In this document: positions 1-64,000 of the stretch, piece after piece
How the letters are laid out: each line of letters opens with the position of its first letter
How positions within the stretch are numbered: the first letter of the stretch is position 1
IMG/VR virus record: IMGVR_UViG_3300044620_001883
Coordinates: 96,001-160,000 of that record
Length of the DNA: 64,000 nt
Origin: a virus
Taxonomy: Duplodnaviria; Caudoviricetes
Reading direction: 5' to 3' (one strand)
Program-made: the position numbers and the translations under genes
The notes under the pieces: model-generated
Seen by the model: only the letters and a program-made list of their open reading frames with translations
Database searches by the model: none
What the model was told of the DNA's origin: nothing

Positions 1-1
1 C

Positions 2-550
2 AACCAGCAGGCTGCGGAGGAGCAGGCCCACCAGGGCTTCACGATTCAGTGCGACAGTGATGAGTTCTACAGGCAGGATACGGTGGACACCATTGAAGTA
101 CAGCCTGACACTTCCGCATCCGTCCCTCAGGATATGGTTCAGCGCGTCAAAGCCCTGGCAGCGGCGGCGGAGCGGCGAGCGGCAATCCTCGAGACCAATA
201 CCAAGCGCAACGAGATGCTGTATGCCCAGGCCAAGGCAGCTGCGGACCAGTTCTGTGATGCTGTGGTGCGCAAGTTGCTGGAGCTGCGTTCACATGGGCT
301 TGCCGTCAAGGAACAGTTTACCCATGTAAACCACGAAGCTTCCGGCTCTGTCATGTGTTTCTTGTCATATCACGTTGAAGGTCATTTCGAATGCGGGCGG
401 CATGTCCTTGCAAGCTACCCAGCCTACGACACTGTGGAGGTGAAGAATTACGCAAATGAAAAAGCGTCATTCAAATTCAGGGTTACCCAGAGCGCCGAGG
501 TGGCCGCGCGGGACTACGTGGAGCGGATTCTGGCCAGCGTGGAGAGGTGA
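2..550 (+). CDS. hypothetical protein, 5'-truncated by window edge
   Basis: Frame of track ORF 83..550 is open back to base 2 (NQQAAEEQAHQG...). Confidence 0.7.
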   Translation, partial: NQQAAEEQAHQGFTIQCDSDEFYRQDTVDTIEVQPDTSASVPQDMVQRVKALAAAAERRAAILETNTKRNEMLYAQAKAAADQFCDAVVRKLLELRSHGLAVKEQFTHVNHEASGSVMCFLSYHVEGHFECGRHVLASYPAYDTVEVKNYANEKASFKFRVTQSAEVAARDYVERILASVER

Positions 551-553
551 CCA

Positions 554-715
554 ATGAGCCCTATGCGGAATGATCAACTGCTCCACCAGGTCAAAACCTG
601 GTGGGCACACCGCGACGGCAAGCCTGAGTGGGCACAGCTGACCAGTGACGACAAAAAGCACCTGGTAGCGCAATGGAAGCGCGAGCAGGACAAACACAAG
701 GCCCGGAAAAAATGA
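554..715 (+). CDS. small hypothetical protein (53 aa, not in ORF track)
   Basis: ATG 554 to TGA 715 (MSPMRNDQLLHQVKTWW...), overlaps next start as ATGA. Confidence 0.6.
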   Translation: MSPMRNDQLLHQVKTWWAHRDGKPEWAQLTSDDKKHLVAQWKREQDKHKARKK

Positions 716-1182
716 GTGAAGCTCGCACAAAATTAACAGCAGCCTTTGCAGGCTATCTGGGGGCTCTGTCCATCAGTGACGATGATCTGTGCCGCGCCTG
801 TCAGCACCTTGACTATGCTCCAGGTATGCTGTCCCGCTGTTCAATCGGCTGGCCTGGTTTGTTTGACCTGGACAATTATTGCAAGGAGTGCCCCAAGTTC
901 ATGAAGACCGATGAAGAGTGTGACCAGACCGAGCAAGGTCCGCTGATCAGTGCGCTGGTCGTGGCTTGCGAGAAACTTGTGTCGACCATTAGTGCGACTG
1001 GTGGGTTGATCAGACTTGAATCCGGCTGTGTGCGCCCCGTCGGTGATCCTGAGTGGGAGGACCTGGCAGACGCAGCCGAGTGTGCGGATGCGGCGCTAGA
1101 GCGCTACTATGCGGCAGGAAATCCACCAGTCCTGGGTGAACATGAGCAGCCCCGGCTACAAATCATGGAACGCAATGAGTGA
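712..1182 (+). CDS. hypothetical protein
   Basis: Start moved to ATG 712 (ATGA overlap); fits + strand chain. Confidence 0.65.
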   Translation: MSEARTKLTAAFAGYLGALSISDDDLCRACQHLDYAPGMLSRCSIGWPGLFDLDNYCKECPKFMKTDEECDQTEQGPLISALVVACEKLVSTISATGGLIRLESGCVRPVGDPEWEDLADAAECADAALERYYAAGNPPVLGEHEQPRLQIMERNE

Positions 1183-1489
1183 CATACCTCAACCTCAGTG
1201 GGTACCACCATCCTGGATGTGTACAAGGGATCAGGACGATCTCAGGCGGGACACAATCGTGGGTGCCTGTAACTGCGGCACAAAAACACCGGAGGTTGTC
1301 TACCATGCACCAGGGTGCAAGTACCGGTTGATCTGTGAGCGTGACGATGCCCGTGAGTTAGCCGAAGCCATCAAGGTGGAATTAAACGCACGCCTGATGG
1401 AGCGCACCCAAGGGCTGTTGACCAAGTTGATTGAGGTTGAAGGACAGTTGAGGAAACTACAAAGCAGACTCCGCGCCACGCGGTCCTGA
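1175..1489 (+). CDS. hypothetical protein, Cys-rich N-part and coiled-coil C-part
   Basis: CNCG...HAPGC motif; overlaps upstream stop. Confidence 0.6.
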   Translation: MSDIPQPQWVPPSWMCTRDQDDLRRDTIVGACNCGTKTPEVVYHAPGCKYRLICERDDARELAEAIKVELNARLMERTQGLLTKLIEVEGQLRKLQSRLRATRS

Positions 1490-1606
1490 GTGTGGGCCGT
1501 TTCGCGGCCGGACCAGCACTGGGAAGGATGAGGTGTGGTGGGATACTTTGTTCTATGTTTTCAAAATACACCACACACGCTTCGTGAAGTGGGCCCAGGA
1601 CTGCAT

Positions 1607-1954
1607 ATGCAAATAACACGCATTGATCAGCAAACACACGACGAGCTCAAGCGGCTCTTCGAGGATAATCCGGAGTTACGACTACAGAACAGGGGTTACG
1701 AGTACATCGGATGCGCTGTACGCGAAGCCAAGGCACCACAGCTTGCCCGGATCGCCGAGATCCTAAAGCAGCACATCACGGGGTTCCATGAGTTTCACAA
1801 CTTCAGGACCGGCAAAGAAGGGGAGATCGTACTGCGCTTCGACTATGATTGGGGTGCCGAGGACAAAACCTTGCGCTTCTGCGGTGTCGGGTACCTGCCC
1901 CTGGATCACCTGCGGGATGGTTTCTTGAATGGTGACCGCACGAGCAGCTCATGA
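1607..1954 (+). CDS. hypothetical protein
   Basis: ATG 1607 follows the structured intergenic gap; stop overlaps next ATG. Confidence 0.65.
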   Translation: MQITRIDQQTHDELKRLFEDNPELRLQNRGYEYIGCAVREAKAPQLARIAEILKQHITGFHEFHNFRTGKEGEIVLRFDYDWGAEDKTLRFCGVGYLPLDHLRDGFLNGDRTSSS

Positions 1955-2136
1955 ACTATTTCCTGGTACGTGATCGCAAAGGGCAGGCTGTAGCCTTGTG
2001 CTTCATGGCGGGCGCACGCCCGCTTGTTGCACTGCAGGAGCCGCGAACCATGAGTTACTGGGATGACAAAATTGTCCAACCTGTGACCCGTGCGGATTTT
2101 TTCAAACTGCACCCAGAGCAACCAAATGACGCATGA
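1951..2136 (+). CDS. small hypothetical protein
   Basis: ATGA-coupled ORF. Confidence 0.55.
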   Translation: MNYFLVRDRKGQAVALCFMAGARPLVALQEPRTMSYWDDKIVQPVTRADFFKLHPEQPNDA

Positions 2137-2527
2137 AGTCATAGTCAGTAACATCGGTCGCGCCTATACGGGCGACTCGGCAGACCAGGCACTTATCACA
2201 TTCAAGGAATACGAAGCGCAGTCCAAGGAGGGCGGCGGACGTGCGGCCGGCGAGCAAGTCACCTGGTTGGCGGACGGTGAAATCCTCAAAGAGTACCGAC
2301 CACCGGACTCCGACGGACCAACTCCCGGCACGTACTTCAAGGTTTGGGTTGAGCTGGAAATGGTCAATGACGACTTGGACCAATATGAGAATATGGATCT
2401 TGGTTTCTCAGCCACCGCTGCGTTCAAATATGAGGCGGATGCGCTAAAATTTGCCCACGCCCTGCACGCATGTGGGGAAGAGGGGTTGAAGCGTCTGATG
2501 CCCGCGGAGGTGTTCTATGATCAGTGA
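2126..2527 (+). CDS. phage hypothetical protein
   Basis: HEVIVSNIG...SKEGGGRAAGEQVT pattern recalled from phage hypotheticals. Confidence 0.65.
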   Translation: MTHEVIVSNIGRAYTGDSADQALITFKEYEAQSKEGGGRAAGEQVTWLADGEILKEYRPPDSDGPTPGTYFKVWVELEMVNDDLDQYENMDLGFSATAAFKYEADALKFAHALHACGEEGLKRLMPAEVFYDQ

Positions 2528-3494
2528 GCCTCAGACAGCCACGTTGGTATTCGAGTTTGCCCCGCACGCGGCCCTGCTGACCCGATACGATCTGCATGAT
2601 CGGGAGCACCATGAGGTTGGACACCACATGGGCGAGTACGCCAGGGAGACCAGTGACGGCGCTGAGTACCGGTGTCTCGGGGTGGAGAAGTACGATGCGA
2701 AGAAACAGGAGCACATCATTACCCACGGGAGTGACCTTGGCTGTGGTGCCTTCTATCCATCGACGCTGTTCCTGACCGGGGAGGACCACGAGGGAGAATC
2801 ACTCCCCCATGCACTCTTGGATGTGATTGCCCGGCGATTCTGGAACATGGAACCAAGCAGGATCGAGCCTGTCATCCTGCCGCGTGGGTGGGACAAGAAC
2901 CACTGGACCTGGTGGAAGGGGATTCAGTTTGTGCGAGCTGGAGAGTGGCGGCACATGCGCAAGACCTTCCTGACCACGCTCTTCCAGGCACCCCTGTGTG
3001 AGATTCTCTCGAATCGTGAATCCCCCACAGGTACCAATGCCTACACGGAGATCTTCATTGAGGACATACGAGAGTTCATGGGACAAGGACATATCACACA
3101 GGGAAACCCAACACCCAACCTCAACTGGATCGGGTACGCACCCAAACACGGTGAGGTGATTCGCAACAAGGAGACCGGCAAGACGTTGGGGGTCGTGTCC
3201 CATCTGGATGGTAATCTGGTCATGGATTTCCTGGGTGAAATCCTGATCATCTGGCGGTTCCACGATGGTCTCAATAATCTACACACCTGGGACTCGAAAC
3301 GGGATGGACCCGAAGCACCACGAGGAGCAGTCAAGCATGAGGACCGGTTCTGCGTGCGTTGCGGCGCAGAGCTGTTTGACGACCAGAAGCCTGGGTTGTG
3401 TGATACCTGCGTAGGAGAAGCGCAACGTGGTGCGCATGACATGCTTCAGTGGCTGGCCCAACATCCCGAGTATGCACACCAAATTAAACCCTAA
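2517..3494 (+). CDS. hypothetical protein with C-terminal CxxC..CxxC zinc finger
   Basis: 325-aa ORF; CVRCG...LCDTC. Confidence 0.7.
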   Translation: MISEPQTATLVFEFAPHAALLTRYDLHDREHHEVGHHMGEYARETSDGAEYRCLGVEKYDAKKQEHIITHGSDLGCGAFYPSTLFLTGEDHEGESLPHALLDVIARRFWNMEPSRIEPVILPRGWDKNHWTWWKGIQFVRAGEWRHMRKTFLTTLFQAPLCEILSNRESPTGTNAYTEIFIEDIREFMGQGHITQGNPTPNLNWIGYAPKHGEVIRNKETGKTLGVVSHLDGNLVMDFLGEILIIWRFHDGLNNLHTWDSKRDGPEAPRGAVKHEDRFCVRCGAELFDDQKPGLCDTCVGEAQRGAHDMLQWLAQHPEYAHQIKP

Positions 3495-3496
3495 CC

Positions 3497-3778
3497 ATGT
3501 CCGCTGAATTAAGCGCAGCCTTGCTGGCCTTGAATGAGGGTAACGCAGAGCAGTGGCGTGTTAGGTGGGCAAAGTCGGACAGGTCAGACGGTCGCAAGTG
3601 CTGGCGCCTCGAAAACGAGCAAGGACACCTGCGTGCTGAGATCCATCAGGGAGGAGACGTCCTGGAGGATATCTATTACGTCCACAACTGCAGTTGCGGA
3701 CTTGATGTACCGCTGCAGTTGCGGCTGGAGGTGTTGGCGCGTGTCCTTTGGACCGAGGCAGTGGAACAAACTACATGA
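3497..3778 (+). CDS. hypothetical protein
   Basis: Fits + strand chain. Confidence 0.55.
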   Translation: MSAELSAALLALNEGNAEQWRVRWAKSDRSDGRKCWRLENEQGHLRAEIHQGGDVLEDIYYVHNCSCGLDVPLQLRLEVLARVLWTEAVEQTT

Positions 3779-4035
3779 GTCTTGTACTACACATAGGATC
3801 AGAGGTGAGCCGTACCGTGGCTAACCTGGAAGAAGCGTCTGCCGCTTGGTGTTGGTACCGTGACGCAAACGGTCTCGGAGCTCGCGACATGCCAGAAGTC
3901 TATGTACAGGACGGCGACCGTAAGGTAGCGCGGATTAGCTACAATGGACGCTGTTGGTCGCCGGATATACCGCATCGTGAAATTGTGCTCAATGCGTACC
4001 GGTCCGTGGAAGCAGAAATCAAGGCGGGTTGGTGA
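3775..4035 (+). CDS. phage hypothetical protein
   Basis: ATGA-coupled; VARISYNGRCW motif typical of small MGE proteins. Confidence 0.6.
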   Translation: MSLVLHIGSEVSRTVANLEEASAAWCWYRDANGLGARDMPEVYVQDGDRKVARISYNGRCWSPDIPHREIVLNAYRSVEAEIKAGW

Positions 4036-4038
4036 TAC

Positions 4039-4230
4039 ATGCCAGCTGACTTCGAACCTGAACGGGTTTTCATTACCCCCACCGTGATTGTGACCAGTGC
4101 TGATGTTCCAGAGGTCGAGGAGGTGCCATTACATTTCTTCCTGCGTGGTTTCTTCCGCCATCGTGAGAAGCTGTTGAGCGGGCTGGCAGGCGACGTAAAG
4201 GACAACAAGCATGGTCGAAACAAAAAGTGA
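4039..4230 (+). CDS. small hypothetical protein
   Basis: Fits + strand chain. Confidence 0.45.
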   Translation: MPADFEPERVFITPTVIVTSADVPEVEEVPLHFFLRGFFRHREKLLSGLAGDVKDNKHGRNKK

Positions 4231-4681
4231 CTTCGAAGGGTGGTGCCTTGAGTACTATCCGGAAACGGCTGATGAATTGCTGCGGCGCAGCAGTGATCAC
4301 ATGCACTACATAGATCACTCCATCTTGAAATGGGAAGGACTCCAACCAGAGGCACTGGCCAAGTATGGGTTGGAGTTGCAGATGACGGACATCATGACAA
4401 AGGAAGGGGAGGAGGTCATGCAAATCAGCGGAGCCAACTGTGCGCTGTGTCTGGCGGTTTGGCCGCCAACCAAGGGTCACAACTGTGTGGGTTGTCCCCT
4501 GTACCAGTTCCGTGATGATGTTCCTTGTTATGAAGACAAGCAGGGCACGCCTGACTCGCTAAAATCTCCCTGGCATGTAGCCATGTACAAAGGTAACACT
4601 GCACCGATGCTCGCGGAACTGAAGGCCACCAAGGCTTGGATGGAAGCCTCAACCACAAGCAACAATGATACCATTACCTAA
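4211..4681 (+). CDS. Cys-rich hypothetical protein
   Basis: CALC...CVGCPL motif. Confidence 0.65.
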   Translation: MVETKSDFEGWCLEYYPETADELLRRSSDHMHYIDHSILKWEGLQPEALAKYGLELQMTDIMTKEGEEVMQISGANCALCLAVWPPTKGHNCVGCPLYQFRDDVPCYEDKQGTPDSLKSPWHVAMYKGNTAPMLAELKATKAWMEASTTSNNDTIT

Positions 4682-5111
4682 ACCGAAAATGAGCGCCGTC
4701 GACGTGGTCGATTTCGTGGTTGAATACTTTGGGAGCGACCCTTCCAGGAGATCCCTGAATCCGCACTACACAGGCCAAGAGCATGAAACAAGATGTCTCT
4801 ACCGTGGACCAGAGGGTAGACGCTGTGCCTTTGCGATCTTCGTGGCAGAGGATGAGGTGGAAGCACTCAGGGAGGGCAGGCAAGCCTCAGACAATCTGCA
4901 CGGTAGTGGGCGGCTGCGACCTGAGGTGGAGCATCTTGCCAGAAAGACGGAGTTCTGGGATCGGCTGCAGTGTCTGCACGACACGAAATCGTATTGGAAC
5001 GCTGAGGGCTTTACAGATCACGGTAAGCTAGAATGTGAAATGCTACGCGCCTATGCGGCTTCCACATTCTGTCAGGTTGACGAAACCACCAAGCAAGATG
5101 CCATCCATTAA
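4665..5111 (+). CDS. phage hypothetical protein
   Basis: CLYRGPEGRRCAFA...LQCLHD pattern common in phage hypotheticals. Confidence 0.65.
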   Translation: MIPLPKPKMSAVDVVDFVVEYFGSDPSRRSLNPHYTGQEHETRCLYRGPEGRRCAFAIFVAEDEVEALREGRQASDNLHGSGRLRPEVEHLARKTEFWDRLQCLHDTKSYWNAEGFTDHGKLECEMLRAYAASTFCQVDETTKQDAIH

Positions 5112-5592
5112 AGAACTGCGGGAGCATCTCAGCTCCTACCCTGATGACATGGCCTGTGCGTGGGCCCTGTGGACGCCCCCGGATGTCGTGACGGTGATGC
5201 GACAGCACCGTGATACGCAAGCTGATCGTGGTGAACGCCTGCAGCCAACCCTCGATGACGAGGAGATCGGGTACATCCTGGAGCGTGCTAATCACAACCA
5301 GGACGCGTCATATGGGATAACCTGGTATTCGCTGGAGAGTGAATTACCCGCAGCTGACCAACGGGACGAGCGGGTCATAGCACGGTTGAAACCTGGAGTT
5401 CGGGTCAAGTGGTATGACCCTGACGTCATGGATGGTATCGAGAATGCCTGTCACAAGGAGGGTATCATCAAGACCGTACAGGTTGCTGATCACCTTGTAC
5501 TGCTGTCCCTGGAAGACGGTTGGACCAGTGAGGTTCTAGCCAGCGAGCTAGAGATCATTGAGGAAGAAGCCTGCCGGGATGCTGATGAGTAA
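5098..5592 (+). CDS. hypothetical protein
   Basis: Start moved to ATG 5098; overlaps upstream stop. Confidence 0.6.
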   Translation: MPSIKELREHLSSYPDDMACAWALWTPPDVVTVMRQHRDTQADRGERLQPTLDDEEIGYILERANHNQDASYGITWYSLESELPAADQRDERVIARLKPGVRVKWYDPDVMDGIENACHKEGIIKTVQVADHLVLLSLEDGWTSEVLASELEIIEEEACRDADE

Positions 5593-5752
5593 CCGCGTCC
5601 TGACAATCCAGCTGGAGAACAACACCAATGAAGGTGAGGAGCATGACGACGAAACGATCGTCGCCGAAGTGTTACGGCTGATGCGTACTGGATGTACGAG
5701 TGGGTTCTACCCGACGTGGAACATTGTCGACAAAAGCGAAACAACAGCATGA
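5585..5752 (+). CDS. small hypothetical protein
   Basis: Overlap-coupled ORF. Confidence 0.5.
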   Translation: MSNRVLTIQLENNTNEGEEHDDETIVAEVLRLMRTGCTSGFYPTWNIVDKSETTA

Positions 5753-5925
5753 CAGGCATTCAGCCTCTACCAGCAAACACCCCGACGTTCCGGCGTGTGG
5801 TCTATGAAGCGGCCGAGCGTGTGACGCTTGTACAATCCGCGGCGGGCAAATGGGTGGACGTACTGGCCCATCGCGGGGCTGATCTGGTGTACATCACAAC
5901 TTTCCGGAATGAAAAAGAAGTTTAA
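5749..5925 (+). CDS. small hypothetical protein
   Basis: ATGA-coupled ORF. Confidence 0.5.
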   Translation: MTGIQPLPANTPTFRRVVYEAAERVTLVQSAAGKWVDVLAHRGADLVYITTFRNEKEV

Positions 5926-6334
5926 CCCGCGTCAGCCTGTGTCCATCTACAATGAATGGCCGGCAGACAAGTACCCGATCCGCAAAGGACGGGCGGTTTG
6001 GTTTGTTTGGAACACACTCCAGCTCGAATGCGGACATATTGCCTGGTACCATCCGGCACGTCACCGTGACCGCAGCTTCGTCATCAGCCCCGGCGCCGAT
6101 TTCTATAAAGTGAAGATTCGTGGGGATAATGAGGCCGTACATGTCTCGGCTAAGTGGGTACAACCCAAGACCCAAGCTGGCAGGAAGAATCTGCTACGTG
6201 CCTGCATAGTGCGCGCACGTTTGCGTCTGGAGGATGAGAAGGTCGCATTTGAGGAGCGAAAGTGGAGACTCGAAAGTGAGATCACAGCCTTGGAACGTCT
6301 GTTAGGACCAACCACCAAGAAAACCAGAAAATGA
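5909..6334 (+). CDS. hypothetical protein
   Basis: Start moved to ATG 5909; basic, coiled-coil C-terminus. Confidence 0.6.
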   Translation: MKKKFNPRQPVSIYNEWPADKYPIRKGRAVWFVWNTLQLECGHIAWYHPARHRDRSFVISPGADFYKVKIRGDNEAVHVSAKWVQPKTQAGRKNLLRACIVRARLRLEDEKVAFEERKWRLESEITALERLLGPTTKKTRK

Positions 6335-6726
6335 AACTTGTACTACAGATCAACGACAAGGCCATCAATGACACTGGCCGGGCACTAGCGGATCGTGGCT
6401 TCTCGATCACACCACCCCTCAATGAGGACTTCTGGCTATTTCGCGTGGCGGTATCGGAGGACCAGGCAATCGTCGGGTTCCCGAAGTTCATGCAGATTGG
6501 CATTGGGTTCCAGAAGGAAGCAGCGGATTGGAACACCAACCTGCCCAGCACCTGTGATGCCAAGATGATCTATGAGCACATTGAGGTTAACAAAGGTCAA
6601 GAACCCAAACGCCAGGATTGCATTAAGGCCATCGAGATGATCAAGGATTTCGTAGCTCAGATGGACAGGGCTGCCGCTGCGAAAGCAGAGGCAGAGGCTA
6701 CGCTGGAGGTACCAGCAAGAGCATGA
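6331..6726 (+). CDS. conserved phage hypothetical protein
   Basis: ITPP..EDFWLFRV...QAIVGFPKF..IGIGF..E.DWNTNLP, a motif set I recall from phage hypotheticals. Confidence 0.75.
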   Translation: MKLVLQINDKAINDTGRALADRGFSITPPLNEDFWLFRVAVSEDQAIVGFPKFMQIGIGFQKEAADWNTNLPSTCDAKMIYEHIEVNKGQEPKRQDCIKAIEMIKDFVAQMDRAAAAKAEAEATLEVPARA

Positions 6727-7415
6727 ACGTACCCGTCAAAGGCACACCGTACCTGGGGCCTTGTCCTGGTTGTGGGGCAGAGCTGGACCCAGGTTGGGTT
6801 CGTGGTTGGCGTGGTTGGAAGTGTGGCAGCTTCAATGCCGCACATGCCTGGATGCCAGTCGATTTCAAACAGAGTATACCTTGCGCGGTATCGGTGTGGT
6901 GCCGTCGTGCTGAGATTGCAGAAGCCAAGCTAGAGGTGCTGACCAGCAAGAGCCCCACGCCCATCACGAAGCCATTGACCCGGCGAGACATGGATGAGGA
7001 TGGGTGGGTCTCAGGCATTGTTTCCGTCCACCTCAGTGATGCCGTCGACAACGACCTTGAGGGTTGGCTGGACCTGCTCAGCGAAGCACTGGTGGATGAT
7101 TCGCTCCTGATGGACATCACCTACAAGGTTGTGGGGCTAGGCGGCGGGGAGGATGAGTTGCTTGTCGAAGTCCGCGGGGATGCCTCGATGTCCTTCAAGG
7201 AAGAAGAGGAACCCGAGGACAAGCAGGAACCTGTGAATCCCTATGTCTGCGACAACTGCGGGTACACGGCTGCCGCGGACGATCTACCAGAAGCAAAGGA
7301 CCTCTGGCAACGGCTGACCCCAGGCGGGATCTACACGGACAAGGAATGTCCTGAATGCGGAGCCTTGTGCTTCCCGAAGAGCTGCGGATTGGAGAACACA
7401 GTTGCACTACAATGA
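6723..7415 (+). CDS. multi-module zinc-finger hypothetical protein
   Basis: CPGCG at N-terminus; CDNCG...ECPECGALC at C-terminus. Confidence 0.7.
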   Translation: MNVPVKGTPYLGPCPGCGAELDPGWVRGWRGWKCGSFNAAHAWMPVDFKQSIPCAVSVWCRRAEIAEAKLEVLTSKSPTPITKPLTRRDMDEDGWVSGIVSVHLSDAVDNDLEGWLDLLSEALVDDSLLMDITYKVVGLGGGEDELLVEVRGDASMSFKEEEEPEDKQEPVNPYVCDNCGYTAAADDLPEAKDLWQRLTPGGIYTDKECPECGALCFPKSCGLENTVALQ

Positions 7416-8110
7416 CCCCGGAACAAAAGATGGATGATCTATCACGCAGGCTTGATGAAGCCCTGCAGGAAAGATTAGGCAAGGAACACGGCGTGCCTGG
7501 TGGGGATGGTATCCTCAAACTGGACATGAATATCCTGATGTGTCCGCCTCGGCGCAGTCAGCCGACGCTGCTCATGGAGCAGTTTATGCAGACCGCGCAG
7601 GAGTCCACGGGACTGCCTAGATCGTGGATCGCAAACACGGAGCTGGCGGAAGCCGATGCGCTCGTGCGGGCTGCCGGTGCTCCACTACTCCATCAGCAGG
7701 TCACGAATGCTCTTAAAGATGAGATCTCCCGAAAGTTCTCAGCAACCGTACAGAGCATCGCAGCCTCAATGCGGCACCAGTTCAGGTTCCCTAGGAGTAA
7801 GCGCCGGCGCATCCGGAAGAAGTGGGCCAAGAACCCGGCGAACTACCGGACAGGTAGCCACCCGGCTTTGAAGTTCTGGGAGCAGCCTGGACTCTACAGC
7901 TTCCTTGATAACTGTATCGTCGAGTCAGACTACCACGACAACCCCGGTGGAGAGGCAGACGTGGAACGGATCATTGATGGGCGTGATCCCTACCTGGACA
8001 AGGCCGCGAAGATATTCGGGGTAGCGCCTGAAGATGTCACGGAGGTGCAGCGGCATCTGGGCAAAACCCAGTATCTCTTGGACCACTACAGCCAACCTCC
8101 GAAGCCATGA
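7412..8110 (+). CDS. hypothetical protein with a degenerate family-A DNA polymerase fingers-like fragment
   Basis: C-terminal GRDPYLDKAAKIFGVAPEDVTEVQRHLGKT resembles PolA G.DIH..TAA.VFGV..EEVT..QRR.AK; too short for a polymerase. Confidence 0.55.
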   Translation: MTPEQKMDDLSRRLDEALQERLGKEHGVPGGDGILKLDMNILMCPPRRSQPTLLMEQFMQTAQESTGLPRSWIANTELAEADALVRAAGAPLLHQQVTNALKDEISRKFSATVQSIAASMRHQFRFPRSKRRRIRKKWAKNPANYRTGSHPALKFWEQPGLYSFLDNCIVESDYHDNPGGEADVERIIDGRDPYLDKAAKIFGVAPEDVTEVQRHLGKTQYLLDHYSQPPKP

Positions 8111-8322
8111 GCACAAATCTGCACTGGTACATATGGGGTGCGAACGATCACCCCAGAAGAGTCGCCAGGTTTGCCGTTGAGGCTGAATCGGAGGAAGAAG
8201 CCAAGACGCGAGTCTGGAAACTCTACGATGATCACGACCACCGCCGTGAGACACAGCACCCCGCCAAGGTAGCTGATTCCCCGGATGCGCTGTTCGCGTG
8301 TGTACTGCACCACAGACCATGA
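8107..8322 (+). CDS. small hypothetical protein
   Basis: ATGA-coupled at both ends. Confidence 0.55.
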   Translation: MSTNLHWYIWGANDHPRRVARFAVEAESEEEAKTRVWKLYDDHDHRRETQHPAKVADSPDALFACVLHHRP

Positions 8323-10337
8323 AGACTAATTACATTCACCCAGGTGTCACGACTCGGCGTCGTGAACAGGTCGTCGTACACTTTGCCGGCGGTGGGGGTT
8401 CCTGTACTGGAATCGCGAATGCATTGGGGCGCTCCCCCAACCATGCCGTCAATCACGACAGCGCCGCGCTGGGGATGCACCGGGCCAACCATCCCGGCAC
8501 GCGACACCACATCGAGGATGTCTTTGATGTGGATCCGGCGCCGATCATCCAACAGGACGGGCCTGTGGGGTTGGCATGGTTCAGTCCATCCTGTACGCAC
8601 TTCAGCAAGGCCAAGGGTGGTCAGCCCCTGGATGCCCGCATTCGTGGGCTGACGCTCGTGATGCTGCGCTGGGCCAAGGCGGGTACGCGGTTGATGTTCA
8701 TGGAGAACGTCGAGGAGATCCGAACCTGGGGACCCTTGGTCAAGATGGTTAAGAACAAGATTCCCGGATGGTATCCGGACCCGCAGGCACGCGGGCGCAC
8801 CTGGCAGGCTTTCCTGGACTGCATGGGGGACGGGATATCACCCGACCATCCTGACTTACCGTTCTTCGCGGAGGTGCTGGCTGGGCAGGTGCATGTCGAC
8901 GAGATGATCAAGGGCTTCGGGTACAAGTTCGAGGCCCGTGAGTTGAGGGCTTGTGACTACGGAACCCCCACGATCCGTAAGCGTCTTTACGCTGTGTTCC
9001 GGAATGACGGGCGCCCAATCGTGTGGCCCAACCCCACGCATGCGGACCCTGCAACCCTACAGCCTGGGGACACCCGCAGGCCGTGGCATACCATGGCCGA
9101 ATGCGTCGACTGGGAGCGTCCCTGTCCTTCCATCTTCCTGCGCGGACAGGCGGCCAAGAAGGCACGGTGCAAGCGCCCTCTTGCGGACGCGACACTGGCC
9201 CGCATTGCCCGCGGGATCGACAAGTACGTGCTGAACAATACCAGACCATTCATTGTCTCGCTGACCCACCAGGGTGGTGACAGGGTCGAGAGCATCGACC
9301 TCCCGGCAAACACCATCACGGCAGCGCACCGGGGCGAGAAGGCTCTCGTGAGTGCAGTCGTGACCGAGTGTGCCAATGCCAGCTCAAAGCGGAACATGCC
9401 CGTAGATGAGCCAATGCGGACAGCCTGTGCGCATGTCAAGGGCGGACACTTCGCCCTGGTAACTGCCAGCGTGATGACAAACACGACAGGGCACAGCGGT
9501 GCGGATGCCCAAGCACCGTTACCCACAATCGCCACTGGCGGGCATCATGCCCTCGTTGCAACCAGTATGGTCAAACTGAGGGGTACCAACACCGGCGACG
9601 CCGTGGACACCCCCATGCACACCGCCAGCGCCGGGGGCACCCATCACGGACTCGTGGCGGCCTCCCTGGTCCAGACTGGCTACGGTGAGCGGGAAGGGCA
9701 GGAGCCTCGTGCTCTGGACATCGAGAAGCCACTGGGGACCGTGGTAGCTGGCGGCGGCAAGCATGCTCTCGTAGCCGCCTACGTGGCCCAGCACAACGGT
9801 GGCTTCAATGTCGTGGACGGGAAGCCGCTGGACAGCCCGGTATCTACCATCAACACCACCGGCAGCCAGCAAACCCTCGTGGCTGCCTCCGTGATGGCCT
9901 ACTACGGCACCGAAGCCGACGGGCAACATGTCAATGATCCCGCCCGCACCGTCACGACCAAATCCAGGATGGGGTTGGTCAACAGCGAGTTGGTGCCGAC
10001 CATGACTGAAGCGACCCGCCGGGACGCGCTTCGGGTAGCCAAGTTCCTCCGGTCCTACGGGGTTGAGTTCGAGGGTGAGTTCGCGACTGTCCAAGGTCTG
10101 GCCATCGTGGATATCGGACTCAGGATGTTTACACCCCGCGAGCTCTTCCGTGCATCTGGTTTTCCCGAGGGGTACATTATCAACCAGGCGATCTACCGGG
10201 AACCCACAACAGGTATGACGGTCGTCCGGGAGCTGACCAAGGAAGAGCAGATCCGGATGTGTGGTAACGCTGTGTGCCCTCCGGTCGCGGAGGCGCTTGT
10301 GCGCAGCAACGCTCCCGAGATGGTACACGCAGGATGA
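8319..10337 (+). CDS. DNA (cytosine-5) methyltransferase with repeat-expanded variable region
   Basis: Motif I HFAGGGG, motif IV FSPSCTHFS, motif VI MENVEE, motif VIII RKRLY, motifs IX/X RMFTPREL...RMCGNAVCPP; start ATG 8319 overlaps upstream TGA. Confidence 0.92.
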   Translation: MKTNYIHPGVTTRRREQVVVHFAGGGGSCTGIANALGRSPNHAVNHDSAALGMHRANHPGTRHHIEDVFDVDPAPIIQQDGPVGLAWFSPSCTHFSKAKGGQPLDARIRGLTLVMLRWAKAGTRLMFMENVEEIRTWGPLVKMVKNKIPGWYPDPQARGRTWQAFLDCMGDGISPDHPDLPFFAEVLAGQVHVDEMIKGFGYKFEARELRACDYGTPTIRKRLYAVFRNDGRPIVWPNPTHADPATLQPGDTRRPWHTMAECVDWERPCPSIFLRGQAAKKARCKRPLADATLARIARGIDKYVLNNTRPFIVSLTHQGGDRVESIDLPANTITAAHRGEKALVSAVVTECANASSKRNMPVDEPMRTACAHVKGGHFALVTASVMTNTTGHSGADAQAPLPTIATGGHHALVATSMVKLRGTNTGDAVDTPMHTASAGGTHHGLVAASLVQTGYGEREGQEPRALDIEKPLGTVVAGGGKHALVAAYVAQHNGGFNVVDGKPLDSPVSTINTTGSQQTLVAASVMAYYGTEADGQHVNDPARTVTTKSRMGLVNSELVPTMTEATRRDALRVAKFLRSYGVEFEGEFATVQGLAIVDIGLRMFTPRELFRASGFPEGYIINQAIYREPTTGMTVVRELTKEEQIRMCGNAVCPPVAEALVRSNAPEMVHAG

Positions 10338-10588
10338 GTGCAAAAAGCAAACACAACAGTACGGAGCTCGACGGAGTGTGTCGTGCGTGTCGTCGATCCA
10401 TCTCTTACCGAGATGGTGTGTGGTCACATGAGCATCGCACGTTTGACCTCCACCATGCAGCTGAACCAAGATCAAATCCGGAAGGTCCTGAGTGTTCAGG
10501 CCGGGTGGCCGTGCGTGAGCAAGGTGAACAATGGAGGCGCATGCTAGATGCAGCCGGATTCCCGGCAATTAGACAATGGACCCAATAA
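10334..10588 (+). CDS. small hypothetical protein
   Basis: ATGA-coupled; CRACRR...H motif. Confidence 0.55.
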   Translation: MSAKSKHNSTELDGVCRACRRSISYRDGVWSHEHRTFDLHHAAEPRSNPEGPECSGRVAVREQGEQWRRMLDAAGFPAIRQWTQ

Positions 10589-10992
10589 CCTTTGATGATT
10601 TTGAAACCTTCTACGAGGCCATGGTGGAAGCGGCGCTGTACACCAGCACAGACGAGCACTACAATATCGGTCTTGGTATGGCGAGGGACCGCTCCCTGCA
10701 GGCCTGTGGTTTTGACTTCAAGGACCTGACAGAGCGCGCACATCTGATCCTGCGTGCCCATGCGTTGAGCTTCTGGTCCAGGATGTGGTACTACCTTGAC
10801 CACGAGAAGCCAGTCGACAAACATCAGGTCAACCGCGCAGGGCGGCACTTCTGGTGCACCAGCCAAGGGGAAGGTGACGGTTTCTGGGATGGCGACTGGC
10901 CGGTTTACGGTGATATGTTCACAAGTCTGTCCAAGTGCTACCCAGCTGAGCTGAACTTGGAAGTAACAGCGGAGGGCGTTGATCTCACATGA
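10576..10992 (+). CDS. conserved phage hypothetical protein
   Basis: AGRHFWCTSQGEGDGFWDGDW, a variant of the AGHDFWLTRNGHGAGFWD family. Confidence 0.7.
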   Translation: MDPITFDDFETFYEAMVEAALYTSTDEHYNIGLGMARDRSLQACGFDFKDLTERAHLILRAHALSFWSRMWYYLDHEKPVDKHQVNRAGRHFWCTSQGEGDGFWDGDWPVYGDMFTSLSKCYPAELNLEVTAEGVDLT

Positions 10993-11360
10993 GAACACCA
11001 AAATGGTTACGTGATAGATTACGCAAGTATCTACCTAGGCTGCTGAGTACACGCGTTACTGACACTGTGTACTTGGATGCTCTACCGCTTGCGTGGGATG
11101 TGGAGGAAATCCGGTGTCCGCAAGCGACACCCGGCAGCGTGTGGTGCCGACGCTACCTCAGGGAAGTAACGAGCCTTGAGATGCAGATTGGCTTTGAGTA
11201 CCTGCGGATCGGCGACACACACAGGTACCATGAAACCGAGCTGTGGTGTACTGTTGGCACGCCTGGCGCTTTTGATAATTACTACCGCACTCCATCAGGA
11301 CGTACTGTATGGCGGCGGCACCGCCCCACAGACTTGACTCGTAAATTGAGACTACCATGA
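10989..11360 (+). CDS. hypothetical protein
   Basis: ATGA-coupled ORF. Confidence 0.55.
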   Translation: MRTPKWLRDRLRKYLPRLLSTRVTDTVYLDALPLAWDVEEIRCPQATPGSVWCRRYLREVTSLEMQIGFEYLRIGDTHRYHETELWCTVGTPGAFDNYYRTPSGRTVWRRHRPTDLTRKLRLP

Positions 11361-11662
11361 AACAAAAACCCATACCCTGGTATCAAGTGCAGCGTGGTAA
11401 GCGCTACGAGCTGCAAAGTGTCACGTCACAGACCGAGGCACTGCAGGACCGAATAGGTGAACCTTTTGTACGCCAAATAGAAGACGAGTACTTTCAAGTG
11501 ACGGCGCTGCAGCGTCTGATGTTCAATGCCGCTAGAGCGGACAAACATCCGTTCACGGTGTGCAGCCGTTTCGCCACCGTGGAACCCGCTACTGCCGAGA
11601 ACCCGGAACATGTGAAGATCAGGTTTTGTCAGAACTACATTGTACTACGCGAAGTCCCATGA
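11357..11662 (+). CDS. hypothetical protein
   Basis: ATGA-coupled ORF. Confidence 0.55.
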   Translation: MKQKPIPWYQVQRGKRYELQSVTSQTEALQDRIGEPFVRQIEDEYFQVTALQRLMFNAARADKHPFTVCSRFATVEPATAENPEHVKIRFCQNYIVLREVP

Positions 11663-12120
11663 GCATGAAAAGCATCACAAATGGTGTGCCGGGCGAATAT
11701 GCCGAGCACTGGTTGGAGAAAATCACAAGCATCACTTGGATGTTGAATGGCAGACTGCACACTTGGGCACCGGGTCTGGACACCTTGGCGTTCCTGACCG
11801 AGTTCCCGGATCATGTCCGGATATCCGGGCTCTTGGAGTCGTCGGGATCGAGCTGGTGTGACAAGGCCTTCGTGTTCTGCTGCGCTGACTGCTTCGACCC
11901 ACCCCTGTACGTGCAGTTCGGTTCCAGCTTTGAAGACGCTCATGAGAGCTATCTGGACAACGACGAGTCACTCCTGATCACCGAGGAGGACCAGAAGGAC
12001 TACGTCATTGAAGGGGATAACCCGACCTGTGACTTCAACAGCGACGGGGAACCTGTGGACGCGGACAACGTGAAGGGTTCTGGACCTCTGACGCTCGTGA
12101 CCCTGAGGTTCAAGGTATGA
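11659..12120 (+). CDS. acidic hypothetical protein
   Basis: Start moved to ATG 11659 (ATGA). Confidence 0.6.
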   Translation: MSMKSITNGVPGEYAEHWLEKITSITWMLNGRLHTWAPGLDTLAFLTEFPDHVRISGLLESSGSSWCDKAFVFCCADCFDPPLYVQFGSSFEDAHESYLDNDESLLITEEDQKDYVIEGDNPTCDFNSDGEPVDADNVKGSGPLTLVTLRFKV

Positions 12121-12386
12121 CCAGAGCGAATATGCAGTGCGTCCTTCAAGGACTCAACAACGTGACTGCGATCACATTGTGGATCGAGACACCGCTCAAG
12201 AAAGCCACACATGCCTGTATCTGCCGGTTCTACTACCAGCTGGATCCGTGGCGCAAAGGAGAAGCACCACACATCATCACCTGGGAAGACGGACCGGATA
12301 GCCTCAAGGCTCTGTTGGGACTACTGCGGCGTGTAAAGGTCAGGTATTCACTGGAGGTCAAGTATGAGCAAGATCATGACAGCTGA
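12117..12386 (+). CDS. hypothetical protein
   Basis: ATGA-coupled ORF. Confidence 0.55.
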   Translation: MTRANMQCVLQGLNNVTAITLWIETPLKKATHACICRFYYQLDPWRKGEAPHIITWEDGPDSLKALLGLLRRVKVRYSLEVKYEQDHDS

Positions 12387-12963
12387 CAAATTGTATGAGA
12401 TCATGTACAGCCACACCGAGGCAGTACGGGATTTGACGTATCAGTACATGCTGGACAACGGTGACAAAGAAACGGAGTGTCAACGCATTGGGATGATCAA
12501 CCGCATAAATGCGTTGGAGGCGCAGATGCGAGGGATCGACGATGCAGATTTGAAACCTGATGCGGAGGATGAAATACCCCTTACACGCCCGGAACCGTCA
12601 GTGACGTTGAAGCATATCGATGCCTGCTTCGCCTCTGAGGTACTGGCGGGCATGCAGGCTGCGTCGGCCAAAGACTACAAGGCGGCGAACCAACACCAAC
12701 TGCAGGCCGCCGCCATCAAGTACACGAGGAGCATCATAACCATGAGCCGCCCCACACCATTTGAGATCCAACATCTTGCCCAGTTTGAAGGTAAGACGGT
12801 AGCCAGAACCTATTTTGACGTTTCAGATGAGTTTGTACTGCCTGTGCTTGAGTTCACGGACGGGACATCTGCAATCATCTGGCGGGACCCCGAAAACAAT
12901 GGGCCTGGTCACATTGCTCTCTATGCTGAGAATGGTAACACCCTCCATCCTGAAGCGGCATGA
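12364..12963 (+). CDS. hypothetical protein
   Basis: 199-aa ORF; C-terminal LEFTDGT...DPENNGPG module. Confidence 0.65.
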   Translation: MSKIMTADKLYEIMYSHTEAVRDLTYQYMLDNGDKETECQRIGMINRINALEAQMRGIDDADLKPDAEDEIPLTRPEPSVTLKHIDACFASEVLAGMQAASAKDYKAANQHQLQAAAIKYTRSIITMSRPTPFEIQHLAQFEGKTVARTYFDVSDEFVLPVLEFTDGTSAIIWRDPENNGPGHIALYAENGNTLHPEAA

Positions 12964-13089
12964 GTACGGTAAAAGTTGAGTCAGGCTGCACTTACGTTCC
13001 AAACAGCAATGAACCCTGTACGACATGTCCGAGCCTGATTACATGTCTTTACATGTGCAAGCTCTTACAGGAAGTAACCAAGGAGACAG

Positions 13090-13287
13090 ATGAGCCGGGA
13101 GAATAAACGTCCACAGCACAGGGGCATCCCCATGGGGCGCATGGAACGACCAATCGACCCGCGTCCGATTGTCCACCAACCCACGCCCCGCGAAGTAGAT
13201 GAACACACACCTATTGAGGTGCGTAGAAGCGAAGTGGGGATGATCAACCTGCTGGAATCCAGGGGATACCGGATACGTCATGATTGA
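13090..13287 (+). CDS. small hypothetical protein
   Basis: Preceded by AAGGAG, one of the few clear SD sites. Confidence 0.55.
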   Translation: MSRENKRPQHRGIPMGRMERPIDPRPIVHQPTPREVDEHTPIEVRRSEVGMINLLESRGYRIRHD

Positions 13288-14089
13288 CCACATGCCTGAC
13301 CTGGCCTGCTATGACTGGATCGTGGTAAACAGCAGCGGGGGCAAGGACAGCCAGACGGCCCTGGAGGGCATTGTCCGGGCGGCGGACCGGCAGAGTGTGG
13401 ACCGATCCAGGATCGTCGTGAACCACCAGTGTCTCGGTGCCCAAGAGTGGCCCGGGACGCTGGATCTGGTGCGGCGCCAGGCAGCCCACTACGGACTGCG
13501 GGTCGAGGTGGCTTCCTACCGGGACAAGGACGGTGCAGCCCCCACGCTCCTGGACTACGTTCGGAAGCGGGGCAAGTGGCCCTCCAGCAAGCAGCGATTC
13601 TGCACCAGCGAGTTCAAGCGCGGCCCTGGTGGTCGTGTCCTGACCAAGCTGGCACGTGAAGTGCAAGGACCGTGCAAGATCCTGAGTGTCTTCGGGTTCC
13701 GGGCCGAGGAGTCTGCGGCGCGGGCCAAGCGGCAGCGCTTCTCTCTCAACACCCGCCACTCGACGAATACCCGGCAGGTCTGGGATTACCTGCCCATCCA
13801 TGACTGGACTGAGGAGCAGGTCTGGCAGGATATAAAAACTTCTGGCGTCCCTTATCATACAGTGTACGATCAGGGTATGAAGCGGCTGAGCTGTACGTAC
13901 TGCATCTTCGCACCCCGCAATGCACTCCTGACTGCCGCGTACTTGCGACCGGACATGTTGCAAGAGTACGTGGACTTGGAGCGGGAGATCGGGCATGATT
14001 TCCAGCACAACAAACCGATACGGTTGATCCAGGAGGCTATGTTGGCCGGCGAGAAACCCAAAGAGGACACAGAAAAATGGCGTATGTAG
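13280..14089 (+). CDS. PAPS-reductase-family (PP-loop, adenine nucleotide alpha-hydrolase) protein
   Basis: SSGGKDS PP-loop, RFCTSEFK, GFRAEES..R, LPIHDWTEEQVW, RLSCTYCIF. Confidence 0.88.
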   Translation: MIDHMPDLACYDWIVVNSSGGKDSQTALEGIVRAADRQSVDRSRIVVNHQCLGAQEWPGTLDLVRRQAAHYGLRVEVASYRDKDGAAPTLLDYVRKRGKWPSSKQRFCTSEFKRGPGGRVLTKLAREVQGPCKILSVFGFRAEESAARAKRQRFSLNTRHSTNTRQVWDYLPIHDWTEEQVWQDIKTSGVPYHTVYDQGMKRLSCTYCIFAPRNALLTAAYLRPDMLQEYVDLEREIGHDFQHNKPIRLIQEAMLAGEKPKEDTEKWRM

Positions 14090-14385
14090 AACCCGAACAA
14101 GCACCCCTGGAGACTGATTCGGGGGTGGTGTTACCACCAGAACCCGCGAGACGCCCCAGACTCTCAGGGATGTCAAGTATGCTGGGAATCGCGGCAATGA
14201 TGGGGGCACACATGTACTACCCAGGCTTCGGGCCCTGCGATCCCTTTGGGGGTGGTTCCTCGAGCCCGAAGCGGTACCGCCGCGGGCCCTGTCGGGTCTG
14301 TGGTAAACCGGATGTCGCGGCTGGTCGGCAGCGTGGTGTGTACTTGTGTGGTGAACATCTGCACCTGGAGCATGAAGCTCACTGA
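14077..14385 (+). CDS. hypothetical protein with zinc-finger-like C-terminus
   Basis: CRVCG...LCGEH. Confidence 0.5.
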   Translation: MAYVEPEQAPLETDSGVVLPPEPARRPRLSGMSSMLGIAAMMGAHMYYPGFGPCDPFGGGSSSPKRYRRGPCRVCGKPDVAAGRQRGVYLCGEHLHLEHEAH

Positions 14386-14605
14386 CTTACCTAAGCTAGG
14401 CCCTGGTTGGCATGCTGCTCTGGAGAGAGCCAGACTCCGGGAAGAGGTCCGGCGTGCCCGGTGGGAGAGACATCACAAACAGGAGATGACCTACGACGAG
14501 TTCGTGTTCCGGGAGGGTCTACAACGGGAAGTCGAGGAGAACCGCATGACACCTGAGCGTGCCCGCGAAGCACTGAAGAAATACTATGCCAGAAAGCATC
14601 AATGA
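14372..14605 (+). CDS. small charged helical protein
   Basis: Start moved to ATG 14372. Confidence 0.55.
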   Translation: MKLTDLPKLGPGWHAALERARLREEVRRARWERHHKQEMTYDEFVFREGLQREVEENRMTPERAREALKKYYARKHQ

Positions 14606-14804
14606 AATCGCAGTCAAACTTCGTGGGGAGCACCGCGTAGTGGAAGGGCATATCGAACAACTCATTCGTCGGGCTGTAGCGATGGAGGCAGCGTTGGTGC
14701 AGATATCGGAATGTGACTTCAACGAGGACAACTGTGCGAGCTTTGATGTGGCGAACAGACGCCTCCACAACGTAGCGCGAGCGGGACTGAATCCTGGACC
14801 ATGA
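14586..14804 (+). CDS. small hypothetical protein
   Basis: Overlap-coupled ORF. Confidence 0.5.
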   Translation: MPESINEIAVKLRGEHRVVEGHIEQLIRRAVAMEAALVQISECDFNEDNCASFDVANRRLHNVARAGLNPGP

Positions 14805-15556
14805 GCAGCAAGAACAGCGAATCAGACGGGATAGCCACCTACATCGCGAAGGTTGGCGGAAAGTATCCGGAAGGCGCAGTCGTCTTCAATGCCAAGACCC
14901 AGACCTTCTACCCCATGGGTGGTGGTCCAGTCTATCGCGCCGGTCCAGACTTCCTGGAACGCTTCCGCGTTGTGACGGCTGAGGAAATGAAACCGACATG
15001 GCAGCCGGCGATGTTTGAGCTGGCTGGTGTCGGCAGATTCCGCGGCTACACCTGCGGGCAGGTTTGGAATGGGTGGGCCTGCCCCGTTTTTGACTATAAG
15101 ACTGCACGTTCCGTGCTGGAGAAGATGGGCGCTGCAGATCATGACTGTGGTACCATGAAATTCACGTGGGGCTTTAATCTCACGGAGGACGCCTTCTACC
15201 ATCACAGCCTGGATGATGGGATGACGGAATCAGCAGAGTGTCGCGAAGTGGGACAATTCATCCAGGTGAATGAGGGGACCCTGCTGGTGTACCCGATCGG
15301 CGCTCAGCAATGGTGTTGGGAGATTGTCGATCCAGACTGTCCCGGAGACTTCTGTGTGAAGTGCGGTGAAGTGATGTTGAGTGCCAGCCCCGTTGATGAA
15401 GATGATGGCTCTTGGCAGGGGTTGATTCAGATCCGGCAATCGGATGGACGTTTTGCCTGCGGATACCTGACCGAGTCCGAGATGCTGGAATTGAGCGAGC
15501 AGTTACTGGAGCTGGCGAGACAGATTCGCTGCAAACGAGGAGAACAAGGACCATGA
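14801..15556 (+). CDS. conserved MGE hypothetical protein
   Basis: WNGWACPVF...YPIGAQQWCWE motif pair. Confidence 0.7.
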   Translation: MSSKNSESDGIATYIAKVGGKYPEGAVVFNAKTQTFYPMGGGPVYRAGPDFLERFRVVTAEEMKPTWQPAMFELAGVGRFRGYTCGQVWNGWACPVFDYKTARSVLEKMGAADHDCGTMKFTWGFNLTEDAFYHHSLDDGMTESAECREVGQFIQVNEGTLLVYPIGAQQWCWEIVDPDCPGDFCVKCGEVMLSASPVDEDDGSWQGLIQIRQSDGRFACGYLTESEMLELSEQLLELARQIRCKRGEQGP

Positions 15557-15876
15557 TCTTCGAAATTGACGTAGATACCCTGAGGTACGTCGATCAGCAG
15601 CTGAATACCGTGGGGCCGTTCGTGCTTGAGAAAGTCATACAAAAGTACGTAGATCAGATGAAGGCTAAACACCACGCGGCTCTCGCGAAGGAGATCGCGG
15701 AGTTCTTCCAAGCCATCACCGTGAAGGCAGCCTTGGTGTCGTCCGACACCACTTCAGCACACCCTGGGAATGTTCTGCCAGTCATCAGGCTGCGGATTGA
15801 GATCCCGGATGAGATCGCGAAGCGCATTCAGGAGCCTGAGAACGATAAGGATCAGGCACAAAATGGGCGGGCTTGA
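15553..15876 (+). CDS. hypothetical protein
   Basis: Start moved to ATG 15553 (ATGA). Confidence 0.55.
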   Translation: MIFEIDVDTLRYVDQQLNTVGPFVLEKVIQKYVDQMKAKHHAALAKEIAEFFQAITVKAALVSSDTTSAHPGNVLPVIRLRIEIPDEIAKRIQEPENDKDQAQNGRA

Positions 15877-15906
15877 TGCCGCCTCGTTAATCTGGGACTC
15901 ACAAAC

Positions 15907-16896
15907 ATGAAAATCACAAACATGAAAATCAGCATCAAGACTCTAGCTAAGCTCAACGTCACCACCATCGCCGCCGCTATCGAGGCCATCGCGGCTGAGC
16001 ATGACAACATCGCCTCTGGCGTGATTGGATCGTCATTTTCCACCAGCGGCCCTGGGTCTGGCTGGAGCAAGCAGCACGATGTGAGCGACTTTGCTCGCCG
16101 TGCTCTGGATGATGGCTATGGGGCGGGAAGCTACATCGATAGCAGCGATGGTCGCGAGGCTACGCTGGACGAAGATGGCGACTTGGTGTGGGCGGATGAG
16201 AGTGTGGTGGAAATCGAGCTGCCGACGGTGGAAGAGGCTCTGGACAACCCTGCCGAGTGGCAGGCGATCAAGGGGGATGCTGCTAGCTATGGCATCGATC
16301 AAGACGACATCGACGAAATCACCGAAGCGATTGAAAATCCTGACAAGTCTGAGGCTGGCAACTGGTCCACCGAGGCCACCTATGGAGTGCTCTGCTCGAC
16401 TGGGGACGGTGAAGACCTCGTCACTGTCGAGGTCCAAGTGGGCGAATGGAATGGGCGCTACTTTATCCGCACCACAGACGACGCTGGTGGCAGCGATGAT
16501 TGCGATAATACACTCTACGCCGACATCGACGAAGCCATTGCCGCCGCGAAAGAGTGGGCAGAAGATCACGACGAAACACCCGACAAAAACGACCTCGCTG
16601 AAGAGATCGCCAAAGACGGGTGGTGGGGCTGTGAGATGACCGCCGACGAAATCTTAGAGATCGCCAATGCCGCAGAAGGTCGCCAATCGGGTTCTCGCCT
16701 CTGGATCAGCAACAAAGGCGGCACCCATTGGGATACCGGCAACACCATCCGAGTGGAAGGCTGGGAAGACTACATCACGATCAGCGCCAACCATGACAGC
16801 ATCGAGGCCGCTTTGATGTCGCTTCAATCCGCAATCAACACCTCCTGGGATGACGCCCACCCTGTCGAGATTCGTGTGACCGCCGCGGTACAATGA
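15907..16896 (+). CDS. highly acidic hypothetical protein
   Basis: 329-aa ORF visibly very rich in D/E with scattered Trp. Confidence 0.75.
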   Translation: MKITNMKISIKTLAKLNVTTIAAAIEAIAAEHDNIASGVIGSSFSTSGPGSGWSKQHDVSDFARRALDDGYGAGSYIDSSDGREATLDEDGDLVWADESVVEIELPTVEEALDNPAEWQAIKGDAASYGIDQDDIDEITEAIENPDKSEAGNWSTEATYGVLCSTGDGEDLVTVEVQVGEWNGRYFIRTTDDAGGSDDCDNTLYADIDEAIAAAKEWAEDHDETPDKNDLAEEIAKDGWWGCEMTADEILEIANAAEGRQSGSRLWISNKGGTHWDTGNTIRVEGWEDYITISANHDSIEAALMSLQSAINTSWDDAHPVEIRVTAAVQ

Positions 16897-16933
16897 AACT
16901 GCCGTCCCATCCCCACAGGATATCCGGCGTTGA

Positions 16934-17368
16934 ATGGCATGGACTCGGCGGGTGTTCAAACCCCCTGCTGTTTCGGAGACAGGTCAGAGGAACCTGGCAC
17001 TACTACAAGGCATGAAGTCACCGCATATCAAACTGAAGCAGTTCAGAAATGGGCACACCTTTTGGCGTGCTCCGGATAGTAATCGCATTGTCATTTCGGA
17101 CCAATCAGGTGACACACCTGAGCAGACCGACGACGGCGTCCTGTACATTGATGAGAGTCGCGACATGATGGTGCAGTTGCTGGAGGGCAAGATCATCCAG
17201 GCCAACATCCCGGTGGAGCTCAGTAATGGTGCAAAGTCCCGCACGCCAGCCAGCCTCGAAGAGCTCCTGTACTGTCAGGGTGTATGCAACATCATGACGA
17301 CCATATCTGAGCCGGTCATGAACCTCGTTGCTGCATTGGAGAAGCTGGGAATACCTGTACCCGCATGA
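16934..17368 (+). CDS. hypothetical protein
   Basis: ORF; SDQSG.TP..TDDG motif. Confidence 0.6.
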   Translation: MAWTRRVFKPPAVSETGQRNLALLQGMKSPHIKLKQFRNGHTFWRAPDSNRIVISDQSGDTPEQTDDGVLYIDESRDMMVQLLEGKIIQANIPVELSNGAKSRTPASLEELLYCQGVCNIMTTISEPVMNLVAALEKLGIPVPA

Positions 17369-17625
17369 GTGCCATTACTGAATCACAAGTCCGAGGAGCC
17401 GTAGGTCGTACTTATTTTACCCTACAGGATGAAGGAGATTACTTCCTCTACGATACCCGGGACAATGGGAGCGTAGGAGATGAGGAAGCAGGAGAGGAAG
17501 ACATCCAGGCCGGACTGAAGTTATCCAAGATCCTCGAGGCTGCGTTCCCGAACCACAAGGTACGGTTTGAAGTCGTGGACGAGTGGGTGCTTGTGAGCAT
17601 CAACAAGGAACCAAAACAAGCATGA
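17365..17625 (+). CDS. hypothetical protein
   Basis: ATGA-coupled; FEVVDEWV motif. Confidence 0.6.
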   Translation: MSAITESQVRGAVGRTYFTLQDEGDYFLYDTRDNGSVGDEEAGEEDIQAGLKLSKILEAAFPNHKVRFEVVDEWVLVSINKEPKQA

Positions 17626-18041
17626 GCGGGACCCCAACCCTTACACCCGAGCAACGCCGTGAAGCTTTGCAGGCGGCCCTGGAGAATTTCCACGGCAGTG
17701 ATCAGTTCCATGAATTCGATCCGTTGATCTGTCGGAACATCTACACCACCGAGGGTGGTCTGTACTTGGCCAAGGAGGCAGGAGCTTTCTGGTTGCTGGA
17801 GTACATCGGCCTGCGCTGTCGTTCGAGTGAATTCCCGAAGATCAAAGCTGAGGAGTTCCAGGTGTGGAAGCTGGTCGTCGACCTGGATATGCACACGGCG
17901 CGCATCTCCTGTGAAGACGGTAACCACAATGAGGTCTTCCATGACGTCATCGAGTACACAAGTTTCCCCTTGCCCACAATTGAGCTGTGGTGCGAGCCCA
18001 ACGAATTCGGCATGACCATCTACCTTCCCGGAGAGCGATGA
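17622..18041 (+). CDS. DUF6876-like protein
   Basis: NFHGS..F....T.GG.YLA..AGAFWLL...FQVWKL.V....A.ISCEDGN....YTSFPL...LPGE. Confidence 0.75.
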   Translation: MSGTPTLTPEQRREALQAALENFHGSDQFHEFDPLICRNIYTTEGGLYLAKEAGAFWLLEYIGLRCRSSEFPKIKAEEFQVWKLVVDLDMHTARISCEDGNHNEVFHDVIEYTSFPLPTIELWCEPNEFGMTIYLPGER

Positions 18042-18337
18042 GACAGCTAAAAGAAACGGAGTTCCTGGATCTGTTCGACCCGGGGATCCACAACGCCATT
18101 CTGGCTTCCGCCTCCAGGTACCCTGATTGTGAGGCGGTTGTCTGCTTTGAGAATCAACAGATGGATTCCAGTCAGTTCGGCAAACGCGCAGCCTTGGTGG
18201 TAGGTCCCAGCAACTCCTACACGCTCGCGGATTGCCTGAAGGAGGGTGCACGGCTTGGGGATGTTCCGAGCCGGTTCCAGTATCCGGTCGCGTACGTGGA
18301 CTACCGCAAACCTTCACATGAAGCTACAGCATCTTAA
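18038..18337 (+). CDS. hypothetical protein
   Basis: Start moved to ATG 18038 (ATGA). Confidence 0.6.
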   Translation: MRQLKETEFLDLFDPGIHNAILASASRYPDCEAVVCFENQQMDSSQFGKRAALVVGPSNSYTLADCLKEGARLGDVPSRFQYPVAYVDYRKPSHEATAS

Positions 18338-18677
18338 AGATACAGCGTGTCCCTCTTGTGGGGCGCGGGTGACTGGCGAGACTCAGGAGAACCAGCATTG
18401 TAATGGTCAGTGGTTTGAAGCGCAGATATTCAAGTGTGGTTACGTACAAGAATGGGTACCGAACTTTAGCGCAATGCGGGTCACACGCGCGTGCCCGAAA
18501 AGCGCAGAAGAAGTAGAGGACCAGCTGCAACGGGACGCTCTCGACCAGGAACTCTTGGAGGTGTTGCGGGCCAGCAAGGCACCGCCGAAATGGGTAGTGG
18601 GACGCATGAAGGCACTGGGGTTCTACGACCAAGCCGCCGCATGGTATGAAAAGAACCACAATGGGCAGTATCAGTAA
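18318..18677 (+). CDS. zinc-ribbon hypothetical protein
   Basis: CPSCG...HCNGQW.E...FKCG. Confidence 0.6.
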   Translation: MKLQHLKDTACPSCGARVTGETQENQHCNGQWFEAQIFKCGYVQEWVPNFSAMRVTRACPKSAEEVEDQLQRDALDQELLEVLRASKAPPKWVVGRMKALGFYDQAAAWYEKNHNGQYQ

Positions 18678-18925
18678 TGCACCAACCCATCAAAATCCTC
18701 TCCATCTGCGGCAAGACCTCAGACATGTGTAGCATCCAGGCGAAGACACAGGACGGGAAGGTAATCACGGAATACAGTGGTTACGTGCCAGACTTCTTCC
18801 CGGGGGAACACTACGGGGATTACTTGATGTTCGACATTGATGTCAAGACAGGCCAAATCCTGAACTGGCCTAAGGGGCTGACACAGGCTGTGCTCAAGCG
18901 CCAGTTGGTTGATCTTGAAGATTAG
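18677..18925 (+). CDS. conserved phage hypothetical protein
   Basis: GYVPDFFPGEHYGDYL.FDID..TGQILNW motif. Confidence 0.75.
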   Translation: MHQPIKILSICGKTSDMCSIQAKTQDGKVITEYSGYVPDFFPGEHYGDYLMFDIDVKTGQILNWPKGLTQAVLKRQLVDLED

Positions 18926-18929
18926 AACC

Positions 18930-19226
18930 ATGACAAGCATTGAGGAAAAAATTGCAAACAAGTTACTACGCCGTGGTAACTGGCACGGGCTGCTCGAACT
19001 GCAGGTTGTACAGGTTGTCTACAAGGGCTGGTGGTGGAACCGCCGGCAGGTTGGGTACCAGGCAGTGGTGACCAACTGGGAACTGATGTATGAACGCTCC
19101 GGTGTACATGCAACTCCGCTGGAGGCCGTTACGGCGGTTGTGGGGCAGATCATCAGTGAAGACGACATGGACATCTGCCTGGAATTTGAGCAGGAAATTG
19201 ACCAGGAGGATACTGCCAGATCATGA
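18930..19226 (+). CDS. hypothetical protein
   Basis: Start moved to ATG 18930. Confidence 0.55.
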
Positions 19227-19720
19227 CGCTCGAGACCACGACACTCTACACATTACGGTTACATCTGCGGCCGTTCTACGCCGCAGGGCTGACGTTTGAG
19301 CAGGTCGCCAGCCTGATCACCAATATCGAGATCGAAGGCAAGAGACTGACTTGCACGCGTGTGGCACATGGCCCTTTCGTGGATGTCCCATTTTCTCCGC
19401 ACAGTCTTGAGCGGGCAATAACGTGGCGAATCGGTGACGCTCTGAATGGTGCCCTTGCTGATCGCATGGCGTCCGCGCGGATACCGAACCTGCGGGAAAG
19501 AGTCTACGCGATCATTGCAGAGCAGCTGGCACTCGACGTTGTACTGGGGGACACACCAGTCAAGGATCTGGGGGCTGACTCGCTGGACGTCGTTGAACTG
19601 GAGATGGCCTTCGAGGAAGAATTCGGTGTCGAGATCCCCACCTACCAGTTCAGTATTACAAGCACCCCACAGGACTTCGCAAGGTGGTTACGGGTGAACG
19701 CGCCGGAGGACTACGCATGA
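19223..19720 (+). CDS. acpP: acyl carrier protein domain fused to an unknown ~90-aa N-terminal domain
   Basis: [10 protein letters not shown]...[25 protein letters not shown]; phosphopantetheine Ser codon at 19580-19582 (Ser120). Confidence 0.88.
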
Positions 19721-20391
19721 TACACTACCGGTACCGAATTGAAGTCGATGGAGACGCCGAGAGTCCTCGCAAGGCTTTCGACAATGTGGGGACCATGGTC
19801 TGCTGGCACCACCGCTACCAGCTGGGGGACGAGCAGCCCTCCTGCACTCCAGAGGAATACGTGGAGGGGTTGTTTGACAAATGTGTGGACCCGAAGTTCC
19901 CAGCAAATCTGCGCAGGCTTCGCAGCCCTGGGATCCTCAGCAGCCACTACGCCCGGTTGCCCCTTTATCTCTATGACCACTCGGGCATTACCATGAACAC
20001 CACAGGCTTCTCGTGTCCTTGGGATTCAGGCCAGGTGGGGTTCATCTACTGCTCCTTGGAGACGGCCCAGAAGGAGTTCGGGACAGTCGGGGACAAGCGA
20101 GGTTTCAAGGCCATGGTCGAATACGATGGCAAGACCATGACACTCGAGGAGCGTGCTGAGCTGTGTCTCAAACAGGAGGTCGAGACCTACGACCAGTTCA
20201 TCTCCGGGGAGGTGTACTGGTGGTGCGTGGAATCCTGCGAGACCGAGGACGGGCAACCACCAAGCGACATCGACGATGCTGACTGGGAAACCGTGGAGTC
20301 CTGCGGGGGCTGCTACGGTCGAGACTACGCGGAACAGGAGGCCAAGGAGACCTTGGAAGCATGCAAGAAACGCGGACCTGTACTGACATGA
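19717..20391 (+). CDS. conserved MGE hypothetical protein
   Basis: [13 protein letters not shown]...[10 protein letters not shown]...[14 protein letters not shown]...ESCGGCYG. Confidence 0.75.
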
Positions 20392-20564
20392 CGGCCGTAC
20401 TGCGCACCTATCAGGGTGAAGACAAGATCGCGGACAAGCTGGTTGAGATCTCGGATGACCACAACTTTGCCGATGGGCCCTACGGGGATACCGTCCCGTT
20501 TGCGGTTGGGAGCAATCAGGCAATCCTGCCTGAGGATGAAGGTTTTTATTTCTTTGAAACATGA
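20388..20564 (+). CDS. small hypothetical protein
   Basis: ATGA-coupled at both ends. Confidence 0.5.
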   Translation: MTAVLRTYQGEDKIADKLVEISDDHNFADGPYGDTVPFAVGSNQAILPEDEGFYFFET

Positions 20565-20818
20565 GTGCCCTCTATACCTGCAAGTCCTGCCTGAACCCGC
20601 AGGAACTCGTGCCGCCACTCAGCCGGCGCACTGGACCCGATGGTCAACCGATGACCAAAGCCCATGCTCTGTTTCTCTTCTGTCATGATGGGGAATGCGT
20701 GGACTGCTACCTGCAGCGCCGGGACCATGGACCGCCGCCGGTCAGAAGAACGTGGCCGTCACTGTGCTTCCCTGACCTGCCTAACCCACGGAACTGGGTC
20801 ACCCTCAGGACTGCATGA
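20561..20818 (+). CDS. small Cys-rich hypothetical protein
   Basis: CKSC...CHDGECVDC. Confidence 0.5.
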   Translation: MSALYTCKSCLNPQELVPPLSRRTGPDGQPMTKAHALFLFCHDGECVDCYLQRRDHGPPPVRRTWPSLCFPDLPNPRNWVTLRTA

Positions 20819-21273
20819 GCATCCTCCACTCACTGTTTCCCGGTGGTGCTCCTGAGTTCATGCGTAAGCACAAGACATTCGTCAAAGAGCTGAAGGACAC
20901 CCAGGCTGAGCGGATCTGCAAAGGAACCGTAGAGGGTTGCGAGGTTGTGACTGAACCGTACTACACGGACCGTCGCCACGACCGAGCACACCTGAAGATT
21001 GACGGGGAATCAGCAGGTATTGAGTGGACCAGTATTCCGTGGAGTTGCTTCAAGCCAATCACGGTCTCGTACTGGATGTACATTGACTACTTGGCACGTG
21101 ACCACGCCCTGGCTCTGCTGAAACGTGCCGGTGTTGAGGATGGGTGGGTCCAGGAGGACCCGTATGCAGATCCGGTGCGCTGGGGTGTCCACACGGAATC
21201 AATCGAGAGTGCCGTCAAAGTCTGGAAAGAGTACAAAACATGTTCCAAGAAGGACTCTCAAGCGCAGGAATGA
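20815..21273 (+). CDS. hypothetical protein
   Basis: ATGA-coupled; 3' end overlaps the antisense HNH stop. Confidence 0.6.
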   Translation: MSILHSLFPGGAPEFMRKHKTFVKELKDTQAERICKGTVEGCEVVTEPYYTDRRHDRAHLKIDGESAGIEWTSIPWSCFKPITVSYWMYIDYLARDHALALLKRAGVEDGWVQEDPYADPVRWGVHTESIESAVKVWKEYKTCSKKDSQAQE

Positions 21274-22112
21274 GCATAGGCTCGGCGTAACCAATCCAGG
21301 AAGTCTGCTACAGACAGGCTGGCTTTAGCCACGTTGCACGTGCGACAGCAGGTCACCGCATTTTCTACGTTGTAGCCATTCGCATTGTCGCGTCGGTCTA
21401 CGCCATTATAGTAACCATGGGCTAGTGAGGGGTCATCTATGATTTTGCCGGAGGCACAACCAGGCAACCAGCCGCAGTACGCGCATGGTGCTTGTACTAG
21501 TTTCATGAATGTCGTCTTGTCTAAATCGAATGGTAATCCCCGACGTACAGCGTTGCCTTTATAGCGATGCAACAGGATGTTACCGGCCAATACCGGTACG
21601 TCTCGATTTTTGCGTCTTCGCTTTGCTGTTTTTTCTTGCGTTCGTTTCGTACTCTCAATCATTAGACAACCGCAGCTGCGTACAGGCTGAAGTGTCGAAC
21701 GTAGCTTGGTTCCGAATTTCGTAACGGTCTTTCCGCAACTGCAGGAGCAAACCCAACGACGCGCTTTGGGTTTGTTCTTTCCTTCCGGTTGGCTATCAGC
21801 TGCTGCGATAACGGTCAGTCGTCCGAATACTTTGCCGAGCATATCCGCACCTGTGGACCTTTTTCTACAGCCACAACTGCCATGCAGGCCTAGCTGCCTA
21901 GTCTGAATTAGCTGCACGTTTGTACGTGTGAATGTTTTACCGCAGACACATCGGCAATTCCATACGTGATTGCCGATGTGTTTCAGTACAGTGGAATGCC
22001 CAATCTCTATGTTTGTGAAATCTATAAGCTTGCTCATATGGCGTAAACTTACGCTGCGGTTGTTGACTTTCAATAGTGGGTATTTGATTTGTGGTCTATA
22101 CAGCTTTAGCAT
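21258..22112 (-). CDS. HNH-type homing endonuclease
   Basis: GKVFGRLTV...WVCSCSCG...SCGC repeats; C-terminal CAYCG...GVDRRDNANGY...NAVTCCRTCNVAK; visibly more AT-rich; only convincing antisense gene. Confidence 0.85.
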   Translation of the reverse strand: MLKLYRPQIKYPLLKVNNRSVSLRHMSKLIDFTNIEIGHSTVLKHIGNHVWNCRCVCGKTFTRTNVQLIQTRQLGLHGSCGCRKRSTGADMLGKVFGRLTVIAAADSQPEGKNKPKARRWVCSCSCGKTVTKFGTKLRSTLQPVRSCGCLMIESTKRTQEKTAKRRRKNRDVPVLAGNILLHRYKGNAVRRGLPFDLDKTTFMKLVQAPCAYCGWLPGCASGKIIDDPSLAHGYYNGVDRRDNANGYNVENAVTCCRTCNVAKASLSVADFLDWLRRAYAHSCA

Positions 22113-22115
22113 CCC

Positions 22116-22472
22116 ATGTTCTCTGTAGGTCAGAAGGTTGTATGTATTTCGGATCAGTTCGCGGCGTGGGTATTTGATCTGTACAAAGCACTCCCCAAGA
22201 AGGACAGCGTGTACACGATCAGGGCAGTAAGATCTGGACGCTCCAATCCCAACTTCGTCGTCAATGACGATGCGGAGATCAAGATGGCAGGAGCCGAGTT
22301 CGACATCCTGGTCCTCCTCCAGGAACTACGCAACCCGGACGATCCGCACTCCTCTGTGAAGCAGGAGCTGGGCTTCCGGGCTGAGCGCTTTGCCGAAATG
22401 CTGGAAGAGTCCGAGGAATGGAAGGATTCCGTTGAAGTGGGGAATGGTGAACTGGTGCCCCTGAACCGATGA
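22116..22472 (+). CDS. hypothetical protein
   Basis: GQKVVC..D.F...P.K..VYTIR...NP...GF..ERF pattern. Confidence 0.65.
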   Translation: MFSVGQKVVCISDQFAAWVFDLYKALPKKDSVYTIRAVRSGRSNPNFVVNDDAEIKMAGAEFDILVLLQELRNPDDPHSSVKQELGFRAERFAEMLEESEEWKDSVEVGNGELVPLNR

Positions 22473-22828
22473 AATTCCAGGACCTGTGCCAAGCTGGACA
22501 GCGCAAGATCCAGTACGCAATTGGACTCGCGGACGAATCCTGGGAGAACTGCGCAGGCTGGTGGAAGCCTGAAGGCAAAACCGGCAGCGCTGTGGAGGAT
22601 ATGCGCCGTTGGTTCGCAGCCTGGGAAAAGTTCAAGGAATCGATCCAGACACAGGACTTTGAAGACGCGTTCATGCAGTGGTTGGCTGACGCCTTTCCTG
22701 GCAAGGAACTGTTGTCCCCCTTATTCAGTGAAGCAAAGTTTCATGGAGGTCCGAGTCATCTTCGCCTACATGATGCCTATGAGATTGCGAAGCGCCTGAC
22801 ATCAACCCAGGAAGAAGATGACGCCTAG
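22469..22828 (+). CDS. hypothetical protein
   Basis: ATGA-coupled ORF. Confidence 0.55.
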   Translation: MKFQDLCQAGQRKIQYAIGLADESWENCAGWWKPEGKTGSAVEDMRRWFAAWEKFKESIQTQDFEDAFMQWLADAFPGKELLSPLFSEAKFHGGPSHLRLHDAYEIAKRLTSTQEEDDA

Positions 22829-23117
22829 ACCCGCCCCACCTCCTCCAGTTCCAGACCCAGCCGCGGAAGCACGCCGCGACGGTGCGACACACATCAATGG
22901 TCACAAGATTCTGGGCCGGCAGCCACCCTGCCGCCGTGACACCCACGAGTGGTCCCAGCTGACCAAGGCCGCGCTAGAATGGCGGGAAGCCGGCAAGACC
23001 GAGCGATTCGGCCCGGGACACCAACGCATTTGCCGCCACGCCGCCGAAGAAATTGAGATCCTCCGGGACTACGGGTTTGAGATCCAGATCGAACCACGTT
23101 GTGTAAAGAAAGCATGA
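22818..23117 (+). CDS. hypothetical protein
   Basis: Overlap-coupled ORF. Confidence 0.55.
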   Translation: MTPRPAPPPPVPDPAAEARRDGATHINGHKILGRQPPCRRDTHEWSQLTKAALEWREAGKTERFGPGHQRICRHAAEEIEILRDYGFEIQIEPRCVKKA

Positions 23118-23296
23118 TCGAGGCAACAACAACGACCAAGACGACCGTACATCTGACGATGGACGAGGACACAGCAGACTGGCTCCTCAGATACCTGCAG
23201 AATAACGTGCCCGACGAGTCACCCAGCGACGCTGAGATGCGCAGGCTTACCTGGTCTGCTTTGAATACGGCACTCGGCGGTTCGGACCTGGAGTGA
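23114..23296 (+). CDS. small hypothetical protein
   Basis: ATGA-coupled ORF. Confidence 0.5.
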   Translation: MIEATTTTKTTVHLTMDEDTADWLLRYLQNNVPDESPSDAEMRRLTWSALNTALGGSDLE

Positions 23297-23823
23297 GTAT
23301 GCACATATCAGCTACCCCCAAGTGGTTTTGGATGATGGAGGCTTGGCGCCGGCCCAGCAAACCAGTTGGGAGTGCGCCAACGCAGTATGGGGAAACGCAG
23401 CTCAATCCAGTCGTGGCAGAACCAACACTATCCAGCACCAAGGCCCTTGAGATCATCAAGGATCGGGCAGAAGCGCGAAAGCAAAAGGAAGAACAGGAAC
23501 GCGTGACCAAGCAGGCTCAGGACGAGGCCGCATTGGCAACACGGCTGAAGCTCTGGGAACCCATCCTGGATATCCTGGCGGCCTTCAAGCAGGAGTACCC
23601 GTACAAGATCACCATTCATGGGGTTGATAAATTGCACATACCGATCAGCTTCGCACTTCACAGACCGCAGTACGTCAATAGCTACGCGTGTCATGTATTC
23701 CCTGCGGGTGGATTTATAATCCAATGTAATGACTTCAGACAGCCATTTGGTCCCGACGGCAGAGCCAACACGGTCGCCGAATTTATCCCACCTTTGATCG
23801 ACCTGTTGTCTGACCTCCTATGA
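23293..23823 (+). CDS. hypothetical protein
   Basis: Overlap-coupled; coiled-coil middle. Confidence 0.6.
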   Translation: MSMHISATPKWFWMMEAWRRPSKPVGSAPTQYGETQLNPVVAEPTLSSTKALEIIKDRAEARKQKEEQERVTKQAQDEAALATRLKLWEPILDILAAFKQEYPYKITIHGVDKLHIPISFALHRPQYVNSYACHVFPAGGFIIQCNDFRQPFGPDGRANTVAEFIPPLIDLLSDLL

Positions 23824-24299
23824 ACGACGCGCACGAAAAAATGCCTTTGAACAAGCGTAGCCACGCAGAGTTGAGCCGTTACAAGCAGCAGTTGGAGACA
23901 CAGGTGTCGGCTATCAACCGCGCGCTGCGGGTGAGGCTTCCGAACCATGAGGCGCGCAGGCTCAAGGGAGACAAGCAGCGGCTGCTGCTTGATATCGCTG
24001 CCGTTGAGTCAGCCATCTTGGATCTTCGGGTCATCAACGGCGGGCAGGACACCGCACCTGCCTGGTTGCTGCTGATGCAGTGGGATGAGCGTTGGTTCTA
24101 TTTTGCGACCCGCGAAAACCTGACAGAGATGACGATCGACATGCTGGTGGAAATTGGGCCCGATGCTCCCTGTGTCATGGCGCAGACGCGCCTGACGGAG
24201 GCGCAAGCGGAGCGACTGCCAGCCTGGGTGTGGTTGTTACCCACGGAGCGTGAAGACCTGGACTTCGATGACGCGGATCCCGAAGGCGATGATGAGTGA
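23820..24299 (+). CDS. hypothetical protein
   Basis: ATGA-coupled ORF. Confidence 0.6.
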   Translation: MNDAHEKMPLNKRSHAELSRYKQQLETQVSAINRALRVRLPNHEARRLKGDKQRLLLDIAAVESAILDLRVINGGQDTAPAWLLLMQWDERWFYFATRENLTEMTIDMLVEIGPDAPCVMAQTRLTEAQAERLPAWVWLLPTEREDLDFDDADPEGDDE

Positions 24300-24675
24300 G
24301 GTTGTTCCAGTTCTGCCGTTCAAGATTCTCAGCTCCGAGGTGGTTCCAGGTAAGAATAGCCATGTTACTTGTCTGCGTACGGTTCTACAGGACGCAGCGG
24401 ACAACCAGTGGGTCTTTGACCCGTCGGTGTTGAACATCGAGCTGAAACCATACGTGGAACCGCGTGGGCGTTACTGGCTATTGGACGCTGGTGACGAACA
24501 TCAGGGTCCTGTGTACAGGTCTGTCGAAGATGGGCAACGGCATCCAGGTTGCTACAACTGTGGACTACCCCTGCGTGAGCATCGCGAGAGCAGTACAGGT
24601 AAACGTCGTGGTTGTCCTCCTGACTATGAAGCCATCCTGAAAGAAATCTTGGTTGACCCGCCAGTGCATGAGTAA
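24289..24675 (+). CDS. hypothetical protein
   Basis: CYNCG...H...GC motif. Confidence 0.55.
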   Translation: MMSEVVPVLPFKILSSEVVPGKNSHVTCLRTVLQDAADNQWVFDPSVLNIELKPYVEPRGRYWLLDAGDEHQGPVYRSVEDGQRHPGCYNCGLPLREHRESSTGKRRGCPPDYEAILKEILVDPPVHE

Positions 24676-26434
24676 AACAAACACCACAGAACGGCGTAGC
24701 CTCAAGGCTCACGCGGATTTGATCCTGCAGGTAATCAAACGACAGGCTGGAACGTTGGCCAAGGCCGTCATGGAGGGTGTCATGAATGCCATCGATGCCG
24801 GTGCGACCACCATCCAGATTCAGCTCAAGCCAGACCGATTGATCATCACTGACAATGGCAAGGGCTTCGATTCGGCGGATCACATCAAGGATGTCTTTGA
24901 GGTGTTCGGCTCCCCACATGAGATGAACGAGGAAGGTATCTCGGTCGATGCCAAGTTCGGCACGTACCGGATCGGGCGTGGGCAGCTGTTTGCCTTTGGG
25001 GTGAACGAGTGGAAGTCCAACACGTTCAAAATGACGACGGACATCAATGGTCTGGGGTTGGCGTATGACCTGTCAGTCGGACAGTCCCCGCGGCTCGGGT
25101 GCGAGATCACGGTGCAGCTTTACGAAAAGCTGTCCATGCGGGACGTCCAGCAAACCACCGACGAGGTGACGAAGCTGTGTCGTTATGTCATCCCCACCCT
25201 GACCGTCAACGGTGTCAACATCGCCAGGGATCCGGCAGGCATGAAGTGGGACGTCGTCACCGACGACGCCTACATCAGCAAGAAGGTCAGCGAATCCCGC
25301 TGGCGTTACGGTTCCGGCCTGGATGTGTACCAGCAGGGGGTGTTTGTGGAGACCATCCCGGCATCCGAGTATGGCCTGGAGGGGACGATTGTGATCAAGC
25401 AGGCCGTGCAGGTGAACTTTGCCCGCAACCAGGTCATCCGCAGCTGCAAGCGCTGGAAGAAGATTGCCGCGTTGCTTCGTGACACAGGCACCAAGGATGC
25501 CGTCCAGAAGGTCAAGCTGGACGTGCATAAGGCCCGCAGCTTCATCCAGAACTTCGTCAGCAAGGATATCGATTACCAGACATTCAGGAATGTTCAGTGC
25601 CTGCCGGATGTACGGGGGCGCATGTGGTCGATGGATCAGCTGGACAAGTTGTCGCGTTCCAAGTCCTCTACGAGTCCCGTGTACGCGAATGCGCTGGGGC
25701 ATATCCCAGTGGGGTTCGGGCCCAGGAATTGTCGAGACGGGGACCGCGTCATCCAGAATGGTAAAGCGCTCGTGCTGGATGCGGTGTTGTTCCAGTACTT
25801 GGGGTTGTCCGACCAGCTTAGCGCGGCAGAATGCGGCGCGGCGGCTCTGGACATCATCCAGGGTGGCGGAACCAAGATCTTGACCTGGGTGGCTTATCAA
25901 ACCCTGGTAGAGGACAGCTCGGGTGACTATGAGCTGGTCCAGCAGAACAAGCTGACACCACAGGAGCAGGATATCATCAGTTCGTCGGCACACATTCTGG
26001 GTAACATGGCACGAACGCTCGGTGTCAGGAACCGCAAGCTCTGTCTGGGAAACAAGGCGAATGCTGAGGGTTGGACGGACGGCGCCACCTATGTGGCGAT
26101 ATCCAGGACCTGGCTGAAGGGTCTGCGCCTGGGCTACGAGCGGGATTGGCATGCGTTGACTCTGCTGCTCGCCCACGAGATGTGTCACGACGGTCAGGAC
26201 ACTGACACGCACAATCACACACCACAGTTCTATGAGGACTACCATGAGCTTACCCGGCGGGTACCTGTCTGGGCGCGCTGGGGGTACCAGCTGTATCGGA
26301 AGTACATGAACTCACGGCTTAGAAAACTGCCCAAGCAGATACAGGATCAGTTATTCATCGAGTCAGAAGCGGTCGTGTTGGCTGAGCTAGCGTACATCCA
26401 AGAACCAGTACCAGTGACAAAGAAAGCAGCATGA
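24668..26434 (+). CDS. GHKL (Hsp90/MutL-like) ATPase with C-terminal HExxH zincin-like motif
   Basis: EGVMNAIDA, ITDNGKGF, FGTYRIGRG; C-terminal LLAHEMCHD...HNHTPQFY. Confidence 0.82.
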   Translation: MSKTNTTERRSLKAHADLILQVIKRQAGTLAKAVMEGVMNAIDAGATTIQIQLKPDRLIITDNGKGFDSADHIKDVFEVFGSPHEMNEEGISVDAKFGTYRIGRGQLFAFGVNEWKSNTFKMTTDINGLGLAYDLSVGQSPRLGCEITVQLYEKLSMRDVQQTTDEVTKLCRYVIPTLTVNGVNIARDPAGMKWDVVTDDAYISKKVSESRWRYGSGLDVYQQGVFVETIPASEYGLEGTIVIKQAVQVNFARNQVIRSCKRWKKIAALLRDTGTKDAVQKVKLDVHKARSFIQNFVSKDIDYQTFRNVQCLPDVRGRMWSMDQLDKLSRSKSSTSPVYANALGHIPVGFGPRNCRDGDRVIQNGKALVLDAVLFQYLGLSDQLSAAECGAAALDIIQGGGTKILTWVAYQTLVEDSSGDYELVQQNKLTPQEQDIISSSAHILGNMARTLGVRNRKLCLGNKANAEGWTDGATYVAISRTWLKGLRLGYERDWHALTLLLAHEMCHDGQDTDTHNHTPQFYEDYHELTRRVPVWARWGYQLYRKYMNSRLRKLPKQIQDQLFIESEAVVLAELAYIQEPVPVTKKAA

Positions 26435-26832
26435 TCAACAGTACAAAGTACAAGATAGCAAAGACCATCCGGGAGTACCGGGTGAACTACAATGGGTGGG
26501 ATTTACTCATTCCGGTTGGTTCCACGGTCGCGAACAAGACAGCCGGCGGGAACAATGACGCGTACCGGTTCCTGCAGGGTACTAATGAGTTTGCAAAGCT
26601 GGTGACGGGATACCCAAACTCCATTCTGGCCCATGACCTGACCCACTGCGGGCTGAACATCCCGGCTGAGTACTGCGAACCCTGGCCTGAGGAAGTCATG
26701 CCTGTGACACCGGATGAAGATGCTACCCAGTCCCTGGTACGGGACTGGCAGTACGAGGTTGCCAATGGTGACACCGTGCTAGGACTGGTTGAGTGGCGTA
26801 AGCACAAACAAGAGAGTGAAGACCGTGAGTGA
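26431..26832 (+). CDS. hypothetical protein
   Basis: ATGA-coupled; HDLTHCG motif; C-terminal WQYEVANGDT.LG..EW. Confidence 0.65.
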   Translation: MINSTKYKIAKTIREYRVNYNGWDLLIPVGSTVANKTAGGNNDAYRFLQGTNEFAKLVTGYPNSILAHDLTHCGLNIPAEYCEPWPEEVMPVTPDEDATQSLVRDWQYEVANGDTVLGLVEWRKHKQESEDRE

Positions 26833-28006
26833 AACGATCATCATACCCGCGCCGGAAGCTCCGTCGCCTTTAATGCTCGCCTACGGGCTTGGCGTGGATT
26901 CGACGGCCGTCCTAGTCGGACTACAGCAACAGGGCATCCGCCCCGACGCGATCCTGTTTGCCGACACGAAATCGGAGAAGCGCGAAACTTACGCGTACCT
27001 GCCCGTCATCCAGGAGTGGTTGAAGAAGGTGGACTTCCCACCTGTGACGGTCGTGGAATACCGGGTCAAGAACTTCAAGCACTGGCCCCCGTATCGAGGG
27101 CTGGGCGAGAACTGCCTGACCAATGGGACACTGCCGAGCTTGGCCTTTGGGTTCAAGTCGTGCTCGCTCAAGTGGAAGGTGCAACCCCAGAATGCATGGA
27201 CGGACGAATGGCAGCCCGCCATCGACTGCTGGGCCGCCGGTGGTCGCGTCCGGAAGATGATCGGGTACGACAACGGCGCCAAGGACCGGAAGCGGTACAG
27301 CCACGCCGTGGGGGTTGAGGATCCCAAGTACGACTACTGGTATCCCCTGATCGACTGGGGTCTGGACCGCGAAGGCTGCAAGGAATTGATCCGGTCAGCG
27401 GGACTCCCGGTGCCACCCAAGAGTGCCTGCTACTTCTGTCCTGCGACTCAGCCGGCGGAATTGCACGAGCACCGCAAGGAATACCTGCGAAACATTGTCA
27501 TCATGGAGGCCAGGGCCAAGCCCCGCCTCGACGGGTGCAAGACCCAGGAGTTGCTCGACCAGGAATGGCGTGAGCGTGAAGACAAGTGGTTCGCGAAAGC
27601 GGAAGCGGATTACGCGCTGGCACGAGACATCCTGGACCTTGCTCGTACTTCGGTGTTTCTGCCGCCTGCGTTTGCGGACATGGACGCCTTTGAGGCGTTT
27701 CTGAAGACCAGACCCAAGCGGCGCCTGGCAGGTTCCGGGACGGCCGGGCTGTGGCGTAGTGCCACCAAGACTCGGCCGGCCATGATGACGGACTACATCC
27801 GCGATCACAACCTCCTGCCTGCAGATGAGATCAAGACGCTGCAGGGCCGCGCACCTCAGGAGATCGTGGACACCATCCAGGCCTTCGCGAACGGGGAGGA
27901 CATCCTGAACTGGCACGACTTCCTGGAACAGTTCTCACCCGAGGATGCTCTGGACGAACTGCCCGGTGGTTGTGCTGGGTGTGATGCTATTGACCGATCT
28001 GTATGA
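26825..28006 (+). CDS. second PP-loop / PAPS-reductase-like protein with Cys cluster
   Basis: GTG 26825; AYGLGVDSTA PP-loop variant, ILFADT..EK.ETY, CSLKWKVQP, IGYD, PLIDWG.DR..C, PPKSACYFCP. Confidence 0.78.
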   Translation: MSETIIIPAPEAPSPLMLAYGLGVDSTAVLVGLQQQGIRPDAILFADTKSEKRETYAYLPVIQEWLKKVDFPPVTVVEYRVKNFKHWPPYRGLGENCLTNGTLPSLAFGFKSCSLKWKVQPQNAWTDEWQPAIDCWAAGGRVRKMIGYDNGAKDRKRYSHAVGVEDPKYDYWYPLIDWGLDREGCKELIRSAGLPVPPKSACYFCPATQPAELHEHRKEYLRNIVIMEARAKPRLDGCKTQELLDQEWREREDKWFAKAEADYALARDILDLARTSVFLPPAFADMDAFEAFLKTRPKRRLAGSGTAGLWRSATKTRPAMMTDYIRDHNLLPADEIKTLQGRAPQEIVDTIQAFANGEDILNWHDFLEQFSPEDALDELPGGCAGCDAIDRSV

Positions 28007-28458
28007 ATCCTGAGACATCTGAGGCACCTCAAGCCCCAACAGTAGACACAACCCCCGCGGCTGTGCCGGTCTTCCTGTACCTGCTGTATTCACATGGTGT
28101 GGGTGCTCTTGTGAACGTACCGCGCGATCTTAGTGCAGACAACTGGGGACGCATGCAGGACTTCTTCTGCCAATGCGCGCGTGTACCGCGCCCCCACAAG
28201 GGTGGCTATGTTGAGTGTTACCATCTCTACGAAAACCAACGGATGGGCGACGTGTACTGGGTTGAGGAGCTGGCCAGCTCGCAGGGTATGCGGTTTACGT
28301 TGTTACCACTCGCGACTGCGACCAACAAGGAAGTCATGCAGGTCAAATCCAACCTCAGACACAACCGGGATGTTGTGGGTCTGTCGATCCTGCGGGTGAA
28401 GCGCTGGATTCAGTTCCCGCCTGTTCGCGGAGACGCCCAACCCACACAAGCAGCATGA
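28003..28458 (+). CDS. hypothetical protein
   Basis: ATGA-coupled ORF. Confidence 0.55.
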   Translation: MNPETSEAPQAPTVDTTPAAVPVFLYLLYSHGVGALVNVPRDLSADNWGRMQDFFCQCARVPRPHKGGYVECYHLYENQRMGDVYWVEELASSQGMRFTLLPLATATNKEVMQVKSNLRHNRDVVGLSILRVKRWIQFPPVRGDAQPTQAA

Positions 28459-28658
28459 GCCCGAACTACCACACGCACTCCGAGATTGGACGTGCCAGGC
28501 ACGTCGTGACGTATCACGACGGGGTTAAACAACACCCGGATGGAAGTCCCTTCTATGACATCCACATATGCAGAACTGCAAGAAAGCTGGACACCTTCGT
28601 CAAAGAGCTGGAGAAGAAAGGTTATAGACCAACCAGAGTGCACGATGGCCTGTCCTAA
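28455..28658 (+). CDS. small phage hypothetical protein
   Basis: HDGVKQHPDGSPFYDI motif. Confidence 0.6.
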   Translation: MSPNYHTHSEIGRARHVVTYHDGVKQHPDGSPFYDIHICRTARKLDTFVKELEKKGYRPTRVHDGLS

Positions 28659-28878
28659 CTGCGGTTCCAAATCCACCTGGGACGACTGCTCGTGCTGGGG
28701 CTGCAACAAGTGTGGTTGGTGTTCCCTCCAGGGTTTGAATCGAACCCCCACGGCCTCCTATCCTCGCTCCCCCCATGATGTGGCGGAGCGGGCCAGGACC
28801 TGGGGACACGATGAGGATCAGGAGTACCGGAAGCGTATGGGTCTCACATCCCACGAAGCCTTGGACGATGAAGATTGA
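28645..28878 (+). CDS. zinc-ribbon protein
   Basis: CPNCG...GCNKCGW. Confidence 0.55.
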   Translation: MACPNCGSKSTWDDCSCWGCNKCGWCSLQGLNRTPTASYPRSPHDVAERARTWGHDEDQEYRKRMGLTSHEALDDED

Positions 28879-29107
28879 TAAGAAACTCACACCCCAGGAG
28901 ATTGCCAAGGCTGTCATTGCCCACGCGGAAGCCAACTACAACACATCAGGCTGGGACGTCATCTGCGAGTGTTGGTCAAAGGATGAAGTCATTGCCTGGG
29001 TGCTGAAGTACCGTCTCAACACCGTGGAGAAAGCCATCAGGGAGTTCAAAAACATTGCCGAGGGTAATGATGAACAACGTCGAAGCCAGCTTGCCGAGGT
29101 CTGGTGA
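28868..29107 (+). CDS. small phage hypothetical protein
   Basis: HAEANYN.SGWDVICECW motif. Confidence 0.6.
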   Translation: MKIDKKLTPQEIAKAVIAHAEANYNTSGWDVICECWSKDEVIAWVLKYRLNTVEKAIREFKNIAEGNDEQRRSQLAEVW

Positions 29108-29484
29108 CAGCCCCTACCATGCTAGACATCAAGATTACAGCACCTGATATCAGCGAAGGCTGGCATCAATATCCTGCGCCTATCCAGGCCAAGGCGGGTG
29201 TACATGACATCCTGGATCAGGAGGATAACACGATTCTATTCGTGCCTCTTTCCCGGCCTGCAGGTCATGGCGAAGAAAACGGCCGGTTCGTCCGGCAGGC
29301 TCCTACCATGGCCAAGCACCTGGTGGAGATGCTGGAGGCCCACTCCGTGTACTTTCCCTGCGAGAGTCCGCCCAGGAAGCAGGCGCGCTGCTGGGCGGGC
29401 GAGGACGCCTGTCCATCCTGTCAGATGTTTTACGAGATCGTAGAGACCCTCCGGCAGGCTGGATACAAGATTGAGCTGTCATGA
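29104..29484 (+). CDS. hypothetical protein
   Basis: Overlap-coupled ORF. Confidence 0.55.
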   Translation: MTAPTMLDIKITAPDISEGWHQYPAPIQAKAGVHDILDQEDNTILFVPLSRPAGHGEENGRFVRQAPTMAKHLVEMLEAHSVYFPCESPPRKQARCWAGEDACPSCQMFYEIVETLRQAGYKIELS

Positions 29485-29657
29485 GAGCACTCTCTGTCGT
29501 TATGCGTGATCTCATTGCGGTCCTGTTTTTAATCGGGTGGTTGGCTGGCATCGTCATCGCCAAGGGGTTCTGGTCTGTGCTGTTCGCCTGCGTGTGTCCG
29601 GCATGGGCCTGGTACTTGCTGGTGGAGCGGCTGCTCCAGCTTTGTAAGATTGTTTGA
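29481..29657 (+). CDS. small membrane protein (58 aa, not in track)
   Basis: MRALSVVMRDLIAVLFLIGWLAGIVIAKGFWSVLFACVCPAWAWYLLVE; two hydrophobic segments. Confidence 0.6.
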   Translation: MRALSVVMRDLIAVLFLIGWLAGIVIAKGFWSVLFACVCPAWAWYLLVERLLQLCKIV

Positions 29658-29673
29658 AAGTACAAGACAAAAT

Positions 29674-30012
29674 ATGGCTACGAAAAACATGTTACCTTTG
29701 AATCGAACCCTAGCCGTCAAGGCATGGGTGGACGCGCGCGCCGATAAAGAAACGTTCCTGCAAAACACGACCGACGCCGCTGCGGCTGCGGCGATCTCGG
29801 AAGGTGTGGGATTCGTCGTCACCGCCTCCAACGTCATGGGTCTCAGGAACGCCCTGGGAATCCGTAAGCACGCGGCGGTCAAGGAAGACAAGGCCAAGAC
29901 CGGAAAGGTCACCCGCCAGGAATTCGAGGCACTGTCAGCGACGGTCACCCGCCTGGAGGGTGACCTGAAAGCCGTGCAGGCCCATCTCAAAGGGCAGCTG
30001 CCCCTGAAGTAA
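29674..30012 (+). CDS. hypothetical protein, possible HTH plus coiled coil
   Basis: AAAAISEGVGFVVTASNV..LR then heptad tail. Confidence 0.6.
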   Translation: MATKNMLPLNRTLAVKAWVDARADKETFLQNTTDAAAAAAISEGVGFVVTASNVMGLRNALGIRKHAAVKEDKAKTGKVTRQEFEALSATVTRLEGDLKAVQAHLKGQLPLK

Positions 30013-30023
30013 AACCTGGGAAC

Positions 30024-30221
30024 ATGACACTCGAACAACTTGAAGTCCTAGGGTTTGACCGGTCTTACAAGACTGAGGATGGTGCAGTACGGGTGGGTTG
30101 TTCGCGCTGCGCCTCGATGGTGATTCAGGGTGTTCCCTGTCACGAGAACAGCTGCCCCAATGAAGCACGCGCGAGACGCAGGTTGGTAGGCTGCGGCGAC
30201 TTCGATGAAACCGATGAGTGA
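30024..30221 (+). CDS. small Cys-rich phage protein
   Basis: VGCSRC.S.VIQGVPCHE.SCPN. Confidence 0.6.
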   Translation: MTLEQLEVLGFDRSYKTEDGAVRVGCSRCASMVIQGVPCHENSCPNEARARRRLVGCGDFDETDE

Positions 30222-30546
30222 CCTGCCAGTAAACACGAGCATCAATGCTGCTGGGTTCACCTGGCAACAGTCCGGAGTGAATGGTTGGTGTACCAAGTCG
30301 GGACCGCTGCTTATCAAGCTGCGGTATGCGCCGCCGCATGCCAATCCGTATCATCGGCCGCCAGGGTGGTACGTGACCTGCATGCACATGAACATTCACG
30401 GGCACAGCCTCCGCCTGGACGTCACTGACGCACTCCCGGTCGCATGCCGGTATGCGATTGAGCATCTGAAGGAGACGCTCCAGGAAACGCTGGATCTTCT
30501 TGAGGGTGACCCCAAGCTGGTCTGCGATGAGGAGGACGGCGAATGA
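30205..30546 (+). CDS. hypothetical protein
   Basis: Overlap-coupled ORF. Confidence 0.5.
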   Translation: MKPMSDLPVNTSINAAGFTWQQSGVNGWCTKSGPLLIKLRYAPPHANPYHRPPGWYVTCMHMNIHGHSLRLDVTDALPVACRYAIEHLKETLQETLDLLEGDPKLVCDEEDGE

Positions 30547-30782
30547 CCTTCGCAGATCTGTACGTTATTGAGCACAGTGATTGGGTTCCAGATCCCGTCA
30601 CGAGGAAACCCCTCAAGCTCTTTTGGAGCAACGATCAGGGCTGGGTCGGTCCTGATTGCCCGGATGTACTTGTCCTACATGAAACGGAACGGCAGGAGTT
30701 CGGACGCATCTACGGACTCCCTATTGCAGGTGAGTTCTTGCGGCTGGACAAATGGTTGCAGAGCTTAAAGTTGACCCCATGA
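30543..30782 (+). CDS. small hypothetical protein
   Basis: ATGA-coupled; LFWSNDQGWV motif. Confidence 0.55.
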   Translation: MTFADLYVIEHSDWVPDPVTRKPLKLFWSNDQGWVGPDCPDVLVLHETERQEFGRIYGLPIAGEFLRLDKWLQSLKLTP

Positions 30783-31393
30783 CCAAAGCCAAAACGACCG
30801 ACAACACCACAGACTCCAAGGAGGAAGAGTACTTTATCTGGTACCTGGAGGAACTCATGGAAGCTGACTACATCACCAAGTGGAGCAGGGCCGAGACGAT
30901 CACGTTGTCCGAGAATGTACCAGTCTGGTACGTGAAGCCGATGAAGAAGGGACCAGACAAACCAGTGTCCAGGATCCTCATGCAGGACGCCAAGTACACA
31001 CCGGACTTCGAGGTCACCTGGCATCCCCGCGCCTGTGGGATCTTCTACGAGCGTCCGGGTCTGCACCCGACAACCGCGAAAGGGCTCAGGCCAGCACCCT
31101 TCACAGTACTGGATGACAAAGGGAAGAGTCTGCTGGAGATCAAGGGTGGTTTCATCCAGCACAGTCAGGGCCTCCAGTACAGCATCCTGGCCAAGTGGAC
31201 CTACGCAGTCACGGGACGGTATGTCCAGCGTGTCCAGGTTTCCAGCAAGTCAGGCTCGATCTTCGACAAGACGTTCTGCCCGGCGCGCTTCCAGCTGACG
31301 GATAAGACCTGTAAGTCAAGGGCCATGGGATTCCGTCCCAAGACTCTCAAGCAGTTTGTGAACACCCAAGCGGTGCTCATGCATGAATTATGA
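30779..31393 (+). CDS. PD-(D/E)xK nuclease, DUF1064-like
   Basis: DSKEEEYF..YL.EL, KYTPDF, LLEIKG. Confidence 0.75.
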   Translation: MTKAKTTDNTTDSKEEEYFIWYLEELMEADYITKWSRAETITLSENVPVWYVKPMKKGPDKPVSRILMQDAKYTPDFEVTWHPRACGIFYERPGLHPTTAKGLRPAPFTVLDDKGKSLLEIKGGFIQHSQGLQYSILAKWTYAVTGRYVQRVQVSSKSGSIFDKTFCPARFQLTDKTCKSRAMGFRPKTLKQFVNTQAVLMHEL

Positions 31394-31578
31394 CACATCC
31401 CGAATTTTCAACAGGGCTCGTCGTTCTCAGGGACGTCGCGGCGTATGCAGGCTGGATGAGCTTTCAAGTACAGGTCATGCGGAACAAGGTACAGTCTAAC
31501 CTGGTGCATGAGATCGCCCAGATGGTGTTCCTCGTTTCAATTCTCGTGGAGTTCCTTTCCTGGTTGAAGGCACCATGA
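31390..31578 (+). CDS. small hypothetical protein
   Basis: ATGA-coupled ORF. Confidence 0.4.
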   Translation: MTHPEFSTGLVVLRDVAAYAGWMSFQVQVMRNKVQSNLVHEIAQMVFLVSILVEFLSWLKAP

Positions 31579-31865
31579 ACACCATGCGGTCACCAAAACA
31601 GCTCACATTTCTGTTCCAGGACACGGTCACCAACACCATGAACACCTTGGAGTGGGAGACGCGTGATCGTACTATCGAGGACGCTTGGGACAATGTCGTG
31701 ATCTTCTTGTGTCGCCGCCACAATGTAGTACATGAGCTTCTCCAAGTGAGCCGGTTCGCGAAAATCATGACCTTCGAGGGGCTCTGCAAGGTGCTGGATG
31801 AGAGCAAGCCCCTGCGCCGTGCAACCCCACAGGAGGTCAGAGAACTGGAACGCAACAATGGCTAA
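31575..31865 (+). CDS. hypothetical protein
   Basis: ATGA-coupled ORF. Confidence 0.5.
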   Translation: MNTMRSPKQLTFLFQDTVTNTMNTLEWETRDRTIEDAWDNVVIFLCRRHNVVHELLQVSRFAKIMTFEGLCKVLDESKPLRRATPQEVRELERNNG

Positions 31866-32070
31866 CATGTCATACTGCCGATTCCAGAACACTCTCGTGG
31901 ACCTGCGAGACTGTGAGGAGCATATGAATCAACGTACGGAAACCAAGGAAGAGAGCGAGGCCCGGGACAAACTGCTGGAGCTGTGCGCCAGGATCGCCCG
32001 TGACTACAGCTATGATGAGGGCGAACCAACTGAAGACGACAATGGCAAAGACGAAGAAACCCAAGTTTGA
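31858..32070 (+). CDS. conserved small phage protein
   Basis: MANMSYCRFQNTL.DL.DC motif. Confidence 0.7.
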   Translation: MANMSYCRFQNTLVDLRDCEEHMNQRTETKEESEARDKLLELCARIARDYSYDEGEPTEDDNGKDEETQV

Positions 32071-32350
32071 AATCGGCGACAGCGTCTGCTCCTCAGCGGA
32101 CAGCAGCGACGTTCGGCATATGCGCAATACCTGGCACGCCGTCGTGGTAGCACGCGCGGCGTGCCCAGGCACGCCGGACGACCACGTGTACATCACAGCA
32201 GGTTGGTGGGAGCATGCGGTGGATATGCGCCACGGTTTCAAAGTGTTGGAAAAGTACGTCGATCGTCAGCGGGTGCGTGCCGCACAGCGCCAGCTCTGGT
32301 GTGACACACTCCAGAAAGACACATCACGGTTTAGAGTCAGCAACTGTTGA
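32042..32350 (+). CDS. hypothetical SH3-like protein
   Basis: PKFEIGD.V start motif. Confidence 0.55.
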   Translation: MAKTKKPKFEIGDSVCSSADSSDVRHMRNTWHAVVVARAACPGTPDDHVYITAGWWEHAVDMRHGFKVLEKYVDRQRVRAAQRQLWCDTLQKDTSRFRVSNC

Positions 32351-32353
32351 AAT

Positions 32354-33124
32354 ATGGACACCCTCATTAAAGCACCCGAGCGCAAGCCGCTCCCATTGAT
32401 CCTCCACTGCGGGGCCGTCAAGGTTGATGTACAGGAACTTAGGAACGTCAAGACGCCGGAGAACACCAAGACCTGGTACCCGCTGCCGCACCATGAACTG
32501 GTCGAGAACACCCGCCGCTGTCTGACCACAGACGGGATCGAGATCGTGGATGAAGTACACGCTCTCACGCGTGATGGGGACCGGTACTTCGGGATCATGG
32601 CGGTACGGAACCCGCGCGCGCAGGTCCATCAGGACTACGAGTGGATGGTGGCTCTTCGGAACGCCAATGACCGTGCCTTCTCGGCCGGCCTGGCCTTTGG
32701 GTCTCGGGTCTTCACTTGCGACAACCTTGCCTTCTCGGGCGAGATCATGATTGCCCGCAAGCACACCCGGCACGCTGCGCTGGACCTGCCCCGTCTGATT
32801 ACCCGTGCTGCTGGCGACCTGAATGCCAGCTGGATCGGTATGGACAATCGTATCCAACAGTACAAGGACCGGGAGATCACAGACACGCTCGCCCATGACA
32901 CGATCATCCGGGCTCTGGATGCCAAGGTGATTTGTGGACAGGATGTGAAGCATGTCTTGCAGGAGTGGCGCCATCCCAGCCACGAGGCTTTCGCGCCCCG
33001 TACTGCTTGGAGTCTTTTCAACGCCCACACTGAGGTCCTGAAAGACACGAACATGCAGGATCTGCCGAAACGGACGAGATCTCTGCATGGTGTCATTGAC
33101 GCCCAGATCGGGCTCTCGGCATGA
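32354..33124 (+). CDS. DUF932-family protein
   Basis: T.TWYPLPH..LV, ALRNANDR.FSAGL.FG.RVFTCDNL.FSGE...RKHT, AWSLFNA.TE.LK. Confidence 0.8.
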   Translation: MDTLIKAPERKPLPLILHCGAVKVDVQELRNVKTPENTKTWYPLPHHELVENTRRCLTTDGIEIVDEVHALTRDGDRYFGIMAVRNPRAQVHQDYEWMVALRNANDRAFSAGLAFGSRVFTCDNLAFSGEIMIARKHTRHAALDLPRLITRAAGDLNASWIGMDNRIQQYKDREITDTLAHDTIIRALDAKVICGQDVKHVLQEWRHPSHEAFAPRTAWSLFNAHTEVLKDTNMQDLPKRTRSLHGVIDAQIGLSA

Positions 33125-33378
33125 ACCTTGTCTTCATTGAACTAACCCGGTTGTGTTATGACGACAAAGGTCTTCGCCAACCTGGCAAGAAGTTCGTCGT
33201 CAACACCCGCTATCTGATGTCCTTCAAGGCTGGTGCGGTATCGGCGTCTGGACACAGGCATGAGGGAACGACTGTGGAGTACCGGGGCAACCAAGGCTAC
33301 GGGAACCACACGGTGTTGGTAGAGGAAACATATATGCAGATCCGGACACTACTCGATAAAGCGCAAAATGGACACTGA
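33121..33378 (+). CDS. hypothetical protein
   Basis: ATGA-coupled; LVEETY.QIR motif. Confidence 0.55.
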   Translation: MNLVFIELTRLCYDDKGLRQPGKKFVVNTRYLMSFKAGAVSASGHRHEGTTVEYRGNQGYGNHTVLVEETYMQIRTLLDKAQNGH

Positions 33379-33658
33379 AGAGACCTTCAAAAAGATGCCT
33401 AACCTGACCAAACCCAAGCGAGTCCTGACGCAACAGCAGAAGGATATCATCAACGCGAAGGAGCGGATGAAGCAAAAGGCACAGAGTTTAGACACCCTGG
33501 CGGCATCGATCATGCAGGCCCTGTGTCGGAACAGCCAAGACGAGGAGGCAGTACGGTTACAACTACGCGGTCCAGACGAGAAGGATCTGGGTGGGCGTAA
33601 CCGTGAGTCAGTGCAGCGCGAGATCAGGTCACTCCTGAGACGCAACTATGGCTACTGA
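33368..33658 (+). CDS. hypothetical protein
   Basis: Overlap-coupled ORF. Confidence 0.55.
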   Translation: MDTEETFKKMPNLTKPKRVLTQQQKDIINAKERMKQKAQSLDTLAASIMQALCRNSQDEEAVRLQLRGPDEKDLGGRNRESVQREIRSLLRRNYGY

Positions 33659-34019
33659 ATCCAAGTTCACGAAAGAGCAGCTCCTGGAGGGCTTCGGCGC
33701 CTCCGGGTATCCTGACACGGAGACGTTCAGGTGGTTGTATGCTCGGCGGCGCTGGGAGCTCTTGAATGTGGACTTGGTCGAGTTACCCCAGCGGATCAAT
33801 GGTGGAGCTCGAGCCTCCGTGTACGCGCAGGTCATGGACTACCTGAAGGCGCATCCAGAGACATCTGACGATGCGCTGCTAAGTCTGCTTGATGCACAGT
33901 CCCAGCTTGCAGCGGAGGTGCGCTGCTTGCTCGACAATGGTGGAGCGGGTCCGAACCTCGGTATCCTCAAAAGGTGTGATGCTACCCTTCGGCAGATTGC
34001 CGGACTACCCCCGAAATGA
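33648..34019 (+). CDS. hypothetical protein
   Basis: Overlap-coupled ORF. Confidence 0.55.
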   Translation: MATESKFTKEQLLEGFGASGYPDTETFRWLYARRRWELLNVDLVELPQRINGGARASVYAQVMDYLKAHPETSDDALLSLLDAQSQLAAEVRCLLDNGGAGPNLGILKRCDATLRQIAGLPPK

Positions 34020-34243
34020 TCCAACGCATCTTCGATTCCTGTGTGGACTGGCTCCACTGGCTCGCCGCCCAATTCGGCACGGACTACGTGACCATCAACG
34101 TGGTCCTGTTCTGCGTCATAGTCCCCCTGGTGTTCCTGACCCTGTTGTTGTTTGCCTACTGGCAGTATTTGCGCGCTGAACATTACAAGTTGTGCTGGCA
34201 GTTGAGCCTGAATCACGCACGCGCCGTGGCACGCCTACGGTAA
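34016..34243 (+). CDS. small membrane protein
   Basis: FD.CVDWL.WLA..FGTDY.TINVVLFCVIVP plus TM segment. Confidence 0.65.
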   Translation: MIQRIFDSCVDWLHWLAAQFGTDYVTINVVLFCVIVPLVFLTLLLFAYWQYLRAEHYKLCWQLSLNHARAVARLR

Positions 34244-34259
34244 GTCAGTCTGAAACGGA

Positions 34260-34294
34260 TCCAGCCCCTTCGGGGGTTGGATTTCGTTAGCTAT
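34260..34294 (+). terminator. intrinsic-type terminator hairpin (cUUCGg) followed by TTTCGTTAGCTAT
   Basis: tccagcccc-TTCG-ggggttgga stem 34260-34281, then tttcgttagctat 34282-34294; ends the 34-kb gene chain. Confidence 0.75.
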
Positions 34295-34306
34295 CACTCG
34301 TCGAGG

Positions 34307-34335
34307 TTGCAGGGGCGGGGGACTGTGGGTAGGTT
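34307..34335 (+). promoter_or_regulatory. sigma70-like promoter, leaderless geometry
   Basis: TTGCAG-N17-TAGGTT, 8 nt before ATG 34344, no SD. Confidence 0.55.
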
Positions 34336-34343
34336 TTGGGCAT

Positions 34344-37049
34344 ATGTTGTCCCTGCTCGCCCCACCCATCGTCAAGTCCTCGAGTGCCCTCCCGGTTCTC
34401 GAACGGGCGGCAGGCAAGATCCAGGATGCCGTGGACCCTGCTCCGCTCGAGAAGGCCCCCGCGACGGCCCGTCCTGAATCCAAGAGGCACCGGGAGGCTT
34501 TGGTGGATGAAGCAAGGGTGCGGCACTACCAGGACCAACCTTTCAGTACATCTGCCATGCTAGGTGGTGGGCTCGGTTTGAGTGTGCCGTGGGTGCTGGC
34601 TGCCATCATGGCTCCCAAGATGTACCGGAATAATGCCGACATTGGTAGGCTGGCACAGCTCTCGGCAGCCGGTGGGCTAGTCGGGACCGGGACAGGTCTG
34701 GGTGCTGAAGCACTAGGACGCCTCTTGACCCGTGGGTTCGGTCCCAATTTCAAACCTTCGCAGTGGCACCGGGACCAGGATCCTCACCGCTGGAACAGTG
34801 CACTCCGGACTGCCCCCATCGCGGTGGCCACGCTGGGTGGTAAAGCACTGTCGACCATGTTTCGGGAGATGCACAAGGATGCCAGCAACGACCAGGATCT
34901 TCGGAGCCGTATCGCAGCTGCGTACAAGCAGGTCACAATCCCTGACCTGAAGGCCATCGAGCACGGTCAGTACCAGAAGGGTCACTTCTCCTGGAAGGGT
35001 CTCGGTATCACGATCGAGTCTGCCCCTGGTGCAGTGCGGCGTGGGGTCGATAAGGATGGGACGGAGTGGTCCGTGAAGCTCAAGAATGCCTACGGGTACA
35101 TCAAGGGCACCACCAGCGCAGAACCCGGTGACCAGATGGATGTCTTCATGGGTCCACATCCCGAGAGCGAGATCGTGTTTGTGGTGGACCAGAACAAGCA
35201 GAAGACCAAGACCTTCGATGAACACAAGTGCGTCGTAGGCTGCCGTACTGTTGCTGAAGCGAAGGAGCTGTACATCAAGAACTACTCGGAAGGCTGGACC
35301 GGCTTCCGGGACATCACACCCATGACGCTACCCCAGTTCAAGTCATGGCTAAAGAAAGGGGACATGACCAAGCCACTGGCCGGGCAGCAGTTCCAGGATT
35401 TCCACAAGCAGGCCACAAATTCGCTGGTCAACATTCTACCAAGCTCAGATATTTCCATCATGCACACTAGCCTCACACCCGCCCCCTGGACCAAGCAAGC
35501 CATCAATCTCAAGGGGGTCCTTCCTGCTCTCAAGGGCATGTTCAGCCGCACACCAGGTGCGGTCGGTGCGACTGAGGGGGCTACTGCAGCGCCGGCCGCG
35601 GAGAAGCTCCGAAGCTTCCTAGCTGGCGGAGGCAACCTGCGACCAGGGGAGTACGAGCGCGTTGCCCTGCAGCACCCGGAGCTCATGGCTGAGTTCCCTC
35701 GCATCCGTGATGCCGTGAATCTGGCTGACGTTCGGCGGATGATCGGCACTGGTCCTATTCCTGGCGCGTTTCAGGGGGGTGTTGGTAATCAGGTAGCACA
35801 GACGCTGATCGGTGGTGGAGCTGGTGCGGGGCTTGGTCTCGCTGAAAACAGTTTCACGGACATGGGACCGGACATGCAGAAGAACAACCTGATTGCCAAT
35901 ACGGCCTTAGGTCTGTTGGCAGGCAACCCAATCGCGCGGCAACGTATGCTCAAAAAGGTGTTCACGGATCCTGCTACTGGTCTCCGGAACATTGGGTACA
36001 ACCCGAAGGCCTTAATGGGTGCCAGTACAGGCCTCATCGGCAAGACATCCCTGCTGCTTGGTGGTGATAAACTGTTTGGTACTCTTGACAACCTGCGAGC
36101 CGGTACAGGCAAACTCACCAGCACCGCGACCAAGCTCGATTCCAAGATGGACAAGGCTGAGAACAGTATTGCCAAGAACTTCAAGGAGCCGTTCGAGAAG
36201 TTGGAGAATTCTTCCAAGGAGCTGGGCGGCAAGCTGATGGACTCAGGCTCTAAGTTGATTGCTGGAGGCCGCCCGTATGTTGGGGGCATTGGTGGTGCAT
36301 TCCTGGGCAATATGGTAGGCCAGTACTTCGAGGACGAGAAGCGGGTCTCTGCCGAGGAGGCCAAAAGACAGAAGCGCAATCGTATCCTGCTCACACTGCT
36401 CGGCGGCGCTGCAGGTGCAGGACTCGGATCGGCCGACCAGAACACTCTCCCGGATACGCTTCGCCGTCTCCAGGGTGGTTGGCAAACAGCAAAAGGTACG
36501 GCAGCAGATCTGTACAACAAGGTGACCAAGCAGGCCAATCTGGAGACTTCATTACCAGACGCTCTGAAACTGTTCGGCGTAAACTCCGAAGCCGCCACAC
36601 CAGATACTGTGGCGGCTCTCAAGGAACTTGCTGTACTTTCGCAAAGCTCAGATCCTAGAGCGGCTGTGCATGCAGCATGGGCTGTTCCCACAGTCGAACG
36701 TGCCGTTGCGATGCCGCTTGGCGGTGCCGCACTTGGTGGAGCCGCTGGTGGATTGATCCAGATGCTGCGCGGGCACGGTGTGCGCGATAAGAAACGTCGA
36801 CCTTCTGTTGGTGCTGGAGTTGGTTGGGGTGGGGTAGCAGGTGGGTTGCTTGGTGTCCTGGCTGCCGCCGACGCACCACGCCAGGGCTGGAATGCTTCCC
36901 CAATGGGGCGTGCCATTGGCACCGTGCCGCTATCAGATGGTTTGAGGACCTACTGGCGGATGCTGAGCGGTAACGGTGCCGACACCGCCATCGAAGATGC
37001 TTTGAACGCCGCTGCGATCAATAAATGGATACCGAAACTGGCGCCATGA
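34344..37049 (+). CDS. large virion-type polyprotein: glycine zippers plus inorganic pyrophosphatase (InPase) domain
   Basis: ~34950-35360 GHFSWKGLGITIE..PG.VRRG.DKDG.EW......YGYIKGT...GDQMDVFMG...VFVVDQ...FDEHK....A..LY..NY..GW matches the InPase domain of polyvalent proteins; several GGxxGxxxG segments; KDA/KQA motifs at boundaries. Confidence 0.85.
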   Translation: MLSLLAPPIVKSSSALPVLERAAGKIQDAVDPAPLEKAPATARPESKRHREALVDEARVRHYQDQPFSTSAMLGGGLGLSVPWVLAAIMAPKMYRNNADIGRLAQLSAAGGLVGTGTGLGAEALGRLLTRGFGPNFKPSQWHRDQDPHRWNSALRTAPIAVATLGGKALSTMFREMHKDASNDQDLRSRIAAAYKQVTIPDLKAIEHGQYQKGHFSWKGLGITIESAPGAVRRGVDKDGTEWSVKLKNAYGYIKGTTSAEPGDQMDVFMGPHPESEIVFVVDQNKQKTKTFDEHKCVVGCRTVAEAKELYIKNYSEGWTGFRDITPMTLPQFKSWLKKGDMTKPLAGQQFQDFHKQATNSLVNILPSSDISIMHTSLTPAPWTKQAINLKGVLPALKGMFSRTPGAVGATEGATAAPAAEKLRSFLAGGGNLRPGEYERVALQHPELMAEFPRIRDAVNLADVRRMIGTGPIPGAFQGGVGNQVAQTLIGGGAGAGLGLAENSFTDMGPDMQKNNLIANTALGLLAGNPIARQRMLKKVFTDPATGLRNIGYNPKALMGASTGLIGKTSLLLGGDKLFGTLDNLRAGTGKLTSTATKLDSKMDKAENSIAKNFKEPFEKLENSSKELGGKLMDSGSKLIAGGRPYVGGIGGAFLGNMVGQYFEDEKRVSAEEAKRQKRNRILLTLLGGAAGAGLGSADQNTLPDTLRRLQGGWQTAKGTAADLYNKVTKQANLETSLPDALKLFGVNSEAATPDTVAALKELAVLSQSSDPRAAVHAAWAVPTVERAVAMPLGGAALGGAAGGLIQMLRGHGVRDKKRRPSVGAGVGWGGVAGGLLGVLAAADAPRQGWNASPMGRAIGTVPLSDGLRTYWRMLSGNGADTAIEDALNAAAINKWIPKLAP

Positions 37050-37735
37050 GCAAAGTCTCACACATCAAGGTCTCAACAGCTCTTCTAGGTAAGGCACTAA
37101 ATGGAGTCTCGAAGGTCTTGACCCAAACAGGTAAGACGCTCCAGCAAGGCGCTCGCTTCGGGGCAGGAGTCCCGGCAGGTGAAACCTTCGCACCTTCGAT
37201 CGGTACTGCCGCGCGTCGTGTACTGAAGCTCGGTTTTAACCCGCAAGTCAAGGGTTGGTGGAACGTACCGAAGCGGATAGCACAAGGTGCGGGCGTCTAT
37301 GGTCTGGGTGCTAGTGTTGTGCAGGGTCGTGAAGCTGTCAAGGACTTGGCCCTGAATGCCAACCAATTGCTCCCACCGCATGAGAAACTTCAACCGTTGA
37401 AACAGTACACACAGGACCTGGCCGAGTCCCCAATCTGGACCACACTCAGGACAGCCATCATGGGTCTCCCCGAAACAGTTCCAGCTGGGCAGCGTGCGCT
37501 GCTCGGCAACGCTACTTACATTGCTGGTCGGAACGGGGTGGCTGACTGGTGGAACAATCTTGGTCGCGCTCCAGCGGCAACGGGCCCAGGGACTTGGCTT
37601 CGGCACGCCTATGCACCTGCTGTAGCACCTGCTGTCCAGGGTGTCCGAAGTGTACTGCCTAATATCCCACACGCGCCACCTAGCGCCTACGGGGATCTGT
37701 TCCGCTCTGCCCAGCAAGCTGTACGGGAATGGTAG
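37046..37735 (+). CDS. putative virion internal protein with HIKVSTALLGKA leader
   Basis: ATG 37046 overlaps upstream TGA; Gly/Ala-rich amphipathic. Confidence 0.7.
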   Translation: MSKVSHIKVSTALLGKALNGVSKVLTQTGKTLQQGARFGAGVPAGETFAPSIGTAARRVLKLGFNPQVKGWWNVPKRIAQGAGVYGLGASVVQGREAVKDLALNANQLLPPHEKLQPLKQYTQDLAESPIWTTLRTAIMGLPETVPAGQRALLGNATYIAGRNGVADWWNNLGRAPAATGPGTWLRHAYAPAVAPAVQGVRSVLPNIPHAPPSAYGDLFRSAQQAVREW

Positions 37736-37758
37736 AGTACGATGTTGCACGCCAAACA

Positions 37759-37788
37759 TTGACCCGCTCACCATCTCTGCGTAACAGT
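37759..37788 (+). promoter_or_regulatory. sigma70-like promoter, leaderless geometry
   Basis: TTGACC-N18-AACAGT, 7 nt before ATG 37796. Confidence 0.5.
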
Positions 37789-37795
37789 ACTCATC

Positions 37796-38131
37796 ATGGA
37801 CCTACCCCCTTCTGTTCCTTCTGCTACTGATATTGATGCGCAGCATCTTGGTTACCTGGCCGTCGCAATGACGTTCGGGGCGCTCTCGGCTATGGCGGCT
37901 CTCCTGGGATCTGAGAGCCCTCTGACACCGCGCGTCGTGATGGCCTACCTACTTTCAGGCGGCCTCGCTGCTGGTGGTGTCGTATTGGTGCTTGTGGAAC
38001 AATACGGCTTCAATTATTTTCTGTGTGGGATCGGGATCTTCGCGGGCTACAAGGCCTTCGATCTCCTGGCCATGATCAGCATGGCCGTCTCCAGCTTCGT
38101 TAACAAATTCCTCTCCAAAAAAGGCCAATGA
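37796..38131 (+). CDS. holin-like membrane protein (about 3 TM, basic C-terminus)
   Basis: 111 aa, hydrophobic G/A-rich helices, GIGIFAGY, tail KFLSKKGQ; LydA-like layout. Confidence 0.6.
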   Translation: MDLPPSVPSATDIDAQHLGYLAVAMTFGALSAMAALLGSESPLTPRVVMAYLLSGGLAAGGVVLVLVEQYGFNYFLCGIGIFAGYKAFDLLAMISMAVSSFVNKFLSKKGQ

Positions 38132-38733
38132 GCATTCTCGATCGCATGTCAAACCGCCGGCACTCCCTTGCGTCACTGCTTCACGCCACTCTGATATTTG
38201 TGGCACTGGGCGCGGCCATTCTGTTCTTCTACGAACAGCAGCGTTCAGAACATCTCGCGGCGCAGTTCAGAACTGCTGTGCGTGGGGCAGGCGCGGGACA
38301 GTGGTATTGGGACATTGAAAAAAACATCCTCAGATGGGATGACCGCATGTTCGAGTTGTTCCATTGCAGCAAGGCAGGCTGGGAGAACGTGGACGGCATT
38401 TGGGAATGGCGCGGATCTGCGACAGACGAGCCGGCCGCCAAGTTTGTCTCGACTCTGTACAAGGAGGATGTGCCGATGGTTATGGCAGCGTTACAGCGGG
38501 CGATCATGACGCGAAGCTCTTACCAGGCGGTGTTCCGGGTGGTGGGCACGGACGGCATCGTGTACTTCCTGAGAGCAGGTGGAGCGGTCTACGGGGGCGG
38601 CAGATACATGACCGGATTGTGTATACGGTTCTCTGCCGCCGACAAGCCCGGTGAGCTGGATATCAGCCACTGCTTTGAAGCGTGGCAGAACCACATGGCG
38701 CACGCGACTGAACTGGCTGGGTCGGCGCCCTGA
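38128..38733 (+). CDS. membrane-anchored stand-alone PAS-domain protein
   Basis: N-terminal TM helix, then FRTAVRGAGAGQWYWDIEKN.LRWDDRMFELF...LYKEDVP.V.AAL.RA....SYQAVFRVVGTDG.V.FLRA.G...RYMTGLC, the PAS_3 pattern; no output domain. Confidence 0.82.
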   Translation: MSILDRMSNRRHSLASLLHATLIFVALGAAILFFYEQQRSEHLAAQFRTAVRGAGAGQWYWDIEKNILRWDDRMFELFHCSKAGWENVDGIWEWRGSATDEPAAKFVSTLYKEDVPMVMAALQRAIMTRSSYQAVFRVVGTDGIVYFLRAGGAVYGGGRYMTGLCIRFSAADKPGELDISHCFEAWQNHMAHATELAGSAP

Positions 38734-38776
38734 ATTCTGGTTGCGCACACAGGGAGGCATGGTGACCCTATCCAAC

Positions 38777-39049
38777 ATGGAAGCCAGCCAATCACCCACA
38801 TCTCCTGCGATGCACCGCATACCAGTCGGTGGGGCTGAACCTTTCCACTGGGCCCATGGTGGGTGCTGGTGCTTTCCGCTACAGCATTACTGTGAGGAAG
38901 CGCAGGCCACCTACATGCTCCACAACGCGCAGGATTGTCGGGAGGCATTTGAACGGCAGGGGCTCGATGATCCAACCAGACCCTGGGTTGCTGTCCTGGG
39001 TTATGTGGGAACTCCGGTTGACGTACCCAGCACAGTAATGGCAACGTAG
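38777..39049 (+). CDS. small His/Cys metal-binding phage protein
   Basis: H..P....FH...GCWCFP...LHNAQDCRE.FE; TTGCGC-N17-GACCCT lies 7 nt upstream. Confidence 0.6.
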   Translation: MEASQSPTSPAMHRIPVGGAEPFHWAHGGCWCFPLQHYCEEAQATYMLHNAQDCREAFERQGLDDPTRPWVAVLGYVGTPVDVPSTVMAT

Positions 39050-39055
39050 TCGCAT

Positions 39056-40123
39056 ATGAGTCTAGCCCCCTGGTTCCACAAACAAGCTGGCGTTGGTGAG
39101 AGTGCCTTCAAGGCCCCCACTGCGGCGGCAGCCCCAGCGGCTTCAAATCCAGCGACGGCGCCGACGACACCAGCGGCGACACCGGGTGCAAGTAAACCCC
39201 CAGCAGCGACTCCTTTGGGTTCGGCTCCACCTCCGGCACCACAGGCTCCTTTGGGTGCGTTGCCCCCTTTACCCCCTCCCCCATTAGGTGCTGGTGCTCC
39301 ACTTCCTGACCCGTGGGGCGGTGGAACTCCAACCAGCACACCACCGCCGGCGGCACCTGTGGGTTCACTCCCGCCGTCAACCCTGGGAGCTGGAGACTCT
39401 GGAGGTACACCGTCACCTTCATATCCTGCTGCTTTGGGCGACCCAACCAAGACCACAATGCCGCCACCAGCCCCCGCCTTGGGGGGTGACACCTCATCTG
39501 TCCCGCCTGCCGCATCTCCTCCGGCTCCGGGTGGAACACCTCCACCCTCCCAGGTTCCTTCTGGTCACGAGTTTTCCACGATACCGGGCGCCCCAGGACC
39601 GGACGCCAAAACGGCATTTCCAGCAGACAGCCCGGAAGGGATCGCGGAACGAACTCGGCCTGGTGTCCTGCAGGATCGCGGCCTCGTCGCAGGTCCAACA
39701 GCTCCCCAGCAGATGGACCAACAACAGATGGACAACGCTGTTGGGAATTTGACAGCCGGAACTGGCTTCAACGGCAGTGCTACTTCCATGAAACCCGAGG
39801 ACGTGATGGCGCGCGCTACTGCCATCAATGACAAGTACCGGAAAGACAACCCAACGTTTGCAGCAGCCAACCCACATCCGGACGACCCGCGCAACAAGGT
39901 GGCCCACATCCAGGTCAGCACCCATATTCTCAAACGTGCGGCAGCAGTACCTTCCGTGGCTGCCGTGTCCTCCACCAAGCCTCCCGTGGGGCCGGTGATC
40001 CTGAACCCGAAGTTCCTGAGGGCTCTGCCCAAGCAGGCTCCAGCCAAACCCCCGGCGAAGCCAGCCAAGGATCCTGAACCCAAACCGGTTCCTGGTGCGG
40101 TCAAGAAAGCAGCTTGGTATTGA
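39056..40123 (+). CDS. Pro/Ala-rich low-complexity putative virion protein
   Basis: Leader MSLAPWFHKQA; long PAPP/GAPP tract; internal HIQVSTHILKRA; TTGACG-N18-CAACGT upstream. Confidence 0.75.
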   Translation: MSLAPWFHKQAGVGESAFKAPTAAAAPAASNPATAPTTPAATPGASKPPAATPLGSAPPPAPQAPLGALPPLPPPPLGAGAPLPDPWGGGTPTSTPPPAAPVGSLPPSTLGAGDSGGTPSPSYPAALGDPTKTTMPPPAPALGGDTSSVPPAASPPAPGGTPPPSQVPSGHEFSTIPGAPGPDAKTAFPADSPEGIAERTRPGVLQDRGLVAGPTAPQQMDQQQMDNAVGNLTAGTGFNGSATSMKPEDVMARATAINDKYRKDNPTFAAANPHPDDPRNKVAHIQVSTHILKRAAAVPSVAAVSSTKPPVGPVILNPKFLRALPKQAPAKPPAKPAKDPEPKPVPGAVKKAAWY

Positions 40124-40153
40124 CTAGTACTCGCAGGGCCGGGACATTCCAGT

Positions 40154-40474
40154 ATGCCTGACGCCTCCAAACCTCCCAGCTGGATTGCCATGATCGGTGG
40201 CACGGTCATGGGGTTGTTAACCGGCAGCCTGACCATGTACACGTGGTTGGAGCACCGTATCGAGAGTAGGGTCGAAGCAAAGGTCATGATCGAAGTCAGG
40301 ATCTCGGCTATTGAGGCTGCCCTGAAGACCAACAAGGATGCAGCCTGGCTCGCGGATGAGAACCTCGTGAAGCGACTCGATATCCAGCAGGAGCGAATTA
40401 CACAACTGGTCAGCAAGATCGATGGACTGCACGTGACCGTCACACCAAGCGCAAGTTCAACTACACCCCCATGA
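40154..40474 (+). CDS. TM plus coiled-coil protein (possible i-spanin / lysis accessory)
   Basis: One N-terminal TM then heptad-rich helix; TTGACT-N17-GACATT upstream. Confidence 0.5.
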   Translation: MPDASKPPSWIAMIGGTVMGLLTGSLTMYTWLEHRIESRVEAKVMIEVRISAIEAALKTNKDAAWLADENLVKRLDIQQERITQLVSKIDGLHVTVTPSASSTTPP

Positions 40475-41088
40475 TGTACAAACAGGCAGGACCAGTACAG
40501 TTGCTTGGCAAGTTGCTTGGGCGTGCAGCGCCTGCCGCGAAGGGGTTGGGGTCCTTCGAACGCTACCCTGCCTTGATGGCTGCGCGCCGCAAGACGATCG
40601 TGATCCCCAATGCTCGCGCCAGCTCGTTTCCAGGTCCTGACACTTGGGGCCAGTACCGTCCCAAGGATGACCTACTGCTAGTGCGCGGTGGGCTTTCGCC
40701 GACTGTAGCACGACAATCACTGCGGCACGAGCTTACCCACATGGCCCAAATCAAGGCACCACACACCTGGCTGGACAGAACTGTGCAGGCCGGCATATCT
40801 CAGCCGGGTAATAGCTTCAAGTCAGGCCTACGCAGCATCCTGGCTGAGTTCGGTGCCCGCACTGGAGAGACCAAAGGCCTGATGGCTCCTGTCAGAGGAG
40901 CATTGAAGTTGTGGGAGACCGCACCGTCCTATGCACGAGACTTCAAACGGTTGGGTGCCCGCGCGGCGGCCCTGCCGTACCAACTCCTGACTGCAGCCCC
41001 TATTGTCGGCGGACTGGCAACGGCAGGTGGTTTGGGTCTAAAGCTCAAGAGCCTGACGGACCAGCTCAACCAACCTAAGACACGATGA
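40471..41088 (+). CDS. zincin-like (HExxH) protein with KQA leader
   Basis: MMYKQA|G leader; GQYRPKDD.L.VR...LRHELTHMAQ (His codon 40726); C-terminal glycine zipper. Confidence 0.7.
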   Translation: MMYKQAGPVQLLGKLLGRAAPAAKGLGSFERYPALMAARRKTIVIPNARASSFPGPDTWGQYRPKDDLLLVRGGLSPTVARQSLRHELTHMAQIKAPHTWLDRTVQAGISQPGNSFKSGLRSILAEFGARTGETKGLMAPVRGALKLWETAPSYARDFKRLGARAAALPYQLLTAAPIVGGLATAGGLGLKLKSLTDQLNQPKTR

Positions 41089-41163
41089 AGCCAGAGGCAA
41101 AAACACTTCCGCACGGTTTCTGACAAAACTTGCAGAGTGTCCCGCTTGTTGCGACAGTTGAGG

Positions 41164-41781
41164 ATGGCAACGCCGTTTCAACTTCTCTCTCACGTCAAAC
41201 GCGCAGGCGCGACCCCTCCCCCACCGGAAGGTAAACAGTACGACCTGCCCGTTCCGATCCCTCCAACATCCAAGACGGACAAAACCGTAGCAGCCTTGCC
41301 GCCTGGTAAGCAGTACGCGTTGCCGGTTCCGCCAACCCCGCAAGCCCCTACGCTTGCATCACCCATCCTGACACGCTCAGGACAACCAGCTCCGGCAGGT
41401 TGGGCACCTCCCAAACAGGAACTCCCACCCGTGCCGGTTCCTGCGGAGGTGCGGCAGGGTCTACCATCATTCGGGCAGTGGTTACAGTCGCGCGCGGTCG
41501 ATCTGTCAACAATGTTGGTCCCGTACCAAGCGCAGATCAATCAGGTCTTCGGACACAAGCAAGCTTCCCACATCCGCGTCAGCTCGTACTTGCTCAAGCG
41601 CGCGACCCTCGGAGCAGCAAAGTCCGTAGCTGGACAGCAGCCGGGACTCGGAGGGCATTTGAAGCAAGCGCCTAAGATGTTCCAACCACCCGCTGCACCG
41701 ACCGCTGTGCAGCCGACCCAGCCAACAGCGCCTGACTTCAAGATCAAAGCTCCTGCCGGGATCGCGGCAGCACGAGGCTAA
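41164..41781 (+). CDS. Pro-rich putative virion protein
   Basis: Start placed at ATG 41164 (TTGCAG-N17-GACAGT upstream); leader ...HVKRA|G; duplicated GKQY.LPVP; internal HKQASHIRVSSYLLKRA. Confidence 0.7.
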   Translation: MATPFQLLSHVKRAGATPPPPEGKQYDLPVPIPPTSKTDKTVAALPPGKQYALPVPPTPQAPTLASPILTRSGQPAPAGWAPPKQELPPVPVPAEVRQGLPSFGQWLQSRAVDLSTMLVPYQAQINQVFGHKQASHIRVSSYLLKRATLGAAKSVAGQQPGLGGHLKQAPKMFQPPAAPTAVQPTQPTAPDFKIKAPAGIAAARG

Positions 41782-41784
41782 TTT

Positions 41785-42792
41785 ATGAAACCGACGCACA
41801 TCCAAGTCAGTTCATACATGGTGAAGCAGGGATTGGCTAGGTGGCGTACTGCAAAGGCGTTGGCGGCTTTCATGCGCCGCCCACCAACACCGGCAATAAC
41901 GTCTAATATACATCCACCCAAGTGGGGAGATCCGACCCGCCTGACTCAGCTGCAAATAGCCAAGTCACATATGAGCTCGAACCCTTACGCACCAGCGCAA
42001 GAGATGTCAGGGCTGCTGAAGCAGGTAAACAAATTGGACGACGTGACACCGCTAGAGACACTCGGCGCAAACATGCTTCAGAATAAGCAAACTCCGGGTT
42101 CACTGTTTCGTGGAATGAGAACCTTAACTCCCAACATTGAAGCAGGTAGCTGGGTCCATGGAACTCCGTCCCCTGCTCTGGCCGCCAAGTACGGACCGAA
42201 TCGTTCAGCTCCCGCGTTGGTTGCTGAATACCAGGCAAGCCCACTTAATCGCTACAGCGCTGACTTTTTACAGGACATGGACGTCACCAAGCAAATGGGG
42301 CGTACTTGGGACAGTGTTGTTTCCGCGCTGCGTCAACCACCGAATTTGCGTGGCGATGCATTCGGCTTAGCCCGCACGAACAAGAATTTATGGGCGCGCC
42401 ACCAACTCAAGCTAGCTGACCCAAGAGAGTTGGTGACCGGCAAGGGACTGGAGCCGGCTGACAGCTGGGTACCTTGGTATGAGACCAAACTACAATCGGG
42501 TATCAACAATTTCCGCAATTGGGCATTTGTACATGACGGTAAACTGCTTCGCGTACCGGCAAATAAACAATGGCAGCACATACTGCGTAATATCACGTCC
42601 CCTGTGTACAAGGGATCGTGGGCCTCACGTATCCCGCAGGGGATGGAGCAGTTTATGGGGCGGCAGGGTTTTGAGTCAAGATTAGGTAGTGAATGGTTTA
42701 GAATTCAGGAGTACTTGCGTGGTGGGGTGGAAAAATTGAAACAGTTGTTACCCGCCCGTACGCCCCATGGCGCTGCTGCTCCCATGAAGTAA
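41785..42792 (+). CDS. putative virion protein with possible ADP-ribosyltransferase-like domain
   Basis: Leader HIQVSSYMVKQG; LFRGM...WVHGTPSPALAAKYG...LVAEY resembles ART strand-1 R and strand-2 S/T..A..Y motifs. Confidence 0.5.
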   Translation: MKPTHIQVSSYMVKQGLARWRTAKALAAFMRRPPTPAITSNIHPPKWGDPTRLTQLQIAKSHMSSNPYAPAQEMSGLLKQVNKLDDVTPLETLGANMLQNKQTPGSLFRGMRTLTPNIEAGSWVHGTPSPALAAKYGPNRSAPALVAEYQASPLNRYSADFLQDMDVTKQMGRTWDSVVSALRQPPNLRGDAFGLARTNKNLWARHQLKLADPRELVTGKGLEPADSWVPWYETKLQSGINNFRNWAFVHDGKLLRVPANKQWQHILRNITSPVYKGSWASRIPQGMEQFMGRQGFESRLGSEWFRIQEYLRGGVEKLKQLLPARTPHGAAAPMK

Positions 42793-42794
42793 AC

Positions 42795-42823
42795 TTGCTC
42801 CCCGGTCACGTCCATGCCACACT
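42795..42823 (+). promoter_or_regulatory. sigma70-like promoter, leaderless geometry
   Basis: TTGCTC-N17-CACACT, 5 nt before ATG 42829. Confidence 0.5.
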
Positions 42824-42828
42824 AGGGT

Positions 42829-45800
42829 ATGGCCGACAAGACTAGACCAGATGTAATCGCCTTTGACCTTGATGGAACACTGGCCCTACGCCAGGAGCCC
42901 TTCAATCCGTACTCGGTAGGGGAACCCGTGGAGGCAATCTTGGACCTGGCCCTGAAGGCCATCCGGGATGGGAAGCGCACCTTGTGCTTCACGGCCCGCG
43001 CCAGTTCCAAGGATCCCAAGATGCACAGCACGGTGCGGAAGTGGCTCGATGATCACGGGTTAGAGAAGATGAAGATCACGAACATCAAGGATCCAACGAT
43101 AACCCGCTTCTACGATGACCGGGCCATCGGGGTCGTGCCAGACAAGGGCGAGCTTCTGACCAAGGTCGCGGCCGAGATGGTTCGGAAGACCAGGATGGTG
43201 GAAGTTCAGGATGACCACTGCCCACACTGTGACCACAAGTTTACCGAGAAGGGCTACCCGCGTCCTGACTTCGAACAGGCCGAGCGGGAAGGCATTGAGC
43301 CCATGGACGCTGACCAGCTGTGTCCCAACTGCCAAGGGATCGTGGATGACCCGGAGATGTCCGACGAGAGAATTGAGAACTACCAGGGCTTCGGCGGGGA
43401 ATCCATGAAGGAGATCCTGTACCAGCAGCGGGAGAAGAAGCGGGCTATCCTGGCTGCACGGCGGGCCAAGAAGGCCTCCACCTCGCCGGAGAACGTTTCC
43501 GTTCCAGGGCGAGGAGAGGAGAAGCAGGCCGCCGGGGACAAGCTCCGGAACCTGTGGGTACGTCGGGGTCAATGTCCCGAATGCGGTGGCAAGCCCAAGG
43601 ACTTCGAGTTCTTCAAGACCCACTCGAACGCGGAGTGTCGTGACTGCGGTCACAGCTTCGATGTCGATGCTGAACGTAAGAAGCAGGCTTCCTGGGACCA
43701 AGCCCAAGAGAAGTCCGCCTCAGTACAGATCGCAGGCCGTACTGGCCCGCATGGAATCCTGGAAGCCCTCAAGGCCCTGAACCTCGATGACCTCGAGAAG
43801 CAAGCCCGTGCTGACATTGCCTCCGGGAAGATCACCAAGCGTGACCGTGGGGTCAAGATGCTCAATGCCCTCGAAGGACTGCGCCGCAATGAGATCAAGC
43901 CCGAGGAGCTGATGATCAAGCGGGTGCCAGTGCTGCCACCGGCCTTCAGGCCCTTCTCGTTCCTGGGCACCACCTACATTCCCGGTGATGCCAACGAGCT
44001 CTACCAGGACCTCTTCAAGCACCGCGCCATCCATGACGAGACGCTCTCGACCCTGGGGGAAGGCGGCGCAGCCCTGACGCGCATGAATCTCCTGAATGCC
44101 ACGAGGGCCCTGTACGGTTACGGAGACCCCGTGTCCCCGAAGCTCAAGGAGCGTGGACCCTCGGGCTACTTGGACCAGATCCTCAACGAAGGGCCAAAGC
44201 ACTGCTACTCTGCAGACACAGAAATCCTGACGCGGGGTCAAGGGTGGGTGAAGTTCTCTGAACTGGAGCGTGGGGCGCAGGTGGCCACCATAAATCCCAA
44301 GACCCTGGCATTCGAATGGCAGACCCCTACGGAGTACATCGATTCAGAATACAGCGGTACCATGAAGCGGTTCGTAGTTGGTGGGCGTACAGGCAAGCGC
44401 ATGGACCTTTTGGTCACACCCAATCACCGGATGTGGACCAAAAAGCGCGACAAGAAGAATAAGATGACGGACGACAATTTGCGCACTGGTTGGTATGCGA
44501 TGCGGGCCGACGAGTTGGTCGCGCACAAAGTACGTCACTTCGCTATGGTGGGCGCAGGTGGTTGGGAGGGCTCGGTCGAACTGCCAGAGTGTGCACGCCA
44601 CTGGCCCGCTGAACTGTTTGCACGTTTTATCGGTTGGTACATTTCAGAAGGAAGCACACACGAATGTGGTACGATCGCTACAATCTGGCAGACCGAAGCA
44701 AACCCCGATTACTGCTTGGAACTAGACGCTTTGTTCCGAGACATCAGCAATGTACAAGAGGTGTCCAAAGTGAACATGCACCGGGAGGAGCCTCGCTTCA
44801 GCGGTTACGGTTGGAGCATCAAGGGATGTAGACCGTTGGTTGCATGGTTGGAACAGCATTGCGGCAAAGGTTCCAATTTCAAGCGCATACCTGCTCTAGC
44901 ACGTGATTGGAATCAGACCCTGTTGGGGTTGCTGTTCGACACCTACCTGAAGGGGGATGGCGCTAAGCGCGTTCCATGGCAGAAGCGTGCAAACGCGTCC
45001 GACAACTACCGGTTCCGTGATGCTCTTACAGATTCACATCATGCTTTCATTACCACAAGTCCAAAGCTGTTCGATGACCTGATGGAAGTAGGCTTCAAAC
45101 TTGGTATTTGTATCCGCCGTAGAAAAGAGCACCCGCATCTGTATCCAGAGCACCATGCTGAGAAGTACAATGGTGTGCTCATTGGGCGCTGGTTCGTTCA
45201 AACCGAGTCGAACGGGACAGTTCAGGATGTGCAGTACAACGGTCACATTTATTGTGTCGCTGTACCTAACGGGCTGCTTGTGGTGCGCCGCAACGGTGCC
45301 GCCGTCGTCAGTGGTAACTCCTTCGTTCAACGCCGGCTCCTTTCCAAGCCCATCGACAACGTGGGCCGCAGTGTCATCACGGTCGATCCAGACCTGGGCC
45401 TCGATGAAGTCTCGATCCCCCGTGAGATGGCCTGGACGCTCGCCGGTTCCAAGGTACAGCGGCGGCTGGCCATGATGGGCATGAGTCCCGCCCAGACCAT
45501 CAAAGCCGTGAAGGACCGTGACGCCTTTGCCAGCCGCACCCTGGAGCTTGAGCTGAAGGACACACCCTTCATCCTTTCCCGCGCTCCAGCCTGGCACAAG
45601 TTCAACGCCGTCGGGCAGTATGCCCGGATCCACGACGGTCCGCACATTGCCATCAACCCCTATATCACGGCCGGTCAGAACGCCGACTTCGACGGGGACC
45701 AGATCAACGTCTCCCTGCCGGTCCTGCCAGAATCCATCAAGGAGACCAAGGAGAAGTTGATGGCCAGCAAGATGCTGTTCTCCATCAAGAACCAGGACGA

Positions 45801-45960
45801 CGTGGTCCCGGTGCCTAAGCATGAGCAAATTTTAGGCATCTGGAATGCCAACAAACGTCCGCCTACGAAGCTGCACAGCTTCGCTTCAGGACAGGAAGCG
45901 CTTGCGGGTATGCAGAGCGGCGCTGTAAAGTTGGAGGACGACATTGAAATTCCGGACTAG
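42829..45960 (+). CDS. rpoC: multisubunit RNA polymerase beta' N-terminal/catalytic half with N-terminal HAD and two Zn-ribbon modules, intein-containing
   Basis: VPVLPPAFRP, DANELY, RRLLSKPIDNVGRSVITVDP, RAPAWHK, catalytic NADFDGD (45679-45699); ends at KLEDDIEIPD; N-terminal AFDLDGTLA...FYDDRA (HAD); CPHC..CPNC and CPECG..CRDCG. Confidence 0.93.
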   Translation: MADKTRPDVIAFDLDGTLALRQEPFNPYSVGEPVEAILDLALKAIRDGKRTLCFTARASSKDPKMHSTVRKWLDDHGLEKMKITNIKDPTITRFYDDRAIGVVPDKGELLTKVAAEMVRKTRMVEVQDDHCPHCDHKFTEKGYPRPDFEQAEREGIEPMDADQLCPNCQGIVDDPEMSDERIENYQGFGGESMKEILYQQREKKRAILAARRAKKASTSPENVSVPGRGEEKQAAGDKLRNLWVRRGQCPECGGKPKDFEFFKTHSNAECRDCGHSFDVDAERKKQASWDQAQEKSASVQIAGRTGPHGILEALKALNLDDLEKQARADIASGKITKRDRGVKMLNALEGLRRNEIKPEELMIKRVPVLPPAFRPFSFLGTTYIPGDANELYQDLFKHRAIHDETLSTLGEGGAALTRMNLLNATRALYGYGDPVSPKLKERGPSGYLDQILNEGPKHCYSADTEILTRGQGWVKFSELERGAQVATINPKTLAFEWQTPTEYIDSEYSGTMKRFVVGGRTGKRMDLLVTPNHRMWTKKRDKKNKMTDDNLRTGWYAMRADELVAHKVRHFAMVGAGGWEGSVELPECARHWPAELFARFIGWYISEGSTHECGTIATIWQTEANPDYCLELDALFRDISNVQEVSKVNMHREEPRFSGYGWSIKGCRPLVAWLEQHCGKGSNFKRIPALARDWNQTLLGLLFDTYLKGDGAKRVPWQKRANASDNYRFRDALTDSHHAFITTSPKLFDDLMEVGFKLGICIRRRKEHPHLYPEHHAEKYNGVLIGRWFVQTESNGTVQDVQYNGHIYCVAVPNGLLVVRRNGAAVVSGNSFVQRRLLSKPIDNVGRSVITVDPDLGLDEVSIPREMAWTLAGSKVQRRLAMMGMSPAQTIKAVKDRDAFASRTLELELKDTPFILSRAPAWHKFNAVGQYARIHDGPHIAINPYITAGQNADFDGDQINVSLPVLPESIKETKEKLMASKMLFSIKNQDDVVPVPKHEQILGIWNANKRPPTKLHSFASGQEALAGMQSGAVKLEDDIEIPD
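44203..45318 (+). mobile_element. intein (372 aa) with LAGLIDADG homing endonuclease
   Basis: Starts CYSADTEIL, block B LLVTPNHRMW, ARFIGWYISEGS and DTYLKGDG, ends YCVAVPNG.LVVRRNG..VVSGN then Ser+1; removal restores GPKH-SFVQRRLLSK. Confidence 0.93.
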
Positions 45961-45969
45961 CCTGACCCC

Positions 45970-47970
45970 ATGACCTTTTTACCACGTACATTACTGAAGC
46001 TTGCCACTGTCGACAACACGGCAAGCTATGATCCGGCTAAGGGAATGCCAAGTCCTGTGGTGACACCAGGCACGGATGATCCCAATGAGATCGTCACAAG
46101 ACTGCCCGCTCCTGCGCCGACGACAACGACAACCACCACGCCAACTACCACCGCAACCACCACGCCAACCACCACGCCAACTACCACCGCACCAAACAAC
46201 GGTGCTCCCACTTCGGCTCCGGTTGGCAACGCCGCTTTTGCAGGTAATGCTGGCACACGTCCCAACGTCTCCACTTGGGAGCCGGGCAACGGAGGTCTGG
46301 CAGTTCCGGTTGGCGACCCTGCGGATTTCAAGGCCATGTCGCGACCAGATCTCGCGAATTTTTACAAAGGCTGGGGTGGGCGGGCCTACACGGACCGTGC
46401 GCCAGGAACAGTGGGCACACCAGTTCAGCAAATGGGCAGTGCGGATCTGTACAGCCCGACACCAGGGAATCCTGGAGGGACACATGTCAGCGCCACTATT
46501 GATCCAGAGAGTTCCCTTCGTAAAGGTGGGGATCCCAACAAGCGTGTCCTGAACTCCCAGTACGGAACTGGGAGTGTGACATTCAACAATCCCTCAAACT
46601 GGGCCACGGCCCCAGACCGCAAGACCGTCATTGATGGTAAGACCTACACAGGCCCCAATGCCTTCCGTGACCATCTGGAACCGATCGTGGCGAAGCAGCA
46701 GGAGGCGGCCAAGACACAAGCTGTCGCGGAGGTCGACAAGGCCAACCCTGGGTACTTGTTCAAAGGACCTGCAATGGCAGACCCACGTGGACCGGCCTAT
46801 CCGGATGTGCCAAACCTGCGTAACCAAACCATGGCGGGTTCCCGTATTGGAGATTCGCCTTATCAGTCCCTCACGGATCCAGATCGCGTGAACCCCGCGA
46901 TCGGCATCTCGGAAGGACGCCAACAGTACATCAATGATCTTGGTTCTTTGAACCTACCCGCGCGTGTGCCTGCTCCACAGCAGTTGTTGGCTGGAGGCAA
47001 ACCTGGAGGCAAACCTGGAGGCCAGCCCGCCGCAGAGCCCTATACGTCAATGCCTGTGAATCCGCAGTTCAAGGTTCCTAGTACCTTTGATCCATCTCGG
47101 AATACATTTATTTCATCAAACAGGCCAGGTAGTTATGATCCAGCATTAGCGGCGATGCGGGAAGGCGACCCGTTTGGTGCGAACGTCCATGGACAGCCTT
47201 CGCATTCAGGGAGAAAGCTGACAGGATTTGAATCAGACGCGGCGGCCACCAAGGACTGGGCAGCGAATCCAGTAGAGCCGAAGCTTCTGAAGAAACAGAG
47301 TAATACTGTTTCTCCTTTGGATGATCCGAATTCCTTGCTTAACCTGGACACGTCGGGACCGCTGATTCGGGAGCTTCCGGCCAAGCCTGCATCACCAGTA
47401 GCTGCGGCCAAGCCTGCATCACCCCCAGCCGTTGTCACTCCAAAGCCTGCTGCTCCAGCAACACCGAAGGTAGATGATTCACTCGGATGGGAAGCCGCTA
47501 CGCCGCCCCCAAATGCTTCAGCTCCCAAGCTAAAACCAAGTGACAGCGGTACACTCGGTTGGGAGTCTGGCCCTATGCCTCCCACACAAGGACAGCAGGA
47601 TGCGGCGAACATATTGAGGAACCAAGGTAACACGGAATTCCGTCTCCTCAACAACTGGCCAGGGAGTGATTGGGATCACCTGAAGAAGCAATTCCCAGAA
47701 GTGAAACCTGAGCAGTACAGGACAACAAATGCGCTCATTGATGCTTATCGAGCAGTCCTGCCGCCAGTCAAATCTGGTGCCCTCCACTTCGCGCTCCAGT
47801 GTTCCAAGTTCGCCAGTGCGATCATGCACACCCCCACCGGCCTTGAACCTCAGGGTGGGCTCGCAAAGCCGAAGATCAAGATGCCAATTGGCCCGGGGCG
47901 TCCGCAGGTCGCATTCGAGCACGCCGCCCCCGCCAAGCCCTCCATAACCCCTCTCACTCCTGCCTCATGA
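45970..47970 (+). CDS. Pro/Thr/Gly-rich low-complexity putative virion protein
   Basis: Leader MTFLPRTLLKLA; poly-Thr tract, GGKP and AKPASP repeats; KQS and KFA motifs near C-terminus. Confidence 0.75.
   Translation: MTFLPRTLLKLATVDNTASYDPAKGMPSPVVTPGTDDPNEIVTRLPAPAPTTTTTTTPTTTATTTPTTTPTTTAPNNGAPTSAPVGNAAFAGNAGTRPNVSTWEPGNGGLAVPVGDPADFKAMSRPDLANFYKGWGGRAYTDRAPGTVGTPVQQMGSADLYSPTPGNPGGTHVSATIDPESSLRKGGDPNKRVLNSQYGTGSVTFNNPSNWATAPDRKTVIDGKTYTGPNAFRDHLEPIVAKQQEAAKTQAVAEVDKANPGYLFKGPAMADPRGPAYPDVPNLRNQTMAGSRIGDSPYQSLTDPDRVNPAIGISEGRQQYINDLGSLNLPARVPAPQQLLAGGKPGGKPGGQPAAEPYTSMPVNPQFKVPSTFDPSRNTFISSNRPGSYDPALAAMREGDPFGANVHGQPSHSGRKLTGFESDAAATKDWAANPVEPKLLKKQSNTVSPLDDPNSLLNLDTSGPLIRELPAKPASPVAAAKPASPPAVVTPKPAAPATPKVDDSLGWEAATPPPNASAPKLKPSDSGTLGWESGPMPPTQGQQDAANILRNQGNTEFRLLNNWPGSDWDHLKKQFPEVKPEQYRTTNALIDAYRAVLPPVKSGALHFALQCSKFASAIMHTPTGLEPQGGLAKPKIKMPIGPGRPQVAFEHAAPAKPSITPLTPAS
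46115..46195 (+). repeat. coding Thr-rich tandem repeat
   Basis: acgacaacgacaaccaccacgccaactaccacc... encoding TTTTTTPTTTATTTPTTTPTTT. Confidence 0.75.
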
Positions 47971-48599
47971 CAACACCCGCTCAACTTGCTGCTGACTTCC
48001 GTCAGCTTTCCCAGAAGCTCGCCTTCATTGGTGGACCACCTCAGCAAGGTGCCGCGCCTCCACCACAAGGGGCACCACCTCCAGGTGATCCGTCTCAGCA
48101 GGGTGCCCCGCCTCCCCAGGGCGCACCACCTCCCCAAGGCGCCCCGCCGCCACCTCAAGGTGATCCGTCCCAGCAGGGCGCCCCGCCTCCCCAGGGTGAT
48201 CCGTCCCAGCAGGGTGTTGATCCCATGCAGTTGCTGCAGCAGCTTCAGCAGCAGGTTGGTGAGATGCTGCAGGGCATCGAGCAGCTGGCGCAGACGGCGC
48301 AGCAACAGCAGCAGATGTTCGAGGCCCTGGCGCAGAAGACGCAGGCCTTCGAGCAGAAATCAATGCAGCAGGAAATGCAGCTCAAGGCGATGCAGAAGGC
48401 CATCGACGACTCGTCGAAGGTCATGCCCGACATGCTGCAGGATATGCAGCAGCAGCTCGCCCAACAGGAGCAGGCCCACCAGAAGGCCCTCATGCAGCAG
48501 CAGCTGTCCCAGCAGGCACTTGAGCAGCAGCTCCAACCGATGCTCCAACAAGCTGACCCAGCCTCGCAGCACATGATGGCGCAGGCAGGCGTGCAATAA
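47967..48599 (+). CDS. PQG-repeat / Gln-rich coiled-coil protein
   Basis: Leader ...RQLSQKLA|F; QQGAPPP and QGDPSQQG repeats, Gln-rich helix. Confidence 0.75.
   Translation: MTTPAQLAADFRQLSQKLAFIGGPPQQGAAPPPQGAPPPGDPSQQGAPPPQGAPPPQGAPPPPQGDPSQQGAPPPQGDPSQQGVDPMQLLQQLQQQVGEMLQGIEQLAQTAQQQQQMFEALAQKTQAFEQKSMQQEMQLKAMQKAIDDSSKVMPDMLQDMQQQLAQQEQAHQKALMQQQLSQQALEQQLQPMLQQADPASQHMMAQAGVQ
48040..48215 (+). repeat. coding PQG tandem repeats
   Basis: Recurrent cagcaggg(t/c)gccccgcctccccaggg and ggtgatccgtc(c/t)cagcaggg units. Confidence 0.75.
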
Positions 48600-48611
48600 A
48601 CCACAGCCCAC

Positions 48612-48881
48612 ATGATTCGCCTTCGCTCTCTCACTGACGGTACAGTGGTACTGGTCCCAACCTCTTGTGCAGTCGAGGTGCTGGACCAGGAAGGCGCTGT
48701 CGCGTTGCTGCTCCTGCCGGATCTTGGCAAGCACTCCCTGAAGCTCGTGACCCTCACGGAAGAGCCGACGGTGGCCCAGAACTATTCGAAGACCTTTGGT
48801 GTGCCGTTCAGCCAGGTGGTGGTGCCCGACCTGTCTGCGTTAAGCGGCGAAGCCCCGCCACCCCAACCCTTTAAGTCCTGA
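48612..48881 (+). CDS. hypothetical protein
   Basis: ORF in late block. Confidence 0.6.
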   Translation: MIRLRSLTDGTVVLVPTSCAVEVLDQEGAVALLLLPDLGKHSLKLVTLTEEPTVAQNYSKTFGVPFSQVVVPDLSALSGEAPPPQPFKS

Positions 48882-48884
48882 CCT

Positions 48885-49736
48885 ATGTTCCAATCCGGAG
48901 TCGAAACCATCCCCAATAGCGCCACTGAACTGGAGGTGATCTTCCCGGTCGCGTTCGCGGTGGACCCGGACACAATTATCGCCGTGGTGCGCAACACTTC
49001 GGCGGACTCCCCCAAGTACATCATCCAGGCCAGCATCACTGAGCAAAGCGCCACAGCCTTCACGGTCAGTCTCGACGCCGCAACCAGCTCCGGGAACTAC
49101 GAGCTGGTCTGGTTGGCTGGCAGCGCGGCCTCGATTCTCGACACCATGAGTGTGCTGGCAGGGCGCAAGCTCACCAGCTATGGGGAACTTGCGAGTCTCA
49201 CCAACGCCGAGTTCAAGATGCCGCTCTTGGATGTGTCGGGCATCCCTGCTCTCAAACTGGTGGACGCCGCCACGTTCTGGAGCGCCGTGGCGCAGCGAGC
49301 CTCCGCGGTCCCAGCCAGCCCTCTGGCCAACATCACCACCGCGATGGCCATGACGGTCCATGAAGGTTGGTTGTACATTTCAGCACAAGACCGCTGGGTC
49401 AGGCTGCCCGTGGATGACTCTCTAAATTGGACGACCCAACCTTTTTATGTTCCCTTCCGGGAGCGGGAGATTTCCTTCGTGGAGGCAACTCCAGGTGCGG
49501 ATGAGATCCTGGTCGTCGCTGACCAGTTGGTGTACACGATTGAATTCGACACACCCTTTGAAGCCGGCAACGCCCCCAAGGTGTTGCTGCAGTTGATTGA
49601 TCTGAATGGTGTGGCAGTCTCGCAGTACACCGCGCAGGTTACCCGGCGTGACCTTGAGGGTTTTGATGTCACGTTCTCGGCCCCGATCCAGAACTACACG
49701 CTCCAGCTGTACTACATGGCCCGCCAACTTCCTTGA
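48885..49736 (+). CDS. tail/fibre accessory protein with two H-lectin/gp53-like beta domains
   Basis: EVIFPVAF..DP..I....ITEQSATAFTV and IEFDTPF....PKV....VTRRDLEGFDV. Confidence 0.6.
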   Translation: MFQSGVETIPNSATELEVIFPVAFAVDPDTIIAVVRNTSADSPKYIIQASITEQSATAFTVSLDAATSSGNYELVWLAGSAASILDTMSVLAGRKLTSYGELASLTNAEFKMPLLDVSGIPALKLVDAATFWSAVAQRASAVPASPLANITTAMAMTVHEGWLYISAQDRWVRLPVDDSLNWTTQPFYVPFREREISFVEATPGADEILVVADQLVYTIEFDTPFEAGNAPKVLLQLIDLNGVAVSQYTAQVTRRDLEGFDVTFSAPIQNYTLQLYYMARQLP

Positions 49737-49741
49737 TTCAC

Positions 49742-52090
49742 ATGAAACACATCCTCACAGCCCTCCTACTCCTGACCGCCACCTTGGCGGCCCAGACCTC
49801 CACGCTCGTGATCAGCAATGGCAAGTTGGCTACAGATCTTGATGCCAACACGAAGTCGATCCTGAATGCAGGTAAGATTGGACTTGGTGGTACTGGCACC
49901 CTGGATTCAGCCCTGCATTTCCTACCTGGTGGTGCACCAACGACCAACGCCTATGGGATCAAGTGGGGCGACACTGGCGCCGTCTTGTACCAGAGTGCTA
50001 CCGGCACTGTGACGCTCACGGGCAACCTGGTGGTCAGCGGCACCATCCAAGCCTCAACTGGGATTGTGGACCTCGCGGGCACCAACAGTTTCACTGGGGC
50101 CAACAGTTTTGCAGCAGCCACGACGGTTGCGGACCTGATCCTCTCGGGAACCTTCTCGGTCGCGAATGACACAGTCCGGGACAACGTCAGAGCTGCAGCA
50201 GAACTTGTCCCCGGCACAGATGTCCAAGAGTACAGCGCAAAGCTTGCGGACATCCACAACCTGACCCCGGCAGACAGTGCATTCCTGGTCGGTAATGGTA
50301 CGACGTGGGTAGCCGAGACAACCTCGACGGCTCGCACCTCTCTAGGTCTTGGTACCGCTGACAGCCCCACCTTCACGAACCAGACCCTCACAGGCAACCT
50401 GTCCGTCACGGGCGTCTCAACCCTGACGGGACGGGTCACCGCCAGTGGTGGGATTCAATTTGCAGCCGGGGGAACCTGGGCGGCTTCTGGATCTGGAACG
50501 ATCACGAATGACCCGTTGGTACTTGGGAGCACGCTGGCTGTCACGGGCGCCACGACCCTCACAGGGGTTGTGACGTTGGGCGCAGGGGGGCTTACCCTGA
50601 CTTCCAGCGGCACCACCGCCACACTGGCAGGAAAGCTGGTTGCCACTTCCCTGGAGTTGAGCACAACTCCCCTGGCCATCGCATACGGGGGACTGGGAAT
50701 TTCCAGTGCTGCCGATGGAACCTTCCCGGTTAGCAACGGTACGAACTACGTAGCCACGACTGTGACCCCGTTTGCGCTCACGATCCTAGACGACACGACG
50801 GATGCTGCAGTACGCGCCACTCTGGGGCTTTCAACCGCTGGAGGCGACCTGACGGGCACGTACCCGAATCCAACCCTGGCGGCCAATTCCGTCGCGCTCG
50901 GGACAGACACGACAGGCAACTATGTACTTTCCTTGGCTGACTCCGGCGCTGGAGCCTTTACGATCACCAATGGAGCAACGGAGGGCGGCGCCGCGACAAT
51001 CGCGCTGGCCAACAACGGTGTCACGCTGAACACGCACACGGCGGGTGACTATGTCGCCACCGTGACGGCGGGGACTGGGGTCACGATCGCAGGCGCAGGC
51101 ACGGAGGGCAGGGCTGCCACGATCAGCATCGGGCAAGATGTCGCAACAAGCGCATCCCCCACTTTCACAGGGCTCACGGTCACAACCCTGACGACTACAA
51201 ACCTGGTGCTGTCTTCCGGACGCGTTATGACGACCGAGTTCGCAACGAACGCCGTCGGGGTCGCGTCTTCAATCTGGGGCGGCAGCGCCGGCAACGCGCT
51301 CGTCTATGAAGGCGCCACGGCGGATTCGGATGAGACATCCTTGACTGCTGTGGACCCAACCGCCGACAATGAGGTGCGTCTTCCGGATGGGAGCGGCACT
51401 TTGATGCTCTCGCTGCTGACCGACAACGCGCCCAACAAGACCGGCGCGGTCTGGACGAATACCGACGCGGTCGTCTACGAGGGCACCACCGCCGACGGCA
51501 TCACGCTATCCTTGGTATCACCCGATCCTGTGACGTCGAGCAAGACCGTCACGTTGCCGAACGCCACCACAACCTTGGTGGGCCGTGACACTACCGACAC
51601 GCTGACGAACAAGACCCTGACGTCCCCTATCTTGACCACGCCCCTTATGGCGGACACGGGTGACACGACAAAGCGGATGACGACAAACCTCTCCGGCGCC
51701 ACGACGGCCAAGACCCGCACCATTGTCAGCAGCCACACAGACAACCGCAGCAATACCATCCCGGACGTGGCTGGAACATTCGAGATAGCCCAGACCACAA
51801 CCACCGTGGCACTCATCGCCGACGATCAAGTTGTGACACCGGGCGCCGTCACACGCATTGCTCTGACGAGCGACGACGCCGTGGCCGCCAATCGTACTTT
51901 CACACTGAGCACCACCGGCGCCGTCACAGGTTCCATTTACTGTCTGCTAGGTCCTCCGACTGACGCTTGCGTTCTTGAGGATACAGGCATTCAAGTGCTG
52001 TCTGCTGACTGGACACCAGGGCCTGATGACACGCTGATGCTTTGGTTTGACGGCACCAACTTCTACGAGGTTGGACGATCCGCCAATTAA
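49742..52090 (+). CDS. long Thr/Gly-rich fibre/adhesin-like protein with signal-peptide-like N-terminus
   Basis: MKHILTALLLLTATLAA|Q; fibre-type repeats (ARTSLGLGTADSPTF, GGDLTGTYPNPT, QDVATSASPTF, TLVGRDTTDTLTNKTLTSP); C-terminal L.FDGTNFYEV.RS. Confidence 0.8.
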   Translation: MKHILTALLLLTATLAAQTSTLVISNGKLATDLDANTKSILNAGKIGLGGTGTLDSALHFLPGGAPTTNAYGIKWGDTGAVLYQSATGTVTLTGNLVVSGTIQASTGIVDLAGTNSFTGANSFAAATTVADLILSGTFSVANDTVRDNVRAAAELVPGTDVQEYSAKLADIHNLTPADSAFLVGNGTTWVAETTSTARTSLGLGTADSPTFTNQTLTGNLSVTGVSTLTGRVTASGGIQFAAGGTWAASGSGTITNDPLVLGSTLAVTGATTLTGVVTLGAGGLTLTSSGTTATLAGKLVATSLELSTTPLAIAYGGLGISSAADGTFPVSNGTNYVATTVTPFALTILDDTTDAAVRATLGLSTAGGDLTGTYPNPTLAANSVALGTDTTGNYVLSLADSGAGAFTITNGATEGGAATIALANNGVTLNTHTAGDYVATVTAGTGVTIAGAGTEGRAATISIGQDVATSASPTFTGLTVTTLTTTNLVLSSGRVMTTEFATNAVGVASSIWGGSAGNALVYEGATADSDETSLTAVDPTADNEVRLPDGSGTLMLSLLTDNAPNKTGAVWTNTDAVVYEGTTADGITLSLVSPDPVTSSKTVTLPNATTTLVGRDTTDTLTNKTLTSPILTTPLMADTGDTTKRMTTNLSGATTAKTRTIVSSHTDNRSNTIPDVAGTFEIAQTTTTVALIADDQVVTPGAVTRIALTSDDAVAANRTFTLSTTGAVTGSIYCLLGPPTDACVLEDTGIQVLSADWTPGPDDTLMLWFDGTNFYEVGRSAN

Positions 52091-52191
52091 GCGCAACTGC
52101 GTGGGTATACGCGTTATAGATATTTGGAAGACCGTCCGTTTTGGTGGGTGTCTTCCATCGCCACTGTCATGCAGGCAGGTGTGCTCAATTT

Positions 52192-53142
52192 ATGACGGAA
52201 CAAACAACGAGGTATAGACTGCTGACCTCCGTCAGAACAGCGGTCAGAGAGTACGTGGACACCAACCCGCAGTACGCGGCAGGTGGAACCTTCCACGTGA
52301 TCGGCGTCCTGTCTGTGAAGCAGGACGCTTCAGGAAACTGGAACGTGGTTAATGACAACCACGTCTCGGTTGTGGCACAAGATGGGTTTCCAGACCCAGA
52401 GGCTAGGAAGATACCTGGCCTACCACAGCACGCTGTCGTGGTGGAGTATTTGCTCCGCACGACAGGTAACCCGGTGACCGACCTGGTCGAACTGGTCTGG
52501 GAACCTGATAGCGACGCGTTGGTCAGTGCGCTACAGCGTCTGGCCATGCGGCAGGATGGCCTGCAGCGGATGCAGCTCTTCGAAACCGAAGAGCAGGACA
52601 TCAACCGCCGGTCCTTGGGTCAGGCGCGGCGGCAGCGTGAGGAGGCGCAGCGCGCGGCGGACAGGGCCGCTTGGGCGCAGGCAATGCTGGAGGCCGAGGC
52701 CCAGCGCAACAAGGCCAAGGCAGAAGCCAAGGCCTTGAAGCGCACCAAGGCCTTGGCTAAAGCTAAGGCCAAGAAGGAGGCCAAGAAGGAGGCCAAGAAG
52801 GCCAAGAAGGTCAGGAAGCAGACTGCGGTTCGTCCACCCGTGACGGATGTGTCAGTGGCCCAGGCTAAACGCGCACGCCAGCACTACGAAGCCGAGCATG
52901 GACTCGGTAGCTTCGAGCGCATCCACATCGAGGAGCAGCTCAGGTTGGAACGCGCGGCGTGGTGCCTGCCTGAGGTTCCCCTGGCACCTAGCAACTGCAA
53001 GGTGATGCGGAACTGTTGCGGTAGCATCCCCCATGGGATGTCGCGTTACCAGGTGCCCAAGTACAACCTCGAGTTCTACGAGGGGCGGTCATACCGCGAG
53101 ACCCCCAGCTACTGCTGGAGGCAGGGCCGCACCGCCCGCTAG
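52192..53142 (+). CDS. hypothetical protein with K/A-rich coiled-coil segment
   Basis: Likely ATG 52192; KAKAEAKALKRTKALAKAKAKKEAKKEAKKAKK. Confidence 0.65.
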   Translation: MTEQTTRYRLLTSVRTAVREYVDTNPQYAAGGTFHVIGVLSVKQDASGNWNVVNDNHVSVVAQDGFPDPEARKIPGLPQHAVVVEYLLRTTGNPVTDLVELVWEPDSDALVSALQRLAMRQDGLQRMQLFETEEQDINRRSLGQARRQREEAQRAADRAAWAQAMLEAEAQRNKAKAEAKALKRTKALAKAKAKKEAKKEAKKAKKVRKQTAVRPPVTDVSVAQAKRARQHYEAEHGLGSFERIHIEEQLRLERAAWCLPEVPLAPSNCKVMRNCCGSIPHGMSRYQVPKYNLEFYEGRSYRETPSYCWRQGRTAR

Positions 53143-53247
53143 GCAGAAACACCCGCGACGAAGTGCTTGGCACTCCGTGGGACTATTTCGGGAGAATCCC
53201 TCCCACCGACGCTCTCCCGGTACATCAGGAGGGCAACCCATAAACAC

Positions 53248-53562
53248 ATGTATATGCACAAAACATTGGTCAGCGTAGGGACCCTTACGGCGTCCCTACT
53301 GACACTGGGCTTCCTGATCGGCGCGGTCAGGTTGCTCCTCATCTGGTGGGCCGTTGCCGCCAGCATTGGCCACCGTGCCGCCGCAATCCTGTTGGTCCCT
53401 GTGGGACTGATGGTTCTCGTTGGCGGCGCGATCGCGCAAATCGCGAAGCTCTGTTGGGAAGAGCTTCGCGACATCAACTGCGGCCAGGAGGCCGCGGAGC
53501 AGCGGGAGCTGCAAAACAGCAGGGATGACATTGAGTTGGCCCAAGGGAAGGAGGAGCTATGA
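53248..53562 (+). CDS. membrane protein (2-3 TM)
   Basis: Hydrophobic helices; start moved to ATG 53248. Confidence 0.55.
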   Translation: MYMHKTLVSVGTLTASLLTLGFLIGAVRLLLIWWAVAASIGHRAAAILLVPVGLMVLVGGAIAQIAKLCWEELRDINCGQEAAEQRELQNSRDDIELAQGKEEL

Positions 53563-54125
53563 AGTTCCCCTTTTCGGATACTCCGACGTTCCGGAGTTGG
53601 GCGGGCACCCTCATCGACGGGAACTGCCTTGAGGTGACGGAGGTCTTGTCGATTTGGTCGTTTCGCGAGATCACAGATCAGCGAGAGATCCCCGGTATCG
53701 ACACGACCGGGCAGGTGACCCATGCGGTCTATTACCAAGCTCCTGGGACTTCCAGGATACTGATCGCAGTGTTTGCGATGTTGGAGGACCGTGGTGAGTA
53801 CCGCTACATCATGGGTGCTGGCGTAAACCCATCAACTGGGGAATGGCGCGGGAACCACGATCTCAGCGCTGGTGAGATCGCTAGCCTGATCCGGCAGGGG
53901 CATCTATATGCCTGTGAAAAGGTCACCGCGGAGGCGGCGGCCGAGCGGCGTCAACCCACTGCCCAAGAGCCCAACATCCAGATCCAGTTCCAGGGCTACA
54001 CCTTGGATCTGTTCATGACGGATAACGGTTCCTTGGGGCTGACGATCGAGAGGTCGCCAGCCCATGAAGATAATCCCAGCGTGGATGTTTTCATCACGCA
54101 GGACCTCAAGGTCACGCATGTGTAA
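53559..54125 (+). CDS. hypothetical protein
   Basis: ATGA-coupled; ends just before terminator. Confidence 0.6.
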   Translation: MKFPFSDTPTFRSWAGTLIDGNCLEVTEVLSIWSFREITDQREIPGIDTTGQVTHAVYYQAPGTSRILIAVFAMLEDRGEYRYIMGAGVNPSTGEWRGNHDLSAGEIASLIRQGHLYACEKVTAEAAAERRQPTAQEPNIQIQFQGYTLDLFMTDNGSLGLTIERSPAHEDNPSVDVFITQDLKVTHV

Positions 54126-54130
54126 GGTAA

Positions 54131-54175
54131 CCACCCGTCGTCCTTCGGGGCGGCGGGTGGCTTTTCGTTAGCTAT
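54131..54175 (+). terminator. intrinsic-type terminator hairpin (cUUCGg) followed by TTTCGTTAGCTAT
   Basis: ccacccgtcgtcc-TTCG-gggcggcgggtgg (54131-54160), then c-ttttcgttagctat; same tail as at 34282. Confidence 0.8.
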
Positions 54176-54222
54176 GACGTCGCTTGACCTGTACAGGCTT
54201 TCGTGGTCAAATGTGTGTTGTC

Positions 54223-54618
54223 ATGAAGTACATCACCACACTTATCGTCCTCATTGTCTCCGCGTTGTTCCTCAACAACTGCACTACCACCCAAAGGGAT
54301 GCGTCCAAAAAGTACGCCTCCCAAATCAGCCGGGAAGTGGCCAGGTCGGCCGGTATCGCCGCCGCCGCGGTCGCAACCAACCTGATTCAACTCAAGCTCA
54401 ATGAGGCAACAGCCAAGCTGAGCGAGCAACGTGCAACTCTTGGCCCCAAGAATCCCGGTAGTGTCGTCACATTGACCAAGCTTGGCTTCCAGGAGATTGC
54501 GGTCGTGGAGGCCGAGAGGCTCCTGCGGCGCGCCGAGGTTGAGCTGGCAAAGCTCAAAGATGTTGATGCCCTGCCTGCACCTGCTGAAGCTCTTGCTCCA
54601 GTCGTGGTTACACCCTGA
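54223..54618 (+). CDS. lipoprotein, helical (o-spanin-like candidate)
   Basis: MKYITTLIVLIVSALFLNN|C signal plus lipobox-like Cys; TTGACC 39 nt upstream. Confidence 0.6.
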   Translation: MKYITTLIVLIVSALFLNNCTTTQRDASKKYASQISREVARSAGIAAAAVATNLIQLKLNEATAKLSEQRATLGPKNPGSVVTLTKLGFQEIAVVEAERLLRRAEVELAKLKDVDALPAPAEALAPVVVTP

Positions 54619-54649
54619 GTCATTTTAACCCCACCACCCCGCGCACACC

Positions 54650-55075
54650 ATGCCTCCAGATCTCAAAGCCTTCCTGATCAACCTCTTCTCCAAAAACACC
54701 GGCTCGATTGCTCGTGCTGTGGCTGGCATCGTAGCCGCCGGCATTGCTGCTTTGGCTGTCAAGCTGTTCGGTTACACGCTGTCCGGTGAGGAATACCTCA
54801 AGCTCACCGGCATGGTCGCGGGTGGTGCCATGTGGTTCCTGGGCGAAGTCGTCAAGTACATCGAGAACAAGAACATCACAGCGCTGCAGGCAGCCGTGCA
54901 AACTATCGCGCCGGAAGTTCTTACCGACGGTCACATTGGTCCCGTCACTGTGGCGGCCGTGGAGCGCGCAGCTGAAACGCTCAGCGCCTTCAAGGCAGCA
55001 GGTGCCGGGGGCACGGTTGATGAACGAGCCACCGCCGCTACCGTGGTGGTAGCAATGAAACCACCTGCGTTGTGA
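54650..55075 (+). CDS. 2-TM membrane protein with PG-binding-like motif
   Basis: Two TM helices then DGHIGPVTVAAV, like the DG.xGP.T end of peptidoglycan-binding domains. Confidence 0.55.
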   Translation: MPPDLKAFLINLFSKNTGSIARAVAGIVAAGIAALAVKLFGYTLSGEEYLKLTGMVAGGAMWFLGEVVKYIENKNITALQAAVQTIAPEVLTDGHIGPVTVAAVERAAETLSAFKAAGAGGTVDERATAATVVVAMKPPAL

Positions 55076-55632
55076 CGTCCAACGACCTCGATTTCCGCAC
55101 CGCACAGTCGCGTGCGAGGCAGATCCTCATGATGGATACTGACGCACGCTTCGCTGTGCTGCGGGGGCTGCGTCTCGATAACCCGAAGCTCGCAGACGTT
55201 GTCGAGGAAGAGATCCGCAAGCTGCAGCTGGTGGTGCGGGGTGGTAGGGATACGCCAGTCAATACTCACGTCACGTTGTGGAAAAAGCACTGGCGGGATA
55301 TCAAGCTGCATGCGTTCGCGCTGCGCTTCTACCAACACCAGACTTGGGAGGTGAAGGCGGGAGACATCTACTGTATTACCCGCCACGGTCCTGCGCTCTA
55401 CCAGGTGGCAGGCTTCACGGACTCGGTGATGATGCGCACACTCTACACCGACCAAGGCCCGGTGAACCCAGAGGACCCACCGAAGGACTGGGAATGGGAA
55501 GCCGAAGAATTCACCCGCGGTGGTTTTGCCGCGAGTCGAATCCACATTCCACACTGGATCTGGGACATGGTCGCGAAGGAGCACGCCATTGAGGTAGATT
55601 GGTCGCTTCTCAATCCTGAGAACAACAATTGA
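55072..55632 (+). CDS. hypothetical protein
   Basis: GTGA-coupled ORF. Confidence 0.6.
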   Translation: MTSNDLDFRTAQSRARQILMMDTDARFAVLRGLRLDNPKLADVVEEEIRKLQLVVRGGRDTPVNTHVTLWKKHWRDIKLHAFALRFYQHQTWEVKAGDIYCITRHGPALYQVAGFTDSVMMRTLYTDQGPVNPEDPPKDWEWEAEEFTRGGFAASRIHIPHWIWDMVAKEHAIEVDWSLLNPENNN

Positions 55633-55678
55633 TCGATTTTCTCATTGACGATGCACGAGGGCTGCCCAGGATGCACGC

Positions 55679-56050
55679 ATGCCCGAAACCGAAGAATCGT
55701 CCAGCTGGCCCGCCGCCGACGGCGCCACCTTCCTGCAAGCGCTCCAGAAAGCGCCATCCGCTGAAGTAAAGCGCGCCCGTGACGGAGCGGCCTGGTTCAC
55801 ACTCCACACGATCTACATCCCGCATACGCGCCTGTATTACGGGCTGACCGCAGTGTTGCGTCGCAAGCACCTGCGCTGGTACTGTCACGCGGGCCGGGTG
55901 AACCCGCGTCGTGCCAAGTATGCGATGCGTACAGCCACGCGGTACTGGAAGGCACTACGCCGTCGGCAAGTCTCCCACCCGCAGGAGACGAAACGCTTCC
56001 TTGATCTCATTCTACCCCCACGCTCCCATGCCCAAACCCCTCGAATCTGA
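55679..56050 (+). CDS. basic hypothetical protein
   Basis: TTGACG-N16-CAGGAT lies 6 nt upstream of ATG. Confidence 0.55.
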   Translation: MPETEESSSWPAADGATFLQALQKAPSAEVKRARDGAAWFTLHTIYIPHTRLYYGLTAVLRRKHLRWYCHAGRVNPRRAKYAMRTATRYWKALRRRQVSHPQETKRFLDLILPPRSHAQTPRI

Positions 56051-56447
56051 CCACCAACGCTACCAAGTTCAGTGCTGCATCGCAGACGCTTCGGTCCACT
56101 GGGATCCTCGCTGTCAGTTTGGTGCCACAGGGCGTGCGGAGATCCGGCACGTCTTTGCCCAACCTCTGGTGTGGTTTCGCCCCGACGATGCAGGGGTCAA
56201 GCATCCAACCTGCTTCGCGATGCCGTTGGATGCGCTGCACTTCAGCCCGGCTGATGTGGCAGCCATGCCGGTGTTCTACCAGCGGTTACTTGACCCACAA
56301 CACCGGGACTGGTCGGTCTCGAAGCTGGTGGGAAAGAAACCAGACCTGATTGGATCTGTGGGTCCAGCACCGGTACCCCAAGGCAAGAAAGGTGTTGCTC
56401 GCTATGCTGGCACCTACGTGGCACCCACCGAACCTTTCCCAGTATGA
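56028..56447 (+). CDS. hypothetical protein
   Basis: Start moved to ATG 56028. Confidence 0.5.
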   Translation: MPKPLESDHQRYQVQCCIADASVHWDPRCQFGATGRAEIRHVFAQPLVWFRPDDAGVKHPTCFAMPLDALHFSPADVAAMPVFYQRLLDPQHRDWSVSKLVGKKPDLIGSVGPAPVPQGKKGVARYAGTYVAPTEPFPV

Positions 56448-56911
56448 CACGCGCACAATTCACCGCACAGGACTGGTCAAAATCGGAACATCCGCTTGTG
56501 CAGGAACTCTACAACCTGGGCTGGGCGTTAGCCATCAAGGTTGAGCGTGGTGACCTGCTGGCATACGCATGGCGGAACACACCGCACCGCAAAGACATCA
56601 CGCCAGAATTTGTGGGCGCCATCGACAGCCCTGGTGCGGCGCTTGACAGAATCCTCATAGCGGTACTCGAATCTGCCAAGTCTGCCGACCGGTCCGACAA
56701 TCTACGTCGCAGCATGAGCTACACCGAGGTACCACTGCACTCCTGCTGTGCATGCCGTCACATGGTGACTGCGCCTTGTCCACCAGATGAGAAGGGAATG
56801 GAAGAGTATTCCTGCCACCACCCCGCTGCTGGCAAACCCTTCCCGGTGTTGCCCGTCGGCCGTTGCCCTCATCACGAAACGAAATCTTCAACCTCTGACC
56901 ATCATGAATGA
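56444..56911 (+). CDS. hypothetical protein with C-terminal Cys/His finger
   Basis: SCCACRH...SCHHP...GRCPHH. Confidence 0.6.
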   Translation: MTRAQFTAQDWSKSEHPLVQELYNLGWALAIKVERGDLLAYAWRNTPHRKDITPEFVGAIDSPGAALDRILIAVLESAKSADRSDNLRRSMSYTEVPLHSCCACRHMVTAPCPPDEKGMEEYSCHHPAAGKPFPVLPVGRCPHHETKSSTSDHHE

Positions 56912-57131
56912 TCCTGAAGCAAGACTCTTCACGTTGTTACTCCAGAAGATGGAGTACACGGCTCTGACGTCGCCGCGTTGTGACACCTGTCAGCACTGTA
57001 CTGTCGAGGATGACCAAGGCGGACTAGATCACTACTACTGTGATCTGAATCCCGCTGCGACCCTGTCAGTAGAACGCCACGGGCGCTGCAAGTACCACAC
57101 AGTCCGCGTCATCAGCATTTCCAAGCCATGA
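56904..57131 (+). CDS. small Cys/His finger protein
   Basis: RCDTCQH...YCDLN...GRCKYH, same finger type as the upstream gene. Confidence 0.6.
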   Translation: MNDPEARLFTLLLQKMEYTALTSPRCDTCQHCTVEDDQGGLDHYYCDLNPAATLSVERHGRCKYHTVRVISISKP

Positions 57132-57358
57132 AACGCCGCTCCCTATTCTCCCTTGTCGCCAAGGCCCTCGGCTTTACGGTCGCGGCTCCGTTGCTGCCTG
57201 CTGCTCCGCTGGATAAACTCAAGCTCTACGACATAGACATTCGTACTCTCCTATGGAGGCAAGCCATGAGGGATGAGATCGCAAAATACCGTGCGGATCC
57301 CCTCGCGATCCACGCCATTCCGTTTCCTGTAACCCACGCTGAATCAAAACAACCATGA
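57128..57358 (+). CDS. small protein with twin-arginine (Tat)-like leader
   Basis: MKRRSLFSLVAKALGFTVAAPLLPAA. Confidence 0.5.
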   Translation: MKRRSLFSLVAKALGFTVAAPLLPAAPLDKLKLYDIDIRTLLWRQAMRDEIAKYRADPLAIHAIPFPVTHAESKQP

Positions 57359-57561
57359 TCAACCACAGTTTCGGAGACATCGTCGAAGCAGATGTGGACT
57401 ACCTTTGGCGTGGTGATCGTGTCGTATGGCGGAAGGGTCAGCAGGGCAGGATCGTCATGGTCTTCTTGCTAACCTTCAAGGTCATTCCCGCAGGCAAGCA
57501 CCGCAGCATCGAAGTCGAGAAGAGTCACCCCCATCACCTAGTCAGAAAAGCCGAATCATGA
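57355..57561 (+). CDS. small SH3-like hypothetical protein
   Basis: ATGA-coupled. Confidence 0.5.
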   Translation: MINHSFGDIVEADVDYLWRGDRVVWRKGQQGRIVMVFLLTFKVIPAGKHRSIEVEKSHPHHLVRKAES

Positions 57562-58100
57562 ACACACCCCCTCGCAGCTTAACACCATACGGGCAGCAGC
57601 TCTGGGCCGCGGCAGATCTTTGCGTCTCCGGTCCAAACCCTCAATCCGAAGATAGCGCTGAAGACTACTACAAAGCACACGCGGCTTTCAAGGATCTCTG
57701 CCGCCCCGCGCGCATGCTGGGCATGCTCAACACCTACGCGGCGCTCAACCCGCACCCTGCCGAACCGGCCATGGCCCCTGAGCAGCAAGCAAACCGCATT
57801 CAGCGCCTGGAGAAGCTGCTGCTCACGGCCTACGGCTTCCTGGATGTTCTGGATGGGCTACATGCCCCAGGCTTGAACCTTGATTTCAAGGATGTATTCA
57901 GCCCTGAAGACCAGCAACGGCTGCGGGCGCTCAAGGCTGAGGTCCACGGCATCAAACTAGCCGGCGCTGCAACGCCCGGCATGTTCGAGCGCATCAAAGC
58001 CTTCGCGGCCTCGAAAGAATACGGCGACACCAAGGTCTGCGGACTATGCGGTCACATTCACGCCCACGACACCGGCTGTGCGGGCAGCTCGAACTGCTAA
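57558..58100 (+). CDS. hypothetical protein
   Basis: Start moved to ATG 57558; C-terminal CGLCGH.H.H..GC. Confidence 0.6.
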   Translation: MNTPPRSLTPYGQQLWAAADLCVSGPNPQSEDSAEDYYKAHAAFKDLCRPARMLGMLNTYAALNPHPAEPAMAPEQQANRIQRLEKLLLTAYGFLDVLDGLHAPGLNLDFKDVFSPEDQQRLRALKAEVHGIKLAGAATPGMFERIKAFAASKEYGDTKVCGLCGHIHAHDTGCAGSSNC

Positions 58101-58110
58101 CCATCCACCC

Positions 58111-58602
58111 ATGAATAAACTCATCTTCCTCGACCTCGACGGCGTGCTCCGGATTCCGGGCCGCTCACCCCAAGACAGTCTGTTCGGTCACGGCTCCCTC
58201 GCACCTGAGTGTGTCGCACGTTTCAACCGCATCCTCGACGAGACAGGCGCCGAGTTTGTTGTGATCAGCACACTGCTGCGCATACACGGTTGGCCAACGC
58301 TGTGGGCCGCCTTGGATGAAGCCGGTGTCTACATGGATGCCGCGTGCGCCGAGCCATTCCCCATCACAGGTGTACGCTCCAAGAATATCGAAGACTGGTT
58401 GCGCGTACATCCGGCCTGCGATTGGTGCGTCATCGACGACGAACTTCGCCACTACGAAGACTGGCTTGCCTCCGATGAGATGCGGCATGTCTTCGTCCCT
58501 TCCACACGCCACGGCCTTCAAGACAGTACAACCACGAACATCATCAATCACCTCAACAACATCACCACCCATGAAAACAGCATCCCCGATGACACCCTCT
58601 GA
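58111..58602 (+). CDS. HAD-family phosphatase (Swiss-Army-Knife/RNA-repair type)
   Basis: LIFLDLDGVL, V.RFNRILDETGAEFVVIST, RSKNIEDWL, WCVIDDE, GL..S...II..L. Confidence 0.8.
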   Translation: MNKLIFLDLDGVLRIPGRSPQDSLFGHGSLAPECVARFNRILDETGAEFVVISTLLRIHGWPTLWAALDEAGVYMDAACAEPFPITGVRSKNIEDWLRVHPACDWCVIDDELRHYEDWLASDEMRHVFVPSTRHGLQDSTTTNIINHLNNITTHENSIPDDTL

Positions 58603-59860
58603 TCCAACCTGCATGCAGCCAGCACATGCAACCGGTACGGAGGCGGAAGTGTGCGCCGACATTGCGGCCCGCCAGCAAATCGGAATCGCCAAGTACAAGA
58701 CGACTGTTCAAGACAACCCACTGTCGTTGCGTGAGTGGCTCCAGCACGCCTACGAGGAAACGTTGGATCAAGCGATCTACCTCAAGCGAGCAATCTCAGA
58801 GGTGGCAACCACCGAAAGCAAGAGTGCGACACAAACATCGCAGCTCCGAGCAGAGGTACTGTCGCGTCGCATGGATCACTTCCGCAGGACCACAGGACAG
58901 GAACCGACGCATGCGATTCTCACCACCAACGCAAGTCTCTACAGCATGGCAGAGTTCGAACACTACATGCAGCTCGCACCGCATCTGTACTGGTGCAACC
59001 CAAAGACCACATGGTATGACCTGCCAAAAGTTTCAGGGGTAGACATGGGTGGGTTCTACCTGGCCCACCGTCAGGCGAACAACGCCTGGATCGTGGTGCA
59101 GCCCAAGTCCGACGCGCACGCCGAATGGGAACACCTTTGGTTGTGGGCCTGGACGTGCGCCAATGAGGACCCTGAGATTGCACGGCGTATCTGTCGGGAG
59201 GCTGAGGAGCGGGAAGCCCAGCGCCCTGCCCCGCCTCCGCCCTCCTGGTTGTACAGTGCCACGGCTGCCGGGCTGCATCCTATACAGGACAGATACCGTG
59301 AGGGGCAGGTCATGGGTGAGCTTAACGACATTGTGAACAAGTTCGTCCAGACAGTCACGGATTGGTGCACTGTGATCCCAGAGGCGCAGCATCTCAAAAG
59401 ACCTGAGAACAGCGCGCCTCTAATTCGCTGGCTTGCGGCCCGGTTAGCACCGCATGCACAGGTTGAGTACTTGAAGGAGCCGTTCCCGGAACTTGGCAAG
59501 GATGCGCAGCCTCCCCGCGCCAGAACGCAGCTCGGTACTGCCGCTCGTGTGGCAAAGCCCCAGCGAAACATGATTGCCTTCCTCGCGCTATCGGTTGGAG
59601 ACCTGACGCCAGAAAACGTACGCCAGACTCTGGTCAACGCGATCAAGGCTCCGCCGTTACTAGCTGAAAACACGGAGATTCGTATGCCGCACCAGCTCTG
59701 GGAGTGGTTGCGCGTTCAATCATTGAGCAAGCTCCGTGATGTCTTTGGTGGGGACTTCTCTGCCGCTGTCTTTAACGACTACAAACCACAGCTGCTGTTC
59801 GGTTACAAGATCCAAGACTGGAGTGCAGACGGTCGTGTGGAGTTCTACGAAAAAGTTTAA
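58571..59860 (+). CDS. multidomain protein with N-terminal MazG-like all-alpha NTP pyrophosphatase-like domain
   Basis: RQQIGIAKYKTTV...LREWLQHAYEETLDQAIYLKRAI; remaining ~330 aa unrecognised. Confidence 0.6.
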   Translation: MKTASPMTPSDPTCMQPAHATGTEAEVCADIAARQQIGIAKYKTTVQDNPLSLREWLQHAYEETLDQAIYLKRAISEVATTESKSATQTSQLRAEVLSRRMDHFRRTTGQEPTHAILTTNASLYSMAEFEHYMQLAPHLYWCNPKTTWYDLPKVSGVDMGGFYLAHRQANNAWIVVQPKSDAHAEWEHLWLWAWTCANEDPEIARRICREAEEREAQRPAPPPPSWLYSATAAGLHPIQDRYREGQVMGELNDIVNKFVQTVTDWCTVIPEAQHLKRPENSAPLIRWLAARLAPHAQVEYLKEPFPELGKDAQPPRARTQLGTAARVAKPQRNMIAFLALSVGDLTPENVRQTLVNAIKAPPLLAENTEIRMPHQLWEWLRVQSLSKLRDVFGGDFSAAVFNDYKPQLLFGYKIQDWSADGRVEFYEKV

Positions 59861-59877
59861 CCCCTACCCCACACACC

Positions 59878-60063
59878 ATGATCAACCGTGAATTCATTGC
59901 CCGAGAACTCTACACCGCTTACTGCGCTGCAGTAGGTGGCAAAGCCTTCAATGGAGATCCCCTCCCCCGTTGGGAAGACTTCTCCTTCGACCTGACCAAA
60001 ACTAAACAAGTACAGGGTTGGCTCGCTGCTGCGGACCGCGCCTTGGAACTGCTGAACAAATAA
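59878..60063 (+). CDS. conserved small phage protein
   Basis: A..LY.AYC.AVGGKAFNGDPLP.W.DF. Confidence 0.65.
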   Translation: MINREFIARELYTAYCAAVGGKAFNGDPLPRWEDFSFDLTKTKQVQGWLAAADRALELLNK

Positions 60064-60073
60064 ACATACAACC

Positions 60074-60934
60074 ATGCCCACTACCTCTACATTCCCAGAC
60101 CTCCTGCCCGGCCAAGCTTCCATGGCAGATCCTACAGCTGTCCGGTACCTCCAGACGGCGCTTAACAGCCAAGGCTATCCGGTGCCCGTCAACGGCAAGT
60201 ACGACAAAGCCACCATCGCCGCTGTCTTCAACTTCCAGGGTGTCCGGCTAGACCGTAAAGGTCGTCACCTCAAAGCTGACGGCTGGGTTGGTCCTGCCAC
60301 TTGGTGGGCCATTCAGAATCCGTCAGGCGCGTCCCAGAAGTCCAACCTCGAGGGCGACACCCGCAAGGGGTTGTCTGCTGAACGCCGCGCAATCATCAAA
60401 GCTTTCCTGAAGGACCACACAGCCGGGGTGCGGGAGATCCCTGATGGTGCCAACTACGGTGACGGTGTGACCCGCTACCTGACTGTCATCGGTCCTGCGT
60501 ACTGGTGCTGCTACGCTGTCAGCACATGGCACAAAGATGCAGTGGGCACCTGGCCCTTCGGGGAACGCTTCGGGTTAGTGGCCGGGATCTGGAATGAAGC
60601 CAAAGAGCGCGGACGCGCGATCCTGAAGGAGGACACCAGCACGGCTGTCCCGGGCGATGCGTTCGTGATGCTGTACCGGAATGCCAAAGGCAGACTCACA
60701 GGCCTGGGTCACATCGGGCTTGTCCTGACTGCCAGCCAAGACGGGGAGTCCTTCAATACCGGCGAAGGTAATGCCGGCAATCGCGTGAAGATCAGCCGGC
60801 GTGAGACTGACCAGGACACGCTGGTCGGTTACATTGACTTCTTCGGGGACCGGGCTGCTGTCCTTCCCAAGTTCGAACGTGGGCTGTTGTCCAAGTCGGA
60901 AGCGGCGGATTCGTCACTAGCTGGCACACGCTGA
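60074..60934 (+). CDS. endolysin: peptidoglycan-binding domain plus CHAP amidase/peptidase
   Basis: VRYLQTALNSQGY..PVNGKYD..T..AV..FQ....L.ADGWVGPATW; CHAP YWCCYAV, PGD.FV, GHIGLV, EGNAG. Confidence 0.88.
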   Translation: MPTTSTFPDLLPGQASMADPTAVRYLQTALNSQGYPVPVNGKYDKATIAAVFNFQGVRLDRKGRHLKADGWVGPATWWAIQNPSGASQKSNLEGDTRKGLSAERRAIIKAFLKDHTAGVREIPDGANYGDGVTRYLTVIGPAYWCCYAVSTWHKDAVGTWPFGERFGLVAGIWNEAKERGRAILKEDTSTAVPGDAFVMLYRNAKGRLTGLGHIGLVLTASQDGESFNTGEGNAGNRVKISRRETDQDTLVGYIDFFGDRAAVLPKFERGLLSKSEAADSSLAGTR

Positions 60935-60955
60935 AAATTTCCCTGCTGTTTCTAG

Positions 60956-60975
60956 TCACCTCCTCTGGGGGTGGC
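60956..60975 (+). terminator. hairpin after endolysin (weak terminator or processing site)
   Basis: gtcacctcc-tct-gggggtggc stem; no U-tract. Confidence 0.35.
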
Positions 60976-61012
60976 GCAGTGGGAACTAAACAAACATCGG
61001 AGCTAGAACCCT

Positions 61013-61180
61013 ATGAATGAAGAAGTAATCGATAAACTGAAAGAGGCCATAAAGGCCTGTGCTGAAGCCGCAGCAAAAACCGGCGTAACCTGTGTTGAGG
61101 CGCTGCAGTTCACACAAGCAGCCTTGAATGCTACAAACGCCATCATTGGCCTCATGAGCGCGGAGCGCCAGCTCAAGTAA
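61013..61180 (+). CDS. small helical phage protein (55 aa, not in track)
   Basis: MNEEVIDKLKEAIK...ALQFTQAALNATNA; GGAG upstream. Confidence 0.6.
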   Translation: MNEEVIDKLKEAIKACAEAAAKTGVTCVEALQFTQAALNATNAIIGLMSAERQLK

Positions 61181-61189
61181 ACCCCTGTG

Positions 61190-61261
61190 CCCGCTGCGCT
61201 GTCGCTCTCCATCGAAGCTTGGCTCATCGAAAGAGGAGCCTCGGGACTTCAGCGCGGTGGG
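61190..61261 (+). other. structured intergenic element
   Basis: 12-bp outer stem (61190-61201/61250-61261) enclosing a GAAA-capped hairpin ggctcatc-GAAA-gaggagcc. Confidence 0.45.
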
Positions 61262-61278
61262 CCAACCTTTTCTAAACT

Positions 61279-61536
61279 ATGCCTGACAAAATAACACCCT
61301 TGAGAATAATCCAACCCACACCTCCAGCTGCCGAGGTCCCGGCAGAAGTCATTGCTACCTCGATCACCCAGATCGCGAAGGCCATGAAGGACCTGACTAG
61401 TACGCGGCTCGGCCGTAATGCGATCGTGACCCTGATCCACGCTGCCAGCAAGGTTCCCAAGCGTGACATCGTGGCCGTCATGGGCAGCCTCGAGAATCTG
61501 GAGCGTGACTGGCTGAAACCCAAACCCAAGGCGTGA
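61279..61536 (+). CDS. small phage protein
   Basis: IATSITQIAKAMKDL..TRLGRNAIVTLIH.AS.V.KRDI..V..SL..LE..WLK. Confidence 0.65.
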   Translation: MPDKITPLRIIQPTPPAAEVPAEVIATSITQIAKAMKDLTSTRLGRNAIVTLIHAASKVPKRDIVAVMGSLENLERDWLKPKPKA

Positions 61537-61817
61537 ACGCAGATAACACAGATCGCATCTTGCAAGACCTCAAGCAAACCATCGACAAGTTACCACCGAC
61601 CGCAATTGGCGTTGTGCTGGAAACCTGGCGCGTGCGAATTGACGATATTCGAAAACAACTAAAGTTTACAGGCAGATCACTAACAGACGTAACGTGCCCA
61701 GCTGCGCGTGAGCTGATGACGCTGGAAATGGCCGTACGTCAAATCGAGGCGGCCTGTGCTGTTGAGCGCGGGGATGGACTCGATGCCATCCGTATCCTTT
61801 TGAACCCCACCCCATGA
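61533..61817 (+). CDS. hypothetical protein
   Basis: GTGA/ATGA-coupled ORF. Confidence 0.5.
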   Translation: MNADNTDRILQDLKQTIDKLPPTAIGVVLETWRVRIDDIRKQLKFTGRSLTDVTCPAARELMTLEMAVRQIEAACAVERGDGLDAIRILLNPTP

Positions 61818-62443
61818 GCACCACCCGTCGCGAGAAAGCCCGACGACTCAAGAACGCAGAGGGTGTGATCATCTGCAGCTGTGGCTGTGGTCAGATTCCA
61901 AAGCCACCACGTCAGACTTGGTTCAGCCAGGCCTGCGTGGATGGTTGGCGGGAGAAGAATGATCCGGGGTACATCCGCCAGCAGATGCTGAAGCGCGACA
62001 AGGGGATCTGCGCTCTGTGTGGTGTCGACTGCGTCAAGATCCAGAAGACAGTACAGCGGCTGCAACACCTGCTGCGCTGCAGCCCTCCAGATCACGGTCA
62101 GCGCAAGTTCCGGGAAGGTCACAGTTACAACGGGCAGTTTCTGCGCAGCAAGTACGACAGGTGCCTGGCAATCTGGCAACGGTGGCGGCACAAGCGTATT
62201 ACAGCTGCCAGGAACCGACTGGAGCGTATCAGGGCTCAGGGTTGGAACCTGGACCGGAAGACACAATGGGATGCGGATCACATCCTACCCGTCATCGAGG
62301 GTGGGGGTCTGTGTGGTCTTGTCTCGATGCAGACACTGTGCGTACCTTGTCATAAGGAGAAAACCAAACAGCATGCAAAAGACCGGGCGCAAAGAAGGCG
62401 AGAGAGTAGTGGGTGTTTACCAGATCAAGTGCCTGGTAACTAG
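61814..62443 (+). CDS. HNH endonuclease-domain protein
   Basis: CSCGCG...WFSQAC, RDKGICALCG, WDADHILPVIEGGG...QTLCVPCHKEKT. Confidence 0.88.
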   Translation: MSTTRREKARRLKNAEGVIICSCGCGQIPKPPRQTWFSQACVDGWREKNDPGYIRQQMLKRDKGICALCGVDCVKIQKTVQRLQHLLRCSPPDHGQRKFREGHSYNGQFLRSKYDRCLAIWQRWRHKRITAARNRLERIRAQGWNLDRKTQWDADHILPVIEGGGLCGLVSMQTLCVPCHKEKTKQHAKDRAQRRRESSGCLPDQVPGN

Positions 62444-63182
62444 CCATGTCTATGTGGGCAGCTCTGTGCACTGCCTGCGGCGGTTTAAGTATCACAAGAC
62501 GCAGCTCCGAGGCGGTACGCACACCAACAGACACCTACAAGCGGCGTGGTGTAAGTACGGCGAAGCGCAGTTTGAGTTCATGATTATTAGACAGCTCACG
62601 GCTCCTTTGGGACCTGAGGTGTTGCTAACCTGTGAACGAGCCCTCTGTGTGAAGCTTAAAGCCCTTGATCCGTGCCACGGTTACAACCAACAGCAACCCG
62701 GTGCGGTGTACTGCCGTAGCACCGCTGAAGAGACCAAGCGCAAAATAGGCGACGCCAACCGAGGTAAGAAGAGAACACCAGAACAGGTTAAGCGCGCGCG
62801 TGATGCATTTTTACTGGCTACCGCGGGCAGGCCAGGTCCGAATAAAGGACGCAAGTTTGGACCCGATGTGCGACAGAAGATACGTCAAGCCCGTCTAGGC
62901 CGTCCGTCCTACACACGCAGTGCGGCGACGCTGCAAAAGCAGTCGTTAGTTTTGAAGAGCTTTTACACAACACCCAAGGGGCAGATTCTACGCGCCGCGC
63001 GCGGGAGGCCAGCGGAGCCGTGCACCAACTGTAGCTGTATCGTTAAGACACGCCGACGCGGTTTATGCGGAGCATGTAACGAGTACAAGAGGCGCACAGG
63101 GAACGCTCGACCTCCTGGAGGTTTTCCACAGGGTGGAGGCAGGCATGGGCGAAAAACCCTGGCAAAGCCGCACGCTTTGTAA
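62373..63182 (+). mobile_element. free-standing GIY-YIG homing endonuclease with NUMOD3 repeats and C-terminal Zn finger
   Basis: ATG 62373 with AAGGAG upstream; GVYQI...YVGSS..CLRRF..H, E, GYN; EETKRKIGDANRGKK and GRKFGPDVRQKI; CTNC..GLCGAC. Confidence 0.88.
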
Positions 63183-63285
63183 CCCCTGCCACAAAAAGGT
63201 CACCAAGGAACTAGCAGCCCGGCGAGCTGAACACCGCAGGCAGGAGAAAAAGCAGTTGCAAACCCTGACCGTTTCGCCATCATGA
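63169..63285 (+). pseudogene. displaced original 3' end of the HNH gene
   Basis: Out-of-frame RTLCNPCHKKVTKELAARRAEHRRQEKKQLQTLTVSPS* parallels QTLCVPCHKEKTKQHAKDRA in the HNH gene. Confidence 0.75.
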
Positions 63286-63290
63286 CTGTG

Positions 63291-63421
63291 CCGCGTGTCG
63301 CAACCGGTTTCCCCAGAGAAGAGATTCTGAAATAGCGGATTCGTCCTGCAACATCAGATCTTACCATCAGACCCCTTCTACAGGTCTACAGGTAATCTGG
63401 GAGACCGGCCTCGACACGCGG
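63291..63421 (+). ncRNA. candidate novel 131-nt three-way-junction structured RNA
   Basis: P1 10 bp perfect (63291-300/63412-421), P2 13 bp (63304-317/63396-408), P3 with gga-UUCG-ucc cap, P4/P5 ttacc/ggtaa plus agacc/ggtct. Confidence 0.62.
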
Positions 63422-63439
63422 CTCTTTGCGTACATGGCG

Positions 63440-63468
63440 TTGACGTCCAGCCAGTGACCTCGTAATGT
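63440..63468 (+). promoter_or_regulatory. sigma70-like promoter, leaderless geometry
   Basis: TTGACG-N17-TAATGT, 7 nt before ATG 63476. Confidence 0.6.
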
Positions 63469-63475
63469 CCAGATC

Positions 63476-63838
63476 ATGGACACATCCAAGTACCGCCCCC
63501 TTGCCTATCTGCTGGGCTCCAAGACAACTTATTCTGCCGCCGACGCTGTAGGCAGTCCGGCGAATCGGAACATGTACCGCCACCACACCTTCCAGCGCAT
63601 TGTGAAGGATGAAGGCGGCGGCAACCCTGCCGTTAAGATCCAGGCGCGGATCATCCCCGTCGAGGACGCTGTGGATGCCGCGGAGTGGTCCACCATTGCC
63701 ACACTCAACAACTCCACACCCATTGCCTTCTTCGGTCACACGCTCTTGCCGGCTGTCCGGGCTGTACGTGATGACGGCAGCACTGTGGAAATCAAGGTCT
63801 TGGTGTTCAGTGGCAATGACCGTGACGATGAAGGCTGA
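63476..63838 (+). CDS. beta-rich hypothetical (possibly structural) protein
   Basis: 120-aa ORF with alternating beta-strand pattern. Confidence 0.6.
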   Translation: MDTSKYRPLAYLLGSKTTYSAADAVGSPANRNMYRHHTFQRIVKDEGGGNPAVKIQARIIPVEDAVDAAEWSTIATLNNSTPIAFFGHTLLPAVRAVRDDGSTVEIKVLVFSGNDRDDEG

Positions 63839-63843
63839 TCCCT

Positions 63844-64000
63844 ATGCGCGTCAAAGCCATCCAGTATGCGGTCAATTCGGTGCTACCTCCAGAGCTGCGC
63901 GACTATCAACGCCCTCTGGACGGTAAAGGGATCGAGCGTCTGATGCACCAGGTGGCGGTAAGCTACCCGGACAAATATGCGGAGGTGCTCCGTCACATCG
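63844..64000 (+). CDS. rpoC: start of RNA polymerase beta' second (C-terminal) half, truncated by window edge
   Basis: MRVKAIQYAVNSVLPPELRDYQRPLDGKGIERLMHQVAVSYPDKYAEVLRHI aligns by eye with bacterial beta' TTVGRAILWMIVP...NQALGKKAISKMLNTCY, the segment after where 42829-45960 stops. Confidence 0.6.
   Translation, partial: MRVKAIQYAVNSVLPPELRDYQRPLDGKGIERLMHQVAVSYPDKYAEVLRHI

Follow-up and report, generated by a model that had tools for sequence, protein, structure and literature searches.

Why the gene for a catalytic RNA polymerase (RNAP) subunit should open with a phosphatase and two zinc-ribbons is the question raised by one open reading frame (ORF) of an uncultured phage with a 200-kb genome. 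The window, the whole 64,000-nt stretch analysed here (positions 96,001 to 160,000 of IMG/VR record IMGVR_UViG_3300044620_001883), contains this frame. Its translation (42829-45960) reads, in order, HAD phosphatase, KVA, Zn-ribbon 1, KKA and KQA, Zn-ribbon 2, KQA and KSA, and beta'; the beta' portion starts at about E. coli residue 178, with a 372-aa intein and the NADFDGD barrel further on. A sequence-only reading had proposed that the subunit is made as a polyprotein and trimmed in the head, co-delivering a polynucleotide-phosphatase-like enzyme. We favour this explanation with a probability of roughly 60%: the gene would encode a precursor in which a beta' fragment follows three K-x-A-bounded cassettes, which a gp21-like prohead protease would release and which would be ejected with the DNA. 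The features are listed in Table 1.

Table 1. Features of the precursor gene and the separate gene for the C-terminal half of beta' (window positions unless stated otherwise)
Feature	Position	Strand	Details
Whole precursor ORF	42829..45960	+	1043 aa; passengers, N-terminal catalytic half of bacterial-type RNAP beta', intein
HAD phosphatase module, cap-less, PNKP-phosphatase-like	42829..43161	+	residues 1-111; assigned by AlphaFold2, Foldseek and PHROG
Predicted cleavage site 1	43162..43170	+	K112-V-A114, then A115
Zn-ribbon module 1	43171..43467	+	residues 115-213; Cys131, 134, 165, 168
Predicted cleavage sites 2 and 3	43468..43530	+	K214-K-A216, then S; K232-Q-A234, then A; 15-aa disordered spacer between them
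Zn-ribbon module 2	43531..43680	+	residues 235-284; Cys249, 252, 270, 273
Predicted cleavage sites 4 and 5	43681..43719	+	K285-Q-A287, then S; K295-S-A297, then S
beta' module, first part	43720..44202	+	residues 298-458; E. coli beta' ~178 onward; VPVLPP lid region, clamp helices
Intein with LAGLIDADG homing endonuclease	44203..45318	+	residues 459-830
beta' module, second part	45319..45957	+	residues 831-1043; double-psi beta-barrel, NADFDGD 951-957 (nt 45679-45699)
beta' C-terminal half, separate gene	63844 onward (genome 159844-162834)		own intein; Pfam RNA_pol_Rpb1_5, E = 3e-11

The elements listed by the sequence-only reading were all present in the translation, namely DLDGT (residues 13-17), YDDRA (95-99) and KVA (112-114), the CPHC (131-134) and CPNC (165-168) pairs of the first zinc module, KKA (214-216) and KQA (232-234), the CPEC (249-252) and CRDC (270-273) pairs of the second module, and KQA (285-287) and KSA (295-297) before beta'. 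Position 44202, where that reading had ended its interval, is the last base ahead of the intein, and the ORF extends to NADFDGD. The precursor matched Pfam RNA_pol_Rpb1_2 with 62 bits (cut-off 25.3) and was the sole match to this family in the genome, which is 98% complete. An assembly or frameshift artefact joining separate genes was considered and rejected; more than 20 independent metagenomic homologues share the continuous HAD-Zn-beta' frame. Residues 1-300 found no match in a PDB sequence search, and megablast of positions 40000-50000 against phage records likewise returned none.

The PDB sequence search aligned residues 303-396 with residues 178-273 of E. coli beta' and with other beta' chains (E down to 3e-10). 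The start of beta' thus lies at approximately E. coli residue 178, and the earlier estimate by eye, about residue 190, was right. The segment GPHGILEALKAL begins at residue 305, and SVQIAGRTGP is the predicted mature N-terminus of beta' after site 5, with the cut at KSA, then S. The first part of the module (residues 298-458) is 42-97% identical across homologues, its lid and clamp-helix region is collinear with cellular beta', and the Mg-binding NADFDGD motif of the double-psi beta-barrel is present at residues 951-957. The N-terminal clamp segment and the zinc-binding domain are absent from the precursor ORF. A search for the beta gene located a beta fragment at genome 79110-81203, and its C-terminus carries the equivalents of beta' residues ~8-50, as had been expected of a missing N-terminus encoded elsewhere and possibly fused to beta. 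This beta' segment contains no Cys cluster between GGLFDP and WGYIDLP, the interval that we take, from the E. coli sequence, to hold the canonical zinc-binding domain. The genome carries a single RNAP set, and the C-terminal 374 aa that would remain after splicing are the catalytic N-half of beta' of the phage's only RNAP, a multisubunit enzyme.

The 372-aa intein has Cys1 (C459), a TPNH block B, a C-terminal Gly-Asn (N830) and Ser831 at the +1 position, and it matches mycobacteriophage inteins. Related inteins occupy the identical site in 10 homologues, and the intein-free homologues P0002 and P0003 read GPKH followed directly by SF across the insertion site. The intein is presumably splicing-competent, which is put as a presumption because its penultimate residue is Gly829, not His, and Pfam Hint_2 scored 18 bits against a cut-off of 28.

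We analyzed the N-terminal modules by structure prediction and family searches. AlphaFold2 modelled the first module with a pLDDT of ~97 across residues 9-105, and Foldseek against the PDB placed it closest to small cap-less HADs (2obb) and the 3'-phosphatase of T4 polynucleotide kinase/phosphatase (2ia5/5uj0), each with a probability of 1.0. On this model, residues 1-111 are a genuine HAD fold. Catalytic motifs I (D13-x-D15), II (T55), III (K87) and IV (D96-D97) are in place; among 27 homologous sequences, D13, D15, T55, K87 and D96 were invariant and D97 was kept in at least 90%. The module matched a PHROG polynucleotide kinase family (E = 4e-6) and scored 16.4 bits with Pfam HAD_PNKP, below the cut-off of 27.6. 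The Foldseek result agrees with the earlier description of a polynucleotide-phosphatase-like enzyme: the T4 protein shares the cap-less HAD fold and the DxDxT nucleophile motif at 24-27% identity over ~100 residues, whereas the phage precursor has no kinase domain. The best guess for the substrate is a nucleic-acid 3'-phosphate or a nucleotide, because the closest solved relative is this 3'-phosphatase. A role for the HAD in RNA repair with a ligase partner lacked support and was dropped; searches with the RNA ligase families PF09414 and PF09511 found no such partner in the genome, the second of them being uninformative, as its controls gave no signal. Zn-ribbon 2 yielded only weak matches to Pfam Zn-ribbon families. 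Zn-ribbon 1 is a mobile cassette that occurs also on non-RNAP InPase proteins, where it and the HAD are again bracketed by K-x-A, and in the homologue P0067 the Met start falls at MVRK, following the predicted cleavage site.

Comparison with approximately 190 relatives revealed that the beta' module is constant and that the sequence preceding it varies in length, from none at all to 1,470 aa; in 182 homologues, the module started anywhere between target residues 2 and 1468. The passenger families detected in 103 N-extensions were InPase (15), NUDIX (12), HAD_PNKP (11, at E <= 1e-3), beta (Rpb2_6; 9), 2H (4) and GNAT (3), together with LysM, SET, Acb1 and lysozyme. The 35 unextended homologues start 1-33 residues ahead of the conserved TGP, and the true gene start of one was verified in its contig; in relatives lacking passengers, the beta' gene opens with a Met 1-11 residues ahead of TGP, which matches the N-terminus expected from cleavage between KSA and S. 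Sequences P0001 and P0002 are 92-95% identical on either side of an exchange of Zn-ribbon 1 that runs exactly from the K-x-A at 112-114 to KKAS 214, and P0002 has an unrelated 174 aa in its place. Pfam assigned no reliable family to this replacement cassette or to the inserts of fused beta::beta' relatives. The sequence-only reading had expected the passengers to vary with the K-x-A junction kept, and this is what the alignment of the relatives revealed; the same N-terminal domains fixed in homologues, which it had named as evidence against itself, are the opposite of what was observed. These findings indicate that the add-ons are swappable cassettes. The site in beta' is permissive: the chain is split there, up to ~480 residues are inserted (fused forms), or up to 1,470 residues stand ahead (split forms). 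Such a site is useful both for polymerase engineering and for packing phage heads with foreign proteins.

The two ribbons immediately precede the beta' module, and the N-terminal segment of beta' sits on a beta fragment without a zinc-binding domain; both facts would fit ribbons that are a displaced substitute for the lost domain and are kept in the enzyme, with the HAD alone as cargo. We consider this highly improbable. In many relatives the beta' gene is unextended and the zinc-binding domain is missing from the beta piece too, which implies that the enzyme functions without any ribbon. A relative with 95% identity has another cassette in place of Zn-ribbon 1, non-RNAP proteins carry this ribbon as well, and two K-x-A-S sites lie between Zn-ribbon 2 and beta'. 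On these grounds, the ribbons were rejected as the zinc-binding domain of beta'.

The distribution of the K-x-A motif was examined in the precursor and its homologues. Residues 1-300 contain five K-x-A-[S/A], where shuffled sequences would give 0.53 (P = 5e-5), and the 366-aa beta' core and the intein contain none; the clustering of the motif in the precursor is non-random. Two other K-x-A tripeptides depart from the junction pattern: a sixth N-terminal one, KRA 204-206, is followed by Ile within a confident helix, and KQA 324-326 lies inside the beta' core. The motif was found 5-17 aa ahead of the beta' module in 76 of 102 distinct junctions (75%; windows de-replicated below 40% identity) compared with 10% of background windows, and only K (P3), A (P1) and S/A (P1') were conserved across the 102. 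Similarly, of 128 extended homologues, 96 had K-x-[AG]-[SAGT] somewhere in the 30 aa that precede TGP, again against 10% of background windows; the 25% with no motif in that stretch include several that carry it slightly further upstream. The observed-to-expected ratio in homologues was 2.2 in passengers versus 0.5 in the beta' core. Contiguous beta::beta' fusions lacked the motif (0/8), forms with an insert of at least 20 aa had it (10/11), and some of the motif-bearing inserts are 20-34 aa long and contain nothing else.

The individual sites differ in their setting. At site 1, the AlphaFold2 pLDDT falls to 61; almost every homologue has a K-x-A after the HAD module, and site 1 is the exact left edge of the P0002 cassette swap, of which KKAS 214 is the right edge. 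Sites 2 and 3 are both kept in close homologues, and residues 221-232 between them have a pLDDT below 50. AlphaFold2 puts none of the sites at 214, 285 and 295 in coil; each falls within a predicted helix or at its end. K-x-A-[SAGT] also occurs within folded cores, three times in the beta C piece and three times in the beta' C half, and the motif alone therefore cannot suffice for cutting. The HI-x-VS tag of neighbouring genes was considered as well and is absent from the precursor.

These data also bear on whether the HAD and the Zn-ribbons are fixed parts of a multidomain subunit that stay on the surface of beta' as lineage-specific insertions and act co-transcriptionally on RNA ends, NTPs or pyrophosphate, K-x-A being no more than linker composition. 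The passengers enter at E. coli ~135-178, where Thermus beta' has a large non-conserved domain (a position deduced from the alignment of the query to Thermus 449-550), and the extra domains are internal inserts in the fused relatives. Phosphates of nucleotides or RNA are the substrates of many passengers (InPase, NUDIX, HAD, 2H), as would suit action during transcription, and an HD phosphohydrolase is fused to an RNAP beta piece in Bacillus jumbo phages (PMC7824862). However, a linker preference leaves unexplained why, across 102 junctions that are otherwise unrelated, conservation is confined to K, A and a small P1' residue, why the motif is depleted in the core, and why it is missing from contiguous fusions yet present in bare 20-34 aa inserts. 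The motif is found, too, on either side of the protease domain and at the N-terminus of the capsid protein, and the lysozyme, LysM, SET, GNAT and Acb1 passengers have no obvious polymerase role. We therefore regard a fixed subunit as unlikely and prefer the polyprotein precursor.

A candidate for the processing enzyme was identified through an ESM Atlas lead, fold prediction and Foldseek. This 498-aa protein is encoded at genome 169892-171490, adjoining the scaffold and capsid genes; its AlphaFold2 model has a pLDDT of 84, and its top three PDB matches were T4 gp21 (5jbl; probability 1.0, TM 0.58). As modelled, the phage encodes a gp21/assemblin-fold protease in its head module. Sequence searches of the genome with prohead-protease families (PF04586, PF03420; Pfam S77 and S78) and with the HK97 capsid family PF05065 gave no match, and Pfam and PHROG scans of the candidate head genes were empty. 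When the head proteins of Salmonella phage Arash were compared with the proteome by phmmer, the protease was the sole match. The capsid gene was recognised by homology to the Arash capsid protein. It is overlapped by a longer antisense ORF, which masks it in longest-ORF calling.

The motif is concentrated in these head-module proteins, that is, the scaffold-like proteins, the protease and the capsid protein. In the protease, K-x-A-[AS] flanks the catalytic domain and is kept at residues 42 (35/40), 237 (37/40) and 274 (27/40). In the capsid protein, K-x-A-[SAG] occupies one column (approximately residue 33) across 34 sequences that include Arash and are as little as 25% identical; this conservation could be structural, because the flanks of the motif are conserved too.

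Mass spectrometry placed the Arash RNAP proteins gp206 and gp216 among the most abundant virion proteins (PMC10585845). The published coverage of gp206 is 100%, which fits cut and uncut protein alike, and the Arash junction reads K-E-A, then Glu. By analogy, the multisubunit RNAP of the present phage is probably packaged in the virion, an extrapolation since Arash is only ~32% identical. K-x-A might instead be cut in the cytoplasm by a host protease or another phage protease, or after ejection, and the polymerase need not then be a virion component. Virion packaging being known only from Arash agrees with such a scheme, as does the single RNAP set, from which it follows that the enzyme is needed outside capsids as well, late in infection; for polyvalent proteins, post-injection processing has been considered by Iyer et al. 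(PMC5512222). Against it, the motif is concentrated in head proteins, the precursor gene has cargo and structural genes around it, and no further peptidase domain turned up in the precursor or its neighbours. Cutting by another protease consequently seems quite improbable.

In the polyprotein scheme, the intein would first be spliced out, and the precursor would assemble with the other RNAP pieces and enter the prohead. The T4-gp21-like protease would then cleave after K-x-A, freeing a 12.8-kDa HAD phosphatase and Zn-ribbon modules of 11.9 and 6.1 kDa, each bounded by K-x-A then Ser/Ala, and leaving a beta' fragment that starts at Ser298. Finally, the DNA would be ejected together with the polymerase and the freed enzymes. 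Cleavage, the scissile bond, the responsible protease, the head as its site and delivery to the host are what we infer. If this scheme is true, this would be the first cellular-type RNAP catalytic subunit to be synthesised in one polyprotein with unrelated enzymes and set free as the capsid matures. More tentatively, and with somewhat less than even confidence, we suggest that a packaged RNAP serves as an address label for ejected, swappable effectors across a large, mostly uncultured clade: cassettes between K-x-A sites at the permissive beta' point (E. coli ~135-178) would enter the prohead and be freed by a gp21-like protease with a previously undescribed specificity for K-x-A then S/A, and fused beta/beta' chains would be separated likewise.

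The precursor joins at least two unrelated effector domains in a single chain, and relatives carry them in shuffled combinations. We regard its architecture as a new variant of the polyvalent cargo proteins of phages, one in which a multisubunit RNAP subunit forms the base. Polyvalent proteins, including those based on N4-like virion RNAP (Iyer, Burroughs, Anand, de Souza and Aravind 2017, PMC5512222), likewise combine several unrelated effector enzymes per polypeptide, are highly variable in architecture among relatives, share the InPase, 2H, NUDIX, GNAT and lysozyme repertoire, and are predicted to be packaged, injected and proteolytically released into separate units. The chassis here, however, is a multisubunit beta' fragment, not a single-subunit N4 polymerase, MuF or portal; no embedded metallopeptidase (MPTase), a domain frequent but not universal among polyvalent proteins, was found in the precursor; and the prohead protease is predicted to bring about release by reading a short K-x-A code. 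The passengers would amount to a catalogue of enzymes apparently worth delivering at infection: InPase, NUDIX, HAD, 2H, Acb1-like, GNAT, SET and lysozyme.

The multisubunit virion RNAPs of jumbo phages such as phiKZ, SPN3US and AR9 travel in the head and are ejected to carry out early transcription, and they too have beta and beta' split over several genes (PMC7598289, PMC7824862). In contrast to their two RNAP sets, the present phage has one, its enzyme is much closer to bacterial beta/beta', its relatives include fused beta::beta' genes, its beta' breaks at E. coli ~135/178 and leaves the first ~50 residues on beta, and it carries variable passenger cassettes.

Among prohead proteases, T4 gp21 cuts after L/I-x-E and SPN3US gp245 after A-x-E (PMC10052503). 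The present enzyme resembles them in its gp21/assemblin-like fold and in a short motif that recurs in the capsid, scaffold-like and internal proteins and the protease, with multi-site propeptides, but the motif predicted here is K-x-A then S/A, with no Glu at P1. Self-cleavage apart, gp245 removes N-terminal propeptides (PMC10052503), whereas the predicted substrate here is a multi-enzyme polyprotein that includes a polymerase catalytic subunit. The known relatives of this gp21-like protease cut after Glu; K-x-A then Ser/Ala would be a simple cleavage code for it, and one that can be tested.

The nearest cultured relatives are only ~30% identical at the protein level. Salmonella phage Arash (gp206/gp216; PMC10585845) and Vibrio phages D69, D148 and D181 belong to the same RNAP lineage and have the capsid and protease motifs in common with the present phage. 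They differ from it, at ~30% identity, in having a fused rather than split enzyme with no HAD or Zn passengers and no intein. In Arash gp206, a beta::beta' fusion, the beta' module corresponds to the last ~385 aa, and K-E-A in Arash, or K-Q-A-S in D69, stands ~10 aa ahead of that module.

The virus record is a single sequence of 200,255 bp with 58% G+C and an estimated completeness of 98%. The region ending at 44202, in which a sequence-only reading had recognized a HAD phosphatase, two cysteine ribbons, K-x-A sites, and part of the RNA polymerase β' subunit, was confirmed to contain all of these elements; it stops at the final base ahead of an intein. An AlphaFold2 model built from 27 homologues had a pLDDT of approximately 97 over HAD residues 9-105, and its best solved matches in Foldseek were the small Bacteroides HAD protein 2obb and the 3'-phosphatase domain of T4 polynucleotide kinase/phosphatase (2ia5 and 5uj0; probability 1.0, identity 24-27%, approximately 100 residues). 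The four HAD motifs were invariant or almost so among homologues; Pfam HAD_PNKP scored under its cut-off on the precursor sequence. From residue ~303, the precursor matched the β' chains of solved polymerases, corresponding to E. coli β' residues 178-273.

Table. Features of the β' precursor and of related genes (window positions unless marked as genome or residues)
Feature	Position	Strand	Description
Precursor ORF	42829-45960	+	1043 aa; 5' end is the region first noted
Cap-less HAD phosphatase	residues 1-111		motifs D13, D15, T55, K87, D96/D97
Zn-ribbon 1	Cys131/134/165/168		four-cysteine ribbon after HAD
Zn-ribbon 2	Cys249/252/270/273		second four-cysteine ribbon
Intein, LAGLIDADG	44203-45318 (residues 459-830)		372 aa; interrupts conserved β' motif GPKH/SF
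Double-psi barrel with NADFDGD	residues 951-957 (motif)		C-terminal end of precursor
β' C-terminal half gene	63844-64000 and beyond (genome 159844-162834)		996 aa; own intein of ~380 aa, LAGLIDADG_3 domain
β C-terminal piece	genome 79110-81203		upstream of window
Prohead-protease-like protein	genome 169892-171490		498 aa; directly upstream of K-x-A-rich scaffold-like gene, near capsid gene
Major capsid protein gene	genome 173857-174828		beyond window end; homologous to annotated Arash capsid protein, E = 1e-17
InPase protein	34344-37049		901 aa; Pfam InPase E = 3e-46; PHROG minor head protein and DarB-like matches
Orphan protein	45970-47970		666 aa; directly downstream of β' gene

Word-indexed and exhaustive HMMER searches identified about 190 homologous proteins (148 representatives at E <= 1e-30). 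The β' module was common to them (identity 42-97%), and its start lay anywhere between residue 2 and residue 1468. Thirty-five proteins had almost no extension, their methionine lying 1-33 residues ahead of TGP, a conserved tripeptide near the module start; one of these, checked in its contig, had a genuine gene start with a β piece 3.2 kb upstream. Passengers in the 103 extensions comprised InPase (15), NUDIX (12), HAD_PNKP (11), β itself (9), 2H phosphoesterase (4), and GNAT (3), as well as LysM, SET, Acb1, lysozyme, and others. One passenger domain of the β' precursor P0019 matched Pfam Acb1, an anti-CBASS phosphodiesterase, which suggests that the cargo includes anti-defence enzymes.

Passengers were also exchanged as cassettes. 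The homologue P0002 (748 aa) shared 92% identity with the precursor over the first 114 residues and 95% from residue 214 onward, with an unrelated 174 residues in place of Zn-ribbon 1; the break points were exactly the K-x-A at 112-114 and the K-K-A-S at 214. HAD and Zn-ribbon 1 were further found on InPase proteins carrying no polymerase part, where K-x-A-[AS] brackets each module, and one such protein starts at the Met of MVRK just after the K-x-A site.

The alignment of homologues proposed in the sequence-only reading revealed that the N-terminal passengers vary while the K-x-A junction is kept in most extended proteins. Of 128 extended proteins, 96 had K-x-[AG]-[SAGT] no more than 30 residues before TGP, in most cases at a distance of 5-17 residues, against a background of only 10% in equal-length windows of the same proteins, and a quarter of the junctions had no motif in the window. 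After de-replication of the junction windows at <40% identity, the motif was kept in 76 of 102, in which only K (P3), A (P1), and S/A (P1') were conserved and Glu was weakly preferred at P4. Compared with shuffles, the motif was 2.2-fold over-represented in extensions and 2-fold depleted in the β' core. It was present in none of the eight β::β' fusions with contiguous β' and in 10 of the 11 with an insert of at least 20 aa, including 21-34-aa inserts of little else. K-Q-A-S stands approximately 10 residues ahead of the module in the cultured Vibrio phage D69, as does K-E-A-E in Arash. In the precursor, residues 1-300 contained five K-x-A-[S/A] sites versus 0.53 expected (P = 5e-5), and the β' core and intein contained none. 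These five sites coincided with dips in model confidence or helix ends between folded modules, some being modelled as helical. Because the motif also occurs within folded parts of other polymerase pieces, structural context must matter.

For the model of the prohead-protease-like protein (pLDDT 84), the three best PDB matches were all to T4 prohead protease gp21 (probability 1.0, TM 0.58); herpesvirus proteases ranked lower in the same list. Across 40 homologues, K-x-A-[AS] was conserved at three positions that flank the catalytic domain on either side (residues 42, 237, and 274), as would be expected of a self-trimming protease. In T4 and SPN3US, the prohead protease cleaves behind motifs that contain Glu (PMC10052503). 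Across 34 sequences, the capsid protein kept K-x-A-[SAG] in a single column of the alignment, close to residue 33. In a longest-ORF gene call, this capsid gene is hidden by an antisense ORF that exceeds it in length (173866-174933, minus strand), and automatic annotation could miss it. Arash gp206 and gp216 rank among the most abundant constituents of purified virions (PMC10585845), and the neighbours of the precursor gene encode, among others, the 901-aa InPase protein as well as tail-fibre and structural proteins.

The analysis shows the domain layout, the pattern across homologues, and the fold of the protease; these support the earlier proposal of a polyprotein trimmed in the head, which is the simplest reading. 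The prohead protease would free the passengers at K-x-A, leaving a 41-kDa β' fragment starting at Ser298, the point at which the genes of passenger-less relatives begin. That this cleavage takes place, and where, is our inference, as is what the enzymes act on and what becomes of them once freed.

The remainder of the polymerase was located by using Arash gp206 (Salmonella phage, 1525 aa). Four genes here are collinear with it, namely three carrying β pieces and the precursor from residue 302. Arash gp216 matched the 996-aa gene, which comprises the second intein and Rpb1 domain 5. Rpb1_2 and Rpb2_6 each had a single match in the genome. The missing β' N-terminus, previously predicted to lie elsewhere and possibly on β, was found on the β C-terminal piece: its last ~110 residues matched the extreme N-termini of β' (~8-50) in 29 of the 30 PDB matches listed (E from 0.02) and Pfam Rpb1_1 positions 6-51, and these matches indicate that the β' N-terminus is fused to β. 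No cysteine cluster was present in this segment at the point where the zinc-binding domain would be expected from the E. coli sequence. The break or insertion point in β' falls at E. coli ~135-178, which is also where Thermus β' carries its large lineage-specific insertion (the precursor aligns to Thermus residues 449-550). K-x-A-S also stands at residues 3-6 of Arash gp206 and D69 VPHD69_0261, giving a 5-residue leader; the leader and junction sites are two of only three motifs in the 1527 residues of VPHD69_0261, and gp206 has four in 1525.

Relatives without the precursor intein had an uninterrupted GPKH/SF across the insertion point. The penultimate residue of this intein is Gly, versus the usual His. 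In 10 homologues, a related intein (identity 36-49%) was inserted at this very point; most homologues have none there. Other homologues seem to have a second intein site deeper in the barrel. Because the β' C-terminal half gene has its own intein, both β' genes of this phage are intein-interrupted. Around a dozen proteins related to the prohead protease (P0226, P0230, P0239, P0261, P0265, and others) were ~900 aa long, most with precomputed Hint or LAGLIDADG Pfam domains; the protease gene thus appears to be a further intein target in the clade.

The closest known concept is that of polyvalent proteins, with which the domain repertoire is shared, as is the idea of a multi-enzyme polypeptide that is packaged, injected, and processed into units; those described have a chassis of N4-type single-subunit polymerase, MuF, or portal and contain embedded metallopeptidases (Iyer et al., PMC5512222). 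The virions of phiKZ, SPN3US, and AR9 contain split multisubunit polymerases that are ejected; in one lineage, a β piece carries a fused phosphohydrolase (PMC7824862). Neither a β' subunit whose cargo cassettes are exchangeable nor a maturation code of the K-x-A type was described in the literature searched.

The 901-aa InPase protein is a separate polyvalent cargo protein drawing on the same domain pool as the β' passengers. Four neighbouring proteins (37025-37735, 39056-40123, 41137-41781, and 41785-42792) carry HI-x-VS followed by K-x-[AG], a tag absent from the β' precursor and the other polymerase pieces. Nothing in Pfam or PHROG matched the orphan protein. Its first 12 residues form a leader that ends in K-L-A/T, and K-P-A-[SA] is repeated three times at residues 472-495.

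Follow-up and report, generated by a model that had tools for sequence, protein, structure and literature searches.

A conserved three-way-junction RNA fold between a homing-endonuclease slot and RNA polymerase genes of lake jumbo phages, possibly a branched intrinsic terminator

The window, i.e. the whole stretch of DNA analysed in this work (64,000 nucleotides), corresponds to bases 96001-160000 of a 200,255-bp virus record from IMG/VR, which is estimated to be 98% complete, and nearly every gene in it lies on the + strand. The sequencing runs that contain this stretch are lake-water metagenomes; none of them is recorded as RNA, and the four DNA runs that were examined yielded no new variant of the element described below. 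This element lies close to the 3' end of the window, where two endonuclease genes are followed by a transcription unit that leads into one half of an RNA polymerase subunit:

61814 onward, + strand: HNH endonuclease gene, upstream of the element
within 62019-63182: GIY-YIG endonuclease gene, upstream of the element
63133-63285, + strand: 50-aa piece weakly similar to HNH proteins, the original but now stranded 3' end of the HNH gene
63256-63283, + strand: weak and uncertain promoter-like site TTGCAA-16-CATCAT, with its predicted start at G63290, the first base of helix P1 of the element
63290-63422, + strand: the element, 133 nt, a long stem capped by a three-way junction
63440-63468, + strand: promoter TTGACG-17-TAATGT; its -10 box lies 7 nt upstream of the ATG (63476) of the 120-aa gene
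63476-63838, + strand: gene for a 120-aa protein, downstream of the element
63844 onward: C-terminal half of the RNA polymerase beta' subunit (beta'-C), downstream of the element, carrying a LAGLIDADG intein in the window

The HNH gene is interrupted by the GIY-YIG gene, which is inserted at about 62318-63186. In the related phage L004, the segments corresponding to 61813-62317 and 63187-63981 of the window are contiguous, about 30 nt stand in place of about 870 nt of the window, and the HNH gene is whole (207 aa). Therefore, the supposed HNH remnant represents the HNH gene's own 3' end, which was cut off when the GIY-YIG gene inserted. The element begins 5 nt past the HNH stop codon in the window and 4-14 nt past it in all four phages known to carry the element, while the distance from its 3' end to the -35 box of the downstream promoter is 17 nt in the window and 17-22 nt across the carriers. 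In all four it occupies the 3' end of a co-directional unit, with the neighbouring genes all on the + strand. The sequence-only reading had placed a structured RNA between the HNH remnant and the promoter of the unit comprising the 120-aa gene and beta'-C, and this position is confirmed.

The promoter downstream of the element is older than the endonuclease next to it. Of the 13 relatives compared (the window, L004, L007, L011, L013, L015, L018, L020, L021, L023, L027, L030 and L032), 12 have a site of the form TTGAC(G/C)-17-TAnnnT in front of the orthologous gene, followed by the ATG 7-8 nt past the -10 box; in L032, a similar site is located further upstream. The promoter is kept even where it falls inside an upstream ORF, and it is also present in relatives without any HNH gene. 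Such conservation across the relatives, even within an upstream reading frame, indicates that the promoter is ancestral. No Shine-Dalgarno sequence is evident for the 120-aa gene, and its mRNA is probably leaderless.

On the other side, what lies between the HNH gene and the promoter varies among the relatives. This slot holds an ORF of 92 aa in L018, L020 and L024 (L018:4606-4884, L020:4177-4455), an ORF of 99-102 aa together with a canonical terminator in L021 and L022 (L021:1409-1717), and nothing in L007, L011 and L030; neither ORF has a PHROG hit. This slot looks like an insertion hot spot. We considered and rejected the idea that the element is the remnant of an ORF, as the ORFs of 92 and 102 aa have no relationship to one another or to the element. 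We also rejected the idea that the element travels with the HNH gene, as L062 carries a 47%-identical HNH gene in a different phage context and has no such element. The downstream gene also varies: the Hint/LAGLIDADG intein of beta'-C is present in the window (L002:2845-5835) and in L023 (L023:5199-8189), where the protein has 996 aa, and it is missing from L004 (L004:6369-8219), L018, L020, L021 and L027, where beta'-C has 616-617 aa, so that its presence differs even inside each subclade of the phages that bear the element.

Direct searches for relatives of the element gave little. A blastn search of the phage GenBank collection found none; scans of IMG/VR with two P1/P2 patterns and one arm A pattern returned no match, a pattern combining the tail and the promoter returned 20 matches (about the number expected by chance, by our estimate), none with the fold, and a pattern of the arm type found in L023 returned eight, all unrelated. 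Therefore the relatives were located via the neighbouring proteins and their contigs were compared; further locus searches with the beta'-C protein and with the family of the 120-aa protein added only L024, which is of the 92-aa-ORF type and lacks the element. L004, together with L005 and L006, carries the element (L004:5816-5947), and its 120-aa protein is 81% identical to that of the window. L023 and the near-identical trio L027, L028 and L029 contain a structure of 144-145 nt in the same slot. The four distinct carriers known to date (the window, L004, L023 and L027) thus fall into two subclades, and they derive from lake metagenomes.

A maximum-likelihood tree was calculated from a concatenation of the 120-aa protein and residues 1-300 of beta'-C. 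It unites the four carriers in a single clade (support 100/98), within which the window groups with L004 (97/95) and L023 with L027 (100/100). Since the carriers form a single clade, the versions of the element in the two subclades are regarded as orthologous, even though BLAST cannot align them. A covariance model built from the window and L004 recovers the L023 structure at its exact ends, but with 11 bits and E about 3, which is within the noise; hence the homology between the subclades is based on synteny, the tree and the common architecture, and not on the model. As judged from the phylogeny, the element has been inherited vertically within one clade of lake jumbo phages.

The element is composed of two stacked helices, P1 and P2, topped by a junction from which two arms emerge, and it is followed by a short U-rich tail:

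63290-63300, + strand: 5' strand of P1, 11 nt, its first five bases GCCGC invariant in all four sequences
63304-63317, + strand: 5' strand of P2, which has 13 pairs and one bulged C and is preceded by a 3x3 internal loop
63322-63361, + strand: arm A, with an outer stem, an A-rich 4x4 internal loop, an inner stem and a UUCG cap (63340-63343)
63362-63394, + strand: arm B, with an outer stem of 4-5 bp, a 3x3 loop, an inner stem of 5 bp and a 9-nt loop, CCUUCUACA (63374-63382)
63396-63408, + strand: 3' strand of P2
63412-63422, + strand: 3' strand of P1, ending in the invariant clamp GCGG(C/U)
63423-63431, + strand: U-rich tail TCTTTGCGT, directly 3' of P1, the proposed site of transcript release

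All helices put forward in the sequence-only reading for positions 63291-63421 are present both in the minimum free energy (MFE) fold and in the centroid fold, and P1 is in fact one pair longer. The MFE for these positions is -59.1 kcal/mol (z -7.13), a value reached by none of 200 dinucleotide shuffles, and the extra pair G63290-C63422, which extends P1 to 11 bp, brings the MFE of 63290-63422 to -62.5 kcal/mol. However, the - strand folds about equally well (z -6.65), so the energy alone cannot assign the strand, and as other stretches of the same genome also reach z about -6, the z-score of the element alone is unexceptional here. A sliding MFE scan of the genome revealed stretches of 0.3-1.1 kb that fold far better than their GC content predicts, namely at window positions 52290-53450 (148.3-149.45 kb of the genome) and at 11.6-12.5, 51.4-52.1 and 69.4-71.2 kb of the genome. 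The part at 52290-52520 (-108 kcal/mol, z -6.0) lies inside a TTG-started ORF of 333 aa without a PHROG hit, and it may represent coding DNA rich in hairpins or a large structured RNA.

The comparison of orthologs is more informative than the folding energy. Between the window and L004, ten columns differ and none of the differences is disruptive to the fold: one C-G pair of P2 has become U-A, with loss of the bulged C, two changes produce G-U pairs (G-C to G-U in arm A and A-U to G-U in arm B), and five of the differing columns are unpaired (four substitutions and one indel). Between L023 and L027, there are two compensatory pairs, three one-sided changes that preserve pairing, eleven unpaired columns, and no change that breaks the consensus. 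The two within-clade comparisons together comprise three compensatory pairs, five one-sided changes and no disruptive change, where disruption is counted against the RNAalifold consensus, which omits pairs broken in one sequence (for example, the G-to-C change in column 18 unpairs a base that is paired in L023's own fold). All five one-sided changes in helices yield G-U pairs on the + strand and would yield A-C mismatches on the - strand. They pair only on the + strand, which fixes the strand as + and counts against a DNA cruciform; the earlier assignment to the + strand is thus borne out by the relatives and not by the energy of the fold.

Between the subclades, the test had to be limited to the helices that MAFFT aligned unambiguously, i.e. 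P1, the base of P2 and the outer stem of arm A, which is alignable with arm A of L023 and L027. In these helices, 97.5% of the cells of the four-sequence alignment pair, compared to 24-40% when the partners are slid, and six pairs change on both sides, giving a covariation score that none of 500 shuffles reached. P1 alone has standard pairs at all 11 positions in all four sequences, with both sides changed in four of them. In the distal part of P2 and in both inner stems, the positions are kept and the sequences are almost wholly different between the subclades. The length of the rod formed by P1 and P2 is likewise maintained (11+13 bp in the subclade of the window and 12+12 bp in that of L023, 24 bp in each), and both subclades have an A-rich internal loop in arm A, while the single-stranded segments of the junction differ (about 3-4/0/1-2 nt versus 2/5/6 nt).

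Conservation extends beyond the helices. The element is 93.2% identical between the window and L004, and the spacer plus promoter 92.5%, compared to 47-51% at the four-fold degenerate sites of the flanking genes; 38 of the 43 unpaired columns are identical where about half would be expected (binomial P about 1e-7, by our own arithmetic). Between L023 and L027, the four-fold sites are 72-73% identical, the paired columns about 91% and the unpaired columns about 81%. The conservation and the covariation together indicate that the fold is more than a product of chance, and identity of 93% set against about 50% at four-fold sites indicates that the loops are under selection too. Taken as comparative evidence, these data show the element to be an RNA fold of the + strand under purifying selection.

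A search of the whole window against Rfam at the gathering thresholds, and of the element and its L023 ortholog at E <= 10, returned nothing relevant, as the sequence-only reading had anticipated in recognizing no known family, and ARAGORN found no tRNA or tmRNA. We file the element, which belongs to no described Rfam family, as an intrinsic-terminator-type module of a 3' end with a conserved branched body. Its general outline is reminiscent of the packaging RNA (pRNA) of phi29 (RF00044), which is also phage-encoded, about 120 nt long and built as a bulged rod with paired ends, a three-way junction and two stem-loops. However, the element has no Rfam match, comes from a 200-kb jumbo phage rather than from a phi29-like podovirus, and, unlike the pRNA, resides in a 3' UTR beside RNA polymerase genes. 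In a search for complementarity of at least 4 nt between the arm loops, at most three consecutive pairs were found (UUCG with CCUUCUACA, and CUUUCUAAA with GAACA), and neither the Rfam search nor the arm loops support the suggested packaging RNA, taken as one of the phi29 type. The suggested decoy for RNA polymerase or sigma factor, akin to 6S RNA, fares no better, as the fold is branched and is not a rod with a central bubble resembling an open promoter, and there is no Rfam match to 6S RNA. None of the tests speaks for the functions that the sequence-only reading named. An omega RNA of the HEARO/IscB type was discarded for want of an Rfam match and because the neighbour is an HNH homing endonuclease of 207-209 aa. 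A group I intron was discarded because no Rfam intron matches positions 62000-64000 at E <= 10 and because the genes on either side are complete, separate genes in the relatives, whether these carry the endonuclease or not.

We propose that the element serves as an insulator and a branched intrinsic terminator, closing the endonuclease transcription unit and perhaps leaving a stable 3' end of the RNA; we hold this reading about as likely to be right as wrong. The sequence-only reading had dismissed a terminator for lack of a U-tract. However, the bases directly 3' of P1 are TCTTTGCGT in the window, and the sister subclade has TTCTTTG or TTATTTG there; at the RNA level, the invariant GCCGC/GCGG clamp of P1 is followed by UCUUUG in the window and L004, by UUCUUUG in L023 and by UUAUUUG in L027. 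The tail of the window, with four T in 8 nt, falls short of the five that a simple terminator scan requires, and its four U in 6 nt are interrupted. The ordinary terminators of the same genome have similarly short tails, e.g. TTTCGTT, CTTTGG..., TTTGTTCGTAC and TTTCGTTAGC, and at least two of its ordinary hairpin terminators are followed within a few bases by a TTG -35 box:

window 34260-34343: terminator-promoter cassette of the same genome
window 54131-54222: terminator-promoter cassette of the same genome

Like the element, these cassettes consist of a GC-rich stem with an immediate short U-rich tail at the end of a co-directional gene; they and the element are positioned 4-22 nt upstream of the TTG -35 box, and their tails are alike (TTTG/CG...GTA.C.AT). 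In L021 and L022, the very slot of the element contains the canonical terminator mentioned above, a 12-bp stem followed by CTTTTCTG that ends 4 nt before the same promoter. From the GC clamp with the UCUUUG tail, the terminator in the same slot of L021 and L022 and the tails typical of this genome, we infer that termination is the best-supported function of the element. On the other hand, relatives such as L018, L007 and L011 have no terminator before the same promoter, which counts against this reading.

The element differs in shape from a simple short-loop hairpin. Above P1 and P2 sits a three-way junction with two arms, and where ordinary intrinsic terminators have a loop of 3-8 nt, the stem here encloses 109 nt, which are themselves conserved and covarying. 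A literature search turned up no earlier example of an intrinsic terminator with branches, and we know of no characterized one with a three-way junction of 109 nt as its "loop". During transcription, P2 and the three-way junction would fold first; as the 3' strands emerge, P2 and then the GC-clamped P1 would zip up, P1 having to cross only the 3x3 loop, with the folded arms keeping its two strands close together. The working hairpin would be a coaxial stem of about 24 bp abutting the UCUUUG tail, from which the transcript would be released as by an intrinsic terminator. Termination at this point would limit the endonuclease transcripts and would keep read-through away from the downstream promoter, whose mRNA is probably leaderless, and the folded arms would leave a compact, exonuclease-resistant RNA end. 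The conservation of the unpaired bases, far above the neutral level in the subclade of the window, is more than a plain terminator needs, and the conserved loops suggest that the RNA end may additionally bind some specific partner.

This arrangement has a parallel in phage T4, where mobE, a free-standing HNH gene, has an intrinsic terminator and a downstream promoter restores expression of nrdB; phages without mobE also lack its terminator (PMC2790892, PMC2988022). In both cases, an HNH gene precedes an essential gene, and a terminator linked to the endonuclease is followed by a promoter. The T4 terminator is a simple hairpin of 9 bp located within the 5' portion of mobE, and the promoter that follows is a middle promoter for nrdB (PMC2790892, PMC2988022), whereas the element is branched and follows the stop codon, and the promoter here predates the endonuclease.

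Alternatively, the element could function by itself as a stable non-coding RNA, about 135-140 nt long and with its two ends paired. Such an RNA would be transcribed from a weak promoter of its own or released by cleavage from the 3' UTR of the endonuclease message; its conserved loops would act on a protein or RNA partner, and P1 with the tail would merely set its end. We consider this alternative unlikely, although several observations speak for it. The loops and junctions are conserved to the same degree as the stems, and paired 5' and 3' ends are typical of stable RNAs. Arm B carries the 9-nt loop CCUUCUACA in the window, L004 has CCUUCUAAA at this position, and in L023 and L027 it is arm A that ends in such a loop, CUUUCUAAA (L023:4678-4686). 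The consensus C(C/U)UUCUA(A/C)A is thus common to the two subclades, even though the surrounding stems are unrelated in sequence; by our rough estimate, a match at eight of nine positions would arise by chance with P below 1e-3. Moreover, the promoter-like site TTGCAA-16-CATCAT would place the transcription start precisely on the first base of P1, and L004 keeps both of its hexamers with a single change (TTGCAG) while 10 of the 16 spacer bases differ. However, this site matches the consensus at only 8 of 12 positions, stays below the threshold of the promoter scan and has no counterpart in L023 and L027. The complement of the 9-nt loop does not occur on the + strand anywhere in the genome, and the loop has changed arms between the subclades; the different junction lengths argue against one precise three-dimensional fold, and only four sequences are known. 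Inspection by eye led us to reject a pseudoknot between the 9-nt loop and the AGAAG junction, as it is broken in L004. At its most far-reaching, this alternative would mean a new class of stable phage RNA, with a weak promoter of its own, a built-in terminator and selected loops, that would be produced beside the phage RNA polymerase genes and act in trans on a protein or RNA partner during infection, but we regard this as doubtful.

The same rod could instead be a processing or stability element, in which the host RNase III would cut the P1-P2 duplex of about 24 bp, part the endonuclease message from the downstream RNA and set its half-life, as in the intergenic sites of T7 or in lambda sib. 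Those sites are also intergenic and have about two turns of duplex with an internal loop, downstream of a gene whose expression may have to be held down, and the element matches them in its position and in the conserved length of its rod, about two helical turns with an internal loop in between, which provides the coaxial duplex of at least about 20 bp. Nevertheless, the resemblance is one of shape only, and it leaves the invariant GC clamp and the U-rich tail unexplained, while the downstream gene has a promoter of its own. The T7 sites are simple hairpins rather than three-way junctions, and T7 sites and lambda sib alike are unbranched hairpins with mapped cleavage, unlike the element with the three-way junction at its top. 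Accordingly, we rate processing by RNase III as rather improbable.

A conditional terminator, controlled by a protein or in the manner of a riboswitch, in which a ligand or a phage protein bound to the three-way junction would stabilize or loosen P1 and thereby tune the read-through into the RNA polymerase genes, would account for a closing helix that doubles as a terminator stem, for the conserved unpaired positions and for the A-rich internal loop of arm A in both subclades. We consider it very unlikely, since no alternative antiterminator pairing is seen, the geometry of the junction differs between the subclades, no known aptamer class matches, and the downstream genes have their own conserved promoter.

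A feature of the DNA (a cruciform, a site of replication or recombination, or a miniature inverted-repeat mobile element) would fit the imperfect terminal inverted repeat of 24 nt and the variable slot, but is extremely improbable, given that the element occurs once in the 200-kb genome (by BLAST and by the covariance model, which also disposes of a repeat of the MITE or REP type) and nowhere else in IMG/VR by pattern, that the five one-sided G-U changes would be mismatches in a DNA hairpin of either strand, and that inheritance is vertical within one clade.

For now, the weight of these findings is moderate, as the family is narrow and comprises four distinct sequences from lake metagenomes. 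If the element indeed terminates transcription, it would be a natural intrinsic terminator with a conserved three-way junction on its stem, which would widen the range of targets for terminator-finding programs, and it would be a compact insulator part supplied by an uncultured phage. If its loops bind a partner, it would be among the few structured non-coding RNAs of jumbo phages, located beside the phage's own RNA polymerase genes. Either way, it shows how a homing-endonuclease slot may be kept from disturbing an essential, probably leaderless operon.
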